64,000 nt of DNA, from the NCBI GenBank assembly GCA_018058135.1, contig JAGPCK010000001.1:60617-124616 (forward strand). The letters are read 5' to 3'. This stretch comes from Bacteroidia bacterium (lineage in GTDB: Bacteria; Bacteroidota; Bacteroidia; UKL13-3). Below are positions 1 through 64,000 of the stretch, one piece after another; positions within the stretch are counted from its first letter, which is position 1, and each line of letters opens with the position of its first letter. The notes below the pieces were generated by a model, which searched no databases, had not been told where the DNA came from, and worked only from the letters and a program-made list of their open reading frames with translations. The translations under genes and the position numbers were made by a program.

Positions 1-1178
1 GCCATGCCGCTTATCAAGGGCACTACCGACTTTCCGTTCAACCCGAACTGACGCATCAAACGATCCATTATGAAACTTACACGGGCCATGTAGCCGATAT
101 CTTCCAGAAAACTGATGAAGAAAAATAAAATCGCAATCTGAGGAATGAAAACAATCACACCGCTTAATCCTGCTACAATACCATGAATTAATAAATCATT
201 GAGCACACCTCCGGGCAAGGTGCTTTCTAACCAACCGGAGAAAAGAGTCATGCCTGCTTCCATCCACTCCATGGGATAAGAGGCTAAAGAAAAAATGGAT
301 TGAAACAACACAAACAACACCAGCAGAAAGAAAAGCAAACCAAAATACTTGTGTGTAATAACCCTGTCAATGCGATTGCTCCACGATGACCCTATAGAGG
401 CCGTAGCCTTACTACTGGTCTCTTGCAAAATGGCGTCTATCATGCGGTAGCGTACTACTACCTCATCTACCTGTTCTTTCTTTTCGCAAAACAAATGGCG
501 GGTAAGTATCTCCCTGAATTGTGTTAGTCGTTCTCCATCTTTAAATAACAGCAATTGGTTGTGTGTCCACAAAACGGCTGCGTATGTATTGGTAAGGCCA
601 AGAAATTTTTTGCACTCCTCAATCATAGCCGGATTGTATACCTGTGCATCTAAAAAAGGAGCCGTGGCCGAACGTTTAGCAGAAAGTAAAGCCTGCTTTA
701 TTTCTTCCACACCTTTCAGTTTGCGTACATTGGTGGGAATAATTTTTACACCCAACCGGCTCTCCAAGGTTTCATAATTGAAGAGTATCCCTTTACGGTC
801 GGCAATGTCAATCATGTTTAGGGCAAACACAATGGGCAGGCCCAAATCTGCCACCTGAGTAAACAGCAGCAGGTTACGTTTAAGGTTGCTGGCATCTGCA
901 ATAAAGAGCACCACGTCCGGCAAATCAGGATTCTCAGGGTCACACAAGCCACGAAAGGTGACTGCTTCATCTTCTGATTTAGGATACAAACTGTATGTGC
1001 CCGGTAAATCAACCAGACGAACCCGTGTTTTTGAATCAATGTTGAACAACCCGACCTTTTTATCTACGGTTGTACCCGCAAAGTTGCTCACCTTTTGGTT
1101 CAAACCTGTAAGTGCGTTAAACAACGATGTTTTACCGCAGTTCGGATTTCCTACCAAAGCTACTTTAATTTCGTGCAC
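1..1178 (-). CDS. feoB: Ferrous iron transporter FeoB. N-terminal G-domain and membrane part; the 3' end runs off the window.
   Basis: The reverse-strand translation begins VHEIKVALVGNPNCGKTSLFNALTG from a GTG at 1178. That GTG sits 1 nt after the feoA stop codon. The frame stays open to position 1 (..MDRLMRQFGLNGKSVVPLISGMA). The ORF track omits it because it is truncated at the window edge. Confidence 0.85.
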   Translation of the reverse strand, partial: MHEIKVALVGNPNCGKTSLFNALTGLNQKVSNFAGTTVDKKVGLFNIDSKTRVRLVDLPGTYSLYPKSEDEAVTFRGLCDPENPDLPDVVLFIADASNLKRNLLLFTQVADLGLPIVFALNMIDIADRKGILFNYETLESRLGVKIIPTNVRKLKGVEEIKQALLSAKRSATAPFLDAQVYNPAMIEECKKFLGLTNTYAAVLWTHNQLLLFKDGERLTQFREILTRHLFCEKKEQVDEVVVRYRMIDAILQETSSKATASIGSSWSNRIDRVITHKYFGLLFFLLVLFVLFQSIFSLASYPMEWMEAGMTLFSGWLESTLPGGVLNDLLIHGIVAGLSGVIVFIPQIAILFFFISFLEDIGYMARVSFIMDRLMRQFGLNGKSVVPLISGM

Positions 1179-1179
1179 G

Positions 1180-1401
1180 TTAATCGGGTATTATACTTAT
1201 GTAAGCTGCCTCGCTTTTACGAATACACAACTTGTACCCCTGCACTTGTATGGCAATGGGGTCGCCAAAAGGCGCCACATTTTCTACCACTACTTTTTCA
1301 CCCGGAAGGCAACCCATCTCGTAAAGTTTTACGGAGAGTTCCTCGTCTTCGATGAGTTGTATGGTGGCTGTGTGGCCCGGCTTAAGCTGTGATAATTTCA
1401 T
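1180..1401 (-). CDS. feoA: Ferrous iron transport protein FeoA
   Basis: 73 aa, MKLSQLKPGHTATIQLIEDEE..GCLPGEKVVV, a typical FeoA SH3-like sequence. ATG at 1401. Lies immediately upstream of feoB. Confidence 0.85.
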   Translation of the reverse strand: MKLSQLKPGHTATIQLIEDEELSVKLYEMGCLPGEKVVVENVAPFGDPIAIQVQGYKLCIRKSEAAYISIIPD

Positions 1402-1524
1402 GTTAAAAGCCCCGCAATTTAGACTATTTCTAAGGATAGCGCAAGAAGCCTGAATTTATTGGCTCTGATAGCAAAATAATTAATAAATGGGTAACTTCGC
1501 TTACTACCTTAAATACATAAGACT

Positions 1525-1944
1525 ATGACATCAACATCAAGCATTACCGTAGAGGTGAAAGTAAACGCTCCCCTCGAAAAAGTGTGGGACTACTGGACCA
1601 ACCCGCAACACATAGTGAATTGGAACTATGCCTCTGAGGACTGGCATGCCCCAAATGCCAGCAACGATTTACGGGTGGGCGGAAAATTCAATTCACGCAT
1701 GGAAGCCAAAGACGGTTCAATGGGTTTTGATTTTGAAGGCGAATACACCAGGGTGGAACAACACCTCGAAATTGAATATGTGCTGGCAGATGCGCGTAAA
1801 GTAAACATTCGCTTTGACCCTAATGGAAAAGAAACCACAGTTACCGAAACCTTCGACCCTGAAAACGAAAACACACTTGAATTACAACGAGCCGGCTGGC
1901 AAGCTATTCTGGATAATTTTAAGAGGTATACGGAGAGTAACTAG
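1525..1944 (+). CDS. SRPBCC-family protein (AHSA1 / polyketide-cyclase-like fold)
   Basis: 139 aa with the KVWDYWTNPQHIVNWN motif typical of the Aha1/SRPBCC superfamily. ATG start. Confidence 0.6.
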   Translation: MTSTSSITVEVKVNAPLEKVWDYWTNPQHIVNWNYASEDWHAPNASNDLRVGGKFNSRMEAKDGSMGFDFEGEYTRVEQHLEIEYVLADARKVNIRFDPNGKETTVTETFDPENENTLELQRAGWQAILDNFKRYTESN

Positions 1945-2014
1945 CACTTCACTATATCCCAATATTGGCCTTCTTAAAAATGCACAGGTTTGATAAAGCA
2001 ACTTTATTGAATAC

Positions 2015-2704
2015 ATGAAAAGTAGATCGCGTAACATGAATTACAAAAAATTTGTTGAAGCGAAAAAGTATCTCTTCATTGATTACCTTAGCTTAGTTCT
2101 AATTCTATTAGGCCTAACCAGTTTATCTTGTAATAATGATGACAGGACGATTGTGTCCTTTTCTTTTCAGCAAAAAGACACCGTTCCATCCTTTGAAGTA
2201 GTTTTTATCAAATCCGATAATGCTTACCAACTATCTTCCTATTCAAGCAAACAGAAAAAAACGTATGAAATCTCTTATTTGGAAGATGACTTTGGGATAC
2301 ATATTATACAAAAAGATACTAAGAGAAAAACTGCATATAGCTTCTCACAATTGGATACCACTTTCTTACATGAAGTGATTTGTCCTGCATTTTTCGACTA
2401 TTCTTCGACCTTAAAAAGAGTATTCTACATTCCACATAGGCAGCAGAGATTAGTAGTTTACGAGTTTGTTTGCAATTCACGCCAGGGAGAAGATAGTGAA
2501 TTCATGTTATACTATTTAAAGGAACATGGTTTTGTAGCTTTGTTCAATGCAAACTTCGATGCTCTTTTCAGAGTCAAAAAAATACTCAACACTAATGACA
2601 CACACATTAGTTCAAACATTCTTTTTGTATCAAATCATATTGCTGACAGTATTGAAACTACAAGAAAGTTATTGTTTGATAACTTAGGAGGTAAGCTTCC
2701 TTAG
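2015..2704 (+). CDS. Hypothetical AT-rich secreted protein or lipoprotein
   Basis: 229 aa with an N-terminal hydrophobic segment LVLILLGLTSLSC. No recognisable domain. An alternative ATG lies at 2036. Confidence 0.45.
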   Translation: MKSRSRNMNYKKFVEAKKYLFIDYLSLVLILLGLTSLSCNNDDRTIVSFSFQQKDTVPSFEVVFIKSDNAYQLSSYSSKQKKTYEISYLEDDFGIHIIQKDTKRKTAYSFSQLDTTFLHEVICPAFFDYSSTLKRVFYIPHRQQRLVVYEFVCNSRQGEDSEFMLYYLKEHGFVALFNANFDALFRVKKILNTNDTHISSNILFVSNHIADSIETTRKLLFDNLGGKLP

Positions 2705-2724
2705 CCAATCTTAAATTGTGTCCA

Positions 2725-2936
2725 TTGGTTGGCAAGAGAATCCGTCACGCAATGCGAAGAAATGAAACGGAATTTTATGTTGGCCTACGGGAACACGCCC
2801 AGTTGCAGGTAGCTGGTGGCCAGTTTGTCAATACCGTTTACAAAAGCTGCGGTTCGGAGGTCTTTAATTTCGCGGTTGTGGTTACGTATGTCAAACAATT
2901 CATTGGTGGCACCAATCATGGCATCTTCTATACCTG
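2725..2936 (-). pseudogene. Partial diverged copy A of the gdh 3' end (last ~53 codons plus ~95 bp downstream), about 90% identical to 15315..15553
   Basis: Direct alignment to the true gdh terminus. It would encode ..IGATNELFDIRNHNREIKDLRTAAFVNGIDKLATSYLQLGVFP* and shares the downstream string gaagaaatgaaa.ggaattttatgttgg.cctacgggaacac. The ORF track lists the 73-aa remnant at 2785..3006. Confidence 0.8.
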
Positions 2937-3046
2937 ATACATTGGCATTGAACAAATAATTTGTCTTAAAATTAAAGAAAATGTTGGCCATTTGTATGAC
3001 CAACATTTAACTTTTGTGATGATGTGAAAAATCAGGTTCCTTTGGA

Positions 3047-6000
3047 TTACTCTACCAAAAATCTGACAGAGGCCTGTGCAGAATTGCCTAATGTTTTCAC
3101 CCGCATATAATATATACCAGCGGCAGCACCCACTGGCACCATCACCTCTGTTTGGTTGTTGACTGGTTGCGTTGAAATAAGCTGCCCGAGTGCATTGTAG
3201 ATATCTATCTGCTCAACCGGCAATGCTGAAACTACTTTCACCATATTTCTGGCCGGATTAGGGAACAGGTTTACTGTTTGTTGAGATATCTCCGCAACTC
3301 CAGATGAAAGTGCATTCACAGGTTCGCAGGATGACAAGGATGAACAACCATTCAACGTTACCTCCACCTTGTAGCTGCCGCTCACCAGCACTTTCAGGTA
3401 ACTGGAGGTTGCGCCATTCACCGGCTGATTGTTGGCACAATTCATCCACTGATAATTTGCCCCTGTTGTTTCAACTACACGAATGGTATCCTGACTCACT
3501 GAAATGGTAGCTAAGGGCAAAGGAGTTACTCCCATTTCAACCACATTGCTGGTGGCCGTTGAAGTACTTAAGCAACCCGCATTGCTGGTCATGGTGCAAC
3601 TTACCTTATCCTGATTAGCCAGACTACTGCTGCTGAATGTCGCTGCATTATTGCCTGCATTTGTACCATTTATTTTCCATTGATAGGAGGGTAAGGATCC
3701 TCCATTAACAGGGGTGGCTGTAAAGGCAACCAGCGTACCCGCACAAACATCCGAATCAGAAACAGATACAGATACTTCAGGTGTAACTGTTCCTGTGGTG
3801 AAGGTGATGAGGTTGCTTGTAGCGGCATTGGTAGTAACACATCCGGCACTGCTGGTCATGATACAACTCACTTGATCCGTTGCAGTAAGGCCGGATGAGG
3901 AGAATCCCGATGAGTCATTACCCACATTTGCGCTATTGATTCTCCATTGATAGGATGGTGTAGCACCTCCATTAACAGGGGTGGCATTGAAGTACACCGT
4001 TACCCCTGTGCACAGCACCGTTTGACTGGCCGAAATAGTGATTACTGGAGTTGATGGGGCGTTTACCGTAATGGTTACAGCTGTAGAGGTGGCATTTGTG
4101 GGACTTGCACAAGCCGCATTTGAAGTGAGCACACAGGTAACCACATCTCCATTGGCGAGTGTACTTGTTACCAGTGATGCTGCATTACTACTTGTATTAT
4201 TGCCATTTACTTTCCACTGGTAAGCCGGACTACTTCCTTCGTTGGTAACGGTTGCTGTGAAAGTAACCGACTCCCCTTGACAAATATTGGAGGATGAAGC
4301 CGAAACCGATATGGTTGGGGTTACTGCAGAGGTAACACTAACCGTAACGGCATTGCTGGTGGCCGTAGAGGAGGTAAGGCAACTTGCATTGCTCGTCATT
4401 ACACACGTAATCTGGTCGCCATTCGTCAGGTTATTCACCACAAAACTGTCGGCATTGGTGCCTGTGTTGTTGCCATTCACTTTCCATTGATAAGATGGTG
4501 AAGTACCTCCATTGGTTGGGGTAGCATAAAACGCTACGCTTGCGCCAGAACAAATAGTCGTACTTGCTGAGGTGACACTTACCGAAGGTGTGATTGACTG
4601 GGTGGTGAGTGTAATGGCATTGCTGGTGGATGTGGTGGTGGTAACACAAGCTGCGTTGCTGGTCATCACACAGGTTACCTGATCGTTGTTTGAAAAAGTA
4701 TTTGATGCAAAGGTGGCTTGATTGGCGCCTGCATTATTCCCATTTACTTTCCATTGATAAGACGGTGAAGCACCTCCGTTTGATGGTGTTGCTGTAAAAG
4801 TAACCGTTGCACCGCTGCAAATAGAAGTCTGACTGGCTGTAATACTCACCGTTGGTGTAGTAACTGATTGCACCGTCATGGTTACTGCATTTGAAGTAAC
4901 GTTCATAGGGTTTGCACATGCAGCCGAAGAAGTAACCACGCAGGTTACTACCTGACCATTGGTGAGGCTGCTTGTTGTAAAAGAGGCACTGTTTGTTCCC
5001 GCATTCACTGTATCTGTTTTCCATTGATAAGATGGGCTTACTCCTCCATTGGTTACAGTTGCATTAAATGTTGCACTAGCACCACTACAAATAGTGGTCT
5101 GCTGTGTGTTGATACTTACAGAAGGAGTTACATTGGCATTTACAGTAACAGTGATTGTATTGCTGGTGGCGGTAGAGGTGGTAAGGCAACTGGCATTGCT
5201 GGTCATCGCACAAGTTACCTGATCATTATTGGCCAGTGTAGTTGAGGTAAATGTTGCCGAGTTAGTACCAACATTGTTCCCATTCACTTTCCATTGATAA
5301 GAAGGTGCCGTACCTCCATTTGTTGGGGAAGCCGTGAACGTAACAGAGGTACCCGCACACAAAGTAGCACTGCCTGTACTAATGTTTAGTGAAGGTGTTA
5401 TAGACTGGGTGGTCATGGTGATGACATTGCTTGTAGCTGTGGCAGAAGTAACACAACTTGCACTGCTGGTCATTACACAACTTACCTGATCATTATTCGC
5501 TAATGTATTTGTTGAAAATGTAACTGAGTTGGTACCTGCATTGTTCCCGTTAATTTTCCATTGGTAAGATGGGGTTGTTCCTCCGTTGGAAGGTGTAGCT
5601 GTAAACGTAACTGTGACCCCTGAACAAATAGATGTCTGACTTGCCGTAATACTTACCGATGGTGTAACAGGCTGGGAAACTGTTACAGTAATCTGATTTG
5701 AAACAGCCAATGAAGGAATGGGACAAGGCAGGCTCGACACCATGGTACATCTAATGGAATCACCAGTAGCCAGATTTGATGGCGTGTAGGTGGCAGAGTT
5801 GGTGCCAACATTTGTTCCGTTTCGTTTCCACTGAAACACCGGACTCGTTCCTCCATTGGTGGGATTTGCCGTGAAGGTTACCTGACTGCCTGCACATACT
5901 GTAGTTTGTGAAGCACTGATTTGAACGGAAACATTCACGGTAGCCGAAGAAGTAACATTTAAACTGGCTGCAGAGGAGTTTCCACATGAGTTCACTGCAC

Positions 6001-8701
6001 GAACTGTAATGGTACCTCCGCTTGTACCCGGAGTAAGCGTTATGCTGTCGTTGGTAGATGTACCTGTCCACCCGGCAGGTCGTGTCCATGAATAAGAAGA
6101 GGCTCCGTTAACAGGAGTTGTGTAATACAATTTGGGGGAGAGTGCACATGTGCTCGTATCGCCATAAATAGCACCGGGTGCAGCAGGTGTTGTATTAACG
6201 GTGAGGGTAGCAGACGATGATGTGTCTGAACCTTCGGGACTGTAGCCAATACATCGGAATAAATGTCCGCCCATGGCAAGCGTAACTCCCGTAACCACTA
6301 CGCTACTGCTATTGGTTCCGCTGTACACACTCGAATTTTTCAGATGTACAAATCCTCCGCCACTATCAATTTGCCACTGATAAAAAGCAGTGGCGGAAGC
6401 CGTGAGAGTGACACTAAACGTTGCGTTAAGTCCAACACAGGCACTCACCGATGTAGGGTTTCCGATAGAAGGATTAAAATTAGAATAGGTATAACAGCTA
6501 TTATAAGTGCTTGCATTGGTGGTATTGCCTGTACCCAACTGACCGCTGGTATTTAACCCTGAAAGACAATTTTGGTTACGGTTAGTTTTTATTATCCCGC
6601 TAAAACCGGCACCAGCCGTAACGGCCTGTACTTGGGAGGCATTGTTAACCGGAAAAATTCTGCCGGTTGTAGAGTTATCCCCCAACTGACCATAGGTGTT
6701 TGCGCCCCAACCCCAACCACTGCCGGTATTGCGTATGGCGATACAAAAATCAGCTCCGGCATCAACATCCATCCAGCACGTATCATTGGTTGGTGTTTTG
6801 GTTACAATTTTAATTGGTGTGGTTCGGGTTACTGTTGTGCTGTCACCCAATTGTCCATTGCTGTTTAATCCCCAACTCCATAATGAACCATCGCAACGTA
6901 AACCCACAGAATGCGAGTTACCCCCGCTGGCTTTAAGCCATAGTGCTGATGTGCCAATTTGTGCCGGTGCAGTTCTGTCGGTGGTTGCGCCATCGCCCAG
7001 TTGCGAACTGTTGTTGCGTCCCCAGGCCCAGATGGTGCCGTTTGATCTTACTGCGAGACTATGGTCTAATCCTGTAGCAATACTTACCCATGAATTTGCC
7101 GTTCCAATCTGTATAGGTGCAGTGCGGGTGGTAACAGTTCCATCACCCAGTTGTCCATAGGTATTTCTACCCCAGGCCCACAAGGTACCATCTGAACGAA
7201 GTCCCAGGCTATGATTGTCGCCTGCAGCAATGGCTACCCAATTATTTGCTGTTCCAATTTGAAGAGGAACACTCTTATTTACTGTTGTACCATCACCTAA
7301 TTGACCAAATGTATTTTTGCCCCAGGCCCATAAGGTACCATCAGCTCTGATGCCGAGCGAAAAGGAACTTCCTGTTGCTACACATTTCCAATTAGACGCT
7401 GTGCCGATGGTAACACGGGTAAGTCTGTTGGTAGAAGAAGCATCACCCAACTCTCCAGATGAATTTTGCCCCCAGGCCAGCAGCCTGCCACTGTTTGCTA
7501 TCATCAGGTTGTGAGCATAGCCTGAAGCATGTTCTACCCAACCAAAGCTAGTGCTTACCGGAACAAAATATGAAAAACTACTGGTTGATCCTTTACCCAA
7601 TTGACCTACCGCACTGGTGCCTGCTCCATTCAACACACCGTTTGCCTGCAAGGCAAATGAAAAACCATCCCCAATTGTAATGGCTACTACATTTAAAAAA
7701 TTTATTGCTTGAACAAATGAAGTTCTGCCAGCAACCGTTCCATCGGCCAATTGTCCATCGTTGTTGTTACCCGAACCCCACACCGTTCCATCTGCTTTTA
7801 ATGCAAGCGTATGTGAAGCACCTGCCTGCACCATTACCCATGTGCTTAAAGAACCTATCTGATAATAACCGTTGGTTACATTGCCTGTACCCAACTGACC
7901 CCAACTGTTGCTACCCCACCCCCACAAAGTACCATTGCTTTTGATACCCATGCTGTGTTGTTCTCCAGCCGATACTTGTACCCAGTTATTATCTGTACCA
8001 ACCTGCACAGGAGTTACATTTGTTGTAGCCGTGCCTGTGCCGAGTTTATTGAATATATTGTCGCCCCAACCCCATAAGGTACCGTTTGACTTAATGGCAA
8101 GTGAATGTGTATAGCCTGCCGTGATATAAATCCAGTCGTTGGCAGTACCTAAGCGAACCGGTGCATTTCTGTTGGTAGTTGAACCATCACCCACCTGACC
8201 ATTGTTGTTAAATCCCCACCCCCATAAACTGCCGTCAGCTTTTAGTGCAAGCGAGTGCCCATTGCCTGCTGCCACACTAATCCAATCATTGGCGGTACCA
8301 ATGCGCACCGGAAAACTGCGGCTGGTAGTAGAGCCATCACCCACCTGACCGTAGTTGTTTCTTCCCCAACCCCACAAACTGCCATCAGCTCGAACGGCTA
8401 GTGAATGCGAAATGCCCGCACTCACTACACTCCAGTTGGTGGCTGAGCCAATTTTTTTTGGCGCCAGTCTGTTAGTTGTGCTGCTATCTCCCAATTGTCC
8501 AAAGTCGTTTTTACCCCAGGCCCATAACTCGCCTCTGCGCACCTCCAAACAAAAAGCATTACCTGCATCTGCACGCTGTGCTGCCACATTGCAAGAGCCT
8601 GATTTCTGAATATTGCGCCTCGATGCCTGTGCCCACACATCAGTTGTGGCCAGAAACATAAGTAATGTATGCAACAACAAATATTTTCTAATCCCTTTCA
8701 T
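3047..8701 (-). CDS. 1884-aa secreted T9SS cargo. Signal peptide, RCC1-type beta-propeller repeats, about 10 tandem Ig-like repeats (YQW(K/R)xNG ... C ... C), a pre-CTD Ig-like module, and a type A T9SS C-terminal sorting domain.
   Basis: N-terminus MKGIRKYLLLHTLLMFLATTDVWAQ. RCC1 signatures repeat as WGWGxNxxGQLGDGST, e.g. WAWGKNDFGQLGDSST and WGWGRNNYGQVGDGST. Roughly 95-aa repeats such as SPSYQWKVNGNNVGTNSATF...DQVTCxMTSNASC recur at about 70% aa identity. The C-terminus LFPNPARNMVKVV...GIYYMRVK is a Por_Secre_tail. Confidence 0.85.
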   Translation of the reverse strand: MKGIRKYLLLHTLLMFLATTDVWAQASRRNIQKSGSCNVAAQRADAGNAFCLEVRRGELWAWGKNDFGQLGDSSTTNRLAPKKIGSATNWSVVSAGISHSLAVRADGSLWGWGRNNYGQVGDGSTTSRSFPVRIGTANDWISVAAGNGHSLALKADGSLWGWGFNNNGQVGDGSTTNRNAPVRLGTANDWIYITAGYTHSLAIKSNGTLWGWGDNIFNKLGTGTATTNVTPVQVGTDNNWVQVSAGEQHSMGIKSNGTLWGWGSNSWGQLGTGNVTNGYYQIGSLSTWVMVQAGASHTLALKADGTVWGSGNNNDGQLADGTVAGRTSFVQAINFLNVVAITIGDGFSFALQANGVLNGAGTSAVGQLGKGSTSSFSYFVPVSTSFGWVEHASGYAHNLMIANSGRLLAWGQNSSGELGDASSTNRLTRVTIGTASNWKCVATGSSFSLGIRADGTLWAWGKNTFGQLGDGTTVNKSVPLQIGTANNWVAIAAGDNHSLGLRSDGTLWAWGRNTYGQLGDGTVTTRTAPIQIGTANSWVSIATGLDHSLAVRSNGTIWAWGRNNSSQLGDGATTDRTAPAQIGTSALWLKASGGNSHSVGLRCDGSLWSWGLNSNGQLGDSTTVTRTTPIKIVTKTPTNDTCWMDVDAGADFCIAIRNTGSGWGWGANTYGQLGDNSTTGRIFPVNNASQVQAVTAGAGFSGIIKTNRNQNCLSGLNTSGQLGTGNTTNASTYNSCYTYSNFNPSIGNPTSVSACVGLNATFSVTLTASATAFYQWQIDSGGGFVHLKNSSVYSGTNSSSVVVTGVTLAMGGHLFRCIGYSPEGSDTSSSATLTVNTTPAAPGAIYGDTSTCALSPKLYYTTPVNGASSYSWTRPAGWTGTSTNDSITLTPGTSGGTITVRAVNSCGNSSAASLNVTSSATVNVSVQISASQTTVCAGSQVTFTANPTNGGTSPVFQWKRNGTNVGTNSATYTPSNLATGDSIRCTMVSSLPCPIPSLAVSNQITVTVSQPVTPSVSITASQTSICSGVTVTFTATPSNGGTTPSYQWKINGNNAGTNSVTFSTNTLANNDQVSCVMTSSASCVTSATATSNVITMTTQSITPSLNISTGSATLCAGTSVTFTASPTNGGTAPSYQWKVNGNNVGTNSATFTSTTLANNDQVTCAMTSNASCLTTSTATSNTITVTVNANVTPSVSINTQQTTICSGASATFNATVTNGGVSPSYQWKTDTVNAGTNSASFTTSSLTNGQVVTCVVTSSAACANPMNVTSNAVTMTVQSVTTPTVSITASQTSICSGATVTFTATPSNGGASPSYQWKVNGNNAGANQATFASNTFSNNDQVTCVMTSNAACVTTTTSTSNAITLTTQSITPSVSVTSASTTICSGASVAFYATPTNGGTSPSYQWKVNGNNTGTNADSFVVNNLTNGDQITCVMTSNASCLTSSTATSNAVTVSVTSAVTPTISVSASSSNICQGESVTFTATVTNEGSSPAYQWKVNGNNTSSNAASLVTSTLANGDVVTCVLTSNAACASPTNATSTAVTITVNAPSTPVITISASQTVLCTGVTVYFNATPVNGGATPSYQWRINSANVGNDSSGFSSSGLTATDQVSCIMTSSAGCVTTNAATSNLITFTTGTVTPEVSVSVSDSDVCAGTLVAFTATPVNGGSLPSYQWKINGTNAGNNAATFSSSSLANQDKVSCTMTSNAGCLSTSTATSNVVEMGVTPLPLATISVSQDTIRVVETTGANYQWMNCANNQPVNGATSSYLKVLVSGSYKVEVTLNGCSSLSSCEPVNALSSGVAEISQQTVNLFPNPARNMVKVVSALPVEQIDIYNALGQLISTQPVNNQTEVMVPVGAAAGIYYMRVKTLGNSAQASVRFLVE
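3420..6320. repeat. Tandem ~290 bp coding repeats (the Ig-like units) inside the 3047..8701 gene
   Basis: About 10 repeat units are visible at protein level. Several are near-identical at nucleotide level, for example the SPSYQWKVNGNN units. Coordinates are approximate. Confidence 0.7.
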
Positions 8702-8726
8702 GACTTTATATTTTAATCACTTACTA

Positions 8727-10463
8727 TTAATTGCTCACTTTACAAAACCGGATATACGCAATACCATCATTGCCTTTTACTTGCAGGTAATAGACTCCGG
8801 GCTGCAATGCAGACACGTCAATAGATTTTGTGTGGGACATGCTTTTTTCATATGTCCTTCCTTCCATAGTTAAGATGGTAACATGTTGAACAGGAAAATT
8901 GGCCGATACCTGCAACCAATTCGTCACAGGGTTTGGATATACGCTTACGCGAAGGTTTGATGCTTCTGCAATTCCCGTGGCCGGATATGAAATACAAAGG
9001 CTCGTATCAATACAACCGCCCTGATTTATCACAACACAATAAGAACCTATGGTTGGTGGAAGAAATTCTTTAGATGTTGCCCCTGAAACAGGACTATACC
9101 CATTCCCACAATCCAGCCACTGATAGCTTGCCCTGTCCTGTTCTGAAATGAGCCTTCCTGACTGATAACTTACCTGTTTATTATTGATTCCTGTACATGT
9201 GCTGATAATCTGCAAGGCTACCAAATCCATATCCGAATTTTCGAACACATGACCTCCAATGATCAAACGGTTATTGCCAATAGCGTACATTCCTATAGTT
9301 TTTGTAGTCAAAGCGCTTGGAGAATAAATAGCAATAGAGGTATCCCTGAAACCATTGTCGCGGCTACCATCGGGAAGTAGTTTTCCAACGGCCATATAAC
9401 TGTTCCAACCATTAATTTGCTGAATATTTCCTGCATAATAAATATGGCCAGTGGCATCGGAGTGTAAACCATTCACCGCACCTGAATATCCAGATGGGTA
9501 GGTGAATGTCCCGCTATCTGCAAACAATGTATCGAGCGTTCCGTTGTTATTGAATCTTGACACCATCAAGTCATACCCATTTGCAGTGGCCACTCTACCT
9601 CCAACCAATATTTTGCCATCCGCTTGCAACAGCAGGCGATAGGCGTTAGAAGGTAGTGAATGAAATGCATGAAACCCTTTGGCGTTAAATGATGAATCAG
9701 GCTCACCACTTGCATGTAATTGAGCGAGCATCAAGACTTCAATTCCTGAAGTCAAACTTTGATTAATGTCACCAACTACCAGCATCTTACCTGAAGGAAG
9801 CAACTGCACATCATGTATACTTTTCCTTCTGCCTTTTTCTGACATTGGAACATACTTTAAGCCGGCATTCCCAAATGTAGCATCAGGTGTAGCATTGGGT
9901 AGTAAACGTAAAAGAAAAGCCGATGAGTCGGCCCTGCGGCCACCTTCACCGCCAATCAGAATTTTGTTGCCCGGTAATATGCGCAACACCCTATAGTTTG
10001 CATCAGGAACCTGTAACTGGTAATGGCCGCTCCCCTGGTTAAAACTTGTATCTAACGACCCATTAACATGGTACCTGCGTATAAACCATAAAAAAGCACT
10101 CTGCGAAACATAACCTCCCAACACAACAATTTTCCCATCCGATTGTATGCCTATATGACGAAATGAATCGTCATTATCGTTATTATACCTCACCTGTCCG
10201 TTTGTCCCGAAAGCACTGTCTGGTTTTCCATCGCTGGTAAAGCGGGCGAGTACGGCATCCGATCCCAGAACACCATTGTTAATTCTTCCGGCAATTAGCA
10301 CTTTATTATCCTGTTGAACCGCCACACTAAAACACTCATCATACCCCTGCACCTTCAGGTAAGCATAACCCGATTCTCCAAAACCCATATCTGGCAAACC
10401 TGATTGGGCAAACAATGCAATATTGAAAAAAAGTGTACTTAGAATAAATAGAAATGACTTCAT
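8727..10463 (-). CDS. Delta-60 repeat beta-propeller protein with pre-CTD Ig-like module and T9SS type A C-terminal sorting domain
   Basis: Signal peptide MKSFLFILSTLFFNIALFAQ, starting at the ATG at 10463. The track's 10496 start is a TTG. Delta-60-type motifs recur: NGSLDTSFN, PDATFGNAG, PDSSFNAKG, NGTLDTLFADSG. C-terminus VYPNPVTNWLQVS...GVYYLQVK. The gene ends 25 bp upstream of the start of the 1884-aa gene, so the two are probably co-transcribed. Confidence 0.8.
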   Translation of the reverse strand: MKSFLFILSTLFFNIALFAQSGLPDMGFGESGYAYLKVQGYDECFSVAVQQDNKVLIAGRINNGVLGSDAVLARFTSDGKPDSAFGTNGQVRYNNDNDDSFRHIGIQSDGKIVVLGGYVSQSAFLWFIRRYHVNGSLDTSFNQGSGHYQLQVPDANYRVLRILPGNKILIGGEGGRRADSSAFLLRLLPNATPDATFGNAGLKYVPMSEKGRRKSIHDVQLLPSGKMLVVGDINQSLTSGIEVLMLAQLHASGEPDSSFNAKGFHAFHSLPSNAYRLLLQADGKILVGGRVATANGYDLMVSRFNNNGTLDTLFADSGTFTYPSGYSGAVNGLHSDATGHIYYAGNIQQINGWNSYMAVGKLLPDGSRDNGFRDTSIAIYSPSALTTKTIGMYAIGNNRLIIGGHVFENSDMDLVALQIISTCTGINNKQVSYQSGRLISEQDRASYQWLDCGNGYSPVSGATSKEFLPPTIGSYCVVINQGGCIDTSLCISYPATGIAEASNLRVSVYPNPVTNWLQVSANFPVQHVTILTMEGRTYEKSMSHTKSIDVSALQPGVYYLQVKGNDGIAYIRFCKVSN

Positions 10464-10628
10464 AAGCTGTGTTTTTGATAGCAAAATTAAGAGCAAGTAA
10501 GGGCAGGCACTTATACTTGTAATTCAACTTACCATTCGGCACATAAACGAGGACAATAGGTCGTTTTTTTTGTAAATCCGTACTGGTCATTTGAACCGGA
10601 TAATGAAAAACCATTGTTTCTTTGCAAC

Positions 10629-13520
10629 ATGGTGATTACACCGAAGGCTTTTCTTTTCGCAGGTTTGATGCTTTTTGTTTTCAGCACAGCATTGTGCCAG
10701 GTTAACTACAAAAACCTGACACGTGCACACGGACTTTCATCAGACAATGTATATTTTAGTTTATGCGACTCCAAAGGACTAATGTGGTTTGGAACCGATA
10801 ATGGCGTTTGTCGATATGATGGAGCGGAGTTCAAAATTTTTGATATTGATGATGGCATTACCGACAACGAAGTATTCAGAATATTTGAAGACTCCAAAGG
10901 GCGCATCTGGATACTACCTTACAACGGACAACTTTGTTTTATCCTCAATAACCAGGTTTATCATACGGGGAATACACCATGGCTGCGTGGGTTTAATAAC
11001 AAAGACTTCTTTACCGACATGGTTGAAGATGGTGAAGGCAACATCTGGTTTTTTAAGGAACAAAATCAAGAGTTCTGCATATTGGAAAACAATCTACAGG
11101 TAAAATATGGTTCACTGCCATTTAAATCATTCTATAATAACCATGTATTGTTACACGGAATCCACTACATTTTTTACAACACCAAAATCGCTAAGAAAAA
11201 GTGGGTGTACACCGTGGCCATGCTCAACCGGGAACTGAAACCCTTGACAACTTGCAGCACTAATCTATACTGCCGTTACTTTTTTACGCACCAGGATTCA
11301 CTTCGGTTTGGATGCTTTTTCGATGACAAGGAAGAAGACAATCGGATGATAAGCAGCAACAGCATTAACTTTGAAAAGGCCATTCGTGAAAAAGTGAACC
11401 CTATTTCTTTGCTTGGAAGTAGAAAAATAAATGATGCGGCATCCTTATTTCACAACCTTATTTTAACTTCTGAAAATGGCGCAATCTTGATTAAACCTCA
11501 TGAACAAGAAACATGGTTACCCGGAATTTTTGTATCTTCTGTTTCCATTGATAAAGAGAACGGAGTGTGGCTCACCACTAAAAACAATGGCGTATTTTAC
11601 TATCCGGCAAGCCTTACCAAACCCGTTCACTCCATCACCGACCCAATTTACCTGATCAAACAAAATCCGCTAAAACCACAGGAACTTTATGCAGCCAGTA
11701 ATTCCTTTATTTACCGATTGAATGGTAAAAAAACTGAAAAAATAAGTTTACCAGCATTTGTCGGTAAAAATGAACCCATCAGTGATATTATTTTTCTTAA
11801 CAATGGACACTTGGTATTGAGCAACGGAAACGGAGTATATTTTTACAATGGAAAAAAATTCCAACTTTCAGAAGGGAAGGCAGGTACCAAACAAATGTTG
11901 TATATGAACGACACGCTTTACTTTGCTCGTTCAAACAGTATTACCCTACAAGCGGCTGCTACTCTGCTCCAGCCTTACGATTTACACCATCCATTATTTA
12001 TCCAACTACATAACAACCGGGCATTGTGTTTGGTGCCTGCCAATCAGAATGAGTTTCTTTTCGGAAACAATTTTGGCGCATGGCGAATCAGCAAAACTGG
12101 CAAAACGGTTCATATTCCCGGCATTCAAAACCGCATTCACCGCATAGCTGTTTCTCCCAAAAGTTACACCGCTTATTGCTCAGACATTAATGGTGTATAC
12201 ATTCAATACAAAAATGAGCTGCATCATTACACCAACCAAAACGGTTTAACCAGCAACAGCGTTACATCAGCCTGCTTTGATGCCAACAACAACCTTTGGG
12301 TTGCAACGCCTAATGGCATCTCGCGCATTCATACCAAAACCCATAATGTAATCAACTACCACCTGTTCAGTGGAAACCGGGATGAAAAAATATACGACCT
12401 TTATTTAAACTCCGACACCACACTGCTATTGGCCACCGGCAGCGGATTGTTTGAATTTAACACCACACAAAAACCGTCTGATACCAAACCGGATATTATT
12501 ATCACGCAAATCAAAGTAAACGGACAAAACAGGGAACTCTCTACAATGGCTTCCCTTTCATCTGTTGAAAATACTATTGAAATTGCTCTTACTGCCATCT
12601 CCTATGCATTGCCACAACCCGATTTCTTTTACAGAATAGGGGGAAACGGTTCGCAATGGCAGAAAATCAGTGGCCGGGTACTCACCTTTGCCAACCTGCC
12701 TTCGGGGAGCTATGATATTCACATCCGCTGCAAAAGTATAAATGGATTATGGAGCAACACAAGAGCCATACACTTTGAAATTCATGCGCCTATTTATAAA
12801 AAATGGTGGTTTATGTGGAGCACTCTTGCAGTGCTTGCTTCCACCATAGTGCTTATCATTTACCATTGGCAAAAACGCATTCGTAAAAACAAAGAAATTG
12901 AGTTACTCCTGTCGGAAACACGACAGAAAGCCATGAGGGCACAGTTAAATCCGCACTTCGTTTTTAACGCACTCAACTCTATCCAGTTTTTGTACATGAG
13001 TCACCGCGAAGAACAGGCCATTGAATACCTGAATAAATTTTCAGTAGTACTTAGAAATATTCTTAAGCATGCCGAACAAACTTACATCCGCATTGACGAA
13101 GAAATTGAAAACATCAGAAGTTACCTTGACATAGAACAACTTAGGCTGAATGACAGGTTCACCTATTCCATTGAAACAGCCAACGAAATCGACCCCTATG
13201 CATGCCTCATCCCATCCATGCTCCTCCAGCCCTTTATAGAAAATTCCATCTGGCATGGCTTTAAAGGAATCAACTATATAGGTATGATTGATATCCGCAT
13301 CGCAAAACACAATGAACAATACCTTACCATCACCATCAGCGACAACGGTGTAGGTTTCGACACAACAGTGGCTCCCGACCCTTCCGTTTCAAAAGGAAGG
13401 CACCTGATAGAAAACAGAATTGCTGCACTCAACAAACTCAATAAACTGCCCATTCGTGTAAATACAGCAAGCACTAAGTCGGGTACCATCATCCATATTT
13501 TATTCCCTATTCAATACTGA
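10629..13520 (+). CDS. Sensor histidine kinase, LytS/YehU type: periplasmic two-component-regulator propeller repeats plus Y_Y_Y domain, one transmembrane segment, His_kinase (PF06580-like) and HATPase_c
   Basis: Signal MVITPKAFLFAGLMLFVFSTALCQ at the ATG at 10629; the track's 10614 is a TTG. It has the transmembrane segment WWFMWSTLAVLASTIVLIIY, the H-box LNPHFVFNALNSIQFL, the N-box IENSIWHG and the G1 box SDNGVGF. Confidence 0.85.
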   Translation: MVITPKAFLFAGLMLFVFSTALCQVNYKNLTRAHGLSSDNVYFSLCDSKGLMWFGTDNGVCRYDGAEFKIFDIDDGITDNEVFRIFEDSKGRIWILPYNGQLCFILNNQVYHTGNTPWLRGFNNKDFFTDMVEDGEGNIWFFKEQNQEFCILENNLQVKYGSLPFKSFYNNHVLLHGIHYIFYNTKIAKKKWVYTVAMLNRELKPLTTCSTNLYCRYFFTHQDSLRFGCFFDDKEEDNRMISSNSINFEKAIREKVNPISLLGSRKINDAASLFHNLILTSENGAILIKPHEQETWLPGIFVSSVSIDKENGVWLTTKNNGVFYYPASLTKPVHSITDPIYLIKQNPLKPQELYAASNSFIYRLNGKKTEKISLPAFVGKNEPISDIIFLNNGHLVLSNGNGVYFYNGKKFQLSEGKAGTKQMLYMNDTLYFARSNSITLQAAATLLQPYDLHHPLFIQLHNNRALCLVPANQNEFLFGNNFGAWRISKTGKTVHIPGIQNRIHRIAVSPKSYTAYCSDINGVYIQYKNELHHYTNQNGLTSNSVTSACFDANNNLWVATPNGISRIHTKTHNVINYHLFSGNRDEKIYDLYLNSDTTLLLATGSGLFEFNTTQKPSDTKPDIIITQIKVNGQNRELSTMASLSSVENTIEIALTAISYALPQPDFFYRIGGNGSQWQKISGRVLTFANLPSGSYDIHIRCKSINGLWSNTRAIHFEIHAPIYKKWWFMWSTLAVLASTIVLIIYHWQKRIRKNKEIELLLSETRQKAMRAQLNPHFVFNALNSIQFLYMSHREEQAIEYLNKFSVVLRNILKHAEQTYIRIDEEIENIRSYLDIEQLRLNDRFTYSIETANEIDPYACLIPSMLLQPFIENSIWHGFKGINYIGMIDIRIAKHNEQYLTITISDNGVGFDTTVAPDPSVSKGRHLIENRIAALNKLNKLPIRVNTASTKSGTIIHILFPIQY

Positions 13521-13521
13521 T

Positions 13522-14268
13522 ATGATTAAAGCATTGGTTATAGATGATGAACAAATGGCGCGCGACACCATTGAACTGTTCATTAAAAAATATACCCCCG
13601 ACATACAACTCATTGGCAAAGCAGGCTCGGTAACAGAAGGTGTGCGGCTCATACAGCAAACCCCGCCCGACATTTTATTTCTCGATATCAACATGCCTGA
13701 GAAAAAGGGGTTCGCTATATTTGACGAGATTGATCTGAGTCATATCAAAGTAATTTTTACCACTGCATACAGTGAATATGCCATCAAGGCCATCAACCTC
13801 TCAGCAAGTTACTACCTGCTTAAACCCATCTCTCCGGTAGAATTTAAAAAAGCTGTAGAAAAAACACTCGAAAAAATAAATCAACAGGTTTCTGATGTAA
13901 ACACCATTGCTTTTTTGAAAAACCTGATTGGACAAAACCAGCCCCATCCCAAACAACTACTCATCAACATCAGGCAGGGATATGAGCTCATCAAAACAGA
14001 AGAGATCATGTACCTCGAGGGTGAAAAAAATTATACCTGGATTCACCATTCAGATAAAAAACACCTAGTGGCTAAGCCACTCAAAGATTACGAAGAATTC
14101 CTCGACCCAGGTCAATTTTTCCGCATACACCAATCATTTCTCATCAACCGCCATTTCATCAAAAAAATTTACAACACCAAACCCGATCAGGTGGAACTTC
14201 ACAACAACACCCGCATCAACATCTCGCGCGACAAAAAAAGAAAATTTATTGAGTGGCTGGAACGGTAA
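13522..14268 (+). CDS. LytTR-family response regulator (REC + LytTR DNA-binding domain)
   Basis: MIKALVIDDEQ..DILFLDINMP receiver, and a C-terminal LytTR domain (IMYLEGEKNYTWIHHSDKKHLVAKPLKDYEEFLDPGQFFRIHQSFLIN). Its start lies 1 nt after the kinase stop. Confidence 0.9.
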   Translation: MIKALVIDDEQMARDTIELFIKKYTPDIQLIGKAGSVTEGVRLIQQTPPDILFLDINMPEKKGFAIFDEIDLSHIKVIFTTAYSEYAIKAINLSASYYLLKPISPVEFKKAVEKTLEKINQQVSDVNTIAFLKNLIGQNQPHPKQLLINIRQGYELIKTEEIMYLEGEKNYTWIHHSDKKHLVAKPLKDYEEFLDPGQFFRIHQSFLINRHFIKKIYNTKPDQVELHNNTRINISRDKKRKFIEWLER

Positions 14269-14315
14269 AATGAAAGTTACTTAAACAGAAATAAAATCTA
14301 ATTGTATGCCTCCCT

Positions 14316-14393
14316 GCTACGGGAACACACCCAGTTGCATGTAGCTGGTGGCCAGTTTGTCAATACCGTTTACAAAAGCTGCAATGCGCAGGT
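14316..14393 (-). repeat. Partial copy B of the gdh 3' end, ~78 bp
   Basis: ctacgggaacacacccagttgca.gtagctggtggccagtttgtcaataccgtttacaaaagctgc..tgcgcaggtc matches 15391..15470 almost exactly and then diverges. Confidence 0.8.
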
Positions 14394-14460
14394 CGCGGGG
14401 ACGTCAAACACGGGCAATTGTAGCTAATGGTATAACACGCTGCTACAAATATGAACATTA

Positions 14461-15297
14461 CTAAAGGCTAGGTATGCCAGTTTCATCTGTAAAAATACGG
14501 GGTACTACTCTAATTATTTTCTCCTCCTTCCGTTCATTTTTCTCAAACCCTCTTTTTTTTACTTTAGGCTCAATTAAGGTTTCTTCTTCATAAGAATTTG
14601 AAATAAATAAAGGAATACACTCTGGCTCAAACTGTACTGTGTATGTTAAAAAATCAATTTTGCTTGAAGTCAATCTTTTATCATACGCACTAGAGTCAGA
14701 GCATAATATATCTATTGATTTGAATATTGCAACGCGTAAGTTATGATTATTTATTTGAACAGAATCGTAAGTGATTCTTTTTTTTCCCTTAATATGTTTG
14801 AAATCGTATGGATTACATATTTCGATTAAGTTCATTTCTCTGTAGAAATAATTGCAAGATAATCTTACTTCGAATTTATATTGTGAGAATGGCATTACTT
14901 TGACAAACTTATACCAATCAAATGCATCGTAAAGATGCATTATTTTTTTACCTGATGATATATAAAAGTGACCATAGGTTGGTGTAATTGATAAAAAATA
15001 TTCCTTGCTGTAAAAATCATATTGATGAACCACCGGTGAGTAATTATATATTGCTTCATCAATCATTCCTGTATATAGGTAATTTACTTCTTGAGTATTA
15101 TTTACTATTAAAAAAGTGTTAACACTATCATTATTGTCGTCTTTTAAGTAAATAAGATGAACTCCTTCAGTGTAATTTGAATCAAGCCCTTCTTTCGCAA
15201 CTATCGTTTCACATCCATGTGTCTGGGCAAATGCATTTATCCCAAGGCTAATCTGCAGACAACACAAAAAAATATAGACTAATTTATTATACCTCAT
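14461..15297 (-). CDS. Hypothetical secreted protein, very AT-rich (single-gene islet between gdh copies B and C)
   Basis: ATG at 15297 gives MRYNKLVYIFLCCLQISLGINAFAQ, a signal peptide. The track's longer 15447 start runs into the gdh 3' end and is spurious. I recognise no domain. Base composition is sharply lower in GC than the neighbours. Confidence 0.55.
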   Translation of the reverse strand: MRYNKLVYIFLCCLQISLGINAFAQTHGCETIVAKEGLDSNYTEGVHLIYLKDDNNDSVNTFLIVNNTQEVNYLYTGMIDEAIYNYSPVVHQYDFYSKEYFLSITPTYGHFYISSGKKIMHLYDAFDWYKFVKVMPFSQYKFEVRLSCNYFYREMNLIEICNPYDFKHIKGKKRITYDSVQINNHNLRVAIFKSIDILCSDSSAYDKRLTSSKIDFLTYTVQFEPECIPLFISNSYEEETLIEPKVKKRGFEKNERKEEKIIRVVPRIFTDETGIPSL

Positions 15298-15400
15298 GTC
15301 AATAATATTATTGTCTTTGGTTGGCGAAGACGGCAACCACGGACTAAGAAGGGGATCCATCACGCAAACAGAAGAAATGAAATGGAATTTTATGTTGGGC

Positions 15401-16825
15401 CTACGGGAACACACCCAGTTGCAGGTAGCTGGTGGCCAGTTTGTCAATACCGTTTACAAAAGCTGCTGTGCGCAGGTCTTTGATTTCGCGGTTGTGGTTG
15501 CGTATGTCAAACAGTTCATTGGTGGCACCAATCATGGTATCTTCTAAACCTGAGCGCACCAAATCAATTTCATCGGCACCGTGAATGAGTATGCTTTTTT
15601 GTTTTGCATCAACGCTATTGCCGGTTAACTGTTCAATGGTATCTACCAGTCTGCGCATGGCACCTTCTTCAAACCTTCGCTCCATACGTCCGAAACGTAC
15701 GTGCGACAAATTGCGCAACCATTCAAAGTAGGACACCGTTACACCACCTGCATTCAGGTATAAATCGGGCAGCAACATGATGTTACGCTCCAACAGAATT
15801 TTTTCTGCTGCGAAAGTTGTGGGGCCGTTAGCACCCTCAGCAATTACTTTGGCTTTTATGCGGGGCGCATTTTCATGAGTTATCTGGTTTTCCAGGGCAG
15901 CGGGTATTAACACATCGCATTCCTGTTCCAGTAATTCCATCGAATTGGTGAAATTTTTTGCACCCGGAAAATCAAGTATGGAACGTGTGTTTTTGCGGTG
16001 CTGAAATACTTCTTCTACATCCAGGCCATCGGCATTATATATTCCACCTTCATATTCGGCAATGCCTACTATAACGGCACCACCTTCCTGACAAAATTTG
16101 GCTGCGTAGTAACCTACATTACCTAAACCTTGTACTATAATCCGCTTGCCTTCTATGCCCGTGGTGAGACCTATTTTAGTCATCTCTTCCTTGTTGCTCA
16201 GGCACTCGCGAATACCGTAAAAAATACCCAGACCTGTGGCTTCTGTGCGGCCGTTAATTCCGCCTTGTCCAACGGGTTTTCCTGTTACGCAACCCAGCGC
16301 ATTAATATCATCGGGTTTAAAGGCAGCGTAAGTATCGGCAATCCAGGCCATCTCACGTGGTCCGGTGCCATAATCAGGAGCAGGCACATCTACAGCCGGG
16401 CCAATCATGTCTCTGCGAATTAATTCCGTGGCAAACCTGCGGGTTATTTTCTCCAATTGTGCGGGTGAATATTTTTTGGGGTCCACCTTTACTCCACCTT
16501 TGGCACCTCCAAAAGGTACGTTTACAACGGCACATTTAAATGTCATGAGCGTTGCTAAGGCTTTTACCTCGTCCACGTCTACCATTTCGCTGAACCGAAT
16601 ACCGCCTTTTACGGGTGTTTTATGCTGGCTGTGCTGAACGCGGATGCCTTCAAACACTTCAATATTCTCTCCTATTTTTACCGGAAAATTAGTCACGTAA
16701 ACACTGTTGCAGATTTTGATTTGTTCCAGCAAACCCTTGTCGTGCTTAGTATAGCGTGCAGCATTGTCGAAATAGTGCAGTACATCGTTGTAAAAACCAA
16801 GACCTGCATTTTTAGCGTGGCTCAT
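15401..16825 (-). CDS. gdhA: Glutamate dehydrogenase (Glu/Leu/Phe/Val dehydrogenase family)
   Basis: 474 aa, ..VNVPFGGAKGGVKVDPKKYSPAQLEKITRRFATEL.. and GLGNVGYYAAKF (Rossmann fold). ATG at 16825. Confidence 0.9.
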   Translation of the reverse strand: MSHAKNAGLGFYNDVLHYFDNAARYTKHDKGLLEQIKICNSVYVTNFPVKIGENIEVFEGIRVQHSQHKTPVKGGIRFSEMVDVDEVKALATLMTFKCAVVNVPFGGAKGGVKVDPKKYSPAQLEKITRRFATELIRRDMIGPAVDVPAPDYGTGPREMAWIADTYAAFKPDDINALGCVTGKPVGQGGINGRTEATGLGIFYGIRECLSNKEEMTKIGLTTGIEGKRIIVQGLGNVGYYAAKFCQEGGAVIVGIAEYEGGIYNADGLDVEEVFQHRKNTRSILDFPGAKNFTNSMELLEQECDVLIPAALENQITHENAPRIKAKVIAEGANGPTTFAAEKILLERNIMLLPDLYLNAGGVTVSYFEWLRNLSHVRFGRMERRFEEGAMRRLVDTIEQLTGNSVDAKQKSILIHGADEIDLVRSGLEDTMIGATNELFDIRNHNREIKDLRTAAFVNGIDKLATSYLQLGVFP

Positions 16826-16881
16826 AGACTTTTTTAGATTTTAGTATACACGAAATAAGTACAGAAATGCCTAATTTCAAA

Positions 16882-18276
16882 CTACATGTGTAACGGGCGG
16901 TTCTCCGAAGCTGCCAAACAAGCCTCTTTGAACGCTTCAGTATACGTAGGGTGGGCATGGCTCATACGGGCTACATCCTCAGCGCTGGCACGGAATTCCA
17001 TAGCTACTACAGCTTCAGCAATCATATCGGCAGCACGGGCACCTATGATGTGTGCTCCCAGAATTTCATCTGTTTCCGTATCGGCCAGAATTTTTACCAA
17101 TCCGTCTAAATCCATGCTGGCACGCGCTCTGCCAAGTGCACGGAAAGGGAAACTTCCCACTTTATATTTTCGTCCGGCTTTTTTGAGTTCTTCTTCGGTA
17201 TGTCCTACTCCGGCCACTTCAGGCCAGGTGTAAACTACAGAAGGGATAAGCAGGTAGTTGATGTGCGGTTTCTGACCTGAAATGGTTTCGGCAACAAATA
17301 CCCCCTCTTCTTCAGCTTTGTGAGCCAGCATAGCGCCTCGCACTACGTCACCTATGGCGTAAATGTTGGGTACTGCGGTTTGCAAATGATCATCCACGGC
17401 TATACGACCACGTTCATCTGCCTTTAATCCTGCTGCTGCCAGGTTCAGTCCATCCGTATAAGGTTTACGACCAACTGAAACCAAGCAGTAATCACCTTTC
17501 AGTTCCACTTTTTCGCCTTTTTCATTGTCGGCAGTAACCGTTACTTCTTTCCCTTTTGCGGTAGCAGCAGTTACTTTATGGTTAAAGAAAAACTCAAAGC
17601 CCAGTTTCTTTAATACCCTTTGCAGCTCTTTACCCATTGCCCCATCCATCATAGGAATTAATGAACCTGTGTATTCCACCACACTTACTTTAGCACCTAA
17701 ACGGGCATAAACTGAGCCCAGCTCTAAGCCAATTACACCACCACCAATAATGATCAGGTGCTTGGGCACCTCGGTCATTTCCAATGCTTCGGTAGAGGTA
17801 ATGATGCGTTTTTTATCAATGTTTAATCCGGGTAAAGAAGATGGTTTTGAACCGGTAGCAATAATCACTTTATCAGTTTCAATGGTTTGCTCCTTTTCAC
17901 CTGAAACCTTGATGGTGTTTTTATTTACAAATGAACCAACGCCTGTGTACACATCAATTTTATTTTTCTTCATCAGAAAATTGATACCGTCAGTATTTTG
18001 TTTAACCACCTCCGATTTGCGGGAAATCATTTGTTTCAGATTCACTTTTACTTCTTTCACATCAATACCGTGTGTGGCAAAGGTGTGTGTGGCATTGTGG
18101 TAATGTTCTGACGAATCAAGCAATGCCTTGGAAGGAATACAACCCACATTAAGACAGGTACCACCCAGTGTAGGGTACTTTTCTACAATAGCTGTTTTTA
18201 AACCTAACTGCGCGCAACGAATAGCGGCTACATATCCGCCAGGTCCTGAACCAATAATGGTAACATCGTATTTCAT
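16882..18276 (-). CDS. lpdA: Dihydrolipoyl dehydrogenase (E3)
   Basis: MKYDVTIIGSGPGGYVAAIRCAQLGLKTAIVEK..GGTCLNVGCIPSKALL, 464 aa. Classic pyridine-nucleotide disulfide oxidoreductase. Confidence 0.92.
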   Translation of the reverse strand: MKYDVTIIGSGPGGYVAAIRCAQLGLKTAIVEKYPTLGGTCLNVGCIPSKALLDSSEHYHNATHTFATHGIDVKEVKVNLKQMISRKSEVVKQNTDGINFLMKKNKIDVYTGVGSFVNKNTIKVSGEKEQTIETDKVIIATGSKPSSLPGLNIDKKRIITSTEALEMTEVPKHLIIIGGGVIGLELGSVYARLGAKVSVVEYTGSLIPMMDGAMGKELQRVLKKLGFEFFFNHKVTAATAKGKEVTVTADNEKGEKVELKGDYCLVSVGRKPYTDGLNLAAAGLKADERGRIAVDDHLQTAVPNIYAIGDVVRGAMLAHKAEEEGVFVAETISGQKPHINYLLIPSVVYTWPEVAGVGHTEEELKKAGRKYKVGSFPFRALGRARASMDLDGLVKILADTETDEILGAHIIGARAADMIAEAVVAMEFRASAEDVARMSHAHPTYTEAFKEACLAASENRPLHM

Positions 18277-18425
18277 GAATCTTATAATTTATAAAAAGTG
18301 GGACAAAGGTAGGGAAATGATGGGGGTGAAAGCAAGCAGCAATACGCAAGCCCCCGAAAGCAAAAAAAGCGCTTTCAAATAAACAATCAATAGTGGAATA
18401 AGTATATTCGTTGACTCGAAATCAA

Positions 18426-18938
18426 ATGAAAAAATTAAAGTACATCTATTGCTTGCTGGTGTTGATAGGGTTTTCCTCAATTACTCAAGCACAGTATACA
18501 GCCAAACAATTGCAATCAAGGGCTCAGTTTCAGGCTCAGCAAATGATGGATTCTCTTGTAAAAGGGAGGCATACCGGTTATGTCGCTTTTATTTACCCCA
18601 AACTGGCTCAAATGGCCGGGGGAAAAGAATCTATGGTAACTGGCTTAGATAAAGTGCGGGAAAACATGGTTAAAAAGGGAGAACAGTTTGTTCGTATCAA
18701 AGCCGGAAAAGCAGGAACGTGTGTTAAAGAGAAGAATGAGTTGCAATGTGTACTTCAACAAACCACTACTGTCAAAACCCTGCAAGGAGAAAAAAACTTA
18801 CGCACACATATTATCTGCATATCTGTTGACAATGGAAAACGCTGGACCTTTATTGATACCGGTGGAGCAAAGCCAGAGATGATACGGCAGGCTTTCCCCA
18901 ATGTAAGTGCATCATTGGTGTTTCCGACATTGAATTAA
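18426..18938 (+). CDS. Hypothetical secreted protein
   Basis: ATG at 18426 gives MKKLKYIYCLLVLIGFSSITQAQ, a signal peptide; the track's 18411 start is a TTG. No domain recognised. Confidence 0.55.
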   Translation: MKKLKYIYCLLVLIGFSSITQAQYTAKQLQSRAQFQAQQMMDSLVKGRHTGYVAFIYPKLAQMAGGKESMVTGLDKVRENMVKKGEQFVRIKAGKAGTCVKEKNELQCVLQQTTTVKTLQGEKNLRTHIICISVDNGKRWTFIDTGGAKPEMIRQAFPNVSASLVFPTLN

Positions 18939-18941
18939 CTG

Positions 18942-19049
18942 TTATTTCTTTTCCAGAAAATCCATCAGCTCCCGTTTATACGATTCAACACCCAACACAT
19001 CACTCACCTGATAATAATCTCCTGTGTTGGTGGTTACTATATCCCTCGG
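18942..19049 (-). pseudogene. Remnant copy of the DUF4476 gene 3' end (last ~31 codons, ~88% identical to 22608..22700)
   Basis: Reverse-strand reading gives ..IVTTNTGDYYQVSDVLGVESYKRELMDFLEKK*, against ..TTNTGDYYQLSDVLGVESYKRELMEFLEKK* for the intact gene. An in-frame stop 35 codons upstream truncates it. Confidence 0.8.
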
Positions 19050-19132
19050 TTAGCTTGGGAGAGTATTGCCGATTTTAGGCATATAATGAGACCTACCCCC
19101 TTAAGCTGTTTTTGTAAGCTTTTGCTAAATTA

Positions 19133-19834
19133 CTATTGCGGGTGTACATGAAAATCATAGGTTTTAAGGGAAGAAACTCCTATCACATCTGTAGCTGATA
19201 CATTTAGAACATAATGGGCGTGAACTTTTGTTCTGATTCCGTAGATTGTATCAAAATTATGTGTCGTTGTGTTTTTAATGGTGGTAAGATAATTGAACAC
19301 AAGATTATTCTCTTTAGTAATCCATATTCGTGCTGACTTGAGATTTTTAGTATGCTCAATAACTCCTTTAATATTTAGTGTCTCCCCGTCTGCAAATAAA
19401 TCTTTGTAAGGCGAAAGAATCGTAATTTGAGGTTGGGGTTCAATGATGTTGTTTATTACAGAAAATGTTACCGACTTTTCAGCTATGCTTCCGTTATGAT
19501 TCATTGCTTGAACAATCAACTTCATTTGAGTGTACTTCAATACACCTGGCAAAAAATAGAGATTGACTTTGGCCTCTTTGCTATGTGAATGCCCCTCATA
19601 AGAATAAACCATTGAACTATCCTCTGTGTTAATAACCTCAATTTGATAATCATGAATATCATCATCAGAAACAATGTAAACCTGAATACGAGCTGTGTCA
19701 CTTTCATATAGCTCCTGATTGTTAATCGGAGATATAATGTCTATGCTGGTATCTGTTAAACCAATTGACTGATTATCTTTAATGCACCCCAATAGAAGTG
19801 TTACTGCTAAAAAAACTACTGACTGAATTCTCAT
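19133..19834 (-). CDS. Hypothetical lipoprotein
   Basis: MRIQSVVFLAVTLLLGCIKDNQ, a signal peptide with a lipobox-like LLGC. 233 aa, no recognised domain. First gene of the island operon when read from the 3' end. Confidence 0.55.
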   Translation of the reverse strand: MRIQSVVFLAVTLLLGCIKDNQSIGLTDTSIDIISPINNQELYESDTARIQVYIVSDDDIHDYQIEVINTEDSSMVYSYEGHSHSKEAKVNLYFLPGVLKYTQMKLIVQAMNHNGSIAEKSVTFSVINNIIEPQPQITILSPYKDLFADGETLNIKGVIEHTKNLKSARIWITKENNLVFNYLTTIKNTTTHNFDTIYGIRTKVHAHYVLNVSATDVIGVSSLKTYDFHVHPQ

Positions 19835-19846
19835 TTAAACTTTTAA

Positions 19847-20749
19847 TTAAAACAAATAAAGCACCTGCACTGCTGAACGAGATCTGGTACTTGCAAAACC
19901 GCTGTTAAGTTGCTCCTGAATTGGTAAAGTAATACTTACGCCTGCACTTATTCTCCTGAAGTATGCATCAACTCCTGAAGAAATGTAGTATCCATTACCC
20001 CCCGTAAACTTTTGCTCAATACCATACTTTCTGTCTCTTGCTGAATATTCAGATAAACATCCTGCATGAAGCAAAAATGAAGTTGCTTTTGCTTTTCCCC
20101 AATAAAAGAAACGCAAACTTGATATCAACCTGTTGCCATAACTATAGTCACCATTTGAGGTATTGATTCGAAATGTAGCATCTGCATTGGCACCTACTTT
20201 TTTATATCGCAAAGTGTAAATCATGTTTACACTATAGTCCCATGTACCTGTTCCTGTTTGTATTGATGCCGGTTTGTTGTTGCTGAACCTACCCGAAGGG
20301 AACTTTATACCTCCCCCTAACATGAGGGTATTGCGGTAAGTAAACCTTCCACTGTCTCCGGTATTAATAAGAATGAAATGGCCCAAAATTGATAAATCAG
20401 AAAGTCCTTTAGAAGATGATGTATGATCTTGTTCCTTTCTTACATTATATTGATAAGGAACTGATGCATAACCAACAATTCTTCTGGTAAAAAAATATCG
20501 CCCCCACACCTCAAATCTGTTCAGGCTTTCATAATACTTGGAATTTGTCTGTGGAAAAAGCGTGGGGGTATGGCGCATCTTATAACTGCTGCTCATATAC
20601 CTGATGCCTGCAAAATTTCTACTAAACTGGGGTAATATTCCAAAATAGTTCGCATTCACTGAGCATCCGCATACATCACATGCATACAAATTCAAATGAC
20701 TGCAAAAAAATATGGCAAATGCCATAAAAATACCCGCTGGTGCTTTCAT
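19847..20749 (-). CDS. Putative outer-membrane beta-barrel protein with a Cys-rich CDVCGC motif after the signal peptide
   Basis: 300 aa, N-terminus MKAPAGIFMAFAIFFCSHLNLYACDVCGCS. Alternating hydrophobic pattern throughout, and a C-terminal ..VQVLYLF aromatic terminus typical of beta-barrel outer-membrane proteins. Confidence 0.45.
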   Translation of the reverse strand: MKAPAGIFMAFAIFFCSHLNLYACDVCGCSVNANYFGILPQFSRNFAGIRYMSSSYKMRHTPTLFPQTNSKYYESLNRFEVWGRYFFTRRIVGYASVPYQYNVRKEQDHTSSSKGLSDLSILGHFILINTGDSGRFTYRNTLMLGGGIKFPSGRFSNNKPASIQTGTGTWDYSVNMIYTLRYKKVGANADATFRINTSNGDYSYGNRLISSLRFFYWGKAKATSFLLHAGCLSEYSARDRKYGIEQKFTGGNGYYISSGVDAYFRRISAGVSITLPIQEQLNSGFASTRSRSAVQVLYLF

Positions 20750-20755
20750 TCAAGA

Positions 20756-21979
20756 TCAGTTCTTGATAATCTTTGAAAAAAATATACGCCCATCTTTACC
20801 TATTGATTTTAATACAAAAAATCCTGGTCTTACCTTCTGTAAATTTATGCTTCCAGATGAGTTTTCTCCCTCAATCACCAAATCTCCTTTGTTATCGAAT
20901 AACTGATACGAGATACACTGTGAACTTAGTTTGATGTAATCTGTTGCAGGATTAGGATAAACAAGTTGAGATAAATAAGAATACTCACTATCCTTGCTTG
21001 TGCCTAATATCAAAGGTACAGACCAGAGAACAATATCACTCCTTCTATTACCTGTTGCTATTTTATTCCCATTGGGTGACCATGCAATTGTATTAATTGC
21101 CCCGCTGTCCCTAACTCCAAACGTTGATAGTTCAGTACCATCTGATAAGTTCCAAATTTTACAACTACTATCTGATGAAGCAGAGGCAATCATTTTTCCG
21201 TTTGGAGAAATATCAATCCCATTTACGCTACCGGTATGCCCCGAAATTGTTCTAATAAGCATCCCGTTATTAATGTCCCATACCTTTATTGTGCCGTCTT
21301 TAGCAGATGAAATAACAAAGTTATTATCCGGTGTTACTCTCACTTGAGTAATATCTGCTGCATGGCCAGAACATACGTATTTGAGATTACCATTTACATC
21401 CCAAATTTTCACTTTATCATCACTTCCCCCTGAAACAATACTAACCCCGTTAAAAGAATAAGCTATTGTTGTAACCCATGAGGAATGTGCATTACTAATT
21501 TCTTTTATTAATACCCCAGTTAAAATATCATAAATTTTAACTTTACCATTTGAGCAGGCAACTGCAACTTTACTATTGTCGGGCGAAACACAAGTTGCAA
21601 ATCCATAAGATGTGTTTGTAGTTATCGTGTCTTTGATTACCGGCAACAGACCCGAGTTGTTGAAAATCAATATGTTTCCAAACTCTTCAATAGTAACTAT
21701 ATATTGAGAGTTACTGCTGAAGGCAACACCCATAATGCACAAAAATGCAGATCCAACTTCATAATCCCATTTAAGCAATCCATCTGAAGAATTATAAATT
21801 CGAATTGAGGCGGGGTGACAATCTGTTCCACTAAGTACTTGTTCCCCATCTGATTTGAAAGCTACGCTATTTATGGATAGGCTATATGGATTAGCCTTTT
21901 GCGACCAATCAATTGTTTGAGCAGCAACTTTAAATGTCACTGCACAAAGCAACAGTACAATTTGTATTGAATTTCTCAT
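20756..21979 (-). CDS. WD40-repeat beta-propeller protein with T9SS type A C-terminal sorting domain
   Basis: Signal MRNSIQIVLLLCAVTFKVAAQ. WD motifs SGGSDDKVKIWDV, SSAKDGTIKVWDI, SASSDSSCKIWNL. C-terminus LVYPNPATDYIKLSS...GFFVLKSIGKDGRIFFSKIIKN. Confidence 0.8.
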   Translation of the reverse strand: MRNSIQIVLLLCAVTFKVAAQTIDWSQKANPYSLSINSVAFKSDGEQVLSGTDCHPASIRIYNSSDGLLKWDYEVGSAFLCIMGVAFSSNSQYIVTIEEFGNILIFNNSGLLPVIKDTITTNTSYGFATCVSPDNSKVAVACSNGKVKIYDILTGVLIKEISNAHSSWVTTIAYSFNGVSIVSGGSDDKVKIWDVNGNLKYVCSGHAADITQVRVTPDNNFVISSAKDGTIKVWDINNGMLIRTISGHTGSVNGIDISPNGKMIASASSDSSCKIWNLSDGTELSTFGVRDSGAINTIAWSPNGNKIATGNRRSDIVLWSVPLILGTSKDSEYSYLSQLVYPNPATDYIKLSSQCISYQLFDNKGDLVIEGENSSGSINLQKVRPGFFVLKSIGKDGRIFFSKIIKN

Positions 21980-22150
21980 ACATTCTTAATTAAATCTATA
22001 TTCTGAACTTTACTTTAACATTTCAAACACTATAACGAAAGTACACAGTAGTGAAATGACGAACCCTCCTAAAACAGGAAGAAAAGCCTTAAATAGCAAA
22101 GAGGATATCTAAAGGCAGGTAAATAATCTGCATTTAGCGATTAATGAAAA

Positions 22151-22552
22151 TCAAGCTACTTTACTATCAGCAAAAAAAGATGGTGGGTGAAAGATTTTCT
22201 TAAATGGCCCAGATGGAATAAAAAACAAAAGGGGTGAAAAAGGAGTATTTCTGAAACAAAGAAAAATTGAGGGAGTTGTGACTTTGCCTGAATTCAAAAA
22301 TAACAGAAGTTCTTTTAAGTCTTTTGCTTCAAAGGGCAGCTTCTTCTCTTGATTATCTTGTTGTTTTAGTTGTTTTTTCAGATGACACTTTCCTCTACAT
22401 TGCTGCTCAGGTTTGTTCTTATTAATACAAAGTTCTGAAACTATATAATCTTTGTTGATTATATAATAGCCAAAAATGCCTGTCTTAACAAAGCACTGAA
22501 GACTAAATGCACAAATGAGTAATATGACAATAGATTGTCTCACAAAGTGCAA
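22151..22552 (-). CDS. Hypothetical Lys/Cys-rich small protein; existence uncertain
   Basis: 133-aa ORF with a TTG start only, no internal Met, and a signal-like N-terminus. Weak support. Confidence 0.25.
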   Translation of the reverse strand: MHFVRQSIVILLICAFSLQCFVKTGIFGYYIINKDYIVSELCINKNKPEQQCRGKCHLKKQLKQQDNQEKKLPFEAKDLKELLLFLNSGKVTTPSIFLCFRNTPFSPLLFFIPSGPFKKIFHPPSFFADSKVA

Positions 22553-22607
22553 ACTTACTTCATATAAAATAAAAACAAAGGTTAAAATAAAAGATTATTC
22601 AACCAAG

Positions 22608-23702
22608 TTACTTTTTCTCCAGAAACTCCATCAATTCCCGTTTATACGATTCAACACCCAACACATCGCTCAACTGATAATAATCTCCTGTATTAGTGGT
22701 AAAATCATACGCAAACTTAGCCAACTCTAATTTATACGATTCAACCCGCAAAGTATTAACCAAAGCTTTTACCTGATTCACAGTAAAGCACTTTTTACTA
22801 CGCATAATTTGCTTGGCTGTGTTCAATCTGTTGGACTCCACAGTTTGTTTATTCAGTGTGGTTTTAATGCTGTTAAAATCGGCATCACTTACGGTACAGG
22901 GTGGTGGTGTATTGTCTGAAGGGTTTGTTTTGTTTTGCTCATTGTAAAATGCAATCAGGTTATCCTGGTTGGGCTGGTGCTTAAACACCTGAATCATTTT
23001 AAGGTAATTGCCTTGATCATAAGATCGGGCATATGTCTGCTTAAATAAAGCCAGTCGGTTAGATTCCAATTCTAACGAAATACCGATACGCATCAACTGG
23101 GCCACAGTAAGGCAACCGGTATTACTCATGGTGCCTGCTGCACCCATTTTGTCAGCATCATTGCTCATGGCCTGAATGTTTTTGAAATAATAATCAAAAT
23201 CATTATCTGCTAAAGGTGTCTCGCAACCTGTATTGCCTTTGTATGCCCGCCAATCAGGGTAAGTAATATTACTCCATGGGTTGCTTGGTGCAGGAGTTGG
23301 AACAGGTCGTGGTCGTTGTTGAGCAGGCACAGGTTTCTGTTCTTTTACAAAATCATGCAAACGAAATACTGTAGAGAAATAGGCAAAGGCATCATACACC
23401 TCCACAAAATTTTCTTTATCAGCTGTATTGATGTAAGCCGTTTTACATAAATCAAGTCTATCGTAATCATTCTCCAGCAAGGCGGCCATTTCTTTGAGTT
23501 GTGTTGCGCTCACACAGTTATTCTGAACCACACGTTTGGCCTCAGCCAATCGCGACATTTGTTGAGACTGTGCTTGCACATTACGTAACAATTGCTGGAA
23601 AGTAATGTTGGGAACAGCGGTTCCGCATTTGGAGCTTTGGGCTTGGATGTTTGACGTAAAGACAGTCAAAACAACAAGTGTAAGAAGGTATACTTTTCTC
23701 AT
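22608..23702 (-). CDS. DUF4476 domain protein (three DUF4476-like repeats), secreted
   Basis: ATG at 23702 gives MRKVYLLTLVVLTVFTSNIQAQ. Three repeats follow the pattern C.T..Q.......D.L.....AY......N...V.D.F, e.g. CVSATQLKEMAALLENDYDRLDLCKTAY, CLTVAQLMRIGISLELESNRLALFKQTY and CFTVNQVKALVNTLRVESYKLELAKFAY. Confidence 0.7.
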   Translation of the reverse strand: MRKVYLLTLVVLTVFTSNIQAQSSKCGTAVPNITFQQLLRNVQAQSQQMSRLAEAKRVVQNNCVSATQLKEMAALLENDYDRLDLCKTAYINTADKENFVEVYDAFAYFSTVFRLHDFVKEQKPVPAQQRPRPVPTPAPSNPWSNITYPDWRAYKGNTGCETPLADNDFDYYFKNIQAMSNDADKMGAAGTMSNTGCLTVAQLMRIGISLELESNRLALFKQTYARSYDQGNYLKMIQVFKHQPNQDNLIAFYNEQNKTNPSDNTPPPCTVSDADFNSIKTTLNKQTVESNRLNTAKQIMRSKKCFTVNQVKALVNTLRVESYKLELAKFAYDFTTNTGDYYQLSDVLGVESYKRELMEFLEKK

Positions 23703-23725
23703 ATTTCGAATTAATTTCAACCGTT

Positions 23726-25855
23726 TTATTCCATTTTCATACCAAGATTGTAAAACGTAAACGCCCATTGGTCGGTTGCTTCATCAATCAACTTGGAAGT
23801 AGGCTTGCCTGCACCATGACCTGCTTTTTTATCAATGCGAATAAGCACGGGGTTGTTCCCTTTGTGACAGGCCTGTAAACGCGCTGTGAACTTATAGGAG
23901 TGTGCCGGTACTACACGGTCATCATGGTCGGCTGTAGTTACTAATGTGGCCGGGTAGTTTACTCCCTCTTTAAGATTGTGCAAAGGAGAATAGAGCAACA
24001 AGTTTTTAAACATAATGAGTGAATCACTGCTGCCGTATTCGCCTATCCAACCCCAGCCTATGGTAAACTTATGGTAGCGCAACATATCCATTACACCTAC
24101 AGCAGGTAAAGCCACCTTAAACAATTCAGGTCGCTGGCACATTACAGCACCTACCAGGAGTCCACCATTCGAGCCACCTTTGATAGCCAGTTTTTGTGAG
24201 GAGGTGTATTTTTCATTAATCAGAAATTCTGCGCAAGCAATAAGGTCATTAAACACATTCTGTTTTTTCAGCAACATACCTGCTTCATGCCACTCTTCTC
24301 CGTACTCTCCGCCACCACGTAAATTAGCTAAGGCATAAATACCACCCTGCTCTAAAAATACCAGGTTGGAAATACTGAAAGAGGGTGTAAGGCTGATGTT
24401 AAATCCTCCGTAACCGTATAATAAAGCAGGGTTATTACCATCCAGCTTAATGCCTTTTTTGTGAACCAAAAACATAGGTACTTTGGTTCCGTCTATTGAC
24501 TTGGCAAAAACCTGTTTGGTTTCATATTGTTCGAAATCAAATTTGATATCCGGCTTTTTGAAAAGTGTAGTGGCGTTTGTAGTAATATCATATTTATAAA
24601 CACAGGAAGGATAGGTAAACGAAGTAAAAGTAAAATATACTTCTTTATCCTCACGATGGCCGGAGAAACCACTTACAGTTCCCAACGCAGGTAATTGTAC
24701 TTCGGCTTCCTGTTTACCTTTTGCATCAAACACGTACACCCGGCTGGTAGCATCTTTCATGTACACGGCCAATAGCTTTCCACCTGTGTATGAAATGCTC
24801 TCCAGCACTTCATCTTTACGTTCAGCAATTAATTCTTTCCAGTTCTTTTCATTCGGATTGGCCGGGTCAATCAGTACTACTTTTTTGTGAGGGGCATTGC
24901 GGTTAGTAAGAACTATGAGTTGATCGCCCATGTTATCAATCACCACATTCTCACTTTCAAAATCATTGATTAACGGTTTAAGGGATGAACCTGCTTTTGA
25001 TAAATCTCTTACAGATACTGCATTTTTAGATGCCGCACCTTCTGAAATATGCATAAGCATAAAACGCTCGTCTTCGGTTACGCCTATATCATAATAACGT
25101 TGTGGTTTGGAAGCATCATGATATACCAGCTCATCTTTGCTTTGGTCATTACCCAACTGGTGGTAATATATTTTATGGTATTCATTTTTAGCTGAAAGTT
25201 CTTTACCATCCACCGGGGCATCATAACGACAATAGAAAAATCCGTTTTTGTACCAGGAAGCGCCTGAGAATTTAATCCACTGTAAATGGTCGGCAGTTTT
25301 TTTACCGGTGTTCAAATCGAGCACAAAAAACTCGTTCCAGTCACTTCCTCCACTGGATGTGCCGTAAGCAGCAAAATCACCTTTGCGGTCGGGGGTGAAC
25401 ATCGTCAGTGATACTGTTCCGTCAGTCGAAAGTTTGTTGGGGTCAATCAATTCTTTCCCTTCTGCATCGGCTTTGTCCATTTGAAACAATATGCTCTGAT
25501 TCTGCAACCCATTGTTGCGGTACATAAAATATTTACTGCCTGATTTGAATGGAGCGCCAAACTTTGGATAATTCCACAGCTGTGTAAGACGGTCTTTTAT
25601 TTGTTTGCGGAAAGGAATTTTATCTAAGTAAGCAAAGGTAACTTCGTTTTGCTTGTCAACCCACTGCGATGTGGTATCTGAGTTTTCGTTCTCAAGCCAA
25701 TGGTAGGGATCGGCTACTTCTATTCCAAAGTAATTGTCTTTGTGATCTGATTTAATGGAGTACGGATAATTGAGTTGTTCTTGCACAGTCGCTGATTTTT
25801 GATTGCAGGCAGTAGCCAGCAAAATGATGGAAAATAAATATGTAGTCTGTTTCAT
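23726..25855 (-). CDS. Prolyl oligopeptidase (S9A family serine peptidase)
   Basis: ATG at 25855 gives MKQTTYLFSIILLATACNQ; the track's 25876 start is a GTG. S9 catalytic motif GGSNGGLLVGAV. The N-terminal beta-propeller portion is typical of prolyl endopeptidase. Confidence 0.85.
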   Translation of the reverse strand: MKQTTYLFSIILLATACNQKSATVQEQLNYPYSIKSDHKDNYFGIEVADPYHWLENENSDTTSQWVDKQNEVTFAYLDKIPFRKQIKDRLTQLWNYPKFGAPFKSGSKYFMYRNNGLQNQSILFQMDKADAEGKELIDPNKLSTDGTVSLTMFTPDRKGDFAAYGTSSGGSDWNEFFVLDLNTGKKTADHLQWIKFSGASWYKNGFFYCRYDAPVDGKELSAKNEYHKIYYHQLGNDQSKDELVYHDASKPQRYYDIGVTEDERFMLMHISEGAASKNAVSVRDLSKAGSSLKPLINDFESENVVIDNMGDQLIVLTNRNAPHKKVVLIDPANPNEKNWKELIAERKDEVLESISYTGGKLLAVYMKDATSRVYVFDAKGKQEAEVQLPALGTVSGFSGHREDKEVYFTFTSFTYPSCVYKYDITTNATTLFKKPDIKFDFEQYETKQVFAKSIDGTKVPMFLVHKKGIKLDGNNPALLYGYGGFNISLTPSFSISNLVFLEQGGIYALANLRGGGEYGEEWHEAGMLLKKQNVFNDLIACAEFLINEKYTSSQKLAIKGGSNGGLLVGAVMCQRPELFKVALPAVGVMDMLRYHKFTIGWGWIGEYGSSDSLIMFKNLLLYSPLHNLKEGVNYPATLVTTADHDDRVVPAHSYKFTARLQACHKGNNPVLIRIDKKAGHGAGKPTSKLIDEATDQWAFTFYNLGMKME

Positions 25856-25981
25856 GTATGCATTAACTAAGTACACAAAAGTAATAAAACAAGGTGATTA
25901 TGTGTAGCACATACAAAATAGACGAGGCGCTCATTTTGTGCTTCGGGTTTTCAAGGGTTATGTGCACCTTTGCGTTCAGAA

Positions 25982-26827
25982 ATGTTGCGCATCTATCAAC
26001 TGATTTCTTACCTTAATCTGGATGTAGTAGCCGGAGCAATTTGCTGCTCCCTGTTTGCCGGACAAGTGCTTCACCTTACAGAAGACAGAACCATTATGCA
26101 TTGGTGCTTAGGCTTAAGCATCTGGTTAATTTACACGGCCGACCGTTTGCTTGATGTTAACCAAAAGGGGTATCAGCCAAACAGTCGCAGGCATCTATTT
26201 GCGAAACGGCACATCAAAATATTAACTGTTTTGTGTATCGCAGTATTTTTAGCGGACACTTACCTTGCCTTATTTGTGCTGCAACATACACTTATTGTTT
26301 ACGGATTTTTAGTGCTATCCGTTGTGGCCGCCTATTACATTTTACTTAAAATGCTGCAAGCTAAGCGGGCCATATGGTTTCAAAAAGAACCGGTTATTGC
26401 GGTAGTATACACTATGGGTGTATGGGGTAGCAACGTTTGGTTAAGCGGAAGCATGTCCGCACATCACTTTTTTTACCTGTTACTTCCTTTCTATTGTCTG
26501 GCGCTCATGAATCTGCTCTTGTTCTCCTACTTTGAAACAGAACGTGATGAGGAAAATGCAGAAAGATCCATTGCAATAATGTTGGGTCAAAAGCTCACCG
26601 GCAGAATAATCATGGTTTGTTTTGCTCTAATACTAACTTTTAGTGTTACCCTTTTGCAGGTTGAACCCAACCGCGAGAATCTGATTATTTGTGTAACACG
26701 AACAGCTATGGGTTTTATTCTATTCTCCCTTTACTACCGCAATGAATATTTTTACGAAAAGGAGCGGTACCGTTTTGTTGGAGACGGAGTGTTTATGTTG
26801 CCCTATCTGGCTATCTCTTTGCTGTAA
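25982..26827 (+). CDS. Polytopic membrane protein, possibly a UbiA-like prenyltransferase
   Basis: ATG at 25982; the track's 25970 start is a TTG. It has 8-9 hydrophobic helices and Asp-rich segments (TADRLLDVN, ETERDEENAE). It is convergent with, and overlaps by 25 bp, an FAD oxidoreductase gene. Function is tentative. Confidence 0.35.
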   Translation: MLRIYQLISYLNLDVVAGAICCSLFAGQVLHLTEDRTIMHWCLGLSIWLIYTADRLLDVNQKGYQPNSRRHLFAKRHIKILTVLCIAVFLADTYLALFVLQHTLIVYGFLVLSVVAAYYILLKMLQAKRAIWFQKEPVIAVVYTMGVWGSNVWLSGSMSAHHFFYLLLPFYCLALMNLLLFSYFETERDEENAERSIAIMLGQKLTGRIIMVCFALILTFSVTLLQVEPNRENLIICVTRTAMGFILFSLYYRNEYFYEKERYRFVGDGVFMLPYLAISLL

Positions 26828-28284
26828 CCTCTATCGTCTTTCAATAACTTGTGGGCGGCAATTATTCCGCTCAGCGTAACCCCGGGAATACCCTGGCCGG
26901 GATAGGCAGAATCTCCGCACAAATATGCTCCCTGTTTATCCAGCCGTGCTTCAGGCATTTGCCAGGGCTTGATATTTTTGTATTGAGGATAACCTCCTAC
27001 AAAACCGTATTTACGACCCGTCCATTTTTCCCAATCAGAGGTTACCGAAGAATGACGGTAAATAATTTCTTCTTTACGAATGAGTTCTTTTTGATGCAGC
27101 AGGTTCAACACAGCTTCGTCTATAGCTGCTTTATCTGCTTTGAACTGATGCGGGTGGCGGATGTGTGTGGTGACGGATGCAATAAGTTCATTTTCTTGAC
27201 AACGTAACTCATCATGCGGATGTGAAAGACTCAGAAAGACTGTTGCTGCATCTATTCCGGGCAATGGCGCATGTAAATGAATCTGCTGATGTATGGCTTT
27301 GTACGTTCGAACACGTTTGGCGGCAATATTAAGTTGATAAGCGCTGTACAATTGTTCAGGTGGCAATACTTTTTTGCTGTGACGTTGTGTTAGTTCTTCA
27401 TCAAATATTTCCACCACGTTATTCAATGGAATAGCAGCAATAACTTTTCTGCACGTGTAGGTTGCCTTATTGGTGTCAACCAAATAACCGTCTTTTTGCC
27501 GGCTCACACCAAGCACCCTTTCACGCAATACCAATTCTCCTTTGTGCTCACATATAAAATCAACAAACGGTTTTACCAGCTGTGCATTTCCACCGGGAAT
27601 GTAGTGATTAGTATAATTGGTATAGCACAATGCAGCTGCACCAAACAATACGTTTACTTCTGCTGCATAATTTTGTGCCGAAATAATCAACTGCTCGTTT
27701 ACAAAATCAACAAAGCGATTGTTGTTCCAAAGATTGTGCTGCTGTAGGAGCTGTTTCATTGTAACAAAACTGTAAGGAACATAGCGCAATTGTTTTAGTG
27801 AAACATTGGCCGCAATATCCAGCAGGTCGCTCAAATTTGCCGGAGGAAAACTGAGTTGCTGCAAAGAATTCTCCCACACAAAATTGCTGATACGGTAACA
27901 TTGTTGCCAAAAACCGCGTTGATTTTCCGCTCCAAAAACCCGCTCAGCCTCCGTTATCCATTGCTCTAAATTCTGGTAACGGGTAACCTGAGTTCCGTTT
28001 GCCAAATGAATCACCATGGGTACATCCAAGGGTAATGTATTGAGTTGAATACCTAATTTATTGCATACATAATGCAAGGGCATGTGCTCATTCAAACCTA
28101 CCAATGTAGTAGCACCCGATTCAAACCAATATCCTTTGCGTTGGTAAGATGTGGTGCAACCTCCGGCTATATAATTTTGCTCAATTACTTTTACACGCAA
28201 TCCTTTATTCACCAACAAGGCTGCAGCTGTTAAACCGCCCATGCCGCTGCCAATTACGATTACGTCTGCATCAGGTGTATCCAT
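26803..28284 (-). CDS. FAD-dependent oxidoreductase, phytoene-desaturase (CrtI/CrtD-like) family
   Basis: MDTPDADVIVIGSGMGGLTAAALLVNKGLRVKVIEQNYIAGGCTTSY, a dinucleotide-binding GxGxxG motif. C-terminal ..GDSAYPGQGIPGV. Confidence 0.7.
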   Translation of the reverse strand: MDTPDADVIVIGSGMGGLTAAALLVNKGLRVKVIEQNYIAGGCTTSYQRKGYWFESGATTLVGLNEHMPLHYVCNKLGIQLNTLPLDVPMVIHLANGTQVTRYQNLEQWITEAERVFGAENQRGFWQQCYRISNFVWENSLQQLSFPPANLSDLLDIAANVSLKQLRYVPYSFVTMKQLLQQHNLWNNNRFVDFVNEQLIISAQNYAAEVNVLFGAAALCYTNYTNHYIPGGNAQLVKPFVDFICEHKGELVLRERVLGVSRQKDGYLVDTNKATYTCRKVIAAIPLNNVVEIFDEELTQRHSKKVLPPEQLYSAYQLNIAAKRVRTYKAIHQQIHLHAPLPGIDAATVFLSLSHPHDELRCQENELIASVTTHIRHPHQFKADKAAIDEAVLNLLHQKELIRKEEIIYRHSSVTSDWEKWTGRKYGFVGGYPQYKNIKPWQMPEARLDKQGAYLCGDSAYPGQGIPGVTLSGIIAAHKLLKDDRGYSKEIAR

Positions 28285-28323
28285 TACTGAATAGTGACAC
28301 CTGAACCTCGGAAATGTTTGTTG

Positions 28324-30498
28324 TTAGTGCTGAATAAGTAATTTTCCTGCTGTTGTTCCTTCTGCTGTAGTGAGACGATAAACATACAAACCCTCGCGTA
28401 AAAAGGATACATCAAACAAGGGCTGAGGATTGGTTTGCTGCAACACCACTCTTCCCTGCAGGTCAACCAATTGCATGGTTACTGCACCTTCAGATACCAA
28501 CTGAAAAGATACGGAAGTATTGGCCGGGTTAGGATAAGCGGTAGTGTGAAAAACAAAGGGGGTATTTTTTTCTTCCACACCCACCTGCAAACTGTTGCGG
28601 TATAAACCATTGTTTTCTGTTGCTACAAAAAGGTATTGGCTATTGGCCAAAAACCGATTAATAGCCGCTCCGGCACCCGGAGGATTGTCGACAAACACCC
28701 AACTGTAACCTGTATTGCTGGAAACATATACACCGCGGTTGGTGAGTGCAAAAAATCTGTTACCTATTTTATCTACTGTGTACAAACGTGGTTGCTCCGG
28801 CAGGTTTTGGCCTTTACCACCCACCCAAGAGCCTTCATCAAAATATTTTAAAGAGTCATTAACATTACGAACCACCGCCACAAAAAATGAATCACCGGCC
28901 AATATTTTCATTACCGTTGAACCTACCACATTCGGAATACCTGAGTTAACTTCGGTGTAAGTATCTCCGTTGTCTTTAGAGATGTAAATTTTACTCAGCT
29001 TAAACGCATCCATACCCAAAGCCATAACCGTGTCTCTTGCCCCTACAATACTTTGCAGCACTCCGCTACCCTGTGTAAATACGGTAGGCAAATTGGAGTT
29101 TACGTTTACAAACGTGTCCCCATGATTTATTGAGCGGTATACAAACAAGTTGCTGCCAGTGCGGTTACGAATAAAAATGGTGGAATCGGCAGCTCCTATA
29201 AAATCAAAACTCTCCACACCCGTTGGCAGATTACAACGTTGCCAGTTCAATCCTCCGTTGGCTGAACGGTAGAGTTTCATGCTATCGCCAATGTGCAAAC
29301 GAAGTGAAGCATAAATATGAGTAGAGGATTGATTTAATGATTCCGTAAAAATAAACGGACTGTCAATACCTGCATTTGATGGTGACCAGTTCAATCCGTT
29401 ATCCGTAGAACGCAACACACCCTGATAACCTAATGCCGTGAGTAATGAACTGCCTACTCCAATGGTTTGTGAAGAACGGCTGGCATACATACCGCTGGCC
29501 CGTTTGCCCCAGTTTAATCCGCCATTGTCACTGAAATAATTCTCGTAATAGTACGTAGCCATCAGGTTAGTCCCGCCCATCCAAACAGCTTTTTGCAGCA
29601 GCGGATATTTTACTCCGAACGGGGCCGGCATCTTCAACCATGATTTTCCTTTATCATACGTAATAAACAGTTCAGGGTTAAAATGCGGAGTATAGTCAAC
29701 TCCACACACAATTAATTTGCCGTCAAAATAATAAAGTCCGTACAACTCACGCTGCGGAGAGATGGTATTGCAGGAATCTTCCCACTGCAATGTAGTGAGG
29801 TTGAGCCTGCGGATATTGCTGTAGTTAATAATGGCATATATGTAATTGGAAGATGCTGCACTATCACCACACAGGTTGTCAATGATATGTCCGTTGGGCA
29901 GATTGTTGGTGGTGTTCATGGTATTAAACAACAACCCGTCAGTAGTGTAATAGAGAGTGTCTGCACGGTCAATATAGATTCTATCGTTTTTAATTTTGTA
30001 TATATGCGGACGTTTGGTAAATGTATGTCCCCCATTCTGCCAGGTTTTACCGTAATCAAACGAGCGGTACATTTTCCATTCATTAGAAAAAGACTTGGCT
30101 GTAACCACTACATAATTTCCCAATGTTACTACCCGGTCAATATATTGCCTTACTCCACCAGGATCAGTACAGGCTGTCCAGGATTGTCCACCGTCACTTG
30201 ATTTGGCCAAACCATACACGGTAGCGGCAAAAATAGTATCGTTAAGCACCGCCAGCCCGTTAATCTCCACAGCATTGTTTTGAGCAATGTTGTTATTCAT
30301 GTTTACCCAACTTATACCGTTATTGGTAGTTTTGAAAACACCACCACGTGAACCGGCATATACGGTATTGTTATGATACAGATAATCACGAACGTCTCCG
30401 CCTTCCAGTTCTGTAGCCAATAGTTGAGTCCAGTTGCTGAACTGGGCATGGACCGAAAAAAGAGTGAACGCGAGTAAAAAAGTAAGTGTAAATCTCAT
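28324..30498 (-). CDS. BNR/Asp-box repeat (sortilin/Vps10-like) beta-propeller protein with T9SS type A C-terminal sorting domain
   Basis: ATG at 30498 gives MRFTLTFLLAFTLFSVHAQ. Repeated SxDxGxTW boxes: SSDGGQSW, SFDYGKTW, TYDKGKSW, SDNGGLNW, STDNGLNW, SANGGLNW, SINHGDTF, SKDNGDTY. C-terminus YPNPANTSVSFQL...GLYVYRLTT. Confidence 0.8.
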   Translation of the reverse strand: MRFTLTFLLAFTLFSVHAQFSNWTQLLATELEGGDVRDYLYHNNTVYAGSRGGVFKTTNNGISWVNMNNNIAQNNAVEINGLAVLNDTIFAATVYGLAKSSDGGQSWTACTDPGGVRQYIDRVVTLGNYVVVTAKSFSNEWKMYRSFDYGKTWQNGGHTFTKRPHIYKIKNDRIYIDRADTLYYTTDGLLFNTMNTTNNLPNGHIIDNLCGDSAASSNYIYAIINYSNIRRLNLTTLQWEDSCNTISPQRELYGLYYFDGKLIVCGVDYTPHFNPELFITYDKGKSWLKMPAPFGVKYPLLQKAVWMGGTNLMATYYYENYFSDNGGLNWGKRASGMYASRSSQTIGVGSSLLTALGYQGVLRSTDNGLNWSPSNAGIDSPFIFTESLNQSSTHIYASLRLHIGDSMKLYRSANGGLNWQRCNLPTGVESFDFIGAADSTIFIRNRTGSNLFVYRSINHGDTFVNVNSNLPTVFTQGSGVLQSIVGARDTVMALGMDAFKLSKIYISKDNGDTYTEVNSGIPNVVGSTVMKILAGDSFFVAVVRNVNDSLKYFDEGSWVGGKGQNLPEQPRLYTVDKIGNRFFALTNRGVYVSSNTGYSWVFVDNPPGAGAAINRFLANSQYLFVATENNGLYRNSLQVGVEEKNTPFVFHTTAYPNPANTSVSFQLVSEGAVTMQLVDLQGRVVLQQTNPQPLFDVSFLREGLYVYRLTTAEGTTAGKLLIQH

Positions 30499-30692
30499 GG
30501 GCGTGGTTTCAATTGGCAACGAAATTAGGGGGGCTAAGCGGCAAAAAATAAAAACTGAGCGAAAATGATGATAAAAATCAATGCCATCAATGACAATAAT
30601 CAGCCCCTATCTGCTTAAATTTAACCATATTTGTATGGTTTTACTTTAAATTAACAACCGCCTCTTTTATTTGAAACATAAATAGTGTTGCC

Positions 30693-31523
30693 ATGATTAA
30701 GAAAATACTTGTACCTACTGATTTCTCTGCTTGTGCTGAAAATGCAGCAAAGTTTGCCGGTAAACTGGCTGAACAGTTTAAAGCTGAAGTAACCCTGTAC
30801 CACATTTACGCTATCCCTGTAGTAGATCCTGTGGTGCCTTCAGGCAGCATGGAGTTGTACCTGAAAGAAACAGAACTGGCTGCCAAAGCCGGATTAAAAA
30901 AATCCATTGATAAATTCCAAAAAGCTTTTCCTGCTGTGGTGGTGAAAGGCAAAACCAAAACCGGATTTGCTATTCAGGAAATCATCGGCCACGCTAAAAA
31001 ATCAAGCATTGATTTGATTGTGATGGGTACCACCGGAGCCAGTGGCTTTGAAGAGTTACTGGTAGGCAGCAATACCGCCAGTATATTGGAAAAAGCTGAT
31101 TGCCCTGTGTTAGCTGTACCTGCCAAATCTAAATTCAGTGATATCAAAAACATTCTTTACACCACTGATTTAACCATGCCGGAAAGCAGAACTTTCTCCC
31201 GACTGCTGGAACTGGGTAAAGCTTTTAGTGCCACCATTACGGTGTTGCATGTAAAAAGCGAAATGGACCGCTACTTTAAACTGAGTGATATACGCTTCGA
31301 AAATTACGGCAAAATGGCCGGTTACAACAAGGTGAAGTACGATGAAATAAGCAGCGAGAAGGTTTTTGATGCCATTAACCGCTACATCGCCAAAGGCAAT
31401 TTTGATGTGGTGGCCATGGCTACTCACTCACGTGGCTTTTTTGATAAACTGTTCCACCGCAGTTTAACCAAACGCATGGCTTACCATACTAAAATTCCGT
31501 TATTGAGCTTTAAGAAAGACTAA
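30693..31523 (+). CDS. Universal stress protein, tandem UspA domains
   Basis: MIKKILVPTDFSACAENAAKFAGKLA.. followed by a second ..ILYTTDLTMPESRTFS..LHV unit. 276 aa. Confidence 0.8.
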   Translation: MIKKILVPTDFSACAENAAKFAGKLAEQFKAEVTLYHIYAIPVVDPVVPSGSMELYLKETELAAKAGLKKSIDKFQKAFPAVVVKGKTKTGFAIQEIIGHAKKSSIDLIVMGTTGASGFEELLVGSNTASILEKADCPVLAVPAKSKFSDIKNILYTTDLTMPESRTFSRLLELGKAFSATITVLHVKSEMDRYFKLSDIRFENYGKMAGYNKVKYDEISSEKVFDAINRYIAKGNFDVVAMATHSRGFFDKLFHRSLTKRMAYHTKIPLLSFKKD

Positions 31524-31636
31524 GTTTTAAGCTAAAACTGTCAGATTTTCTTCAGGTTAAATTATTTTTAAAAATAATTTGTTTTAATCTCAAAAGCTCC
31601 TTTACTTCGTATTGCAGACAGATAGGTTTTTCATAG

Positions 31637-31672
31637 TTTACCCCGGGAAGCGAAAGCATTCCGGGGTTTTTC
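31637..31672 (+). terminator. Rho-independent terminator downstream of usp
   Basis: ccccgg-gaagcgaaagcatt-ccgggg hairpin followed by tttttctttg. Confidence 0.6.
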
Positions 31673-31745
31673 TTTGTATAAAATATCGGGTGTTTTAAGT
31701 GTTGAGCAATGTAATGACCTGCACAGAAGCAGTAATGTGGCTCAT

Positions 31746-32105
31746 TTATTTTTTTGCATAAGGAACAAACACAAAGCTTGCCCCATCTGTAGTTACCCAA
31801 AAAACGCAGGCTTGTTTTTGCGGGTCTTTGTAGGCTTTTTCAAATGCTTCGCGCTTGTGTTCATGAATCACTTTTTTCTCTACCAGCTCTTCTAAAACAG
31901 TTGCATTAAATGTCCAGGTACGTTGGTATTCTTCTTTATCAAATAACACCTCGCCTATTTTTACTTCATGTTGGTGGGCAACAAATACGGGGTACTGCGA
32001 AAAACCCTCGTTTATCACATCGGTCACTACCTCCTTCATCTGCTCGCTGAAAAACTGCACATCAGCTTTCAGGCTGTTGAGTTCTTTTTCAAATGCATCG
32101 TTCAT
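31746..32105 (-). CDS. Hypothetical cytoplasmic protein
   Basis: 119-aa ORF with an ATG start, translationally coupled to rlmD through an ATGA overlap. No domain recognised. Confidence 0.5.
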   Translation of the reverse strand: MNDAFEKELNSLKADVQFFSEQMKEVVTDVINEGFSQYPVFVAHQHEVKIGEVLFDKEEYQRTWTFNATVLEELVEKKVIHEHKREAFEKAYKDPQKQACVFWVTTDGASFVFVPYAKK

Positions 32106-33508
32106 ATTTTTTCCAATAAAGCAATATTTTCCACGTGGTGTGTATGGGGGAACATATCAACAGGCTGTACGTATGTAACCCTGTACTTCTCCTGCATCAG
32201 GGCAATGTCGCGGGCTTGCGTGGCGGGGTTACAACTCACATACACTATGCGTTGGGGAGCAATTTCAAGTATCTTTTTCACTACATCTTCATGCATGCCT
32301 GCACGTGGCGGATCAGTAACTATTACATCGGGTTTTCCTTGCTCAGCTATAAAGGCATCATTAAGTACATCCTTCATATCCCCTGAAAAAAAAGACACAT
32401 TGTTCAACTGATTAATAGCCGCATTTCTTTTCGCATCGTCAATGGCCTGTGCAACATATTCAATGCCTACTACTTTTGCTGCTTTCTTAGCCAGAAATGA
32501 AGCAATGCTGCCCACACCGGTATATAAATCATACACTAACTCCGTACCGTTTAATGCAGCCAGTTCGCGTGTTTTGCGATACAGCTCCAGTGTTTGTAAG
32601 GCATTTGTTTGAAAAAATGATTTAGGCCCGATGATAAATTTCAAATCTTCCAACTCTTCTACCAAATGGTCTTCTCCGGCATAACACATAATATCCAAAT
32701 CATAAATAGAATCGTTGCGTTTGTTATTGATGGTGTACAACCAGCTTTTCACCTGAGGGAACTGCGGCATAATGGCCTCAAACAACTCTTTTATACCGGC
32801 CTCATCGTATGAGGTAACAGCCAGCATTACCATCCACTCTCCTTTGCGGTTATTTCGTAATAACAATTGACGCAACCAACCTTCTTGTGCACGAAGTTTA
32901 AAGAAAGGAAGACCTTTTTCAGCACCGTATGTTTTAAATGCTTTCCGAATGTTATTGCCCAAATCATCCTGCAGGTAACAGGTATCCAAATCAATTACTT
33001 TATCCCAGCGACCCGGAACGTGAAAGCCCAGTCCGGCATGTTCTGCTTCAGAAAGTTCATCTTTATTCTCTAACGTAGTGAGCCATTTACGGTCAGTAAA
33101 AGCATACTCCATTTTATTGCGGTAAAACGTAACATGAGACGAGCCCATAATAGGCTGCAAAAGTGGAAAAGGAAATTTACCTATGCGTTCAAAAGCGTCT
33201 TGTACTTGTTGCTGTTTGTATTTAAGCTGAGTAGGGTAAGCCATGTTTTGCCACTTGCAACCACCACACACACCGAAGTGGGCACAAAAAGCATCAATAC
33301 GCTCAGGTGAAGGCTCCAGCAAACGATCAATGCAGGCCGTCATGTAACTGCTCTTTACCTGTGTAATGCGCACATCGGCCACATCACCCGGAACGGCATA
33401 CTCTACAAAAACTACTTTGTTGTTGTAGCGTGCTACACATTTCCCCTCGGCCCCTGCATTTTCAATGTGCAAAGCCGGAATGTGACGAATAAGATTTTTT
33501 TTACCCAT
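32102..33508 (-). CDS. rlmD: 23S rRNA (uracil-5-)-methyltransferase RlmD/RumA (TRAM domain, 4Fe-4S cluster, SAM-dependent methyltransferase)
   Basis: ..GKCVARYNNKVVFVEYAVPGDVADVRI (TRAM domain), CAHFGVCGGCKWQ (iron-sulfur cluster), and a C-terminal methyltransferase fold ..DLYTGVGSIASFLA..PPRAG. Start placed at MGKK (33508); an alternative ATG lies at 33544. Confidence 0.85.
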   Translation of the reverse strand: MGKKNLIRHIPALHIENAGAEGKCVARYNNKVVFVEYAVPGDVADVRITQVKSSYMTACIDRLLEPSPERIDAFCAHFGVCGGCKWQNMAYPTQLKYKQQQVQDAFERIGKFPFPLLQPIMGSSHVTFYRNKMEYAFTDRKWLTTLENKDELSEAEHAGLGFHVPGRWDKVIDLDTCYLQDDLGNNIRKAFKTYGAEKGLPFFKLRAQEGWLRQLLLRNNRKGEWMVMLAVTSYDEAGIKELFEAIMPQFPQVKSWLYTINNKRNDSIYDLDIMCYAGEDHLVEELEDLKFIIGPKSFFQTNALQTLELYRKTRELAALNGTELVYDLYTGVGSIASFLAKKAAKVVGIEYVAQAIDDAKRNAAINQLNNVSFFSGDMKDVLNDAFIAEQGKPDVIVTDPPRAGMHEDVVKKILEIAPQRIVYVSCNPATQARDIALMQEKYRVTYVQPVDMFPHTHHVENIALLEKI

Positions 33509-33564
33509 AAATTCAAGAGGGCGAAAATAGATAAATTCCCGCATTTGCTTTACTTCGCAGTGTA

Positions 33565-34209
33565 TTGAAACCGTATATCCTGATATTCATCTTTTTTATT
33601 ACCTGCGGGGCTTTTGCACAAAATCAGCCTCCGGTTTTTGTACAACCCAATTACACGGATACAGCATTGGAGGCAGAACTGGATACCTGCCTCAGTATTG
33701 TTATTGATGCACCCGAGGTTGGCGACAGCGTAATATTCTGGATAGAAGGAGAACTGGTGAACAAAGACAGTAATGCCTTCATTCCTTTAAATATTGACCG
33801 TTCGACAGGTACACTAACTACTCAACTCTGTTTAAAAAATGTGTGCCGTAAGGTGCGTGGCGAACCATACGCATTTAAGTTGTTTGCCCGTGACTCCTCT
33901 TTTGACACCAGTGTTTATACGCTAAACATTTATCTAACCAACAGCCTTTCGCAGGAAATGCGCAAATTACCCAATGTGTTTACACCCAACGGTGATGGCA
34001 TAAACGATGAATTTAAACTGATAGATTCCAAAGCACAATGCGCCAACCTGTTTAGTATAACCGTGTTTAACCGGTGGGGGCAAAAGGTGTACGAAAACAA
34101 TCGGGTAAGTTTTAGCTGGGATGGCGGAAAAAGCCCTGACGGAGTGTATTTTTATATTATAGAAGCAGGCGGTGACGGGGTAAACGGAATACTGAACTTA
34201 ATTAGGTGA
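33565..34209 (+). CDS. Small secreted protein with T9SS type B (gliding-motility-associated, CHU_C-like) C-terminal domain
   Basis: Signal KPYILIFIFFITCGAFAQ. C-terminal region LPNVFTPNGDGINDEFKL...FNRWGQKVYE...DGVYFYIIEA matches the type B sorting domain. Only a TTG start is available. The 3' end overlaps the convergent thioredoxin gene by 12 bp. Confidence 0.7.
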   Translation: MKPYILIFIFFITCGAFAQNQPPVFVQPNYTDTALEAELDTCLSIVIDAPEVGDSVIFWIEGELVNKDSNAFIPLNIDRSTGTLTTQLCLKNVCRKVRGEPYAFKLFARDSSFDTSVYTLNIYLTNSLSQEMRKLPNVFTPNGDGINDEFKLIDSKAQCANLFSITVFNRWGQKVYENNRVSFSWDGGKSPDGVYFYIIEAGGDGVNGILNLIR

Positions 34210-34668
34210 CTTTGACTCCTGAATAATGGAGTTAAGCAACTGCATAAAATCTTCCGGCTTTAGGTACCCGGGTTGAACAATTAACCTGTTTTTTACTGTA
34301 ATAATAAAGTAGGTGGTAGGATAACCATATCGTTGGTTGTTGGAAATCATCATGTGCAACTCCACTCCGCTGTAGGTTTGTCCGTTGAGTTCATACTTTA
34401 TATTAGGTATCTCAGGATTGAACTTGATGGGTACAAAATATTTATTCAGCGTTTTTACCACCTCAGGATTAGTGTAGGTATCACGGTCCATTTTTTTGCA
34501 CCAGCCGCACCATTCCGTGTAGGCATCAATGAGTGCAATCTTCTTTTCGCTCACCGCTTTGGGGTAACCATCGTTCCAGGTTTCCCATTTAAGTGATTCT
34601 GCCTGTGGTGTTTGCGAAAGGGCAAACAACGGTAATGCCAGCAATACCGATACAATTAATTTTTGCAT
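34198..34668 (-). CDS. Thioredoxin-fold protein (secreted thiol:disulfide oxidoreductase-like)
   Basis: Signal MQKLIVSVLLALPLFALSQ and the WCGWCKKMD CxxC motif. Confidence 0.75.
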   Translation of the reverse strand: MQKLIVSVLLALPLFALSQTPQAESLKWETWNDGYPKAVSEKKIALIDAYTEWCGWCKKMDRDTYTNPEVVKTLNKYFVPIKFNPEIPNIKYELNGQTYSGVELHMMISNNQRYGYPTTYFIITVKNRLIVQPGYLKPEDFMQLLNSIIQESKSPN

Positions 34669-34815
34669 GTCAGGTTTGTTTCAAAAACTATTCCAATGCG
34701 CAATATAAAAGAATAGGGCATATATTTCACATGGAAAAAGCGCCAGGCAAACTGATATGGAACAAAGGAAAGACTTACTTTTAAAACAAATGCACCAACA
34801 GCCCTGAAAGGGCGC

Positions 34816-34858
34816 CCTACCCATGCGAGGGGTGATAGCCCCTCGGCACGGAAGACAA
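34816..34858 (+). repeat. R1 hairpin repeat, copy 1 (ccctacccatgcgaggggtgatagcccctcggcacggaagacaa)
   Basis: Nearly identical to 36267..36310. Contains the perfect stem cgagggg / cccctcg. Confidence 0.75.
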
Positions 34859-34955
34859 ATAATAAGTGGAGTGTAACAGCAGGTTCTCGTACTTACGACA
34901 CATAGCTTGTCGCTAATGTATAAATTTATCTTTAAATTGTCAATAACGAGAAGAA

Positions 34956-34988
34956 CGGCACAAGCTACAAGCTCGCGCCAGCGAGGGG
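34956..34988 (+). repeat. R2 hairpin repeat, copy 1 (cggcacaagctacaagctcgcgccagcgagggg)
   Basis: Nearly identical to 35499..35528. Stem ctcgc/gcgag. Ends 8 bp from the stop codon of the 34996..35430 gene. Confidence 0.75.
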
Positions 34989-34995
34989 AAGGCTG

Positions 34996-35430
34996 CTACT
35001 CAACGGTAAAATAATAATTTGAATAAATTACTTTCCATTGAGATCCAACTATTGTTACAGCTAACATCTTATATCCACTTTGAATTGGCATTTCAAAACA
35101 AGTACTTCTAGTTAAATTAATAATTTTCAATTTATCTCCTCTTTTTCTTCTTTTTAGTATTAAGGATTGTTTAGTATGCCCATTGTCACTGCTTTTTAAT
35201 ACTAATGTTTTTACTAACTTTTTATTTTGATATACTAAAACACTATCTCCTTTAAATCCATTAAAGAAGCTTATTAATATTTGATTAGAATCTATCCCAA
35301 CAATTTCCCTTCTTTTTTCACCTTGCCTTAGTTTAATGAATTCTGGTACAATTTCACATGAAATTGTTTGTGAAAATATATGGCAATTTGTAAAGACAAA
35401 AAATACTAGAAATATCAAACGTATAAGCAT
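34996..35430 (-). CDS. Hypothetical small secreted protein, very AT-rich
   Basis: ATG start and signal peptide MLIRLIFLVFFVFTNCHIFSQ. 144 aa. No recognised domain. Confidence 0.55.
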   Translation of the reverse strand: MLIRLIFLVFFVFTNCHIFSQTISCEIVPEFIKLRQGEKRREIVGIDSNQILISFFNGFKGDSVLVYQNKKLVKTLVLKSSDNGHTKQSLILKRRKRGDKLKIINLTRSTCFEMPIQSGYKMLAVTIVGSQWKVIYSNYYFTVE

Positions 35431-35498
35431 ATTTTAATTATTATTCATCGAGACCAATTGTTTTAGTCATATGTAGAAGCTTATCAGGCGTGGAAGTA

Positions 35499-35528
35499 CG
35501 GCACGAGCTACAAGCTCGCGCCAGCGAG
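35499..35528 (+). repeat. R2 hairpin repeat, copy 2
   Basis: cggcacgagctacaagctcgcgccagcgag, ending 7 bp from the stop codon of the 35535..36098 gene. Confidence 0.75.
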
Positions 35529-35534
35529 AGCATG

Positions 35535-36098
35535 TTAAATTTCAAAATTTAATATGTATCGATTAGATTTTAAACATTTACATTTTATTCTTTTTCCCTT
35601 ACAATAAGAAATTTTTTGAGTTATCATTATTAATTCATTAATCGTCAAAGGATGCTTCGATCTTAAAATTGGTTTCAATAGATCAAAAGATTTTCCTAGC
35701 ACTATAGTTACCTCATTCACTCTTCTATTCCAATCCATTGGAATAAAAACGCTTATACCGCTGTATGAAGGGTGGAAAACTTCAATTTTAAATCCATTTA
35801 GTGATAAAGGAATTTTTATTACAGCAGTATCGATTGTAAAGAATTTCAAACAATTTGAATCTGTTATCACAGAAAAATTAACAAACTCAATCGGTTTAGA
35901 ATCCTCATCAACTACATTAATTTTAACCCATTGAATAGAAGAATCTGTTAATTGAGTGTGATTTGTATCAATTGAGTAAAAGTAATAACTAGGCCTATCA
36001 TTTAATCGCAATCTATACTCGTATTTATAAACATTAGTTTGGGCTATTAAACTATGAATAAAAGATAGAACAAATAATATAATGAATGTGTACCTCAT
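35535..36098 (-). CDS. Hypothetical small secreted protein, very AT-rich
   Basis: ATG start and signal MRYTFIILFVLSFIHSLIAQ. 187 aa. Confidence 0.55.
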   Translation of the reverse strand: MRYTFIILFVLSFIHSLIAQTNVYKYEYRLRLNDRPSYYFYSIDTNHTQLTDSSIQWVKINVVDEDSKPIEFVNFSVITDSNCLKFFTIDTAVIKIPLSLNGFKIEVFHPSYSGISVFIPMDWNRRVNEVTIVLGKSFDLLKPILRSKHPLTINELIMITQKISYCKGKRIKCKCLKSNRYILNFEI

Positions 36099-36266
36099 TG
36101 GGATAGATAATTAATTGCTTTTTGCCTTTCTTCTTGTGTTAGTCTATTAATGTCTCACCTGATACTCGTTTGCAATGAGTACCCTCTTTTTGTTTTGCGT
36201 TTGTAACTCTCCCTTCAGAAATTGCCATTTTACTCAAAAGTATGAAATTGTTTCCAAACCTTTGCT

Positions 36267-36310
36267 CCCTACCCATGCGAGGGGTGATAGCCCCTCGGTA
36301 AGGAAGACAA
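36267..36310 (+). repeat. R1 hairpin repeat, copy 2
   Basis: ccctacccatgcgaggggtgatagcccctcggtaaggaagacaa, located 7 bp upstream of the ATG at 36317. Confidence 0.75.
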
Positions 36311-36430
36311 TGAAAAATGAATAAAATAACTTCGCCATTAAACGAAAAAAACTGCCGATTAACAGGAAAAGACACCCATTACAAAGATGAACGCTATGTT
36401 AAACGAAGTAAAATATGCAACTTTACCTTC

Positions 36431-36796
36431 ATGAGCCAAACCAAAATACTAGTAGTTGATGACGAAATAATTTTACGGGAGTACCTTACAGAGCTTTTAG
36501 AGCTTGAAGGGTTTTCCACCCTTTCTGCAGGGAGCGCGGCTGAAGCTATAGGGCTATTGAAAAATAACCAATCCGCACTGGTAATTAGCGACTTATTTCT
36601 TGGCCAAAGCAGCGGTATGGAAATTTTGGAACACCTCAAACTTACACAAGCAAACACCCCCTGCTATATTATGTCGGCTGATTTAACGGAGGAAATTAGA
36701 GGAAAATGCATGCAGGCAGGTGCAAAGGGATTGATAAAAAAACCTTTTGATAACAGTGATATCATCTCTCTTATCAAAAATAATTTTTCAAAGTGA
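36431..36796 (+). CDS. Stand-alone response-regulator receiver (CheY-like) protein
   Basis: MSQTKILVVDDEIILREYL..ALVISDL..KKPF carries the conserved DD, the phospho-acceptor D and the K of REC domains. The track's ORF begins 38 codons earlier, at 36317 directly after repeat R1; which start is used is unresolved. Confidence 0.75.
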   Translation: MSQTKILVVDDEIILREYLTELLELEGFSTLSAGSAAEAIGLLKNNQSALVISDLFLGQSSGMEILEHLKLTQANTPCYIMSADLTEEIRGKCMQAGAKGLIKKPFDNSDIISLIKNNFSK

Positions 36797-36871
36797 GCTG
36801 AAACAGGCCTCTTTCTTTTACATATATTCATTAGGTTTTATATATTCGTAATCCTAAACACGTACTTCGTT

Positions 36872-38764
36872 TTGAATAAGAGAAGCCTAATTATTATCTG
36901 GTTAATACTTGCATTATCCCTTGGGGCTACAAAAACTGTGTCGGCAGAAAATAACCCCGTAGTAGATAGTTTGAATGCCGTTATAGAAGCCACAGAAAAT
37001 GACACCACTAAAGTTGACCTGCTGATTGCTCTTAGCGAAGAGTTTAAAGACAACGATAAAGTAAAGGCGATTGAGATACTAAACTCAGCAATGAAATTTG
37101 CTAAAACAGCCAATTCAAAAATAAGACAAGCTTCTATTCTGAGAGCAATGGGAAGTGTGTACATCGGCCAGGCTGATTTAGATAAAGCCACTCAGGTATT
37201 GTTCTCATCCATAAAAATAAGTGAGGACATTAAAGAGTGGGAAGGTGCAGCTTCAGCATACATTCTATTGGGCCGACTACATATGGAAAAGGGGTTGGAT
37301 GACAATGCCTCCAAAAATGCCCTCAAATATTTTATAAAATCTCTTGACGCACTGGAGAAGGCAGGGAACAAAAAAAGAATTGCCGCAGTACTTAACAACA
37401 TTGGAACAGCATATGGCTCCATGAATGATTATTCAACAGCCATTGTATATTTATTGAAAAGCCTGAAAATACGGGAAGAAATAAAAGATGATGCTGGTAT
37501 TGCCTCTACACTCAGCAATATAGGCTTAATATATTCCCATCAAAATGACTATGATAAAGCACTGGTTTATCAAATGAAAAGTCTGGTTATTCGGGAGCGC
37601 ATTGGCGACAAAAAAATGATTGCCAACTCCTTGAACAATATAGGTGATGTTTATGCGGCTAAGGGTGATTATGACAAAGCCATTGAATGGTTAAAAAAAG
37701 GTTTAGAAAGTGCATTAGAAACAGGCAATAAATATTTTGAAAAGAACAGTTATAACGGTCTAACAGAGGTATATGAGGCAAAAAATGATTTTGCAAATGC
37801 ACTTATTTATGCCAGAAAATATGAAGAATTAAAGGACATGATGCTGAACGCAGAAAGCGATGAGCAAATACAGGAACTTGAAACAAAATATGAGACCGAA
37901 AAGAAAGAAAAAACCATACAGAATTTAACCAAAGAACAACTGGCTAAAGAAACTGAAATAGTAAGAAGAAGAACAGTAAACACCTTTGTACTTATTGGTG
38001 CTTCTGTCATTGCTTTAGTGTTGCTTTTTACTTACCGTACCTACAGACAAAAGCAAGAAGCCAATGAATTACTCACTAAATTGGACAAAGAGAAAAATGA
38101 ATTTCTGGGCATTGCAGCGCATGACTTAAAAAATCCTCTACAAACAATTATTGGTTATTGCCAAATGCAAACAAGTTACTTTGATAAACTGAGTAAAGAA
38201 AAAATTCTTAAACAAACCAATAACATTGAAATTACTTCAGCACGTATGCTTGATTTGGTGAGCAATCTGCTGGATATAAATGCTATTGAAGAAGGTCTGA
38301 TAAAGGTTAATAAAGAAAAAACAGCGTTATTACCCCTGCTGGAAAAAATTACTGATGGTATAGAAAATCAGGCCTCCCACAAAGGGATTAAAGTACATTT
38401 GGAAACTACAGAAAAGAATATTGAGGTAATTACTGACGCATTATTGCTCAGACAAATTATTGAAAATTTATTAAGCAATGGCATAAAATACTCACCCGAA
38501 TCATCTGAAGTAGTGCTGCGTTGTGCAAAAACAAACGGCAGAATTGAAATTGCTATAATAGACAGCGGACCAGGTATTCCGGTAGACGAACAAGAGCTTT
38601 TATTTAAAAAGTTTTCCAGGTTAAGTACCCGCCCTACTGCTGGAGAATCTTCTCATGGCTTAGGCTTATCTATCGTAAAAAAACTGTCTGACCTGCTGAG
38701 TATTGAAGTGAGTTTCGAAAGTGAGCAAGGTAAAGGTTCCACATTTAAACTTTTACTGCCATGA
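36872..38764 (+). CDS. TPR-repeat sensor histidine kinase (signal peptide, periplasmic TPR repeats, transmembrane segment, HisKA, HATPase_c)
   Basis: TPR motifs A..L..G.VY...D.A are repeated. Transmembrane segment FVLIGASVIALVLLF. H-box LGIAAHDLKNPLQ. G-boxes IIDSGPGI and GLGLSIV. Only a TTG start is available at 36872. Confidence 0.8.
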   Translation: MNKRSLIIIWLILALSLGATKTVSAENNPVVDSLNAVIEATENDTTKVDLLIALSEEFKDNDKVKAIEILNSAMKFAKTANSKIRQASILRAMGSVYIGQADLDKATQVLFSSIKISEDIKEWEGAASAYILLGRLHMEKGLDDNASKNALKYFIKSLDALEKAGNKKRIAAVLNNIGTAYGSMNDYSTAIVYLLKSLKIREEIKDDAGIASTLSNIGLIYSHQNDYDKALVYQMKSLVIRERIGDKKMIANSLNNIGDVYAAKGDYDKAIEWLKKGLESALETGNKYFEKNSYNGLTEVYEAKNDFANALIYARKYEELKDMMLNAESDEQIQELETKYETEKKEKTIQNLTKEQLAKETEIVRRRTVNTFVLIGASVIALVLLFTYRTYRQKQEANELLTKLDKEKNEFLGIAAHDLKNPLQTIIGYCQMQTSYFDKLSKEKILKQTNNIEITSARMLDLVSNLLDINAIEEGLIKVNKEKTALLPLLEKITDGIENQASHKGIKVHLETTEKNIEVITDALLLRQIIENLLSNGIKYSPESSEVVLRCAKTNGRIEIAIIDSGPGIPVDEQELLFKKFSRLSTRPTAGESSHGLGLSIVKKLSDLLSIEVSFESEQGKGSTFKLLLP

Positions 38765-40656
38765 GGAAGAACGTGTGTATTTTTCTTTTCCTGCTTACTA
38801 CTGCGATTACTCACAAGTGCTTGGCCACAACAGAAGACCCGGAACTAATACACTTGATTGACAGCCTCAAAAAGCGCAGTGAAATGAACCTTCATGATAC
38901 AGAGAAGATGAAGGTGTACTATGATTTGGGTGACTATCTGGTAAAAGCAGAACCCGAGGCAGCTAAGAAATACCTTGATCTTTCTTTGGCACTCAGCGAA
39001 AAATATGATAACCTCAAACTGAAGAAAAGAAATCTTGAGCGCATTGGTGTATATTTCAAAGACAAAGGCAAATATGGTATTGCTCTAAGCTACCAGATAA
39101 ATGCACTGAAAATAGCTGAAAAACAGCAGGACACTTTCGGAATTGCGGTGTGCTGTAACAACATTGGTGTAATATATAAGAGTCTACATAAGTACGATAA
39201 AGCGCTTGAGTATTATTTACGCTCTAATAAATTGTGTGAACTGGCCAATAAAACACAGGGATACATTATGACCCTGAACAACATTGGTACTGCTTACAAT
39301 GACCAAGGTGATTATAAAAGAGCTAAACCATATTATGAAAAGGCCTTAACAAAAGCCAAAGAAACCGGTGATAATAGCGCCATAAGTGTTGCATTAAATA
39401 ACTTAGGAGAAGTTTATGCTCTGGAGCAAAATCATGATAAAGCCTTGCTGTATTTTAAACAGTGCCTCGAAATTGACAGAAACTTAGGTGATCAGTTTGG
39501 CGAGTTACTTTCTATGATTAACATAGCAGGTTCTTATGTTAACCTCCAGCAATATAAACAAGCTGAAAGTGAATATTACCGTGCTTATGAATTGGCACAT
39601 AAACTAAACGGAAATTATTATCTGAGCGATATACACAAAAACCTTTCAGAGCTATACACTAAAAACGCTAATCACAAAAAAGCTTTTGAACATTATAAGC
39701 TACATGTAAGCTATAAAGACAGCATTTTTAACGAAGAGAACAACAAAAATCTGACAGATTTACAACTGCAGTACGAAACAGAAAAAAAAGAACAGGCCAT
39801 TGTATCACTAAACAACGAAAAAGAGTACAAAAACGCCAAAATAAAAATGCAGAAATCAGTACAGGTGGTGAGTATTTCCATTGGTCTGCTGCTATTACTC
39901 TCTCTTCTTTCGCTATATAATTTGTATCGCCTTAAATCAAAAACAAATGAACAACTTATACTACTGAACAAGGAGAAAAATGAATTTCTGAGTATTGCTG
40001 CACATGACTTAAAAAACCCTTTGCAAACCATTAAAGGGTATTGCCGCATGCAAAAAGATTATTTCGATAAACTGAGCAAAGAAAAAATGTTGCACTATAC
40101 GCATAACATTGAAATAGCCGCACGCAACATGGTTGAATTAATCAGCAATCTGCTCGACATTAACGCCATTGAATCAGGGCACATCAAAAACCAAACTGAA
40201 GACATTAATCTGAATGAATTTATGGAAAAGGCAGTAGTTAATTTCAGGTTAGCTGCCAATCAGAAAAGCATTCGGCTGATATTTATTCCTCACAAAGAAA
40301 TCACCATTGTGAATGCTGATGCCGCCTGGTTAAAACAAATTACCGACAATCTAATGAGCAATGCCATCAAATACTCACCTATAAACAGTGAGGTTACACT
40401 GGCAATTATAAATGATAGCAAAACCTGTGGCTTTTATGTACAAGACCATGGCGAAGGAATAAGTAAAGCTGATCAAAAGCAACTCTTTAATAAATTTACC
40501 CGCCTATCGTCAAAACCAACAGCTGGTGAAAGCAGCAATGGATTAGGGCTTTCAATCGTTAAAAAACTCGCTGATGTTATAGGTGCTGAAATTATTTGCG
40601 ACTCTGACAAAGGCAAAGGATGTAGGTTTACTGTTGTAAAAACTAATGAAAAATAA
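38761..40656 (+). CDS. TPR-repeat sensor histidine kinase, tandem paralog of the preceding gene
   Basis: Same architecture. H-box LSIAAHDLKNPLQTIKGYCRMQ, G-boxes VQDHGEGI and GLGLSIV. An ATGA overlap with the upstream gene. Confidence 0.8.
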   Translation: MRKNVCIFLFLLTTAITHKCLATTEDPELIHLIDSLKKRSEMNLHDTEKMKVYYDLGDYLVKAEPEAAKKYLDLSLALSEKYDNLKLKKRNLERIGVYFKDKGKYGIALSYQINALKIAEKQQDTFGIAVCCNNIGVIYKSLHKYDKALEYYLRSNKLCELANKTQGYIMTLNNIGTAYNDQGDYKRAKPYYEKALTKAKETGDNSAISVALNNLGEVYALEQNHDKALLYFKQCLEIDRNLGDQFGELLSMINIAGSYVNLQQYKQAESEYYRAYELAHKLNGNYYLSDIHKNLSELYTKNANHKKAFEHYKLHVSYKDSIFNEENNKNLTDLQLQYETEKKEQAIVSLNNEKEYKNAKIKMQKSVQVVSISIGLLLLLSLLSLYNLYRLKSKTNEQLILLNKEKNEFLSIAAHDLKNPLQTIKGYCRMQKDYFDKLSKEKMLHYTHNIEIAARNMVELISNLLDINAIESGHIKNQTEDINLNEFMEKAVVNFRLAANQKSIRLIFIPHKEITIVNADAAWLKQITDNLMSNAIKYSPINSEVTLAIINDSKTCGFYVQDHGEGISKADQKQLFNKFTRLSSKPTAGESSNGLGLSIVKKLADVIGAEIICDSDKGKGCRFTVVKTNEK

Positions 40657-41263
40657 GTCACAATTACATCTTGACGGACTTAAATATCAGCTTAGCCAGC
40701 ACTTCATTTTTAATGTAATGAATACCCTGCGTGTTCTTATACGCAAGGAACCTGAGCAAGCCACAACAATGCTGAATACCTTCAGCGAATATCTTCGTTT
40801 TGCTCTGCATAAAACAACCGAATTCACTTCAACACTGGAAAATGAGCTTGCCGGAATTGAACTGTTCATTCGTTTGCAGGAGTTGCGTTTTAAAAAGCAA
40901 ATCCTTCTCGTTAAAACTATTTCTCCCGAAACACTTTGTAAAGAAATACCCGCATTTATTCTACAGCCTTTTGTTGAACAATTACTCAAGTTTTCTCAAC
41001 CTGAAAAAGAAATTAATATTACTTACATCAACTTTGCTGCTGAAACTATCGACAACAGGTTTGAAATTAAACTTTCCTGTAGGCCGGTTCCCGTCAAAAA
41101 CAACACTTCTGATCGTGTAACTTTTTCACCTAAAAGTGATGCAGAGCAAGGCGTAGAAAAAGCGCTGGAGTTGTGTAGGACAATATTTGGTGACACGTTC
41201 GGGTATGATTCAGTACAGGGAAAAAACGAGCATATAATAACCTTCACATTACCTATAAAATAA
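40646..41263 (+). CDS. Membrane-less LytS-type His_kinase-domain protein with degenerate ATP-binding boxes (possible pseudokinase or phosphotransfer partner)
   Basis: 205 aa with the H-box LSQHFIFNVMNTL (PF06580-like). The N-box reads VEQLLKF instead of the expected ENxxxHG, and no DNGxG G1 box is present. No transmembrane segment. Its start overlaps the upstream kinase by 11 bp, and its stop overlaps the LytTR regulator start (TAATG). Confidence 0.65.
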   Translation: MKNKSQLHLDGLKYQLSQHFIFNVMNTLRVLIRKEPEQATTMLNTFSEYLRFALHKTTEFTSTLENELAGIELFIRLQELRFKKQILLVKTISPETLCKEIPAFILQPFVEQLLKFSQPEKEINITYINFAAETIDNRFEIKLSCRPVPVKNNTSDRVTFSPKSDAEQGVEKALELCRTIFGDTFGYDSVQGKNEHIITFTLPIK

Positions 41264-42003
41264 TGAAAAATACGACATTAAAAGCACTGATAGTTGATGA
41301 TGAACCTTATGCTCGCGGAGAGTTAGCTGAAATGCTTTTACCATACACTAACGTTGAACTGGTGGGCGATGCGGGAAATCTTACTGATGCCATTGCACTT
41401 ATTGAACAATACCACCCCGATGTAGTTTTTCTGGACATTGAAATGAATGGTGAAAACGGCTTTGAACTACTGGACAAAACAGAATACGAATTCAAGACGG
41501 TTTTTGTAACCGCTTATAATCAATATGCTATAAGAGCTTTTGAGGTGAATGCTATAGATTATTTGCTAAAACCTGTAATGCCTGAGCGTTTATCCAAAAC
41601 TATACAGAAATTATCTGAACAACTTGCTGCGGATAAAGAGCAGGAATCAACCCTAACTGCTCTTACTATGGACGACCGATTGTTGTTGACACTTAACCGG
41701 AAAATGAGTTTTATTAAGCTCGATGACATTAAGTGCATACTGGCTGCTGGTGATTACTCCGAAATTATAACTGTGCAAAACGATAAGGCCCTGGTACAGA
41801 AAAAGATGAAGGACTGGGAAGTACAATTGCCTGAAAAACATTTTCAACGTATACACCGAACTGCTATTGTTAATCTCGATTATGTAGATAAAATTGAGCG
41901 GTACGGTAAAGAAAATGCAATTGCCTTTATGAAAGGCATGGATAAACCTCTCGATATCAGCAAAAATTTTCTCGCTGAGTTAAAGAGTAAGTTTAAAGTC
42001 TAA
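41263..42003 (+). CDS. LytTR-family response regulator
   Basis: MKNTTLKALIVDDEPYARGEL..VVFLDIEMNG receiver, and a C-terminal LytTR domain (..FIKLDDIKCILAAGDYSEIITVQNDKALVQKKMKDWE..FQRIHRTAIVNL). Confidence 0.9.
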   Translation: MKNTTLKALIVDDEPYARGELAEMLLPYTNVELVGDAGNLTDAIALIEQYHPDVVFLDIEMNGENGFELLDKTEYEFKTVFVTAYNQYAIRAFEVNAIDYLLKPVMPERLSKTIQKLSEQLAADKEQESTLTALTMDDRLLLTLNRKMSFIKLDDIKCILAAGDYSEIITVQNDKALVQKKMKDWEVQLPEKHFQRIHRTAIVNLDYVDKIERYGKENAIAFMKGMDKPLDISKNFLAELKSKFKV

Positions 42004-42112
42004 AACACCCCGTTTAAAGATTTTATTCTTCATTCACATATATGTGAGGTAACACCAGTTTTGGTTTCGTTTACTTTGATTATCCATACGAACAAGTAAA
42101 CTATCACATTAT

Positions 42113-45100
42113 ATGAACACCAAAAAATTTACAATTACACTTGAAACAGCATTTTTTATTGCTGTTTTCCTGTTTGGTATTACCGGCCGGTCCTATGCCC
42201 AGTGCGGTACTGCCTCTGCTTTAAGTCCTGTGGCTTCGGCAACACAAATCTGTAGCGGTACAACGTTAAAACTATCCGTTCAAGGCTTACAGGTTGTTAA
42301 CTGGATATACAGAGACAACAGCGGGAGTTGGCAAAACACCTTCTCTGGCAATCAGTCTACTTATTCTGTAACAATAAACGTTTCGTCCAATACCAGCAGG
42401 GAGTATCGTGCCATTATAAACCACTCTACCTGTAATAACGACACAACGGCTGGTGTAACAGTAAGTTTGCAGGCTGCAGGTTACGGCAATATCAATTCGC
42501 TGGTGCCGATAAGTTCATCTGCTTCTTCTTGTTCCAACAGCAATGTAATAGTTTCGATTCCTGCACAGTACACCGTAAAAGAGTGGTTGTACCGCGATAA
42601 CAACAGCGGGAATTGGTTTGTATACAGCACAGGAAACTCCAGCACTCTCAACGTAAGCGGCTTTACCTCCACCACACCACTTATCCGGTCTTTACGCGCC
42701 ATTGTTGCAAGCGGTAGTGGTTGTAATTATGATACCTCAGCAGCTGTGAACTTGACTTTTAATCCTCAAAGCGCAGGTTATCGAGCTGACATTGTTCCAA
42801 TACCTACTGCAACAAATGTATGTGCTGGCACAAACACTCAGGTTTCAGTTTCTAATTTACTTTCTGTGCAAAACTGGATTTACCGAGACAATAACGGCAG
42901 TTGGCAGAGCAGTTTCTCCGGTAGCAGTATCAATGTTAGCAGCAGTTCTATTACAACCAATACCACAAGAGATTTCAGAGTATTGATTAATGACAATGAT
43001 AATTGCCGCTTAGATACATCAGCAATGTCAAGTGTTAGCATTGTTTTGAACCGCGGAAACGACAATAATATTGTACCTACTTCAGTTAATCCTGTTGTGT
43101 GCAGTGGCAATACCGCAACTGTTGCTGTTCCCAATAATTTATCTTCACAGGTTACCGGATGGTTACGCAGAGATAACAATACCGGCAACTGGACGCTGAT
43201 TTCTTCAACAAGTGTAACCTACAATGATTTCTCAACTACGATTTCAGTACCTACCTCACGAAGCTATCGTGCGCTTATACGCAACATACAGTCGTGCAGT
43301 ATTGACACTACTGCTGAAGTAGTAATTAATATTAAGCCTAATACCAATGGCAATAACAACAGCCTTGTTCCTTTGGCCTATAGCAATACTGTATGTAGCG
43401 GATCTCAGGCAACCGTTACTTTTAACGGAAACGGAGCAACCGTACAAAACTGGATTTACCGAAACAACAATACCGGCAACTGGTTTTCTGGGGGTAGCGG
43501 AACAAGCTATACTGACTTTAACACAACCGTTACTGCCAATACACAACGCAGTTACCGTGCAGTACTTCGTGATAATCTGAATTGCCGCATTGATACAACT
43601 GCCGAGGTTGCCATTTCCATTAAAATAAAATCATACAGCGGAAATACCATACAGATTCAGCCCGTAAATACCAACCCAGTTATTTGTGCAAACGCTACCT
43701 CTCAAGCAAGCATTACTTACAACGGAAATTACACCACCGAAAAATGGGTTTACACTGACGGCAGCAACTGGAGTGATGTATCAGGTTCTAGCAGTAATAG
43801 CATGTTTGATTACAATACCAATGTTACTTCAACTACCACCCGCACATATAAAGCGCTGTTGAGAAACAACGAAACCTGTTTGATTGATTCCACTTTGAGT
43901 ACCACCACTACCATAACTCCAAGAACTTATGGTGTAAACAACTCTGTTACGATTCAACCTGTACAAAACACCTATTGCAGCGGGGCCTCTGTTTTCCAAA
44001 TATCAGCAAGCAATATTCCTAATGGATATAGTGCTCAAAACTGGATCTATCGGAACAACAACACCGGCAGCTGGATTCAGACAAGCAGCGGAACTACTTT
44101 ATATGATTACAGCACAACTGTATCGTCAACAACAGTTCGCAGCTACCGCTTACTTATATTTAACTCGGCCATGTGCAAAGTAGATACAAGTGTTGAAACC
44201 AGTATCACTATCAATACACGAAATACAGGAAATAATAACTCATTGATTCCGGTAACTTCAACAACTGCAATATGTAATGGAAGCAACCTCTTCGCCAACA
44301 TCACTTTAAACAGCGGGCAAACTGTCGCACGTTGGTTGTGGAGAGACAATAACGGTGCCTGGAACATAATCAGTACAACAAGTACAAGCATATCACAAAG
44401 TAACACCTATGTGCTTACCTCCACTACACGTCAGATTAGAACAATCATTAATGACAATAATACCTGCAGCACGGATACTTCTGCAGTATTAAGTGTTACC
44501 ATCAATCCGGTTACTGGCGGAACGGTAAGTTCCATTACACCTTCAGCATCACAAACGGCCGTGTGTGCCGGAAATACCATCAATGTAAATCTGGGTTCAG
44601 GTTCTTCTACCACCTTTTTACGCTGGTACTACAGCAATAACGGTACACAATGGTTAGAGCCATCCGTATACAGTCAGGGTACTTCTATGTCTGACAACGA
44701 TACTCGCGTTACTTCATCTACCTCTCGTAGATATAGGTATGTGTACTACCGTAACCAAGGCTCGTGCATTATAGATACTACACAAAATATCACCGTCAAT
44801 ATTACTCCGTTGGGCGGAGGTGGTATGCTGAGCAAATCGGTGAGTGTATCGAACAGCAGTATATGTGCCGGAGGTTCAGTTACCGTAAGTGTTTCACTCG
44901 CATCGGGTGAGCAGGTGAGCCGTTGGTTGTACCGCAATAACAACGGACCTTGGCTGGTGCTTTCTACCTCCACCTCAAGTGCGGTGTCTGACAATAACAT
45001 TCGTGTAAACACAACCACCACACGTGAATACAGAGCTGTATTGTATAACACCAACGGATGCAGTTATGATACTACACAAAGCAGTTCACTTACCGTTAAC

Positions 45101-48100
45101 CCGCTTACAAACGGTAACAATCCTTCGGTAACACCAACAGCTGCTGCATCAAGCGTGTGTGGTGATGGCACACTCAGTATCAATGTAAATCCCGGAACAG
45201 GGAACTCCTTGCGCCAATGGTTGTACAACAACAATAATGGCAGCTGGTTACTGCTCAACACCAATAACTCTACCAATTATAACCACGCCAACACAACAGT
45301 TCCTAACGGAGTAACCTCACGCGGCTACAGAGTATTATTAACTGATGCTGTAAACTGTAACATTGATACTTCTGCCTCCTTGATTTTAACTATCCAACCT
45401 TTACAAACCGGAAATCACTCTGCAACTCCTTCGGGAAATACAACGGTGTGCGCTTCGGCTACCAGCAACAATATTTCTTTGTCCACCCCATCAGGATATA
45501 CTGTCAGCAAGTGGATATACAACAACAACGGTGGAGCATGGGATGATTTTCCTTTCAACACATCCGGCTCTAGTACTATCAGTGACCTTAATTTAAATAC
45601 AGCTAACACCACCAACCGGGGTTATCGTGTAATTATTCGCAACAGTTCAACATGCCGTATTGATACATCAGCAACATTCTCATCTACCATATACAAAAAT
45701 ATAGGAGGTGTGTTAACTACTTCGGTTCCTGTTGCATTAAACAGTACAGTATGTTTTGGTGCTACATCACAACTCAGTTTAAACGTACCATCAGGGTACA
45801 GCGTAACCAAATGGATGTACAGCGATAATGGCGGAGCACTGAAAGATTTTACCAACTCTACCTCTAGTTCTGTATTGAATGAAAACCATACACAGGTGAG
45901 TGCAACAGTAAGTCGCTCCTATGTAGTTATTCTCAGTAATTCTTCAAGTTGCAGAAGAGATACTACCGCAGGTACCAGCGTTACCATCAACCCCAGAAAT
46001 AATTTTGGTAACAGCACCGCTAATCCAACTGCTAACCCAACAGGAGGTATTTGCAATGGCGGTTCAGTACAGTTAAGTATAAATCAAGGTGCAGGCAACA
46101 CGGTTGAACGCTGGATATACAGTGATAATAACGGGCCATGGACCAACATACTGTCATCTAATTCTTCTTCAGTAACTCACCAAAACACCTATATCAACGC
46201 TACAGTGAACAGACAGTACCGCGCGATGATAAACAATGTTACACAGTGCCGTTTAGATACCTCTAATGCCGTTAATGTAAACATCAGCATGTTGGGCTAC
46301 GGAACTGATACTACCATGGTGATTACTTCGCCCGATACAATTTGCGGAGGAACTACAGCAAATATATCTGTTGGCAGCAGCCCTGTGCGCAAGTGGATAT
46401 ATCGCGATAATAACGGTGCCTGGATGGATATAAACAACAGCGCTTCGAGCAGTATAAACGAAACCAACACCAACGTAACATCCACCGTAACGCGTACATA
46501 TGCAGCATTGGTTTTCAAAACAGCCTTCTGCCGTATTGATACCAGCAAATTACGTACAGTAGTACTTAAACCCTACTCACAAGGAAACAGCACAGTAAAA
46601 GCGAATATCTTTACCGATTCTGTTTGTATTGGAACGAGCAGTGTGTTTATGAGTGTTCCCACAGGAACAGTAAAAACATGGATTTACAGAGATAACTTTA
46701 CCGGAATATGGACAAGTATACCGTTTTCTGCTTCCACAGGTTTCAACCATTCGTTAAGCGGATTAACCCTCAACACTCCTCGTGTATACCGCGCCATACT
46801 TACTTCTACAGGCTGCTCTGAAGATACTACTGCAGGCGATACTGTAGTAATTAAAGCCTTCAGCAAAGGGAACAACAACAGCGTTACACCTACTATAAGC
46901 AATGCAACAATTTGCAACGGAGCACCTGCTTTTGTAAGTATCAATCCGGGTTCAGGCAATAGTGTGATTAAATGGATATACCGTAATAACAACACGGGCC
47001 CTTGGCTTGACTACCAAACAGGGGGTAACTCCATCAGTGATTACAACACTTACGTTACCACCCCGCAAACAAGAGTGTACCGTGCCATTTTACGTAACAA
47101 CACACTTTGCAGTGAAGATACCAGTGCGTTGCTTACACTTTCGTTATTACCGATAGGCAACGGAAACACCACTACAACACCAACAGCAAATAACAGCACT
47201 GTGTGTACCGGAAGTTCAGCTATTATCAGTGTAAATCCCGGATCGGGCAACAGTGTTCAACGCTGGATTTACCGTAACGGTACTACCGGCAACTGGATTG
47301 ATTTAGCTTACAGCGGAAACTCTGTTACCGATAATAACACCATTACCGGAGTAACACTTGTTCGTAATTACCGCGCCATTATATATAACCCTTCTACTTG
47401 TAGCAGAGACACTACTCCGGCAGTAAGTGTGACTATCACCCCTGTTACTGTGGGTGTAAATACATCTATAACACCAACGGCCAGTAACTCCTCAGTATGT
47501 GCCGGTGGGTTTGCGCAAATCACTACCACCACCTCTGGCGGAAGTGTAGTGGGCTGGGTATACAACATTAACGGAAGTGCGTGGATGAATTTTGGGTACA
47601 CTACCAGTACAAGCATCTCCGACTATCAAACTTCGTATACTTCAACAACAACTAAAGCTTACCGTGCTTTAATTTACACATCAAGCACCTGCCGTATAGA
47701 TACTACGAACAGTGTAACGGTAACTATTAGTCCGCGCACGTATGGCAACGACAACAGTTACACCTTTACATCTCCGTCTTCAGCCTGCTCAGGAAGCAGC
47801 TACAACGTTCAGATAAGTTCATTGGGAAGTGGCAACAGCATTGCCCGCTGGATATACAGAGACAATAGCGGTGCGTGGATGAACATCAGCAGCAGTTCAA
47901 CTGCTTTTACTGAAAGCAACACCAATGTGAGCTCAACCACTACGCGAGTTTACAGAGCACTTATAGTGAAAGGAAATGCCTGTACCATTGATACTAGCAA
48001 TGCCTGCACAGTTACCATCAACCCGGTAACTAACGGAAACGATAATAGCATTACACCTTCAGGTCCTTCATCGGTATGCTCTGGTGCAACAGCTAATGTG

Positions 48101-50494
48101 AGCGTATCTCCAGGAAGCGGCAACACCGTTCAACGCTGGATTTACAGAATCAACAATACCGGAGCATGGATGGTATACACCTATTCCTCTACTACCTCGT
48201 TCACTGAATACAACACTTCTGTAAGCAGTACCACATCACGTTCGTACCGTGCACTCATTTATAAATCTGCTTTATGCAAATTAGATACGTCTGCTGAATA
48301 TACACTTACCATGAGTCCGCGTACATACGGTAACTTATCAGCAACGCCAAGTGCAGGTAACAGCAGCATCTGTACAGGGTCATCGGTTAACATCAGTGTT
48401 ACACTTTCAGGTGGAACAATTCAAAGCTGGATATACCGTGATAATAACGGAGCATGGAATACCCTCTCCTACACCAGCAGCACTTCCATCACTGATTACA
48501 ACACCTCTGTAAGCGCCACAACAACACGCCAGTACCGTGCTTTAGTAACCAGCAATACCGGTTGTACCATTGATACCACCAATGCTGCAACTGTTACCGT
48601 TAACCCGCGTACCTATGGCAACATCAGCAATACGCCAAACTTGAGTAGCAACAATGTATGCAGCGGCTCATCAGTAACTGCCGGAGTAACCGTTTCAGGC
48701 AGTGTAATAGGTTGGTTGTACCGCGACAACAATACCGGTAATTGGATTAACTGGAACATTGCTTCCAACAATGTAACAGACTACAACACGACCACCTCTG
48801 CCACACTTATTCGCTCATACCGTGCATTGGTACAAAGCAGTGGTTGTTCTATTGATACCACCCAGCAGGCAAGCGTAACCATTAATCCTATAGGAAGAGG
48901 AAATAATACCATGCAGCCAACCGCAAACACCTCAACAGTGTGTGCTGGTAATGTGGCAGGAGTGAATATAACTCCGGGAACATCTACCGTTTTAGGCTGG
49001 ATGTACCGTGACAACAATACCGGAAGCTGGACCCCTATTTCTTTCAGCGGCTCCTCTTCCTACTACGATTATGCCACCGGTGTAAGTGCCACTACCGTTC
49101 GTTCATACCGTGCATTGGTTTACACTGCTGCAGCTTGTAGTTACGATACATCACTGGCGGTGAGTGTGACCATTAATCCTATCACCAAAGGTAACCTCAA
49201 CACATTAACCCCTACTGCACTAAACGGAACCGTATGCAGCGGAGAACCTGCATTTATTTCTGTAAGCACTCCCTTGCAAGTACTATATTGGATTTACCGT
49301 ACTGATGGTGGCGCATGGCAGGTGTACAACAGCGGCTCAACTTCATACAGCGACTATGCAACTAGTACAACAGCACAACAAATAAGAGAGTACAGAGCCA
49401 TCGTTCGTAACACCTCCAATTGCAGTGATGACACAACACTTTCAGTTGCTGTAACTTTAAAACCTTACAGTAATGGAAACAGCACAGCTACCCCAACGGT
49501 AAATCAGAGCATGATTTGTTCAGGTAACAGCATTACAGCCAGCATTGGGGGAAATGTATTGTATTGGATTTACCGCAACAACAACGGCACCTGGCTTACT
49601 GCCTCAGGTGGTAACACACTAATCCAGAACAACACCTCTGTTGGTCAGGTAACTCTTCGTAGCATACGTGCCATTCTCATTAATACATCATCTTGCAGCT
49701 ACGATACATCAGCTCAGGTGGATGTTACCATCAATCCAAACAGCACTGGCAATGTAAGTTTACAACCAGCCACTGAAGATGTTACTATTTGCAGCAACAA
49801 TCCTGCTGTTGTAAAAGTAAACGGATACATAGGTAATGTTGTGCGTTGGATATACCGCGACAACAGCGGACAGTGGAATAATATCTCCTTTAGTGCAGTG
49901 GATTCTTTCATTCACAACGCTACCACCGTTACTGCTTTAACCACACGTGAATACCGCGCCATTCTGTACACAGGTTGCAGCACAGATACTACTCTGGCCA
50001 TCGCAGTAACCATTGATGTATTCCCTGTTACTCCTTTAGTTTCTCAATCAGGTGATACACTTATCTGCTCTATTGCTTCAGGAGTTACTTACAAATGGAT
50101 ACGCAACGGATTAGACATTCCGGGTGCTAATGCCCAGAAATATGTTCCTACTCAAAGCGGAAATTATGTAGTGGAAGTAGGGAATAGTAATGATTGTAAA
50201 ACTGCCTCAGTTCCGTTTAACTATGTAAAAAGCAGTGTAGCATCAATGCAGTTGCTTGATGTGGTGGTTTATCCTAACCCTACACACAGTGGCGAAGTAC
50301 ACATCAACTTCACTCCTGTAACAAGCAGCATCCGCATTACTGTGATGAATGCTATGGGCCAGGTGGTAAAACAAAAACAAGTTGAAGCAACTGATAAACT
50401 AACCCTTGACTTAAGTGCTTTTGCACAGGGACTATATTTCATACACTTGGAAGCTGACGGAAAACAAGCTACCAAACAGGTATTGTTCAGATAA
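42113..50494 (+). CDS. 2793-aa secreted T9SS cargo built from about 27 tandem ~95-aa repeats of an unassigned family, followed by an Ig-like pre-CTD module and a type A C-terminal sorting domain
   Basis: Signal MNTKKFTITLETAFFIAVFLFGITGRSYAQ. Each repeat has the form C.G.......V......V..W(I/L)YRDNNG.W.....(S/T).....(Y/F)N..V.....R.YRA.......C..DT(S/T)A. C-terminus LDVVVYPNPTHSGEVHINF...GLYFIHLEADGKQ. Confidence 0.85.
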   Translation: MNTKKFTITLETAFFIAVFLFGITGRSYAQCGTASALSPVASATQICSGTTLKLSVQGLQVVNWIYRDNSGSWQNTFSGNQSTYSVTINVSSNTSREYRAIINHSTCNNDTTAGVTVSLQAAGYGNINSLVPISSSASSCSNSNVIVSIPAQYTVKEWLYRDNNSGNWFVYSTGNSSTLNVSGFTSTTPLIRSLRAIVASGSGCNYDTSAAVNLTFNPQSAGYRADIVPIPTATNVCAGTNTQVSVSNLLSVQNWIYRDNNGSWQSSFSGSSINVSSSSITTNTTRDFRVLINDNDNCRLDTSAMSSVSIVLNRGNDNNIVPTSVNPVVCSGNTATVAVPNNLSSQVTGWLRRDNNTGNWTLISSTSVTYNDFSTTISVPTSRSYRALIRNIQSCSIDTTAEVVINIKPNTNGNNNSLVPLAYSNTVCSGSQATVTFNGNGATVQNWIYRNNNTGNWFSGGSGTSYTDFNTTVTANTQRSYRAVLRDNLNCRIDTTAEVAISIKIKSYSGNTIQIQPVNTNPVICANATSQASITYNGNYTTEKWVYTDGSNWSDVSGSSSNSMFDYNTNVTSTTTRTYKALLRNNETCLIDSTLSTTTTITPRTYGVNNSVTIQPVQNTYCSGASVFQISASNIPNGYSAQNWIYRNNNTGSWIQTSSGTTLYDYSTTVSSTTVRSYRLLIFNSAMCKVDTSVETSITINTRNTGNNNSLIPVTSTTAICNGSNLFANITLNSGQTVARWLWRDNNGAWNIISTTSTSISQSNTYVLTSTTRQIRTIINDNNTCSTDTSAVLSVTINPVTGGTVSSITPSASQTAVCAGNTINVNLGSGSSTTFLRWYYSNNGTQWLEPSVYSQGTSMSDNDTRVTSSTSRRYRYVYYRNQGSCIIDTTQNITVNITPLGGGGMLSKSVSVSNSSICAGGSVTVSVSLASGEQVSRWLYRNNNGPWLVLSTSTSSAVSDNNIRVNTTTTREYRAVLYNTNGCSYDTTQSSSLTVNPLTNGNNPSVTPTAAASSVCGDGTLSINVNPGTGNSLRQWLYNNNNGSWLLLNTNNSTNYNHANTTVPNGVTSRGYRVLLTDAVNCNIDTSASLILTIQPLQTGNHSATPSGNTTVCASATSNNISLSTPSGYTVSKWIYNNNGGAWDDFPFNTSGSSTISDLNLNTANTTNRGYRVIIRNSSTCRIDTSATFSSTIYKNIGGVLTTSVPVALNSTVCFGATSQLSLNVPSGYSVTKWMYSDNGGALKDFTNSTSSSVLNENHTQVSATVSRSYVVILSNSSSCRRDTTAGTSVTINPRNNFGNSTANPTANPTGGICNGGSVQLSINQGAGNTVERWIYSDNNGPWTNILSSNSSSVTHQNTYINATVNRQYRAMINNVTQCRLDTSNAVNVNISMLGYGTDTTMVITSPDTICGGTTANISVGSSPVRKWIYRDNNGAWMDINNSASSSINETNTNVTSTVTRTYAALVFKTAFCRIDTSKLRTVVLKPYSQGNSTVKANIFTDSVCIGTSSVFMSVPTGTVKTWIYRDNFTGIWTSIPFSASTGFNHSLSGLTLNTPRVYRAILTSTGCSEDTTAGDTVVIKAFSKGNNNSVTPTISNATICNGAPAFVSINPGSGNSVIKWIYRNNNTGPWLDYQTGGNSISDYNTYVTTPQTRVYRAILRNNTLCSEDTSALLTLSLLPIGNGNTTTTPTANNSTVCTGSSAIISVNPGSGNSVQRWIYRNGTTGNWIDLAYSGNSVTDNNTITGVTLVRNYRAIIYNPSTCSRDTTPAVSVTITPVTVGVNTSITPTASNSSVCAGGFAQITTTTSGGSVVGWVYNINGSAWMNFGYTTSTSISDYQTSYTSTTTKAYRALIYTSSTCRIDTTNSVTVTISPRTYGNDNSYTFTSPSSACSGSSYNVQISSLGSGNSIARWIYRDNSGAWMNISSSSTAFTESNTNVSSTTTRVYRALIVKGNACTIDTSNACTVTINPVTNGNDNSITPSGPSSVCSGATANVSVSPGSGNTVQRWIYRINNTGAWMVYTYSSTTSFTEYNTSVSSTTSRSYRALIYKSALCKLDTSAEYTLTMSPRTYGNLSATPSAGNSSICTGSSVNISVTLSGGTIQSWIYRDNNGAWNTLSYTSSTSITDYNTSVSATTTRQYRALVTSNTGCTIDTTNAATVTVNPRTYGNISNTPNLSSNNVCSGSSVTAGVTVSGSVIGWLYRDNNTGNWINWNIASNNVTDYNTTTSATLIRSYRALVQSSGCSIDTTQQASVTINPIGRGNNTMQPTANTSTVCAGNVAGVNITPGTSTVLGWMYRDNNTGSWTPISFSGSSSYYDYATGVSATTVRSYRALVYTAAACSYDTSLAVSVTINPITKGNLNTLTPTALNGTVCSGEPAFISVSTPLQVLYWIYRTDGGAWQVYNSGSTSYSDYATSTTAQQIREYRAIVRNTSNCSDDTTLSVAVTLKPYSNGNSTATPTVNQSMICSGNSITASIGGNVLYWIYRNNNGTWLTASGGNTLIQNNTSVGQVTLRSIRAILINTSSCSYDTSAQVDVTINPNSTGNVSLQPATEDVTICSNNPAVVKVNGYIGNVVRWIYRDNSGQWNNISFSAVDSFIHNATTVTALTTREYRAILYTGCSTDTTLAIAVTIDVFPVTPLVSQSGDTLICSIASGVTYKWIRNGLDIPGANAQKYVPTQSGNYVVEVGNSNDCKTASVPFNYVKSSVASMQLLDVVVYPNPTHSGEVHINFTPVTSSIRITVMNAMGQVVKQKQVEATDKLTLDLSAFAQGLYFIHLEADGKQATKQVLFR
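42200..49970. repeat. About 27 tandem ~285 bp coding repeats inside the 42113..50494 gene
   Basis: Periodicity of the WxYRDNNGxW / YRA / CxxDT motifs in the translation. Coordinates approximate. Confidence 0.75.
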
Positions 50495-50506
50495 TATTAC
50501 ATTCTA

Positions 50507-50553
50507 ACCTAAACCCAAAGAGCCCGGAGCGCAGCAATGCCTTCGGGTTTCTT
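50507..50553 (+). terminator. Rho-independent terminator after the giant gene
   Basis: aaaccc..ccggag-cgcagcaatgc-cttcgg-gttt stem-loop followed by ctttttgtc. Confidence 0.55.
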
Positions 50554-50835
50554 TTTGTCTTAAATAGTCTGTCGGCTGTAACAACTTATAGTACAGGGTG
50601 ATGTTGGTCAGACACATTAAGCGTCAGACCACTGAGGTGCGCATAAACGAAAGCATTTTTTGTTTGTATTGTAAAAACTATTGTTTACTATTGCATACGA
50701 ATTCTGTTCTGAATTCCTCCAGCAATAAAATCTCACCCCATTTACCGGAACATTTTACGCAGCGAGAATTCAAACAACATACCCAAGTATTTTTATTCAA
50801 CCAAACATATTCACTCATTTTGATATTGTGCTGAC

Positions 50836-52545
50836 ATGGCAGAAAACGAGAATGATTTAAACACGCCCCCTTCTACCGAAGGAGAGGCTCCCAAGCGCAG
50901 AGGCCGTCCCAAAGCTACAACAGTAAAGAAAAAAGAAACCCCAGAGGAAAAAGAAGCTCCTGCTGAGGAGAAAGTTGTTCCTCAAGTTGTGGCAGAGAAA
51001 CAACCGATTGCTGAAGAGCCTAAAAGAGAAGAACAGCGAAGAGAACATCGGCCGGTAAGGGAAAAAACACCCGTTTCAGAAAATACACCGGTAACCAAAG
51101 ACGAGGACAAAAAAGATCTTCCGCAGGAAAATAGTCAACAGCAAAACCCGAATCCCAACCCGCAGTTTCGCAAACCTCATCACCCGCAACAACATAATCG
51201 CCCCAATCCCAACAATCCTAACCAGGGAAACAACAACCCCGGTAACGGAGGAAATGGAAACAACCCCAACAATGGTGGAGATAACAGGAACAATAATGAC
51301 AACCGTGGTAACACTAACGATAATCGTGGAAATGTTGAAAACAGAGGGAATGGAGACAACAGAGGCAATAACGAAAATCGTGGCAACTGGAACCAGAATC
51401 AACAACAGCAACAAAACCTTTATGCTGAATTAGACAGCATAGTAAGCAGCGAAGGGGTACTGGAAATGATTCAGGACGGATACGGTTTTTTACGTAGCAG
51501 CGACTACAATTATATGCCTTCCCCAGATGATGTATATGTAGCTCCATCGCAGATAAAAACCTTCGGTTTAAAAACCGGTGATACAGTTAAATGTGCTGTG
51601 CGTCCTCCTAAAGAAGGTGAAAAATATTTTGCACTCACACGCGTAGAATCCATAAACGGACGTACGCCTGCTGAGGTACGCGACCGTGTTTCTTTCGAAC
51701 ACCTTACTCCGCTTTTCCCTGATGAAAAGTTAAATCTGGGAGGGAAAAACAGCACCTATGCTACCCGCATTATTGACTTGTTAGCCCCCATTGGAAAAGG
51801 TCAGCGTGGTTTAATTGTGGCGCAACCAAAAACAGGTAAAACTGTTTTGTTAAAAGAAATTGCCAATGTAATTGCAGCAAATCATCCCGAAGTTTATCTG
51901 ATTATTTTATTGATTGATGAACGTCCGGAAGAGGTAACCGATATGGCCCGCAGTGTGAATGCCGAAGTAGTGGCTTCTACCTTTGATGAAGCGGCTGATA
52001 AACACGTAAAACTGGCCAATATTGTTTTGGAAAAAGCTAAACGTATGGTAGAATGCGGACATGATGTAGTGATTTTATTGGACTCCATCACCCGTATGGC
52101 GCGTGCGTTTAACACCGCCCAACCTGCATCAGGTAAAGTACTCTCCGGTGGAGTAGATGCTAATGCATTGCACAAACCGAAAAGATTCTTTGGTGCAGCC
52201 CGTAAAATTGAAAAAGGTGGCTCACTTACTATTGTTGCTACCGCCTTAATTGATACCGGCTCAAAAATGGACGAGGTAATTTTTGAAGAGTTTAAAGGTA
52301 CGGGTAACATGGAATTGCAACTCGACCGTAAGCTTTCTAACAAACGTATTTTCCCTGCTATTGATATTGTTTCATCCAGCACCCGCAGAGAAGATTTGTT
52401 GTTAGACAAAAACACCCTGCAAAAGATTTGGGTACTACGCAATCACATCTCTGATATGAATGCGGAAGAGGCCATGAATCTGGTATTGAAATACATGAAA
52501 GACACCAAGAGCAACGAAGAGTTTCTGGTGTCTATGAACGGATAA
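50836..52545 (+). CDS. rho: Transcription termination factor Rho with a long N/G/Q/R-rich N-terminal insertion
   Basis: C-terminal RecA-like core ..[25 protein letters not shown]..; the primary RNA-binding OB fold ..[15 protein letters not shown]..; a low-complexity block [46 protein letters not shown]. Confidence 0.92.
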
Positions 52546-52551
52546 TATTCA

Positions 52552-52597
52552 CCACTGATTACATTAAGTTGGTGTAATCAGTGGTCTTTCTCTTTCC
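52552..52597 (+). terminator. Rho-independent terminator after rho
   Basis: Perfect 12 bp stem ccactgattaca / tgtaatcagtgg with a 9 nt loop, followed by tctttctctttcc. Confidence 0.7.
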
Positions 52598-52645
52598 TCT
52601 TGCTGCTTCCCCTTTTTTTTTGCAGATTCGCAGTAATTATTCAAC

Positions 52646-53668
52646 ATGCCTTATCCAAAAGTAGCTGTAGTAATTATTCACTGGAACCGTAAGCACCTGC
52701 TGAAAAATTTTCTTCCTTCAGTTGTGGCTTCTACTTACCCCAATCTGGAAATTGTATTGGCAGATAATGCTTCTGACGATGGCTCGGTTGAGTATGTGCA
52801 ACAGCATTTCCCTTCGGTAACTGTTGTGCGTAACGATGCCAATTACGGATATGCAGGTGGATATAACCACGCACTTAAACACGTTCAAGCGGATTACTAT
52901 GTTTTGCTTAACAACGACATTGAGGTTCCTGCCAACTGGATAGAACCGGTAATAGAAGCCATGGAAAAAAACAAGGCCATTGCCGCTGCTCAACCCAAGA
53001 TGCTCGACTTCCACAACAAAGGAAGTTTTGAATATGCCGGTGCCAGCGGAGGTATGCTTGATGCTTTCGGCTTTCCATTTTGCAGGGGAAGAATTTTCAA
53101 CACCCTGGAAACCGATTTGAATCAGTATGATGAAGCTACTTCTGTATTTTGGGCAACTGGCGCCTGTCTGTTTATACGCACAGAGTTGTTTCATGCTGCC
53201 GGTGGATTTGACGAACACTTTTTCGCACACATGGAAGAGATTGACTTGTGCTGGCGCCTGCAACTAATGGGGCACGAGATTTGGGCTATTCCCCAATCGC
53301 AGGTGTACCATGTGGGTGGAGGAACTTTGGATAAAATAAATGCACACAAAACCTACCTCAACTTTCGCAATTCGCTGATTATGCTTTACAAAAATCTGCC
53401 TGCACAAAAACTATGGTGGGTAATTTTTGTACGCTCCTGGCTTGACCTGTTGGCTTCCATACATTTTCTTTCAAAAGGTGAGCGCGACCACAGTTGGGCC
53501 ATACACCGCGCTCATGCTGATTTTTTCTTTCAACTGAAAAAGTGGCAACAACTGAGAAAAAAAATACGCCCGCTTAAAAAAAGGTCTGCTCCATTATCAG
53601 GGTTATACCAATTCAGTATTGTGTTCCGTTATTTTATTCTTAAAAAACATACATTTAAAAGTTTATGA
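52646..53668 (+). CDS. Family 2 glycosyltransferase
   Basis: VAVVIIHWNRKHLLKNFLPSVVAS..LADNASDDGS..YGYAGGYN..LLNNDIEV, DxD-type GT-A motifs. Confidence 0.8.
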   Translation: MPYPKVAVVIIHWNRKHLLKNFLPSVVASTYPNLEIVLADNASDDGSVEYVQQHFPSVTVVRNDANYGYAGGYNHALKHVQADYYVLLNNDIEVPANWIEPVIEAMEKNKAIAAAQPKMLDFHNKGSFEYAGASGGMLDAFGFPFCRGRIFNTLETDLNQYDEATSVFWATGACLFIRTELFHAAGGFDEHFFAHMEEIDLCWRLQLMGHEIWAIPQSQVYHVGGGTLDKINAHKTYLNFRNSLIMLYKNLPAQKLWWVIFVRSWLDLLASIHFLSKGERDHSWAIHRAHADFFFQLKKWQQLRKKIRPLKKRSAPLSGLYQFSIVFRYFILKKHTFKSL

Positions 53669-54399
53669 AATATTTTTTTCTGTTGCTGTTAGGTATAACT
53701 GTGTCTGCTAAAATAAAGGCACAGGAGGCACCTACTGCTGATACCACCGTATTGTTGCTGGTAGAAAATATGCCGGAGTTTCCAGGAGGATCAGAAGCTA
53801 TGATGAAATTCATTTCCTCCAATATCCGCTACCCCAAAGCAGCTATTGAAAACTCGGTGCAGGGTCGTGTGGTAGCTTCTTTTATTGTAAACACCGATGG
53901 AAGTTTGAGCGATATTAAACTACTGAAAAAACTAGGATGGGGTTGTGATGAGGAAGTAGAACGCGTGTTGCTGAAAATGCCGTTGTGGCAACCGGGCAAA
54001 CAAAACGGAAAACTGGTGCGTGTACAGTTTAACTTGCCTGTTGCCTTTCAATTGCAGGGAGAAGACAGTAATGCATCAAAAGACAATTTCATTGGTCCGA
54101 AGTTTATCGGAGGGGAGACCGCTCTGGCACATTACATAGATGACCACCTCAAGTATCCTAAAAAAGCCCGTAAAGACAGTACAGAAGGAACTGTTATCGC
54201 CAATGCAGTAATTGATGCTAAGGGTAAGGTGGTAAAAATTGAGATTCTCAAGGGGATAAGCAAAGAGTGCGACAAAGAAGCCATGCGTCTGATAAAATCG
54301 CTCCCTCCTTTTGAGCCCGCTAAAAGAAACCGCATTCAGGTAGAGTCAACCTATTTTATCTCGGTCAAGTTCAGGTTACCCTCAGAAAATAAAAAGTAG
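53665..54399 (+). CDS. Secreted protein with two TonB C-terminal (energy-transducer) domains
   Basis: Two units of the form MPEFPGG..A...F....YP..A.E....G.V...F.V...G (first MPEFPGGSEAMMKFISSNIRYPKAAIENSVQGRVVASFIVNTDG; second FIGGETALAHYIDDHLKYPKKARKDSTEGTVIANAVIDAKG). Overlaps the GT2 stop (ATGA). Confidence 0.7.
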   Translation: MKYFFLLLLGITVSAKIKAQEAPTADTTVLLLVENMPEFPGGSEAMMKFISSNIRYPKAAIENSVQGRVVASFIVNTDGSLSDIKLLKKLGWGCDEEVERVLLKMPLWQPGKQNGKLVRVQFNLPVAFQLQGEDSNASKDNFIGPKFIGGETALAHYIDDHLKYPKKARKDSTEGTVIANAVIDAKGKVVKIEILKGISKECDKEAMRLIKSLPPFEPAKRNRIQVESTYFISVKFRLPSENKK

Positions 54400-54400
54400 T

Positions 54401-55087
54401 TTATTTTTTCAGCGCTGGGCCTTTAGGCAGTTTGGGCTTAATGTGGTAGCTGAGGCCAAACTCTGTTGCATATCCTTTAATGTTGGTATTGTATGCTTTT
54501 CCTGCAGTGGTTTCAGTGCTGTATTTTGCTGTAGCAGATGAAGTGAACGTGCTGAACATAAACATGACAGCTAAACCTTTGTAAACATACACTCTGGCTC
54601 GTGTACCGGCACGGGCAATACCTCCGGTACTTTTGTTTTTGTTGTTGCCCATTGTTTTGTCTTCAAATGAAGTGTTGAACAATCCCAGAGAACCGTAGCA
54701 GGAAAGGTCAATTACATTGCTGGTAAAAAAATGATAGTTTACATCTCCGGTAATTTCTTTAGTGGCTATTCTCACTTTTTCATGTGCAGATTGAAAACCA
54801 TAAAAGGCAACAGGGTCAACTTTATAATAATCCACTCCTGAACTGAAACCAATCCCTATCTGGTCGGTAATACCATATTCAATAATCAAAGGGTCACGTA
54901 TACCATCCATGTTCTGATTGTCCCCTTTAATTTCACCGTTACCTCTATTGCAGGTGCTAAAGTTGGCATACGTATCGCCTCCGGATATACTCACCAACAA
55001 GGAACCCTTACGAAAAGCCTGCGCAAATGCTGCAGAGAAACTGAAAAGCATACAGCTTAAAGCTAGGAACAAGTATCTGTTTAACAT
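54401..55087 (-). CDS. Outer-membrane beta-barrel protein
   Basis: ATG at 55087 gives MLNRYLFLALSCMLFSFSAAFAQ. Alternating amphipathic strands. The C-terminal segment ..EFGLSYHIKPKL is typical of OmpA-like or porin barrels. Confidence 0.6.
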   Translation of the reverse strand: MLNRYLFLALSCMLFSFSAAFAQAFRKGSLLVSISGGDTYANFSTCNRGNGEIKGDNQNMDGIRDPLIIEYGITDQIGIGFSSGVDYYKVDPVAFYGFQSAHEKVRIATKEITGDVNYHFFTSNVIDLSCYGSLGLFNTSFEDKTMGNNKNKSTGGIARAGTRARVYVYKGLAVMFMFSTFTSSATAKYSTETTAGKAYNTNIKGYATEFGLSYHIKPKLPKGPALKK

Positions 55088-55134
55088 AGACTTGAGATTT
55101 AGTATATCAAAAATAGTGTAATCTGTTGAAATTC

Positions 55135-55557
55135 CTACTTTAAGGAAATAAAATATTGCAAGGCACACAGGTAACCGTTTAAACCCAACCCGCTGATAAT
55201 GCCTATGCAGTGTTTAGACAACAAGGAAATATGGCGGTATTCTTCCCGCGCAAAAATGTTACTGATGTGCACCTCAATAACGGGGGTGGAAATAGCCGCT
55301 ACGGCATCGGCTAAAGCAACTGAAGTGTGGGTATATCCGCCTGCATTCAGAATAATGCCGTCATAGCTGAAACCTGTTGCATGCAATTGGTTGATGAGCT
55401 CCCCCTCTACATTACTTTGGTAGTACTCCAATGTTACACCGCTGAATTCTTTGCTGAGTTTTTCAAAAAAAGACTCAAAAGTTTCGTTACCGTAAATGTC
55501 CGGTTCACGTTTACCCAATAAATTGAGGTTGGGTCCGTTGATGATTATTATCTTCAT
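55135..55557 (-). CDS. aroQ: Type II 3-dehydroquinate dehydratase
   Basis: MKIIIINGPNLNLLGKREPDIYG...IILNAGGYTHTSVALADA...EVHISNIFAREEYRHIS, the canonical AroQ sequence. Confidence 0.92.
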   Translation of the reverse strand: MKIIIINGPNLNLLGKREPDIYGNETFESFFEKLSKEFSGVTLEYYQSNVEGELINQLHATGFSYDGIILNAGGYTHTSVALADAVAAISTPVIEVHISNIFAREEYRHISLLSKHCIGIISGLGLNGYLCALQYFISLK

Positions 55558-55625
55558 TATCGTTAAACAATAGTACTGAAAAACCCGAACTTCGCATACA
55601 CGTTACAAAAATAATCACCTTTACA

Positions 55626-56525
55626 TTGAACTGGCAAAGTTACCTCAAAGGTTACCGCTCCTGGTTGCAGCTGGAGAAATCGCTTTCACACAACAGCATG
55701 GAAGCTTACCTGCATGATGTAGAAAAACTATTGCAATTTTTTGCTCACAAAAAACTGGAACGCACGCCTGAGAATGTAACCTACGAAGACCTTACCGAAT
55801 TTATACGATGGATTAATGAACTGGGCATGACAGCTACCTCGCAAGCGCGTATCATCAGCGGACTGAAATCTTTTTATAAATACCTTTTGATTGAAGACGT
55901 GCTCAAAAAAACACCCACTGAATTGCTGGAAGCACCAAAAACCATCCGGCACTTACCAGATGTGCTGGCCGTAAGTGAAATTGACGCGCTGATTGCTGCC
56001 ATTGATTTGAGCAAGCCGGAAGGCATGCGCAACAAGGCTATTTTAGAAACCATGTTCAGCTGCGGATTGCGAGTGAGTGAAACCGTGAACCTGCACATAA
56101 GTCACATTTTTTTTGATGATGAATTTGTGAAGGTAACCGGAAAAGGTGACAAGGAACGTTTGGTGCCCATTGGCCAATCAGCTATTAAGGCTATACGTTT
56201 ATACAAAGACAACGTGCGCAATCACCTGGAAATAAAAGCAGGGAACTCCGACATTCTTTTTCTTAACCGCAGAGGAAGTAAAATGAGCCGGGGAATGATT
56301 TTTTACATCATTAAAGAACTGGCTAAAAACATCGGGTTAAAGAAAAATATCAGTCCGCACACGTTCAGGCATTCTTTTGCTACAGCTCTGGTAGAAGGCG
56401 GTGCCGACCTGCGTGCCGTACAACAAATGCTGGGACACGAAAGCATAACCACTACCGAAATTTACACGCATCTTGACCGCGAGTACCTGCGCGAAACCCT
56501 GATGCAGTTTCACCCGAGGGCATGA
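55626..56525 (+). CDS. xerD: Tyrosine site-specific recombinase XerD
   Basis: ..SPHTFRHSFATALVEGGADLRAVQQMLGHESITTTEIYTHL.. carries the R..H..R..Y catalytic signature. The N-terminal SAM-like domain aligns with XerD. The exact start is uncertain: the track's start is a TTG at 55626 and the first ATG is at 55698. Confidence 0.8.
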   Translation: MNWQSYLKGYRSWLQLEKSLSHNSMEAYLHDVEKLLQFFAHKKLERTPENVTYEDLTEFIRWINELGMTATSQARIISGLKSFYKYLLIEDVLKKTPTELLEAPKTIRHLPDVLAVSEIDALIAAIDLSKPEGMRNKAILETMFSCGLRVSETVNLHISHIFFDDEFVKVTGKGDKERLVPIGQSAIKAIRLYKDNVRNHLEIKAGNSDILFLNRRGSKMSRGMIFYIIKELAKNIGLKKNISPHTFRHSFATALVEGGADLRAVQQMLGHESITTTEIYTHLDREYLRETLMQFHPRA

Positions 56526-56980
56526 AATACAATACAACCATGAATACAACTGCTTTAACAGAAATTTACCTCAACGGCCTTCAGCAACTGGAAACAGAAA
56601 TTGCCGCTTACACCAGCGATGAACAACTTTGGTTAACAACGGATGGCATCAGCAATTCAGGTGGCAACCTTTGCCTGCACCTACTGGGTAACCTCAACCA
56701 TTACATCGGGGCAACACTTGGCCACACAGCTTATGTGCGCAACCGTGATGCAGAGTTCAGCAACAAGAATATTCCGCGGGCTGAGTTACTTTCTGCTCTT
56801 GCAGCCACCAAAACAATGGTGGAGCAAGTACTTCCCTCCCTAACAGCTGAACAACTGAAACAAGAATACCCTTTCGATTTTAAAGGCAAACAAACTACCG
56901 AATGGTACCTGTTGCTTTTGGTGTCGCACTTCAACTACCACTTGGGACAAATTAACTACCACCGCAGGTTGGTGAGGTAA
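56522..56980 (+). CDS. DinB/YfiT-like (DinB_2, DUF1572-type) four-helix-bundle metal-dependent protein
   Basis: ..LCLHLLGNLNHYIG..LLLLVSHFNYHLGQINYHRR, His-rich helix motifs of the DinB_2 superfamily. Start codon overlaps the xerD stop (ATGA). Confidence 0.6.
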   Translation: MKYNTTMNTTALTEIYLNGLQQLETEIAAYTSDEQLWLTTDGISNSGGNLCLHLLGNLNHYIGATLGHTAYVRNRDAEFSNKNIPRAELLSALAATKTMVEQVLPSLTAEQLKQEYPFDFKGKQTTEWYLLLLVSHFNYHLGQINYHRRLVR

Positions 56981-57064
56981 CACTTGAACTTAAAATGTCA
57001 CATTTGAATTAACAAGCAACCTATAAAATCATTCTTGTATCTTTGAATTAACTGTTGCCCTGTT

Positions 57065-58408
57065 ATGAGAAAAAATCATCTTGTATTTCTGTTAATACTT
57101 TTGTTTTATAATAACAAGAGTGTATCGGCTCAAGTTTTATCTGGCCAGTTAATTACGAACAATTACGTCTGTTCCAATCAGCGCTTCAATCCATCGCCTG
57201 ATAAGTTCCCCCATCCTCTGGATTCTATTGTAAACTCGTTTATACCTTACAAAAATGTGGTTGTTTTAAAAACTAATTATAAACTCAAAAACAATCAGCA
57301 ATGGGCTCCTCTCTTTGAAAATATTTACTACTACGACAATCAGTCACACATAACACTATCTAAAGCTAATATCAACAACTCTTTATATGATAGTACAATT
57401 TATACGTGGAGCGGAAACCGATTAATAAATGAGCATCGATTGGCCAAATTCCCTCAATATACAGAGGAGTATAAAGCAAATTACACCTACACAAACAACC
57501 GTTTAAAAACTCGCTCCATTTTTAGTGCATCACTTTTCCCTGGCGCCCCTTTGAATTACTCTGTGACTCTATTCAAAGCAGACACATTCTATTATTACCT
57601 TAGTAACTTTACCGCTGCTATTAAAAGTGAAAGCAGAGTTTACTCACGTTTTGCAGATACTATAAATGAAAACATAATTTATCACTATAATTCCGATAAA
57701 ACCGTTGAGCGAATAGACTCAGAAAGACAGAGAGAAAGTTATATTTATAATTCAGAGGGGCGAATAATTTATCTGCAAATAACCACTAAGCCATTTAGTG
57801 AAAATTGGCTTTCAAATCATTATACATTCAAGTATGATGAGAGTGGACGATTATCGGCCTATCAGTATTTCCGTTTTAACAATCAAACTAATGATACTTT
57901 TTATTTCGAATCAATTTGGGGATTATCATACGCCCCAACATCCAGTGGCTGGCATATAGCAAACCATTCCTTTCTATCTAGAAGAAAAGTTGATAGTGTA
58001 TTTGTGAACTTCAATGACCGGGTAAATTACCAATATGACAGCATTACGGGTTATTTAAAACAGGTTACCTATTCTCAGCCTGATAATAACGGTGAATATA
58101 AAGACTACTATAAAATCGAACTTCGTTATTTGCAAAATCCATTGCTGCTAAATAAAATTCCAGAAGCACTAAGCTGTCGAATTTACCCTAATCCAGCAAA
58201 TGACATTTTAGTTATTGAAAATACACAAGACATGTTTAAAGTAGAATGGTACAATTCATCTGGAGCAATAGTAGGTGTTCCAACAAAAGAAAAGACTACA
58301 AGCTATACTTCGTTTGACACCTCTGCGCTACCTGATGGACTTTACTTACTTAAAGGGTCACACGAAAAAACATCATTAAGTTTAATGAAAGTTCTTGTTA
58401 AACACTAA
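57065..58408 (+). CDS. YD-repeat (RHS-like) protein with T9SS type A C-terminal sorting domain
   Basis: Signal MRKNHLVFLLILLFYNNKSVSAQ. YD-type repeats IYYYDNQSHI, YTYTNNRLKT, YIYNSEGRIIYL, FKYDESGRLSAY, YQYDSITGYLKQVTY. C-terminus CRIYPNPANDILVIEN...GLYLLKGSHEK. Confidence 0.7.
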   Translation: MRKNHLVFLLILLFYNNKSVSAQVLSGQLITNNYVCSNQRFNPSPDKFPHPLDSIVNSFIPYKNVVVLKTNYKLKNNQQWAPLFENIYYYDNQSHITLSKANINNSLYDSTIYTWSGNRLINEHRLAKFPQYTEEYKANYTYTNNRLKTRSIFSASLFPGAPLNYSVTLFKADTFYYYLSNFTAAIKSESRVYSRFADTINENIIYHYNSDKTVERIDSERQRESYIYNSEGRIIYLQITTKPFSENWLSNHYTFKYDESGRLSAYQYFRFNNQTNDTFYFESIWGLSYAPTSSGWHIANHSFLSRRKVDSVFVNFNDRVNYQYDSITGYLKQVTYSQPDNNGEYKDYYKIELRYLQNPLLLNKIPEALSCRIYPNPANDILVIENTQDMFKVEWYNSSGAIVGVPTKEKTTSYTSFDTSALPDGLYLLKGSHEKTSLSLMKVLVKH

Positions 58409-58419
58409 ATGCCAACAAC

Positions 58420-60396
58420 TCAAAAACTCATCAATTCCAGCAAGTCTTTCTTAAAGCGTTCTTTGGGTAAAAAGTTTTGTTCCAATGAAACAGCAAAAGG
58501 TACAGGAGTATCCAAACTACCGGTGCGGTATACCGGAGCATCTAATTTTTTGAAGCAATGTTTACCAATGTGTGCGGCAATCTCGGCACCTATGCCGCCT
58601 GTTTCGCAGTCTTCATGAAACACTATGGCCTTACCTGTTTTGTTCACACTGGCTTCTACGGCTGTTTTATCCCAGGGCAATAAAGAACGCAGGTCAATTA
58701 TATCAGCATCAATGCTCAACTCTTTACATACTTCCATGGCCCAATGCACGGCTGCTCCGTAAGTGATTATGCTTACTTCATTTCCTTCCTTTACAGTTTT
58801 AGCTTTACCTATTTCAATGGTGTAGTAGTCATCGAACACGTCTTCTTCAAAACTTCTGTACATGGCTTTGTGCTCGAAAAAAAGCACCGGGTTGGGATCT
58901 TCAAAAGCAGCCAGCAACAAACCTTTGGCATCAGAAGGGGTAGAAGGATAAAGTACTTTTAATCCGGGAGTGTGAAAGAACCAGGCTTCGTTACTTTGCG
59001 AATGAAAAGGGCCTGCACCCACGCCAGCCCCTGTAGGCATACGCACCACCACATCAGCAGGTTGTGCCCAGCGGTAATGTGATTTAGCGAGGTTGTTAAT
59101 TATCTGATTAAATCCGCAGGTTACAAAATCTGCAAACTGCATTTCCACCATGGCCTTCATGCCTTTGATGGAAAGTCCGTAGGCCGAACCAATGATGGCA
59201 CTTTCACACAAGGGAGTATTACGCACCCGTCCTTTGCCAAACTGCTCAACAAATCCTTGCGTGGCTTTAAACACACCACCGTATTCCGCAATGTCTTGTC
59301 CCATTAACACCAGGTTATTGTGCTTTTCCATAGCCTGTCGTAAACCGTCAGACACTGCGTCAATCAACCGTTTAGGACTCTTTTTATCAGTAGCCGGTTC
59401 ACTCACCACCTGCACATGTGGGGCATACACATCGGCCATCTCATAGGCAGTATCCGGTATAATATCGGGTTGTGCAAACACTTCTTCTACCGCGTGGTCA
59501 ATTTCATTTTTAATTTCGTTGCGGTAGGTTTCTATCAGTTCAGGTGTAAGAATATTTTGTTCCAGTAAGTATGCTTCAAAGTTGCTGAGCGGGTCTTTTT
59601 TTCCCCATTCATCAAACAACTCCTGCGGAACATATTTGGTACCTGAAGCCTCTTCATGTCCGCGCATACGGAAAGTCATGCACTCCAGCAACACCGGGCG
59701 AGGTTTGTGACGCATGGATACTGCGAGATTTTTTACGGCATCGTAAACAGCCAGCACATTGTTGCCATCTACTTGCGACACTTCCATCCCGTAACCAATA
59801 CCTTTATCAATAAAACGTTTGCACCTGAACTGTTCATTGCTGGGTGTAGATAATCCATAGCCGTTGTTCTCTACTAAAAATATTACCGGCAGTTCCCATA
59901 CCGCAGCTGTATTTAACGCTTCATGAAAATCTCCTTCGCTTGCTCCACCATCACCGGAAAAAACCAGCGCCACCTTTTTTTCTTCTTTGAGTAGGCCTGC
60001 GAGTGCAATACCATCGGCCACACCCAACATAGCACCCAAATGAGATATCATACCCACAATGTGATACTCGTTAGTACCAAAGTGAAAAGAACGTTCACGC
60101 CCTTTACTGAAACCGCTGAACTTGCCTTGCCATTGTGCAAGCAATTTGGTTAACGGAATATCGCGGTTGGTAAATACACCCAGATTGCGGTGCAATGGCA
60201 AAATGTATTCTTCTTTTTCCAAAGCCAACGTAGCTCCCGCAGAGATAGCTTCCTGGCCTATACCTGAAAACCATTTGCTCACTTTACCCTGACGCAGCAG
60301 GATGAGCATTTTTTCTTCAATCATGCGTGGCTTCAGAATGCCCTTGTATAAACGCAACAACAACTCGTTGTCGTAATATTTCTTTTGAAAATCCAT
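58420..60396 (-). CDS. Thiamine-diphosphate-dependent 2-oxoacid dehydrogenase E1 component, fused alpha/beta subunits
   Basis: ATG at 60396 (MDFQKKYYDNELL). N-terminal half carries the alpha-subunit TPP motif ..GDGGASEGDFHEALN..; C-terminal half is the beta/transketolase-like part ..MGQDIAEYGGVFKATQGF... 659 aa. Confidence 0.8.
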   Translation of the reverse strand: MDFQKKYYDNELLLRLYKGILKPRMIEEKMLILLRQGKVSKWFSGIGQEAISAGATLALEKEEYILPLHRNLGVFTNRDIPLTKLLAQWQGKFSGFSKGRERSFHFGTNEYHIVGMISHLGAMLGVADGIALAGLLKEEKKVALVFSGDGGASEGDFHEALNTAAVWELPVIFLVENNGYGLSTPSNEQFRCKRFIDKGIGYGMEVSQVDGNNVLAVYDAVKNLAVSMRHKPRPVLLECMTFRMRGHEEASGTKYVPQELFDEWGKKDPLSNFEAYLLEQNILTPELIETYRNEIKNEIDHAVEEVFAQPDIIPDTAYEMADVYAPHVQVVSEPATDKKSPKRLIDAVSDGLRQAMEKHNNLVLMGQDIAEYGGVFKATQGFVEQFGKGRVRNTPLCESAIIGSAYGLSIKGMKAMVEMQFADFVTCGFNQIINNLAKSHYRWAQPADVVVRMPTGAGVGAGPFHSQSNEAWFFHTPGLKVLYPSTPSDAKGLLLAAFEDPNPVLFFEHKAMYRSFEEDVFDDYYTIEIGKAKTVKEGNEVSIITYGAAVHWAMEVCKELSIDADIIDLRSLLPWDKTAVEASVNKTGKAIVFHEDCETGGIGAEIAAHIGKHCFKKLDAPVYRTGSLDTPVPFAVSLEQNFLPKERFKKDLLELMSF

Positions 60397-60438
60397 ACAG
60401 GGCAAAGGTAAGAAAAGCGGGTATTTAAACGCGCCTTA

Positions 60439-61830
60439 TTACTTGAATTCGTAGCAGCCTATATCCGGCTGTGCATCGCGGGTTTCTCCGTCAAAATCAA
60501 TTGGTACACCAACGTTGGTTCCTTTGTTGATGCAGGGTGAGGCCGCTGAGAGTTTAAAATCGTTTTTATTGAAATTTTTATACAACGGGTCGAGGTTAAA
60601 CAGGTTATTGGCATTGGTGGGTACAACACCCTCTTTGGTTTGTTTAATCAGGCAAAAACGCAGGTTTCTGGTGATTATACCCTGCCCTTCGGTATTTAAC
60701 TCTACCTCATCTTCTTCACTGCCGTCAATAATGCAGTTGGCAACATCATACGTAAGGTTGTTGATGGTAACCGGACCTCCTTCGGGTTCAAAGTTGGCAT
60801 TGCTTAAATAAAATGAAGGGTCTGTTCTTCCCTGAAAATTATTGTAGGCTGAAAACGTACAATGGTAAAGGGTGTAGTTGCCTCCCAACTCTCCCACAAA
60901 AGAGTAGGTTCCCATGTTATACACCAAACAATTGGTGGCTTTAATGGTGGAAGTATAACCCACCATGCCCGCACCGCTCATGTTGCGGATAATGGTGTGT
61001 GAAATGTTCAGGTTTTCTATTCCGTTAAGAGGGATGGAATCGGCTTCTACACCAACAATCCCGTTTTTAATAACCGCATACGTAATTTTATTGTTAATGC
61101 TTCGCGGTAAAAAACGAATGCCTACCCACTGCGAAGGAATTTCTTTGTAAGCATCTTCCAAACGGTCGCCTTCAAACGTTACCGGATTCGCTTTAGTACC
61201 GTTTACCTCCAAAGTTCCGCCTACATAAAATGTTGACCCGATGTGGGAGTGTATACGAACACCTTCCTGAATAGTGAGTTTACAGCCTTGCGGCACCAGA
61301 ACCGAGTTGTAAATTACATAGGGTTTATCGTTGGTCCACGTAGTGTTACAGGCTATTTCTTCTCCGTTAAAATAATGGGCGTTTTGTCCCCAGCCTACCA
61401 ATTGTACATCCTGAATATTGCCATTGGTTTCAAAGATGAGTGAGTCATTAATGACAAACGGATTCAGTGCATTATCGGGGTTAATGTAAATCTGAACAAA
61501 AAGAAAGATGCTGTCTTTGCCGCGTATTTCATAGTCCCTCACCTCAGGACCGGCTATTCCGTCAATATTAATTTTGAAATAGGAGCTGAACATATTGGCC
61601 ACACGAATGGTGGTACGTACCGCATTTTTATTTCGGTTGTATATGCGCAGTTGTTTGGTAACGGAAGCTGGCTTTTGTGTACCGAATCCTGTGAACACGG
61701 TATCAAACAACACCGTATCCAGTGAGAACTCCAGCTTTGCTGAAGGATCAGTGGTTACATCCTCTTCTTTTCTACAAGCAGAAAATGCTGCCAGTATAAT
61801 CAGAAAATATATGATCCGTATGGATTTCAT
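60439..61830 (-). CDS. Lipoprotein with right-handed parallel beta-helix repeats
   Basis: MKSIRIIYFLIILAAFSACRKEE (lipobox). Repeated ..N.I..N.....G..V motifs, e.g. NGIVGVEADSIPLNGIENLNISHTIIRNMSGAGMVGY. Confidence 0.55.
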   Translation of the reverse strand: MKSIRIIYFLIILAAFSACRKEEDVTTDPSAKLEFSLDTVLFDTVFTGFGTQKPASVTKQLRIYNRNKNAVRTTIRVANMFSSYFKINIDGIAGPEVRDYEIRGKDSIFLFVQIYINPDNALNPFVINDSLIFETNGNIQDVQLVGWGQNAHYFNGEEIACNTTWTNDKPYVIYNSVLVPQGCKLTIQEGVRIHSHIGSTFYVGGTLEVNGTKANPVTFEGDRLEDAYKEIPSQWVGIRFLPRSINNKITYAVIKNGIVGVEADSIPLNGIENLNISHTIIRNMSGAGMVGYTSTIKATNCLVYNMGTYSFVGELGGNYTLYHCTFSAYNNFQGRTDPSFYLSNANFEPEGGPVTINNLTYDVANCIIDGSEEDEVELNTEGQGIITRNLRFCLIKQTKEGVVPTNANNLFNLDPLYKNFNKNDFKLSAASPCINKGTNVGVPIDFDGETRDAQPDIGCYEFK

Positions 61831-61933
61831 GGGTACAATAATAGGCTAAAACGCAGAAACGGACCGGATAGTATAGTGCAAAGTAAAAAGCGACACACCG
61901 GATGATGTTGCTCTGATGTGTTTTATGGCGAAC

Positions 61934-62920
61934 TTATTCAACGTCTTCAAGAAACTCTTTGAGGGAAGAAATGTTGGGTACCTCTACCGCGTTTACATTA
62001 CGTAAATCGGCCAGCTTAAGTGTGAAGGCATCTAAGCGGTAAATCAGCGCAAACATGGAACCCAAATCATATTCATCAAAGGCAATGTTAAGTACCTTGT
62101 GGTATTCCACCTCCAGCAAAGATGTGAGAAAATCGAAACGAGCTTCTACACGATCATTTTTCCCGCTACGCAAAAAGAAAAATACAGACGGCACATTACC
62201 ATAGTAAGTTTCAATGACGTTGTGATTGGCTTCTGGTAAGGTGTGTTGAAATGCTTCGTGTTTGGCATTTTCCTGTATTTGCTGTGCAAAACGAATACCG
62301 ACCCCTTCAAGTGCTGCATCAGTTACAATGATTACTTTGTTGGAAATCTGTTTCTGTACCTGATTCAAAAGATTCTCTGCTTCCGATTCATAGTGAGCTG
62401 CGCGTTCACGAATGCGGGAAGCAATGGTAGACAATTCTGTTTTTGCTGCATCAAGTTCGTTTAAAAATTCCGAAAAAATGAGCAAGAGGAAGGTTAGCGG
62501 ATAACAAAGTGCCATGCGGGGTTGAAAGCCTTTTTCCGCAATTAAATGATACATTCCATCGGCTTGTGCTTTCTCCAGAATTTTCCCACCGGTAGTGAGC
62601 ACAAGCGGCTTTAATCCTTTGGCAATTGCTTCATTGTACATGGTGAGCGTTTCTTCTGTATTGCCTGAATAGGAGCATAACAGCAACAACGTTTTCGAAT
62701 CAGCATAAAAAGGCAGGTGATAGTCACTCACAATTTCAACTGGTAGTGGAAGTTTTTCAGCAAACCAAATTCTGGTAATTCTGCCACCAATGCCTGAGCC
62801 TCCCAAACCACCAATAACTACATTGGTATAATCGGAAATTTTCAGTCCGTGGTTTTTATAGTTGTTTAGAGAGAATTCTATCTGATCCGGAAACTTACGC
62901 AATGCTTCTTCTTTTGTCAT
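61934..62920 (-). CDS. Bifunctional phosphoglucose/phosphomannose isomerase (SIS domain)
   Basis: ..NVVIGGLGGSGIGGRI.....LLLLCSYSGNTEETL..; 328 aa. Lies 18 bp downstream of the rfbA start, so both are on the same strand and probably in one operon. Confidence 0.75.
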   Translation of the reverse strand: MTKEEALRKFPDQIEFSLNNYKNHGLKISDYTNVVIGGLGGSGIGGRITRIWFAEKLPLPVEIVSDYHLPFYADSKTLLLLCSYSGNTEETLTMYNEAIAKGLKPLVLTTGGKILEKAQADGMYHLIAEKGFQPRMALCYPLTFLLLIFSEFLNELDAAKTELSTIASRIRERAAHYESEAENLLNQVQKQISNKVIIVTDAALEGVGIRFAQQIQENAKHEAFQHTLPEANHNVIETYYGNVPSVFFFLRSGKNDRVEARFDFLTSLLEVEYHKVLNIAFDEYDLGSMFALIYRLDAFTLKLADLRNVNAVEVPNISSLKEFLEDVE

Positions 62921-62938
62921 ATCGTCCTTTTCTGTTCT

Positions 62939-63799
62939 TTATTTAATTAGTTTAATGAGGTAGGTTCCATAACCGCTCTTCATTAGTTTTTCTGCTTGTT
63001 GAGTGAGTTCTGTTTTGTTTATCCAGCCGTTCTTGTAGGCTATTTCTTCAATGCAACCAATCTTCAATCCTTGTCTTTCTTCTATTACCTGAACAAACTG
63101 ACCCGCCTGCATCAGCGAGGCAAAGGTACCCGTATCTAACCAGGCTGTGCCGCGTTGCAAAACCCCCACTTTTAATTTACCCCGCTCAAGATAAACGCGG
63201 TTTACATCAGTAATCTCCAACTCACCCCGTGGCGAAGGTTGAATGTTTTTAGCGATGTTCACCACTTCATTGTCATAAAAATATAACCCCGGAACAGCAT
63301 AGTTTGATTTGGGATGGGTCGGTTTTTCTTCAATACTTTTGGCATTCATGTGCTCATCAAATTCAACCACGCCATAACGTTCAGGATCACTAACGTGGTA
63401 AGCGAATACTACACCTCCGTCAGGATTATTGTTTTCCTGAAGCAATTTACTCAAACCTGAACTGAAGAAAATATTGTCTCCGAGAATGAGTGCCACTTTA
63501 TCATTACCAATAAATTTCTCTCCGATAATGAAGGCTTGTGCCAGTCCATCCGGACTAGGTTGCTCTGCATATTCAAAACGGCATCCTACCTGTGAACCGT
63601 CACCTAATAGTTTCTTAAAACCGGGCAAATCATGTGGTGTTGAAATAATCAATATCTCCCGAATACCGGCCAACATCAGCGTTGAAAGCGGATAATAAAT
63701 CATGGGTTTATCGTACACCGGCATCAACTGTTTGCTTACAGCAAGTGTTAAGGGGTGTAATCGGGTGCCGCTTCCTCCGGCTAAAATGATGCCTTTCAT
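62939..63799 (-). CDS. rfbA: Glucose-1-phosphate thymidylyltransferase
   Basis: ATG at 63799 gives [54 protein letters not shown]; the track's 63808 start is a TTG. Confidence 0.92.
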
Positions 63800-63830
63800 G
63801 GTGTGCAAAATACGTTTAGTTCATCAAAAA

Positions 63831-64000
63831 TCAGCGATTGCTGTACATGGCTTGGTAATAATTCTGGTAAACTCCGCTGGTTACATCATCCATCCACTGC
63901 TGATTACTCAGGTACCAGTCAACTGTTTTTTCTATACCTTCTTCAAACTGCAGTGATGGTTTCCAGCCTAACTCGTTCATTATTTTGTTGGCATCAATAG
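63831..64000 (-). CDS. rfbB: dTDP-glucose 4,6-dehydratase, C-terminal end only (the 5' end lies beyond the window)
   Basis: Reverse-strand translation ..MNELGWKPSLQFEEGIEKTVDWYLSNQQWMDDVTSGVYQNYYQAMYSNR* matches the RfbB C-terminus. Truncated at the window edge. Confidence 0.8.
   Translation of the reverse strand, partial: IDANKIMNELGWKPSLQFEEGIEKTVDWYLSNQQWMDDVTSGVYQNYYQAMYSNR

Follow-up and report, generated by a model that had tools for sequence, protein, structure and literature searches.

What are the two palindromic repeats that surround a pair of unrelated, AT-rich genes in this genome of an uncultured Bacteroidota species, and do they take any part in how such genes are exchanged? 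Within the 64 kb of DNA analyzed here (the window), the repeats R1 and R2 occur twice each, and all four copies surround the same two genes, of 144 and 187 amino acids (g144 and g187). A first-pass annotation described this arrangement as a block of small genes in a cassette-like layout, and the genes and the repeats that bound them proved to be real. Taken as a whole, the explanation that we consider probable is that the genes belong to a strain-variable islet of cassettes placed in a spacer of ~130 nt, that R2 is a repetitive extragenic palindrome (REP) which also occurs as a doublet (REPIN), and that R1 is private to the species and dispensable.

Results

A strain-variable islet between two conserved genes

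The cassettes of the islet are small exported-protein genes, and in the window they occupy an insert of ~1.6 kb with 32.5% GC between divergent genes for a thioredoxin-like protein and a single-domain response regulator (Table 1). The islet is absent from two sister species, in which a spacer of ~120–150 nt separates the response-regulator gene from the thioredoxin-like gene. The intergenic DNA of the sister species maps solely to positions 36392–36323 and 34710–34681, and everything between is extra. At the same site, conspecific strains carry at least five alleles (the window allele W, L003, L004/L006, L126, and L131/L129, with L003 and L004 seen without their left ends), which hold differing small exported-protein genes, and in every complete allele the array is bounded by the response regulator and the thioredoxin-like gene. 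Thus the layout is cassette-like at the population level, being missing from sister species and variable among alleles, but it is not built on integron-type attC sites. Several cassettes of other alleles end with the 11-mer GGTAGTGTACC and not with R2, and R2 is therefore not the sole junction element. GGTAGTGTACC was also considered, with the adjoining sequence, as a Xer site of the dif type, but its arms are not inverted repeats and this reading was dropped.

Both window genes are on the minus strand, which the first-pass annotation left unstated. They have hydrophobic N-termini and no similarity to each other, and their GC contents are 26.0% and 26.6%, against 41.3% for the window (about 28% in the first-pass annotation). 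The ATG at 36317 mentioned there is probably not where the response regulator begins: the proteins annotated in one source assembly and in the sister species are 120–127 aa long, which puts the start at 36431.

Table 1. Features of the islet and its flanks, in window coordinates
Feature	Position	Strand	Remarks
Thioredoxin-like (DUF255) gene, conserved flank	34198..34668	-	Identical protein beside different cassettes
Islet (lineage-specific, strain-variable insert)	34711..36322		Flanked by the thioredoxin-like and response-regulator genes, which are divergent
R1 copy 1	34812..34865	+	Perfect 7-bp hairpin at 34826-34845
Putative REPIN ("R2ext")	34886..34990	-	R2 copy 1, 47-nt spacer and degenerate inverted REP at 34896-34916
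R2 copy 1	34954..34990	-	Putative REP unit by covariance model: C-rich tail, GC, 10-bp hairpin at 34957-34979
g144 cassette gene	34996..35430	-	Small exported protein, 26.0% GC
R2 copy 2	35497..35533	-	Putative single REP unit by covariance model, hairpin at 35500-35522
g187 cassette	35535..36151	-	ORF 35535-36098 (26.6% GC) plus 53-nt leader
Upstream region of cassette array	36152..36263	-	Candidate Bacteroidota-type -7 box TACTTTTG, read from sequence
R1 copy 2	36264..36317	+	Hairpin at 36278-36297; lies 114 nt before the probable start of the response regulator
Single-domain response regulator, conserved flank	36431..36796	+	Likely start 36431

R2 in the window

R2 is a 36-nt repeat found exactly twice in the 64 kb (34956–34985 and 35499–35528, 94% identity), and neither looser regular expressions nor covariance-model searches turned up a third copy there. 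A covariance model built solely from other genomes recovered copy 1 at 50.6 bits (E 3e-12) and copy 2 at 51.2 bits (E 2e-12), with nothing else significant in the window. The conserved stem lies on the minus (gene-sense) strand and consists of 10 bp, GGCGCGAGCN/N'GCTYGTGCC, around a 3-nt loop; it supersedes the ctcgc/gcgag stem that had been proposed. Where the copies differ by A/G, copy 2 has a G-C pair in place of the G-U pair of copy 1 in the minus-strand hairpin, and both copies are sense-oriented, with hairpins that are G-U compatible in the sense orientation only. The REP units sit close behind the cassettes, beginning 5 nt past the stop codon of g144 and 1 nt past that of g187; with R2 delimited as in the first-pass annotation, the gaps measure 10 and 6 nt, and not the 7–8 bp given there.

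Rfam places the repeats in no family at threshold. There was no match in the window at the gathering threshold, and permissive thresholds gave no family either, for the window and the region as well as for three allelic loci, the only matches being to L2-leader (sub-threshold and unrelated) and to Acido-Lenti-1 on R1; the best sub-threshold match on R1 was to an unrelated leader, at 23.1 bits against 37.8. Among viral contigs R2 had one match and GGTAGTGTACCATTTATCAC none, and literature searches with the repeat sequence strings retrieved unrelated primers only.

A repeat family linked to RAYT genes across the Bacteroidota

The R2 hairpin pattern matched 88 loci, and in the ~60 of these that are low-GC Bacteroidota, of many orders, the hairpin is kept nearly letter for letter; it also occurs in two Pasteurellaceae. 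Confinement of R1 or R2 to this locus would, according to the first-pass annotation, have refuted its reading; R2 is not confined to it, and its hairpin is phylum-wide. It should be noted that the search used an exact pattern, which makes only conserved copies visible and leaves the tenth stem pair as the sole free position; at that position the pair is Watson-Crick in 60 of 63 copies, with four pair types and 31 double changes. The same pair forms in 12 of 25 high-GC loci, which are probably chance matches. Across the 63 family copies 99.7% of stem cells are paired, and a G.T mismatch is conserved in the hairpin. On its 5′ side stands a C-tract with GC (G in 56 and C in 49 of the 63). Many loci of the family hold inverted doublets 30–60 nt apart, and the number of copies per 8-kb locus in other genomes ranges from one to nine, with one locus packing nine into 1.5 kb.

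RAYT homologs (REP-associated tyrosine transposases) are present in eight of the hairpin loci. The RAYT genes are preceded by a hairpin copy in sense orientation and followed by an inverted one, which is the REPtron layout; hairpins lie on both sides of the gene in L071, L105, L080 and L032, and copies lie beside it in L081, L097 and L036. A 178-aa protein encoded beside the hairpin scores 108 bits against NCBIfam NF047646 (REP-associated tyrosine transposase), for which the cut-off is 80. Subclass 2.6 of the TnpA-Y1 proteins belongs to Bacteroidetes, is associated with "atypical secondary structures", has a median length of 179 aa and is marked by the motifs NH[LIV]H, WQ and YIH[QN]NP (Quentin et al. 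2018, PMC6006769). With a length of 178 aa and the motifs NHLH, WQ and YLHNNP, the hairpin-linked RAYTs carry the sequence signatures of this subclass (Bertels group 5).

Judged from its sequence, R2 is a REP, of the atypical non-GTAG kind that accompanies the RAYT/TnpA-REP transposases of Bacteroidota. The likeness to RAYT-associated REPs lies in a short, extragenic, imperfect palindrome, in the inverted doublets, in a position just 3′ of genes and, in other genomes, in copies that flank a RAYT gene. Canonical REPs bear a GT[AG]G or CGTC tag where the stem begins; the family lacks this tag and has the GC dinucleotide and C-tract instead; the missing tag agrees with the "atypical" label of subclass 2.6. 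The copy density is also low for a typical REP, with two copies in the 64-kb window, both inside one islet, and no RAYT gene was found in the window. Additionally, REPs are usually described as species-specific, whereas the R2 hairpin is nearly invariant across orders. This conservation runs counter to the usual view and would make the RAYT clade a convenient model for RAYT recognition of REPs.

A putative REP doublet at a possible joint of cassette modules

Positions 34886–34990 of the window align with REP doublets of other genomes, with the second arm degenerate, and R2 copy 1 and the degenerate inverted unit near it make up a putative REP doublet (REPIN). The inverted tagcttgt/acaagcta segment noted in the first-pass annotation is explained by this degenerate partner of R2 copy 1. 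The stretch 34888–34982 is 97% identical to positions 732–826 of L003 and 87.5% identical to L004, and in each comparison the genes that flank the REPIN are unrelated. A further allele, L131, joins the left module of the window allele (g187-R2-g144) to the right module of L004 (a 172/173-aa gene), and its REPIN is a mosaic in which the 5′ half is of the W type and the 3′ half of the L004 type. Because the REPIN is 97% identical between unrelated neighbours and mosaic in one allele, it may be a recombination joint between cassette modules, a role supported by a mosaic allele, though a single such allele (L131) is thin evidence for a crossover inside the repeat.

R1, a direct repeat private to the species

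The full length of R1 is 54 nt, and its two copies are 89% identical and spaced 1452 nt apart. A search for its 32-nt core CCCTACCCATGCGAGGGGTGATAGCCCCTCGG gives exactly two matches in the 64 kb (34815–34846 and 36267–36298, both on the + strand) and none in 100 shuffled sequences. The perfect 7-bp stem reported earlier was confirmed; in the whole window just four G+C-rich hairpins have a perfect stem of at least 6 bp, and two of the four are R1. Exact 25/26-mers of R1 were found in JGI metagenomes on one contig only, which is the same locus, and had no match in viral contigs; nor was any R1-like sequence found at another place in all the fetched loci.

Copy 1 of R1 is present in alleles W, L003 and L007, has one stem change in L004/L006 and is deleted from L129 and L131, and in L131 the hairpin of copy 2 is degenerate. 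R1 is a species-private direct repeat that brackets the window allele. It is dispensable, since other alleles have lost it or carry it in degenerate form, and it most likely arose as a side effect of islet assembly. The first-pass annotation had joined the first R1 and R2 into one structured element of about 170 bp. This unit did not hold up, with modest folding z-scores (-2.0 and -3.0) and repeats that occur independently, R1 without R2 at 36264 and the REPIN without R1 in L003, L004 and L131. A reading of R1 as a GTAG-tagged REP was also dropped, since the adjacent stem has just 4 bp and is missing at copy 2.

Discussion

Proposed mechanism

The REPIN would serve as a portable stretch of identity at which left and right cassette modules are recombined between strains, whether by plain RecA-type recombination on the repeat or by RAYT cleavage. 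The two R1 copies likewise share sufficient homology for the entire block to be looped out or exchanged by a Campbell-type event. In the cassette mRNA, the REP hairpins might act as 3′ stem-loops that stabilise or partly terminate transcripts, by analogy with the REPs of E. coli, and, at ~12–16 nt from the stop codon, they may damp translation too. As in flexible genomic islets, the site lies between conserved core genes and its content depends on the strain, and as at REP join-points, a palindromic repeat gives identity where unrelated segments join. The difference from REP join-points is that the exchanged units are single small genes ending at the repeat, which gives the locus its integron-like look. 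Among the ideas in the first-pass annotation, genes delivered by a MITE are closest in spirit, as a REPIN is a miniature mobile element, but there is no evidence that the REPIN delivered the genes.

A bolder version, in which the REP/REPIN and GGTAGTGTACC are recombination sites of a Bacteroidota cassette exchange system driven by a RAYT or another recombinase, seems unlikely. If true, such a system would be an analogue of the integron that works through single-strand hairpin processing and gathers small exported-protein genes, possibly for immunity or surface variation, at fixed intergenic sites.

Alternative explanations

The position of R2 right after the stop codons, with both copies sense-oriented and G-U compatible, is also what would be seen if R2 (and R1) were merely intrinsic terminators or 3′ UTR stabilisers carried with horizontally acquired genes, without a role in DNA rearrangement, and a terminator-like scan does pick up R2 copy 1 (11 pairs, then TTCTTCTC). 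This appears improbable, as copy 2 has no downstream T-run, a T-run (at least 5 T in 8) follows the hairpin in just 13 of the 63 family members, and Chryseobacterium has a separate terminator hairpin after the R2 hairpin. Near-identity across orders, inverted doublets and the flanking of RAYT genes are not properties of terminators, the REPIN is mosaic at an allele junction, and R1 lacks a T-run on both strands. The R1 hairpins could instead be the ends of a non-autonomous IS200/IS605-like element, mobilized by a Y1 transposase in trans. The block shows the geometry of the ends of such elements, as known from IS608, with two near-identical, subterminal direct hairpins 1.45 kb apart and with neither terminal inverted repeats nor a duplicated target. 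Conversely, R1 is confined to one locus among the fetched loci, the JGI metagenomes and the viral contigs, L131 retains cassettes without R1 copy 1, and the differences between alleles fall inside the R1 pair and do not involve whole units, all of which leave this origin very unlikely.

The remaining alternatives would bring in a site-specific recombinase. Integron-type cassettes, with R2 as attC in an integrase-less cluster and IntI encoded elsewhere, would account for small ORFs that are co-oriented, compositionally foreign and each followed by a 3′ palindrome at a strain-variable site, and a homolog of g187 with 36% identity is carried by a true integron, as a cassette, in another metagenome-assembled genome (L123). 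As a positive control, that locus displays exact integron core pairs (CCATAAC/G|TTATGG and TGCTAAC/G|TTAGCA), whereas neither R2 is surrounded by a RYYYAAC...GTTRRRY (R''/R') pair, in line with the earlier remark that no GTTRRRY core is evident, and the DNA from either R2 to the next gene contains no GTT. The R2 hairpin measures 23 nt against 57–141 nt for attC and is not a long imperfect palindrome with extrahelical bases; it is conserved phylum-wide, flanks RAYT genes rather than intI, and the array has its own upstream region and not an attI/Pc platform. The earlier statement that no integrase lies nearby is correct for the 6 kb on either side of the array, where no recombinase, IntI included, was found, while the closest gene of the integrase family lies 19 kb from it, at 55626–56525; it is the sole tyrosine recombinase in the window, is Xer-like, sits beside aroQ and is syntenic in a sister species. 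On this evidence an integron origin is hardly credible. A rAID-like array, in which a dedicated XerD-family recombinase gathers orphan immunity genes at repeated intergenic sequences, is quite improbable in turn, even though the locus, likewise in Bacteroidota, agrees with three of the four published criteria (bioRxiv 10.1101/471110; PMC12247911) in having short, low-GC (26–27%), co-oriented genes for exported proteins with a repeated intergenic sequence, R2/REPIN, between them, and the recurrent cassette end GGTAGTGTACC could be a recombinase site. The rAID-1 arrays of Bacteroidales have a XerD-like recombinase immediately 5′ (Ross et al. 2019, bioRxiv 10.1101/471110), but no recombinase abuts the array here in any allele or lies within 6 kb on each side, and the arrays hold 2–3 genes against up to 31 in rAID-1. 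The cargo is also without recognisable immunity domains, as searches of six cassette proteins against Pfam (including Imm/SUKH) and PADLOC gave no match at threshold.

Implications

The preferred reading, a strain-variable islet with REPs at its joints, turns an odd repeat pattern into something testable, namely a REP family that is conserved across Bacteroidota, tied to a little-studied RAYT clade and placed at the joints within a small islet whose genes are undergoing reshuffling between strains that co-occur. REPs/REPINs and flexible genomic islets are known kinds already, and the locus is a further example of them. If the role at the joints is true, REPINs would give structure to gene exchange on a very small scale in an environmental lineage and do more than litter its intergenic DNA; if it is false, the locus would be a flexible islet of the common type that carries selfish palindromes of the usual sort.

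Cassette proteins and the upstream region

For g144, no relatives were detected outside the source species, and a word-indexed search with the cassette proteins returned near-identical copies only (92–99% identity); the two window cassette proteins had no match at threshold in NCBIfam. For g187, 12 distant homologs were found, and an alignment-based AF2 model reached a pLDDT of 81.8, compared with only 37 for a single-sequence model. The best fold match is to the SusC NTE / carboxypeptidase-D TTL domain, and g187 is predicted to be an exported protein with a transthyretin-like beta-sandwich, a generic fold match. Comparison of W with L126 sets one boundary of the g187 cassette at ATTAATAGAC (36151) and the other at its stop codon. 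The region upstream of the array, with its candidate -7 box, we infer to be a putative promoter, and it is conserved in L017, L018 and L131.

A strain-variable islet

Exact-protein look-ups found the identical thioredoxin-like protein encoded beside other neighbours in further assemblies, and the contigs taken together provide at least five alleles at the one site between this gene and the single-domain response regulator (see table). In two sister species, whose thioredoxin-like proteins are 74% and 69% identical to that of the window, the response-regulator and thioredoxin-like genes lie side by side in divergent orientation, with a spacer of only ~120–150 nt that contains no cassette, R1 or R2. 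This spacer maps only to two short segments at the edges of the block, so the ~1.6 kb between them is a lineage-specific insert, and the block is an islet that varies between strains and occupies a fixed intergenic position. The cassette-like layout put forward in the first-pass annotation holds at the population level, with its five or more alleles, but the integron-like mechanism suggested with it does not, given the attC core, element size and IntI. The most likely start of the response regulator is 36431 and not the ATG at 36317 named in that annotation.

Features of the islet and of comparison loci. Alleles are read starting at the response regulator and ending at the thioredoxin-like gene; W is the window allele, L-numbers are contigs or loci from other assemblies and g-labels are genes.
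Feature	Sequence	Position	Strand	Content
Thioredoxin-like gene	window	34198–34668
Sister-spacer matches	window	36392–36323; 34710–34681
Lineage-specific insert	window	34711–36322
R1 copy 1, core (extended)	window	34815–34846 (34812–34865)	+
R1 copy 2, core (extended)	window	36267–36298 (36264–36317)	+
REPIN (REP doublet)	window	34886–34990
Recurring segment of REPIN	window	34888–34982		95 nt after first R2
Distal part of REPIN	window	34896–34916		TTAGCGACAAGCTATGTGTCG
R2 copies	window	34956–34985; 35499–35528
Cassette gene g144	window	34996–35430	-	26.0% GC
Cassette gene g187	window	35535–36098	-	26.6% GC
Response regulator, most likely start	window	36431
Kinase/LytTR genes	window	36872–40656
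XerD-like recombinase	window	55626–56525
Allele W	window			R1 - g187 - R2 - g144 - REPIN - R1
Allele L003	L003			g216 - REPIN - g217 - E3 - R1
Allele L004/L006	L004, L006			gX - g135 - REPIN - g172 - E3 - R1
Allele L126–128	L126–128			gY - g187' (92% aa identity) - other ORFs; R2 missing after g187'
Allele L131 (complete, three cassettes)	JGI 3300015615, 164-kb contig	1990–4400		g187 - R2 - g144 - REPIN - g173
Allele L129	L129			further deletion derivative
E3	L003; L004	1563–1720; 1369–1520
GGTAGTGTACC or variant	L003	682, 1563
GGTAGTGTACC or variant	L004	619, 1369
GGTAGTGTACC or variant	L126; L129; L131	777; 52; ~4196
Hairpin cluster (RAYT gene)	L032	3277–4717 (4263–3724)
Integron cassette array	L123	1–1750
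DUF805b RNA motif	L123	3740–3772

The two AT-rich window ORFs are present as annotated, unrelated to each other and with hydrophobic N-termini, though their GC contents fall below the ~28% first given and compare with 41.3% for the window. By inspection, all cassette ORFs of the window, L003 and L004 have signal-peptide or lipoprotein-like N-termini. None of six cassette proteins matched Pfam or PADLOC at threshold, neither window protein matched NCBIfam and no relatives of g144 were detected outside the species. The 12 distant homologs of g187 are all small exported proteins, and an alignment-based AF2 model (pLDDT 81.8) predicts a transthyretin-like beta-sandwich, for which the best structural match is the SusC N-terminal extension/carboxypeptidase-D TTL domain (E 2.5e-4), a match that is not function-specific. 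A role of the cargo in immunity or surface variation is a guess.

R2 and a Bacteroidota REP family

Sequence search recovered the two R2 copies originally reported, and exactly two in the 64 kb, as a 36-nt repeat with 94% identity; neither a looser regular expression nor a covariance model added another. The covariance model, trained solely on copies from other genomes, scores them at 51.2 and 50.6 bits (E ~1e-12), with no other significant score in the window or the sister-species loci. Its minus-strand units begin 1 nt past the stop codon of g187 and 5 nt past that of g144; R2 as originally delimited lies 6 and 10 nt away, respectively, not the 7–8 bp stated. The ctcgc/gcgag stem gives way to a conserved 10–11-bp hairpin on the minus (gene-sense) strand, in which the sole A/G difference between the copies exchanges a G-U for a G-C pair.

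A scan of one genome per species with the hairpin pattern TGGCGCGAGC-N5-GCTYGTGCCG (loop free) returned 88 loci. Approximately 60 belong to low-GC Bacteroidota of many orders (Chryseobacterium, Flavobacterium, Maribacter, Pontibacter, Hymenobacter, Mucilaginibacter, Chitinophaga-like, Capnocytophaga, and Bacteroidales and Cytophagia MAGs), and ~25 matches from high-GC genomes are apparently fortuitous or coding. Two loci are from the Pasteurellaceae, and these cross-phylum copies are a hint that the RAYT/REP pair (RAYT, REP-associated tyrosine transposase) has spread horizontally; in both, the same REP hairpin is arranged as inverted doublets. Units of the low-GC set run C-rich tract, GC, T, hairpin, and many copies have an inverted partner 30–60 nt downstream, the BIME/REPIN arrangement. 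The first and last positions of the free loop are Watson-Crick pairs (GC, TA, AT, CG) in 60 of 63 copies, compared with pairing in 12 of 25 high-GC matches, so the stem in fact spans 10 bp around a 3-nt loop and is under selection.

A hairpin-adjoining ORF of 178 aa (L036/L071) matches NCBIfam NF047646 "REP-associated tyrosine transposase" with 108 bits, where the cut-off is 80, and 8 of the hairpin loci contain homologs of it. Complete RAYT genes are preceded by a sense hairpin and followed by an inverted one, which is the REPtron layout. At locus L032, nine R2-type hairpins in both orientations occur within 1.5 kb around the RAYT gene. The ORF length and the NHLH, WQ and YLHNNP motifs are consistent with TnpA-Y1 subclass 2.6, which is mostly found in Bacteroidetes and is flanked by "atypical secondary structures" (Quentin et al. 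2018; PMC6006769). Because the canonical GTAG/CGTC tag is absent from the R2-type units of the low-GC set, R2 is regarded here as atypical. Judged by sequence, R2 is a genuine member of a REP family found across the phylum, the RAYT clade of which is already known in Bacteroidota, if poorly described; the conservation of the REP sequence across orders is striking and one ground for interest. In seven loci from unrelated Bacteroidota, an R2-type REP adjoins a small ORF (94–190 aa) whose AT content is clearly above that of the genome around it and which often has a signal peptide, a recurrent pairing that echoes the layout in the window.

The REPIN as a possible joint between cassette modules

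The segment following the first R2 recurs at 97% identity in L003 and 87.5% in L004, with quite different neighbouring genes each time, and its distal part aligns with the inverted second REP of doublets in other genomes. The stretch is therefore a REPIN with a decayed second arm, which accounts for the inverted tagcttgt/acaagcta segment noticed previously. A single structured element of ~170 bp, as first proposed, is not supported: the second R1 copy (36264) stands without a REPIN and the two are separable, folding gave z-scores no stronger than -2.0 and -3.0, and an Rfam scan returned nothing at threshold.

R2 units directly adjoin the stop codons of the cassette genes, and the REPIN is common to unrelated cassette contexts. 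One allele, L131, joins the left module of W to the right module of L004: the 5' half of its REPIN is W-type, sharing with W both the 7-nt TCGTTAT indel and the point states, and from ...GCTATGAG onward it is L004-type. The decayed second REP also contains two closely spaced points at which W, L003 and L004/L131 diverge. Because the L131 mosaic looks like recombination within a portable repeat, we interpret the REPIN as the joint where cassette modules are swapped, a reading supported by this one allele and a second ground for interest. Exchange could proceed by ordinary homologous recombination on ~100 nt of identity, or be aided by RAYT nicking or hairpin extrusion.

By analogy with established REP biology in E. 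coli, the sense-strand R2 hairpin would shield the cassette mRNA upstream of it against 3' exonucleases or act in partial termination, and with the hairpin foot 12–16 nt from the stop codon, translation could drop. It is unlikely that R2 is purely a terminator, as a T-run is present in only 13 of 63 family members and in Chryseobacterium the REP is followed by a separate terminator.

R1 and comparison with known systems

A search for the 32-nt core found both R1 copies described as bounding the block, and only those in the 64 kb, with no match in 100 shuffles. Extended, R1 is a 54-nt direct repeat (89% identity, spacing 1452 nt) and accounts for two of the four perfect G+C-rich hairpins, a very rare feature, in the window. 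The single matching contig in JGI data is the same locus; there was no match in viral contigs, no copy at any other site in all fetched loci and none in the two sister-species loci; by these searches R1 is private to this species. In L004/L006, a stem change keeps pairing only as G-U on the + strand, and in L131 copy 1 and most of E3 were deleted at a short CAGGG-type junction. Since copy 1 is lost from both L131 and L129, and the surviving L131 copy has a broken stem, R1 is dispensable for the islet. We conclude that it is a local duplication bracketing the W allele. With its two copies, the entire block could undergo loop-out or Campbell-type exchange. An IS200/IS605-like element is geometrically attractive, as direct subterminal R1 hairpins fit the geometry of its ends, but the confinement of R1 to a single locus and the mosaicism internal to the block argue against it.

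The block differs from an integron in the defining core sites, attC size and IntI. The sole tyrosine recombinase in the window, XerD-like (Phage_integrase and SAM-like N domain), is 19 kb from the islet. It adjoins aroQ and has a sister-species homolog with the same neighbours, and because of this synteny it is probably a housekeeping Xer with no link to the islet. Array features match those of rAID-1 (bioRxiv 10.1101/471110; PMC12247911), but the adjacent XerD-like recombinase is lacking at the islet. R2 and the REPIN share most features of REP/REPIN-RAYT systems; the GTAG tag is absent, and the window contains just two R2 copies and no RAYT gene.

It should be noted that a textbook integron cassette array occurs on L123, a 33%-GC MAG contig (GCA_020435805.1, JAGQZA010000187.1). 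Its cassettes start at G/TTATGG (~224) and G/TTAGCA (~964), and each ~170-nt G+C-rich 3' element opens with the exact reverse complement, CCATAAC (793) or TGCTAAC (1553), and finishes in ...GGACCG/TT; no integrase is present on the 3.9-kb contig. One cassette encodes a g187 homolog (36% identity), and thus this type of cargo travels as cassettes elsewhere. The contig also carries a DUF805b RNA motif (RF02914; 38.9 bits against a gathering threshold of 35.6).

Cassette-end motif and neighbouring elements

In other alleles, the 11-mer GGTAGTGTACC (variants TTTAGTGTACC and TATAGTGTACC) marks the ends of five unrelated cassette ORFs: it sits on the stop codon, overlaps it or is a few bases away, and in most cases ATTTATCAC comes next. 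The window allele has no copy. Near-matches number 5 in ~3.5 kb of islet sequence, against a background of ~2–3 per 128 kb searched. The motif could be another junction element or mark where some recombinase acts, and, being unexplained, is the third ground for interest.

E3 is a conserved ~150-nt element between the last cassette and R1. Its two hairpins (GAGGGTATTCACCCTC and CAGGGTATTTACCCTG) resemble the R1 hairpin GAGGGGCTATCACCCCTC, which suggests that the E3 and R1 hairpins form a small local family in direct orientation. Downstream of the response regulator, two paralogous TPR-histidine kinases in tandem (630 and 631 aa) precede a LytS-like kinase and a LytTR regulator, a layout common to the sister species.

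What the first reader, a model, noticed from the sequence alone, without database searches (positions are those of the whole stretch)
36317..42113. Dense signalling cassette directly upstream of the giant cargo gene: receiver-only protein, two tandem TPR histidine kinases, a degenerate membrane-less LytS-like kinase, and a LytTR regulator
Five same-strand genes run from 36431 to 42003 with 4-11 bp overlaps between the last four, implying translational coupling. They sit 110 bp upstream of the 8.4 kb T9SS cargo gene.

The two TPR kinases have intact H, N and G boxes. The 205-aa LytS-type protein retains the H-box (SQHFIFNVMNTL) but has lost the N-box Asn (VEQLLKF versus ENxxxHG) and the DNGxG box, and it has no membrane anchor. 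It may act as a phosphotransfer intermediate or pseudokinase, feeding signals from the TPR kinases to the LytTR regulator, with the stand-alone receiver as a sink or relay.

This four-component arrangement in front of a single surface-protein gene does not correspond to any named pathway I know.
Basis: partly seen in the sequence, partly recalled or inferred. Interest (0 to 1): 0.65.

Follow-up and report, generated by a model that had tools for sequence, protein, structure and literature searches.

The report
Kinase-dead LytS relay signalling operon
This is a real, conserved five-gene bacterial signalling operon in which a small LytS-type "kinase" with a dead ATP site most likely passes phosphate from two sensor kinases, through a one-domain receiver, to a LytTR gene regulator; that makes it a new version of the known Spo0B/ChpT/PhyT relay design, not a new kind of pathway.

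Summary
Five same-strand genes are present: receiver-only protein, two TPR/HisKA sensor kinases, a 205-aa PF06580-only protein and a LytTR regulator. They lie 109 bp upstream of a 2793-aa T9SS cargo gene.

The 205-aa protein is not a truncation accident:
- It defines a small family (202-207 aa; four 50%-identity clusters among 1.84 billion representatives).
- It is found only inside this cassette, in at least four Bacteroidia lineages down to about 37% identity.
- It keeps the phospho-acceptor His and a predicted full kinase-core fold.
- No member (0 of 15) keeps the N-box Asn or the Pro before the His. The nearest canonical relatives keep them in 123 and 128 of 128.
- It is under purifying selection (DHp half ω≈0.055; ATPase-like half ω≈0.32-0.40).

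The DHp helices of all twelve TPR kinases and the β1-α1 segment of the receiver are almost invariant together.

[quoted passage not shown] A conserved 21-bp-spaced direct repeat upstream of the receiver gene suggests autoregulation.

The link to the giant cargo gene is ancestral but lost in two lineages. Novelty: new variant of a known kind.

The parts
36337..36366 (+). Candidate LytTR operator: direct repeat ATTAAACGA / ATTAACAGG, each followed by an A-tract, 21 bp start-to-start, about 70-95 bp upstream of the receiver start codon. A third copy, GTTAAACGA, lies at 36398.
   Evidence: The invariant columns are in register in alignment A5 across the lineage groups aligned: window, L005, L009, L012, L007 and L017. 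The regex T.A.[AC]G[AG]A-N13-T.A.[AC]G[AG]A hits once in the 64-kb window (0.21 expected from shuffles). It hits the same position in L005, L009, L012, L007 and L020. L017 and L019 carry one-mismatch versions with the same spacing, read by eye. Binding by the regulator is inferred, not shown.
36431..36796 (+). Stand-alone receiver (REC-only, 121 aa). Proposed first phospho-acceptor and shuttle, in the Spo0F/SdrG position.
   Evidence: Pfam Response_reg 1.8e-23 over residues 6-115. The DD, phospho-Asp, Ser and Lys-Pro positions are readable in the sequence. The beta1-alpha1 segment ILVVDDEIILREYLTELLELE is nearly invariant in six loci, although overall identity falls to 41%. ω is 0.06-0.08.
36872..38764 (+). 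HK1: signal/TM segment, periplasmic TPR array, coiled coil, TM helix, HisKA DHp and an intact HATPase_c. The start codon is uncertain (TTG at 36872; other annotations give 608-611 aa).
   Evidence: Pfam TPR_12 2.6e-36, HisKA 5.5e-11, HATPase_c 1.3e-25. Hydrophobic segments at residues 5-25 and 367-391. Best NCBIfam match is P. gingivalis-type FimS at 194 bits against a cut-off of 600. ω is 0.08-0.09.
38761..40656 (+). HK2: paralogue of HK1 with the same architecture. The sensor part has diverged but the DHp is nearly identical.
   Evidence: 36% identity to HK1 overall, with a near-identical DHp. Pfam TPR_12 1.2e-32, HisKA 3.8e-12, HATPase_c 3.1e-21. The DHp block is conserved in all 12 kinases from six loci. 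ω is 0.05.
40646..41263 (+). 205-aa soluble LytS-type DHp plus a degenerate ATPase-like domain. Proposed dimeric His-phosphotransferase, with His19 as the phospho-acceptor.
   Evidence: - Domains: PF06580 only.
- Structure: AF2 model with pLDDT 83 and pTM 0.79 shows DHp helices plus an alpha/beta domain. Best Foldseek hit is the GanS kinase domain 6swk, 1.2e-10.
- Motifs: His19 is invariant. The N-box Asn is Q/L/S/R, the G1 and G2 boxes are lost, and a new motif F-x-P-K-S-D-[AV]-E-x-G-x-E appears.
- Control: 0 of 15 members keep the Asn or the Pro before His, against 123 and 128 of 128 canonical relatives.
- Selection: ω is 0.055 for the DHp half and 0.32-0.40 for the C-terminal half.
41263..42003 (+). 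LytTR-family response regulator (REC + LytTR, 246 aa): the output transcription factor.
   Evidence: Pfam Response_reg 1.8e-19 and LytTR 1.2e-19. Best NCBIfam match is BtsR at 156 bits, below the cut-off of 246. It is the most conserved gene of the cassette: ω 0.025, and 73-84% identity in the L017 and L007 lineages.
42004..42112 (+). Intergenic region with no plus-strand intrinsic terminator. It contains the conserved element CTTCATTCACA (42028-42038), a lineage-specific GTTTAAAG repeat (41991 and 42012) and a TTTG-type element (about 42069-42076) that may be a Bacteroidetes -7 box.
   Evidence: Alignment A2, repeats, terminator scan and junction comparison. The ATTCAC core is shared by the window group, L007, L017 and L019, but not L020. 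The promoter reading is by eye against the published Bacteroides TAnnTTTG consensus and is inference only.
42113..50494 (+). Giant repeat-rich T9SS cargo protein (2793 aa): a probable but not obligatory target or co-transcribed gene.
   Evidence: Por_Secre_tail 5.1e-12 at residues 2719-2790 and Ig_7 4.4e-11. A homologous giant gene follows the cassette in L002-L005, L009, L012, L017, L018 and L019. It is absent after the cassette in L007 and L020.

Best explanation
The cassette is a multistep His-Asp-His-Asp phosphorelay.

Proposed flow:
1. Two membrane sensor kinases (HK1, HK2) have different periplasmic TPR sensor domains but a shared HisKA docking surface. They autophosphorylate with ATP and pass the phosphoryl group to the stand-alone receiver.
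2. The receiver donates it to His19 of the 205-aa protein. This protein is a soluble dimeric LytS-type DHp whose ATPase-like domain can no longer bind ATP, so it can only shuttle phosphate.
3. The 205-aa protein hands it to the Asp of its ancestral partner type, the LytTR regulator.
4. The phosphorylated regulator binds a 21-bp-spaced direct repeat upstream of the receiver gene. This autoregulates the operon and, by read-through or a second site, the downstream giant T9SS surface protein where that gene is present.

Shown here (computationally):
- gene content, order and overlaps;
- domain architecture and predicted fold;
- family-wide loss of ATP-site residues with retention of the His;
- purifying selection;
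- strict co-occurrence of the five genes;
- co-conservation of the kinase DHp and receiver alpha1;
- the conserved repeat.

Inferred:
- every phosphotransfer step and its direction;
- DNA binding by the regulator;
- the regulon.
For: 1. The short protein keeps what a phosphotransferase needs and has lost what a kinase needs.
- His19 and the flanking HF[IL]FN are invariant in 16 sequences down to 36% identity.
- The N-box Asn is Q/L/S/R, and the G1 and G2 boxes are gone.
- 0 of 15 members keep the Asn, against 123 of 128 nearest canonical PF06580 kinases.
- The in-window canonical LytS-type kinase at 10614-13520 keeps NPHF, ENSIWHG and DNGVG.

2. It is a maintained gene, not debris.
- Length is conserved at 202-207 aa.
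- ω is 0.055 for the DHp half and 0.32-0.40 for the ATPase-like half.
- A full kinase-core fold is predicted.

3. It has no sensor or membrane segment, so it cannot be a stand-alone sensor kinase.

4. The family occurs only inside REC + 2 TPR-HK + short + LytTR cassettes, in at least four lineages, with overlapping junctions.

5. The receiver beta1-alpha1 segment and the DHp of all 12 kinases are nearly invariant while the rest of those proteins diverges to 35-41% identity. This fits one shared HK-REC interface fed by many inputs, as KinA-E feed Spo0F and the Paks feed SdrG.

6. There is biochemical precedent for exactly this topology with a degenerate kinase as shuttle. PhyT transfers phosphate from SdrG~P to PhyR through a conserved His. 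Spo0B and ChpT are cited there as degenerate-kinase phosphotransferases (PMC5898713).

7. A conserved paired repeat with LytTR-like 21-bp geometry lies upstream of the operon.
Against: - No phosphotransfer step is demonstrated, and nothing here shows the receiver docking on the PF06580 DHp.
- The alpha1 helices of the receiver (EIILREYLTELLELE) and the regulator (EPYARGELAEMLLPY) differ at most positions. A single DHp that serves both might be expected to see more similar surfaces.
- The receiver lacks the FATGUY motif seen in several relay receivers, although that motif's meaning is unresolved (PMC9981736).
- LytS-type kinases have phosphatase activity towards their regulators, and LytR can be phosphorylated by acetyl phosphate (PMC4830213). 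A phosphatase-only role therefore fits much of the same evidence.
- The LytS family is 'unorthodox' in its ATP site, and AlgZ lacks recognisable G1/F/G2 boxes (PMC4064291). Sequence alone therefore cannot fully exclude nucleotide binding.
- All members sit at one syntenic chromosomal position (after the RumA, CHU_C and thioredoxin-like genes). Conserved gene order partly reflects shared descent rather than repeated independent selection.
Confidence: 0.5

Rival explanations
1. The short protein is a kinase-dead phosphatase or sequestering anti-activator. It keeps only the LytS-type phosphatase and binding function and holds the LytTR regulator off. The regulator is phosphorylated directly by HK1/HK2 or by acetyl phosphate. 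The stand-alone receiver is a phosphate sink or a separate output.
For: - LytS dephosphorylates LytR~P, and LytR is rapidly phosphorylated by acetyl phosphate (PMC4830213).
- The H-box Asn four residues after the His (HF[IL]FN) is invariant in the short family. My recollection is that this Asn is the LytS phosphatase residue; that was not confirmed in the papers read.
- PhyT itself also sequesters its regulator (PMC5898713).
- The receiver and regulator alpha1 helices differ.
Against: - A pure phosphatase does not explain why a receiver-only protein is kept in every cassette with an alpha1 co-conserved with the kinase DHp.
- HisKA kinases paired directly with LytTR regulators are not the usual pairing. 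That statement rests on general knowledge and was not tested here.
- PhyT was first assigned as a phosphatase and then shown to be a phosphotransferase.
Confidence: 0.22
2. The short protein is an unorthodox but active kinase. It still autophosphorylates using an atypical nucleotide site, as proposed for AlgZ, and is controlled through contact with the TPR kinases or the receiver.
For: [quoted passage not shown]
- The predicted fold is a complete kinase core with no large deletion at the lid.
Against: - AlgZ keeps the N-box Asn (LQPLLENALIYG). The short family does not, and the position is not even conserved within the family (Q, L, S, R).
- The G2 glycines are replaced by acidic residues (SD[AV]ExGxE).
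- The ATPase-like half evolves about six times faster than the DHp half.
- The Pro before the His, present in 128 of 128 canonical relatives, is lost.
Confidence: 0.08
3. The short protein is a DivL-like pseudokinase or scaffold. It senses the phosphorylation state of the receiver, or bridges the kinases and the regulator, purely through binding and without carrying phosphate.
For: - Repurposed pseudokinases that read a single-domain regulator exist (DivL/DivK, PMC4211667; seen, abstract only).
- The family-specific conserved surface motif in the ATPase-like domain could be a binding site.
Against: - The phospho-acceptor His and its H-box are invariant across the whole family. From my own knowledge, DivL has replaced its His.
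- The protein has no other domain through which to pass on a binding signal.
Confidence: 0.08
4. The short ORF is a decaying remnant: a truncated, non-functional leftover of a LytS-type kinase gene.
For: It lacks the sensor region and a HATPase_c Pfam hit, and its C-terminal half shows relaxed constraint.
Against: - An intact reading frame of constant length is kept in at least four lineages down to 36% identity.
- ω is well below 1 in both halves.
- The family has its own invariant motifs.
- The overlapping start/stop junctions are conserved.
Confidence: 0.02

Closest known systems
Spo0F-Spo0B-Spo0A sporulation phosphorelay (Bacillus subtilis)
   Same: - Several sensor kinases feed one single-domain receiver.
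- A dimeric degenerate histidine kinase (DHp plus a non-ATP-binding alpha/beta domain) shuttles phosphate to a DNA-binding regulator.
   Different: - Spo0B is not a PF06580 protein. The short protein gives no SPOB_a hit in Pfam, and Spo0B is not among the top 50 Foldseek hits.
- The output here is LytTR, not Spo0A.
- All components here sit in one operon, and the organism is a Bacteroidia member.
Pak-SdrG-PhyT-PhyR general stress phosphorelay (Sphingomonas melonis; PMC5898713)
   Same: - Multiple kinases feed a single-domain receiver, then a degenerate-ATPase histidine kinase acting as His-phosphotransferase, then the output regulator.
- The shuttle gene lies next to the regulator gene.
- The shuttle was first annotated as a kinase or phosphatase.
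   Different: [quoted passage not shown] The protein here is PF06580-type and soluble.
- The outputs differ: PhyR (anti-anti-sigma) against LytTR (DNA binding).
CckA-ChpT-CtrA/CpdR (Caulobacter crescentus; PMC3433190, PMC9981736)
   Same: ChpT is a dimeric His-phosphotransferase that resembles a histidine kinase, with a degenerate catalytic domain.
   Different: - In that system the donor receiver is fused to the hybrid kinase rather than free-standing.
- ChpT has a different DHp family and a different phylum.
LytS/LytR, BtsS/BtsR (YehU/YehT) and GanS: canonical PF06580 kinases with LytTR-type partners
   Same: - Homologous DHp (PF06580).
- Closest solved structure is the GanS kinase domain.
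- Gene order is kinase-like gene then LytTR regulator, with overlapping junctions.
- The regulator's best NCBIfam hit is BtsR.
   Different: - No membrane sensor domain.
- The N-box Asn, G1, G2 and the Pro before the His are all lost.
- The protein is embedded behind two HisKA kinases and a free receiver.
AlgZ (FimS)/AlgR of Pseudomonas aeruginosa
   Same: A LytS-family protein with no recognisable G1/F/G2 boxes, paired with a LytTR regulator (PMC4064291).
   Different: AlgZ keeps the N-box Asn and a four-helix membrane domain, and it is the only sensor of its system.
FimS/FimR of Porphyromonas gingivalis (TPR sensor kinase)
   Same: HK1 and HK2 share the overall TPR-TM-HisKA-HATPase architecture, and FimS is their best NCBIfam match.
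   Different: - Scores are 194-195 bits against an equivalog cut-off of 600, so they are not FimS orthologues.
- From my own knowledge, FimS pairs directly with the OmpR-type regulator FimR.

Membership tests
LytS/YehU-type sensor histidine kinase (PF06580 + HATPase_c) | PF06580 DHp domain with the conserved phospho-acceptor His | tested here: met
   Pfam PF06580 1.4e-17 over residues 9-85. His19 is invariant.
LytS/YehU-type sensor histidine kinase (PF06580 + HATPase_c) | Functional GHKL ATP-binding domain: N-box Asn and G1/G2 glycine motifs | tested here: not met
   No HATPase_c hit. The Asn is replaced by Q/L/S/R in 15 of 15 members, against N in 123 of 128 canonical relatives. [DN]xG and GxG[LIVM] motifs are both absent in 13 of 15 members. 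Actual ATP binding was not assayed.
LytS/YehU-type sensor histidine kinase (PF06580 + HATPase_c) | N-terminal membrane-embedded or other sensor domain | tested here: not met
   The protein starts 8 residues before the DHp, overlapping the HK2 stop. It has no hydrophobic segment. All family members are 202-207 aa.
LytS/YehU-type sensor histidine kinase (PF06580 + HATPase_c) | Adjacent cognate LytTR response regulator | tested here: met
   A REC+LytTR gene lies immediately downstream, overlapping or within a few bases, in every locus examined.
Degenerate-kinase His-phosphotransferases (functional class: Spo0B, ChpT, PhyT) | DHp-type helical hairpin carrying a conserved His, joined to a kinase-like alpha/beta domain that has lost its ATP-binding residues | tested here: met
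   AF2 model with DHp helices plus an alpha/beta domain (pLDDT 83). Foldseek hits to histidine-kinase cores. Motif loss shown.
Degenerate-kinase His-phosphotransferases (functional class: Spo0B, ChpT, PhyT) | An upstream receiver domain as phospho-donor and a downstream regulator as acceptor in the same pathway | tested here: inconclusive
   A stand-alone receiver and a LytTR regulator are encoded in every cassette. Physical or functional coupling is inferred from linkage and co-conservation only.
Degenerate-kinase His-phosphotransferases (functional class: Spo0B, ChpT, PhyT) | Demonstrated Asp-to-His-to-Asp phosphotransfer without ATP | not testable with these tools
   This requires an in vitro phosphotransfer assay of the kind done for PhyT (PMC5898713).
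Spo0B family by homology (Pfam SPOB_a / SPOB_ab) | Sequence or profile match to the Spo0B helical domain | tested here: not met
   No SPOB_a hit for the short protein at E<=0.1. Spo0B is not in the top 50 Foldseek hits. The resemblance is functional and architectural, not by descent.
HPt-domain phosphotransferases (PF01627) | Monomeric four-helix HPt domain | tested here: not met
   No Hpt hit in Pfam. The predicted fold is DHp plus an alpha/beta domain.
FimS equivalog (NF053520) for HK1/HK2 | Score above the NCBIfam equivalog cut-off of 600 bits | tested here: not met
   193.8 and 194.9 bits. The match is at the level of shared architecture only.
LytTR-family response regulator | N-terminal receiver with the phospho-Asp pocket plus a C-terminal LytTR DNA-binding domain | tested here: met
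   Response_reg 1.8e-19 and LytTR 1.2e-19. The DDE, D, T and K-P positions are visible in the alignment.
T9SS type-A cargo | C-terminal Por_Secre_tail sorting domain and an N-terminal signal peptide | tested here: met
   PF18962 5.1e-12 at residues 2719-2790. A hydrophobic N-terminus is visible in the translation. Secretion itself was not tested.

The most novel reading that the evidence does not exclude
The 205-aa protein is a new, independently evolved class of His-phosphotransferase. It derives from a LytS/PF06580 kinase by loss of the sensor and the ATP site.

If so:
- This would be the first phosphorelay known to end in a LytTR regulator, and the first operon-encoded Spo0-type relay in Bacteroidota.
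- It would integrate two (or, where HK2 is itself a pseudokinase, one plus a modulator) periplasmic TPR sensors to control a giant T9SS adhesin.
- It would imply that some of the many proteins annotated simply as 'histidine kinase' with PF06580 are relay proteins.
Probability: 0.45. Interest if true: 0.6.

Novelty: new variant of a known kind. Interest (0 to 1): 0.45.

Why it matters
Degenerate histidine kinases used as phosphate shuttles are known from only a few unrelated cases (Spo0B, ChpT, PhyT). Each was recognised through genetics and biochemistry, not from sequence. Three points follow.

1. A LytS-derived example would show that this solution has arisen again, from a different kinase family and in a different phylum.

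2. It would give a simple sequence signature for finding such shuttles:
- His kept;
- N-box Asn and the Pro before the His lost;
- no sensor domain;
- a free receiver encoded nearby.

3. It would correct database annotations that currently call these proteins sensor kinases.

Biologically, it would link periplasmic TPR sensing to expression of a very large type IX-secreted surface protein in an uncultured Bacteroidia lineage. The family is narrow and the design principle is already known, so the impact is moderate.

Tried and rejected
1. LytTR repeats in 42004-42112.
- A GTTTAAAG pair at 21-bp spacing exists. Its first copy lies in the last codons of the regulator gene, and its second copy is absent in L007, L017, L019 and L020.
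- The single half-site pattern occurs 2.75 times per kb, so isolated hits mean nothing.
- I rejected this as a conserved operator.

2. The perfect palindrome TCACATATATGTGA (42033-42046) is not conserved even in 80%-identity relatives. I treated it as chance.

3. The FATGUY motif as a test for a relay receiver is absent, and its significance is unresolved in the source paper. The result is neutral.

4. Context of more distant TPR kinases, to learn their usual partner: P0214 is an orphan kinase with no adjacent regulator. Uninformative.

6. The genome-collection scan found only two species-level MAGs. Its peptide patterns would miss the divergent lineages, so this is a lower bound.

7. Literature searches for a LytS-type pseudokinase or phosphotransferase, and for a TPR-kinase/LytTR/T9SS system, found nothing relevant. 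The library covers open-access papers only.

8. The idea that the in-window canonical LytS-type kinase (10614-13520) serves this regulator: it has its own adjacent LytTR partner at 13522-14268, so I consider it unlikely. Cross-talk is not excluded.

Full report
OBSERVATION

- receiver 36431-36796;
- HK1 36872-38764;
- HK2 38761-40656;
- a 205-aa ORF 40646-41263;
- a LytTR regulator 41263-42003;
- a 2793-aa ORF 42113-50494.

The junction overlaps are 4, 11 and 1 bp. The gap to the giant gene is 109 bp.

Pfam confirms every domain call:
- Response_reg for the receiver;
- TPR + HisKA + HATPase_c for both kinases;
- PF06580 alone for the 205-aa protein;
- Response_reg + LytTR for the regulator.

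The giant protein carries the T9SS Por_Secre_tail domain and Ig_7. Each kinase has an N-terminal hydrophobic segment and a second one after the TPR/coiled-coil region, which places the TPR array outside the cytoplasm. The receiver, the short protein and the regulator have none.

THE 205-aa PROTEIN IS A MAINTAINED, KINASE-DEAD LytS DERIVATIVE

Family size and distribution:
- A word-indexed search of 5.8 billion proteins found only 12 relatives, all 202-206 aa.
- An exhaustive profile search of 1.84 billion representatives found four 50%-identity clusters of the short type (175-352 bits). Scores then dropped sharply to ordinary PF06580 kinases (129 bits or less; 74,350 hits at E<=0.001).

Structure:
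- AlphaFold2 gives a confident model (pLDDT 83, pTM 0.79). It has the two long DHp helices and an alpha/beta domain. The only disordered stretch is at 152-157, where the ATP lid would lie.
- Foldseek puts the LytS-type GanS kinase domain first (6swk, 1.2e-10), followed by other kinase cores.
- Sequence similarity to that solved chain stops right after the N-box.

Motifs, from column-by-column comparison with canonical PF06580 kinases:
- The His is invariant.
- The Mg-ATP-ligating Asn of the N-box is Q, L, S or R.
- The [HY]G that follows it is lost.
- The G1 box is lost.
- The G2 box GxGLxN has become [ED]xGxE, within a new family-specific motif F-x-P-K-S-D-[AV]-E-x-G-x-E.

Control on the nearest canonical relatives: 128 of 128 keep Pro before the His, and 123 of 128 keep the Asn. 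The five exceptions look like misplaced regex matches. In the short family the counts are 0 of 15 for both. A canonical LytS-type kinase elsewhere in the same window (10614-13520, with its own LytTR partner at 13522-14268) keeps NPHF, ENSIWHG and DNGVG.

Selection against 80-83%-identity relatives:
- DHp half: dN/dS 0.053-0.061.
- ATPase-like half: 0.32-0.40.
- Receiver: 0.06-0.08.
- Kinases: 0.05-0.09.
- Regulator: 0.025.

The gene is therefore functional. Its catalytic constraint has gone, and its phospho-acceptor helix is tightly held.

THE CASSETTE IS THE UNIT OF CONSERVATION

Every short-family member whose neighbourhood could be read lies in the same order: REC, TPR-HK, TPR-HK, short, LytTR. 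The junctions overlap in each case. The loci are:
- the window's own species (L001-L004);
- 80-83% relatives (L005, L009, L012);
- a 51% relative (L007);
- about 41% relatives (L017, L018, L019);
- a lineage at about 37% identity (L020).

All sit after the same RumA, CHU_C and thioredoxin-like genes. The family is therefore vertically inherited in one uncultured Bacteroidia clade. Only two species-level MAGs were found by a pattern scan that would miss the divergent lineages.

The giant repeat cargo gene follows the cassette in the window group and in L017, L018 and L019. It does not in L007, where a metallo-beta-lactamase-fold gene follows, or in L020, where an opposite-strand gene follows. 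The cassette therefore does not depend on the cargo gene.

WHO TALKS TO WHOM

HK1 and HK2 are 36% identical overall, but their DHp helices are almost the same. Across six loci and both paralogues, the DHp block stays nearly invariant (EKNEFL-IAAHDLKNPL-TI-GYC-MQ-YFDKL … NLLD-AIE) while the TPR and ATPase parts diverge.

In parallel, the receiver's beta1-alpha1 segment (ILVVDDEIILREYLTELLELE) is nearly invariant. The rest of the receiver falls to about 41% identity.

Alpha1 of a receiver and the DHp of a kinase form the known docking interface. This is established from the HK853-RR468 and Spo0F-Spo0B structures and is general knowledge. The pattern therefore argues that both kinases serve the free receiver.

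The short protein's DHp and the regulator are likewise strongly conserved. They are the ancestral LytS/LytTR pairing.

What remains inferred is the middle step, from the receiver to His19.

MECHANISM AND PRECEDENTS

A soluble DHp that keeps its His, cannot use ATP, follows a free receiver and precedes a regulator matches Spo0B and ChpT. It also matches the experimentally dissected PhyT. Several Pak kinases phosphorylate the single-domain SdrG. The degenerate kinase PhyT then moves the phosphate from SdrG~P to PhyR through its conserved His. PhyT had first been taken for a phosphatase (PMC5898713).

I therefore favour a His-Asp-His-Asp relay, with confidence about 0.5.

The main rival is a kinase-dead phosphatase or sequestering factor (0.22). 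LytS has phosphatase activity and LytR accepts phosphate from acetyl phosphate (PMC4830213).

Two rivals are less likely:
- An AlgZ-like unorthodox kinase (0.08). AlgZ lacks G boxes but keeps the Asn (PMC4064291).
- A DivL-like binding-only pseudokinase (0.08).

A decaying remnant is essentially excluded.

The FATGUY motif of some relay receivers is absent here, but its meaning is unresolved (PMC9981736).

OUTPUT

A roughly 105-bp block upstream of the receiver gene is conserved, while the sequence 5' of it differs completely between lineages. Within it, two repeats (ATTAAACGA and ATTAACAGG, each followed by an A-tract) lie 21 bp apart, and the invariant columns are in register across lineages.

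The derived paired pattern:
- occurs once in the 64-kb window (0.21 expected);
- occurs at the equivalent place in L005, L009, L012, L007 and L020;
- has one-mismatch versions with the same spacing in L017 and L019.

This is the geometry used by LytTR regulators, which bind two 9-bp repeats separated by 12-13 bp. That is general knowledge from AgrA and related proteins. It suggests autoregulation.

No comparable pair precedes the cargo gene. Only a short ATTCAC element is shared there. No plus-strand terminator separates the regulator from the cargo gene, so read-through is possible.

NOVELTY

Searches of the open-access library found no description of a PF06580-type phosphotransferase or pseudokinase, or of a TPR-kinase/LytTR system tied to T9SS cargo. 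Public annotations call the protein a 'LytS/YehU family sensor histidine kinase' or 'histidine kinase'.

The design principle is known, and the building block and phylum are new. I rate it a new variant of a known kind, of moderate interest.

Noticed in passing
L017:8148-9998; L018:3-695; L019:10893-12743: In the ~41%-identity lineage the second TPR kinase is itself a pseudokinase. The H-box His is Thr (AATDLKNPL) and a ~20-residue deletion removes the G1/F boxes. L019's copy has no HisKA or HATPase_c Pfam hit. Its DHp docking block is still conserved, so it may act as a phosphatase or a heterodimer partner.
   Followed up: partly
window 10614-14268: A canonical LytS-type pair sits in the same window. 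The 968-aa kinase has a large extracytoplasmic region, one TM segment, an intact NPHF H-box, an ENSIWHG N-box and DNGVG. A 248-aa LytTR regulator follows it. I used this pair as an internal control.
   Followed up: partly
window 34700-36400 versus L002:5474-5785 and L003:3391-5785: A low-GC (~0.35) stretch of about 2 kb lies between the thioredoxin-like gene and the cassette in the window and in L003. It carries two to three small minus-strand ORFs with no Pfam hits (34996-35430 and 35535-36098). Same-species contigs L001, L002 and L004 lack it, so this is an insertion/deletion polymorphism.
   Followed up: no
window 33565-34668 and the equivalent positions in L007, L009, L012, L017, L019, L020: A 214-aa CHU_C (type-B T9SS signal) protein and a convergent DsbH/thioredoxin-like protein always lie just upstream of the cassette, preceded by a RumA-type tRNA methyltransferase. 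A small T9SS substrate therefore stays linked to the cassette even where the giant cargo gene is absent.
   Followed up: partly
window 50836-52545: The Rho termination factor has a ~190-residue low-complexity N-terminal extension rich in N, G, P, Q and RGN repeats before the RNA-binding and ATPase domains.
   Followed up: no
window 42033-42046: A perfect 14-bp palindrome, TCACATATATGTGA, lies between the regulator and the cargo gene. It is not conserved in 80%-identity relatives, so it is probably chance.
   Followed up: yes
window 40646-41263 versus neighbouring genes: Synonymous divergence of the short gene (dS 0.47-0.53) is lower than that of the four neighbouring genes (0.73-1.04) in the same genome pairs. 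This is unexplained. Possible causes are small sample size, codon bias or an overlapping constraint.
   Followed up: no
L020:1377-1712: In this lineage a YCII-family gene on the opposite strand is inserted between the receiver gene and the first kinase gene. The receiver is therefore a separate transcription unit there, yet it remains linked and keeps the upstream paired repeat.
   Followed up: partly
L001:6281-10011: In one same-species contig both kinase genes are split into fragments of 390+233 aa and 424+82+115 aa. These are likely assembly or sequencing frameshifts, or real pseudogenisation in that population.
   Followed up: no
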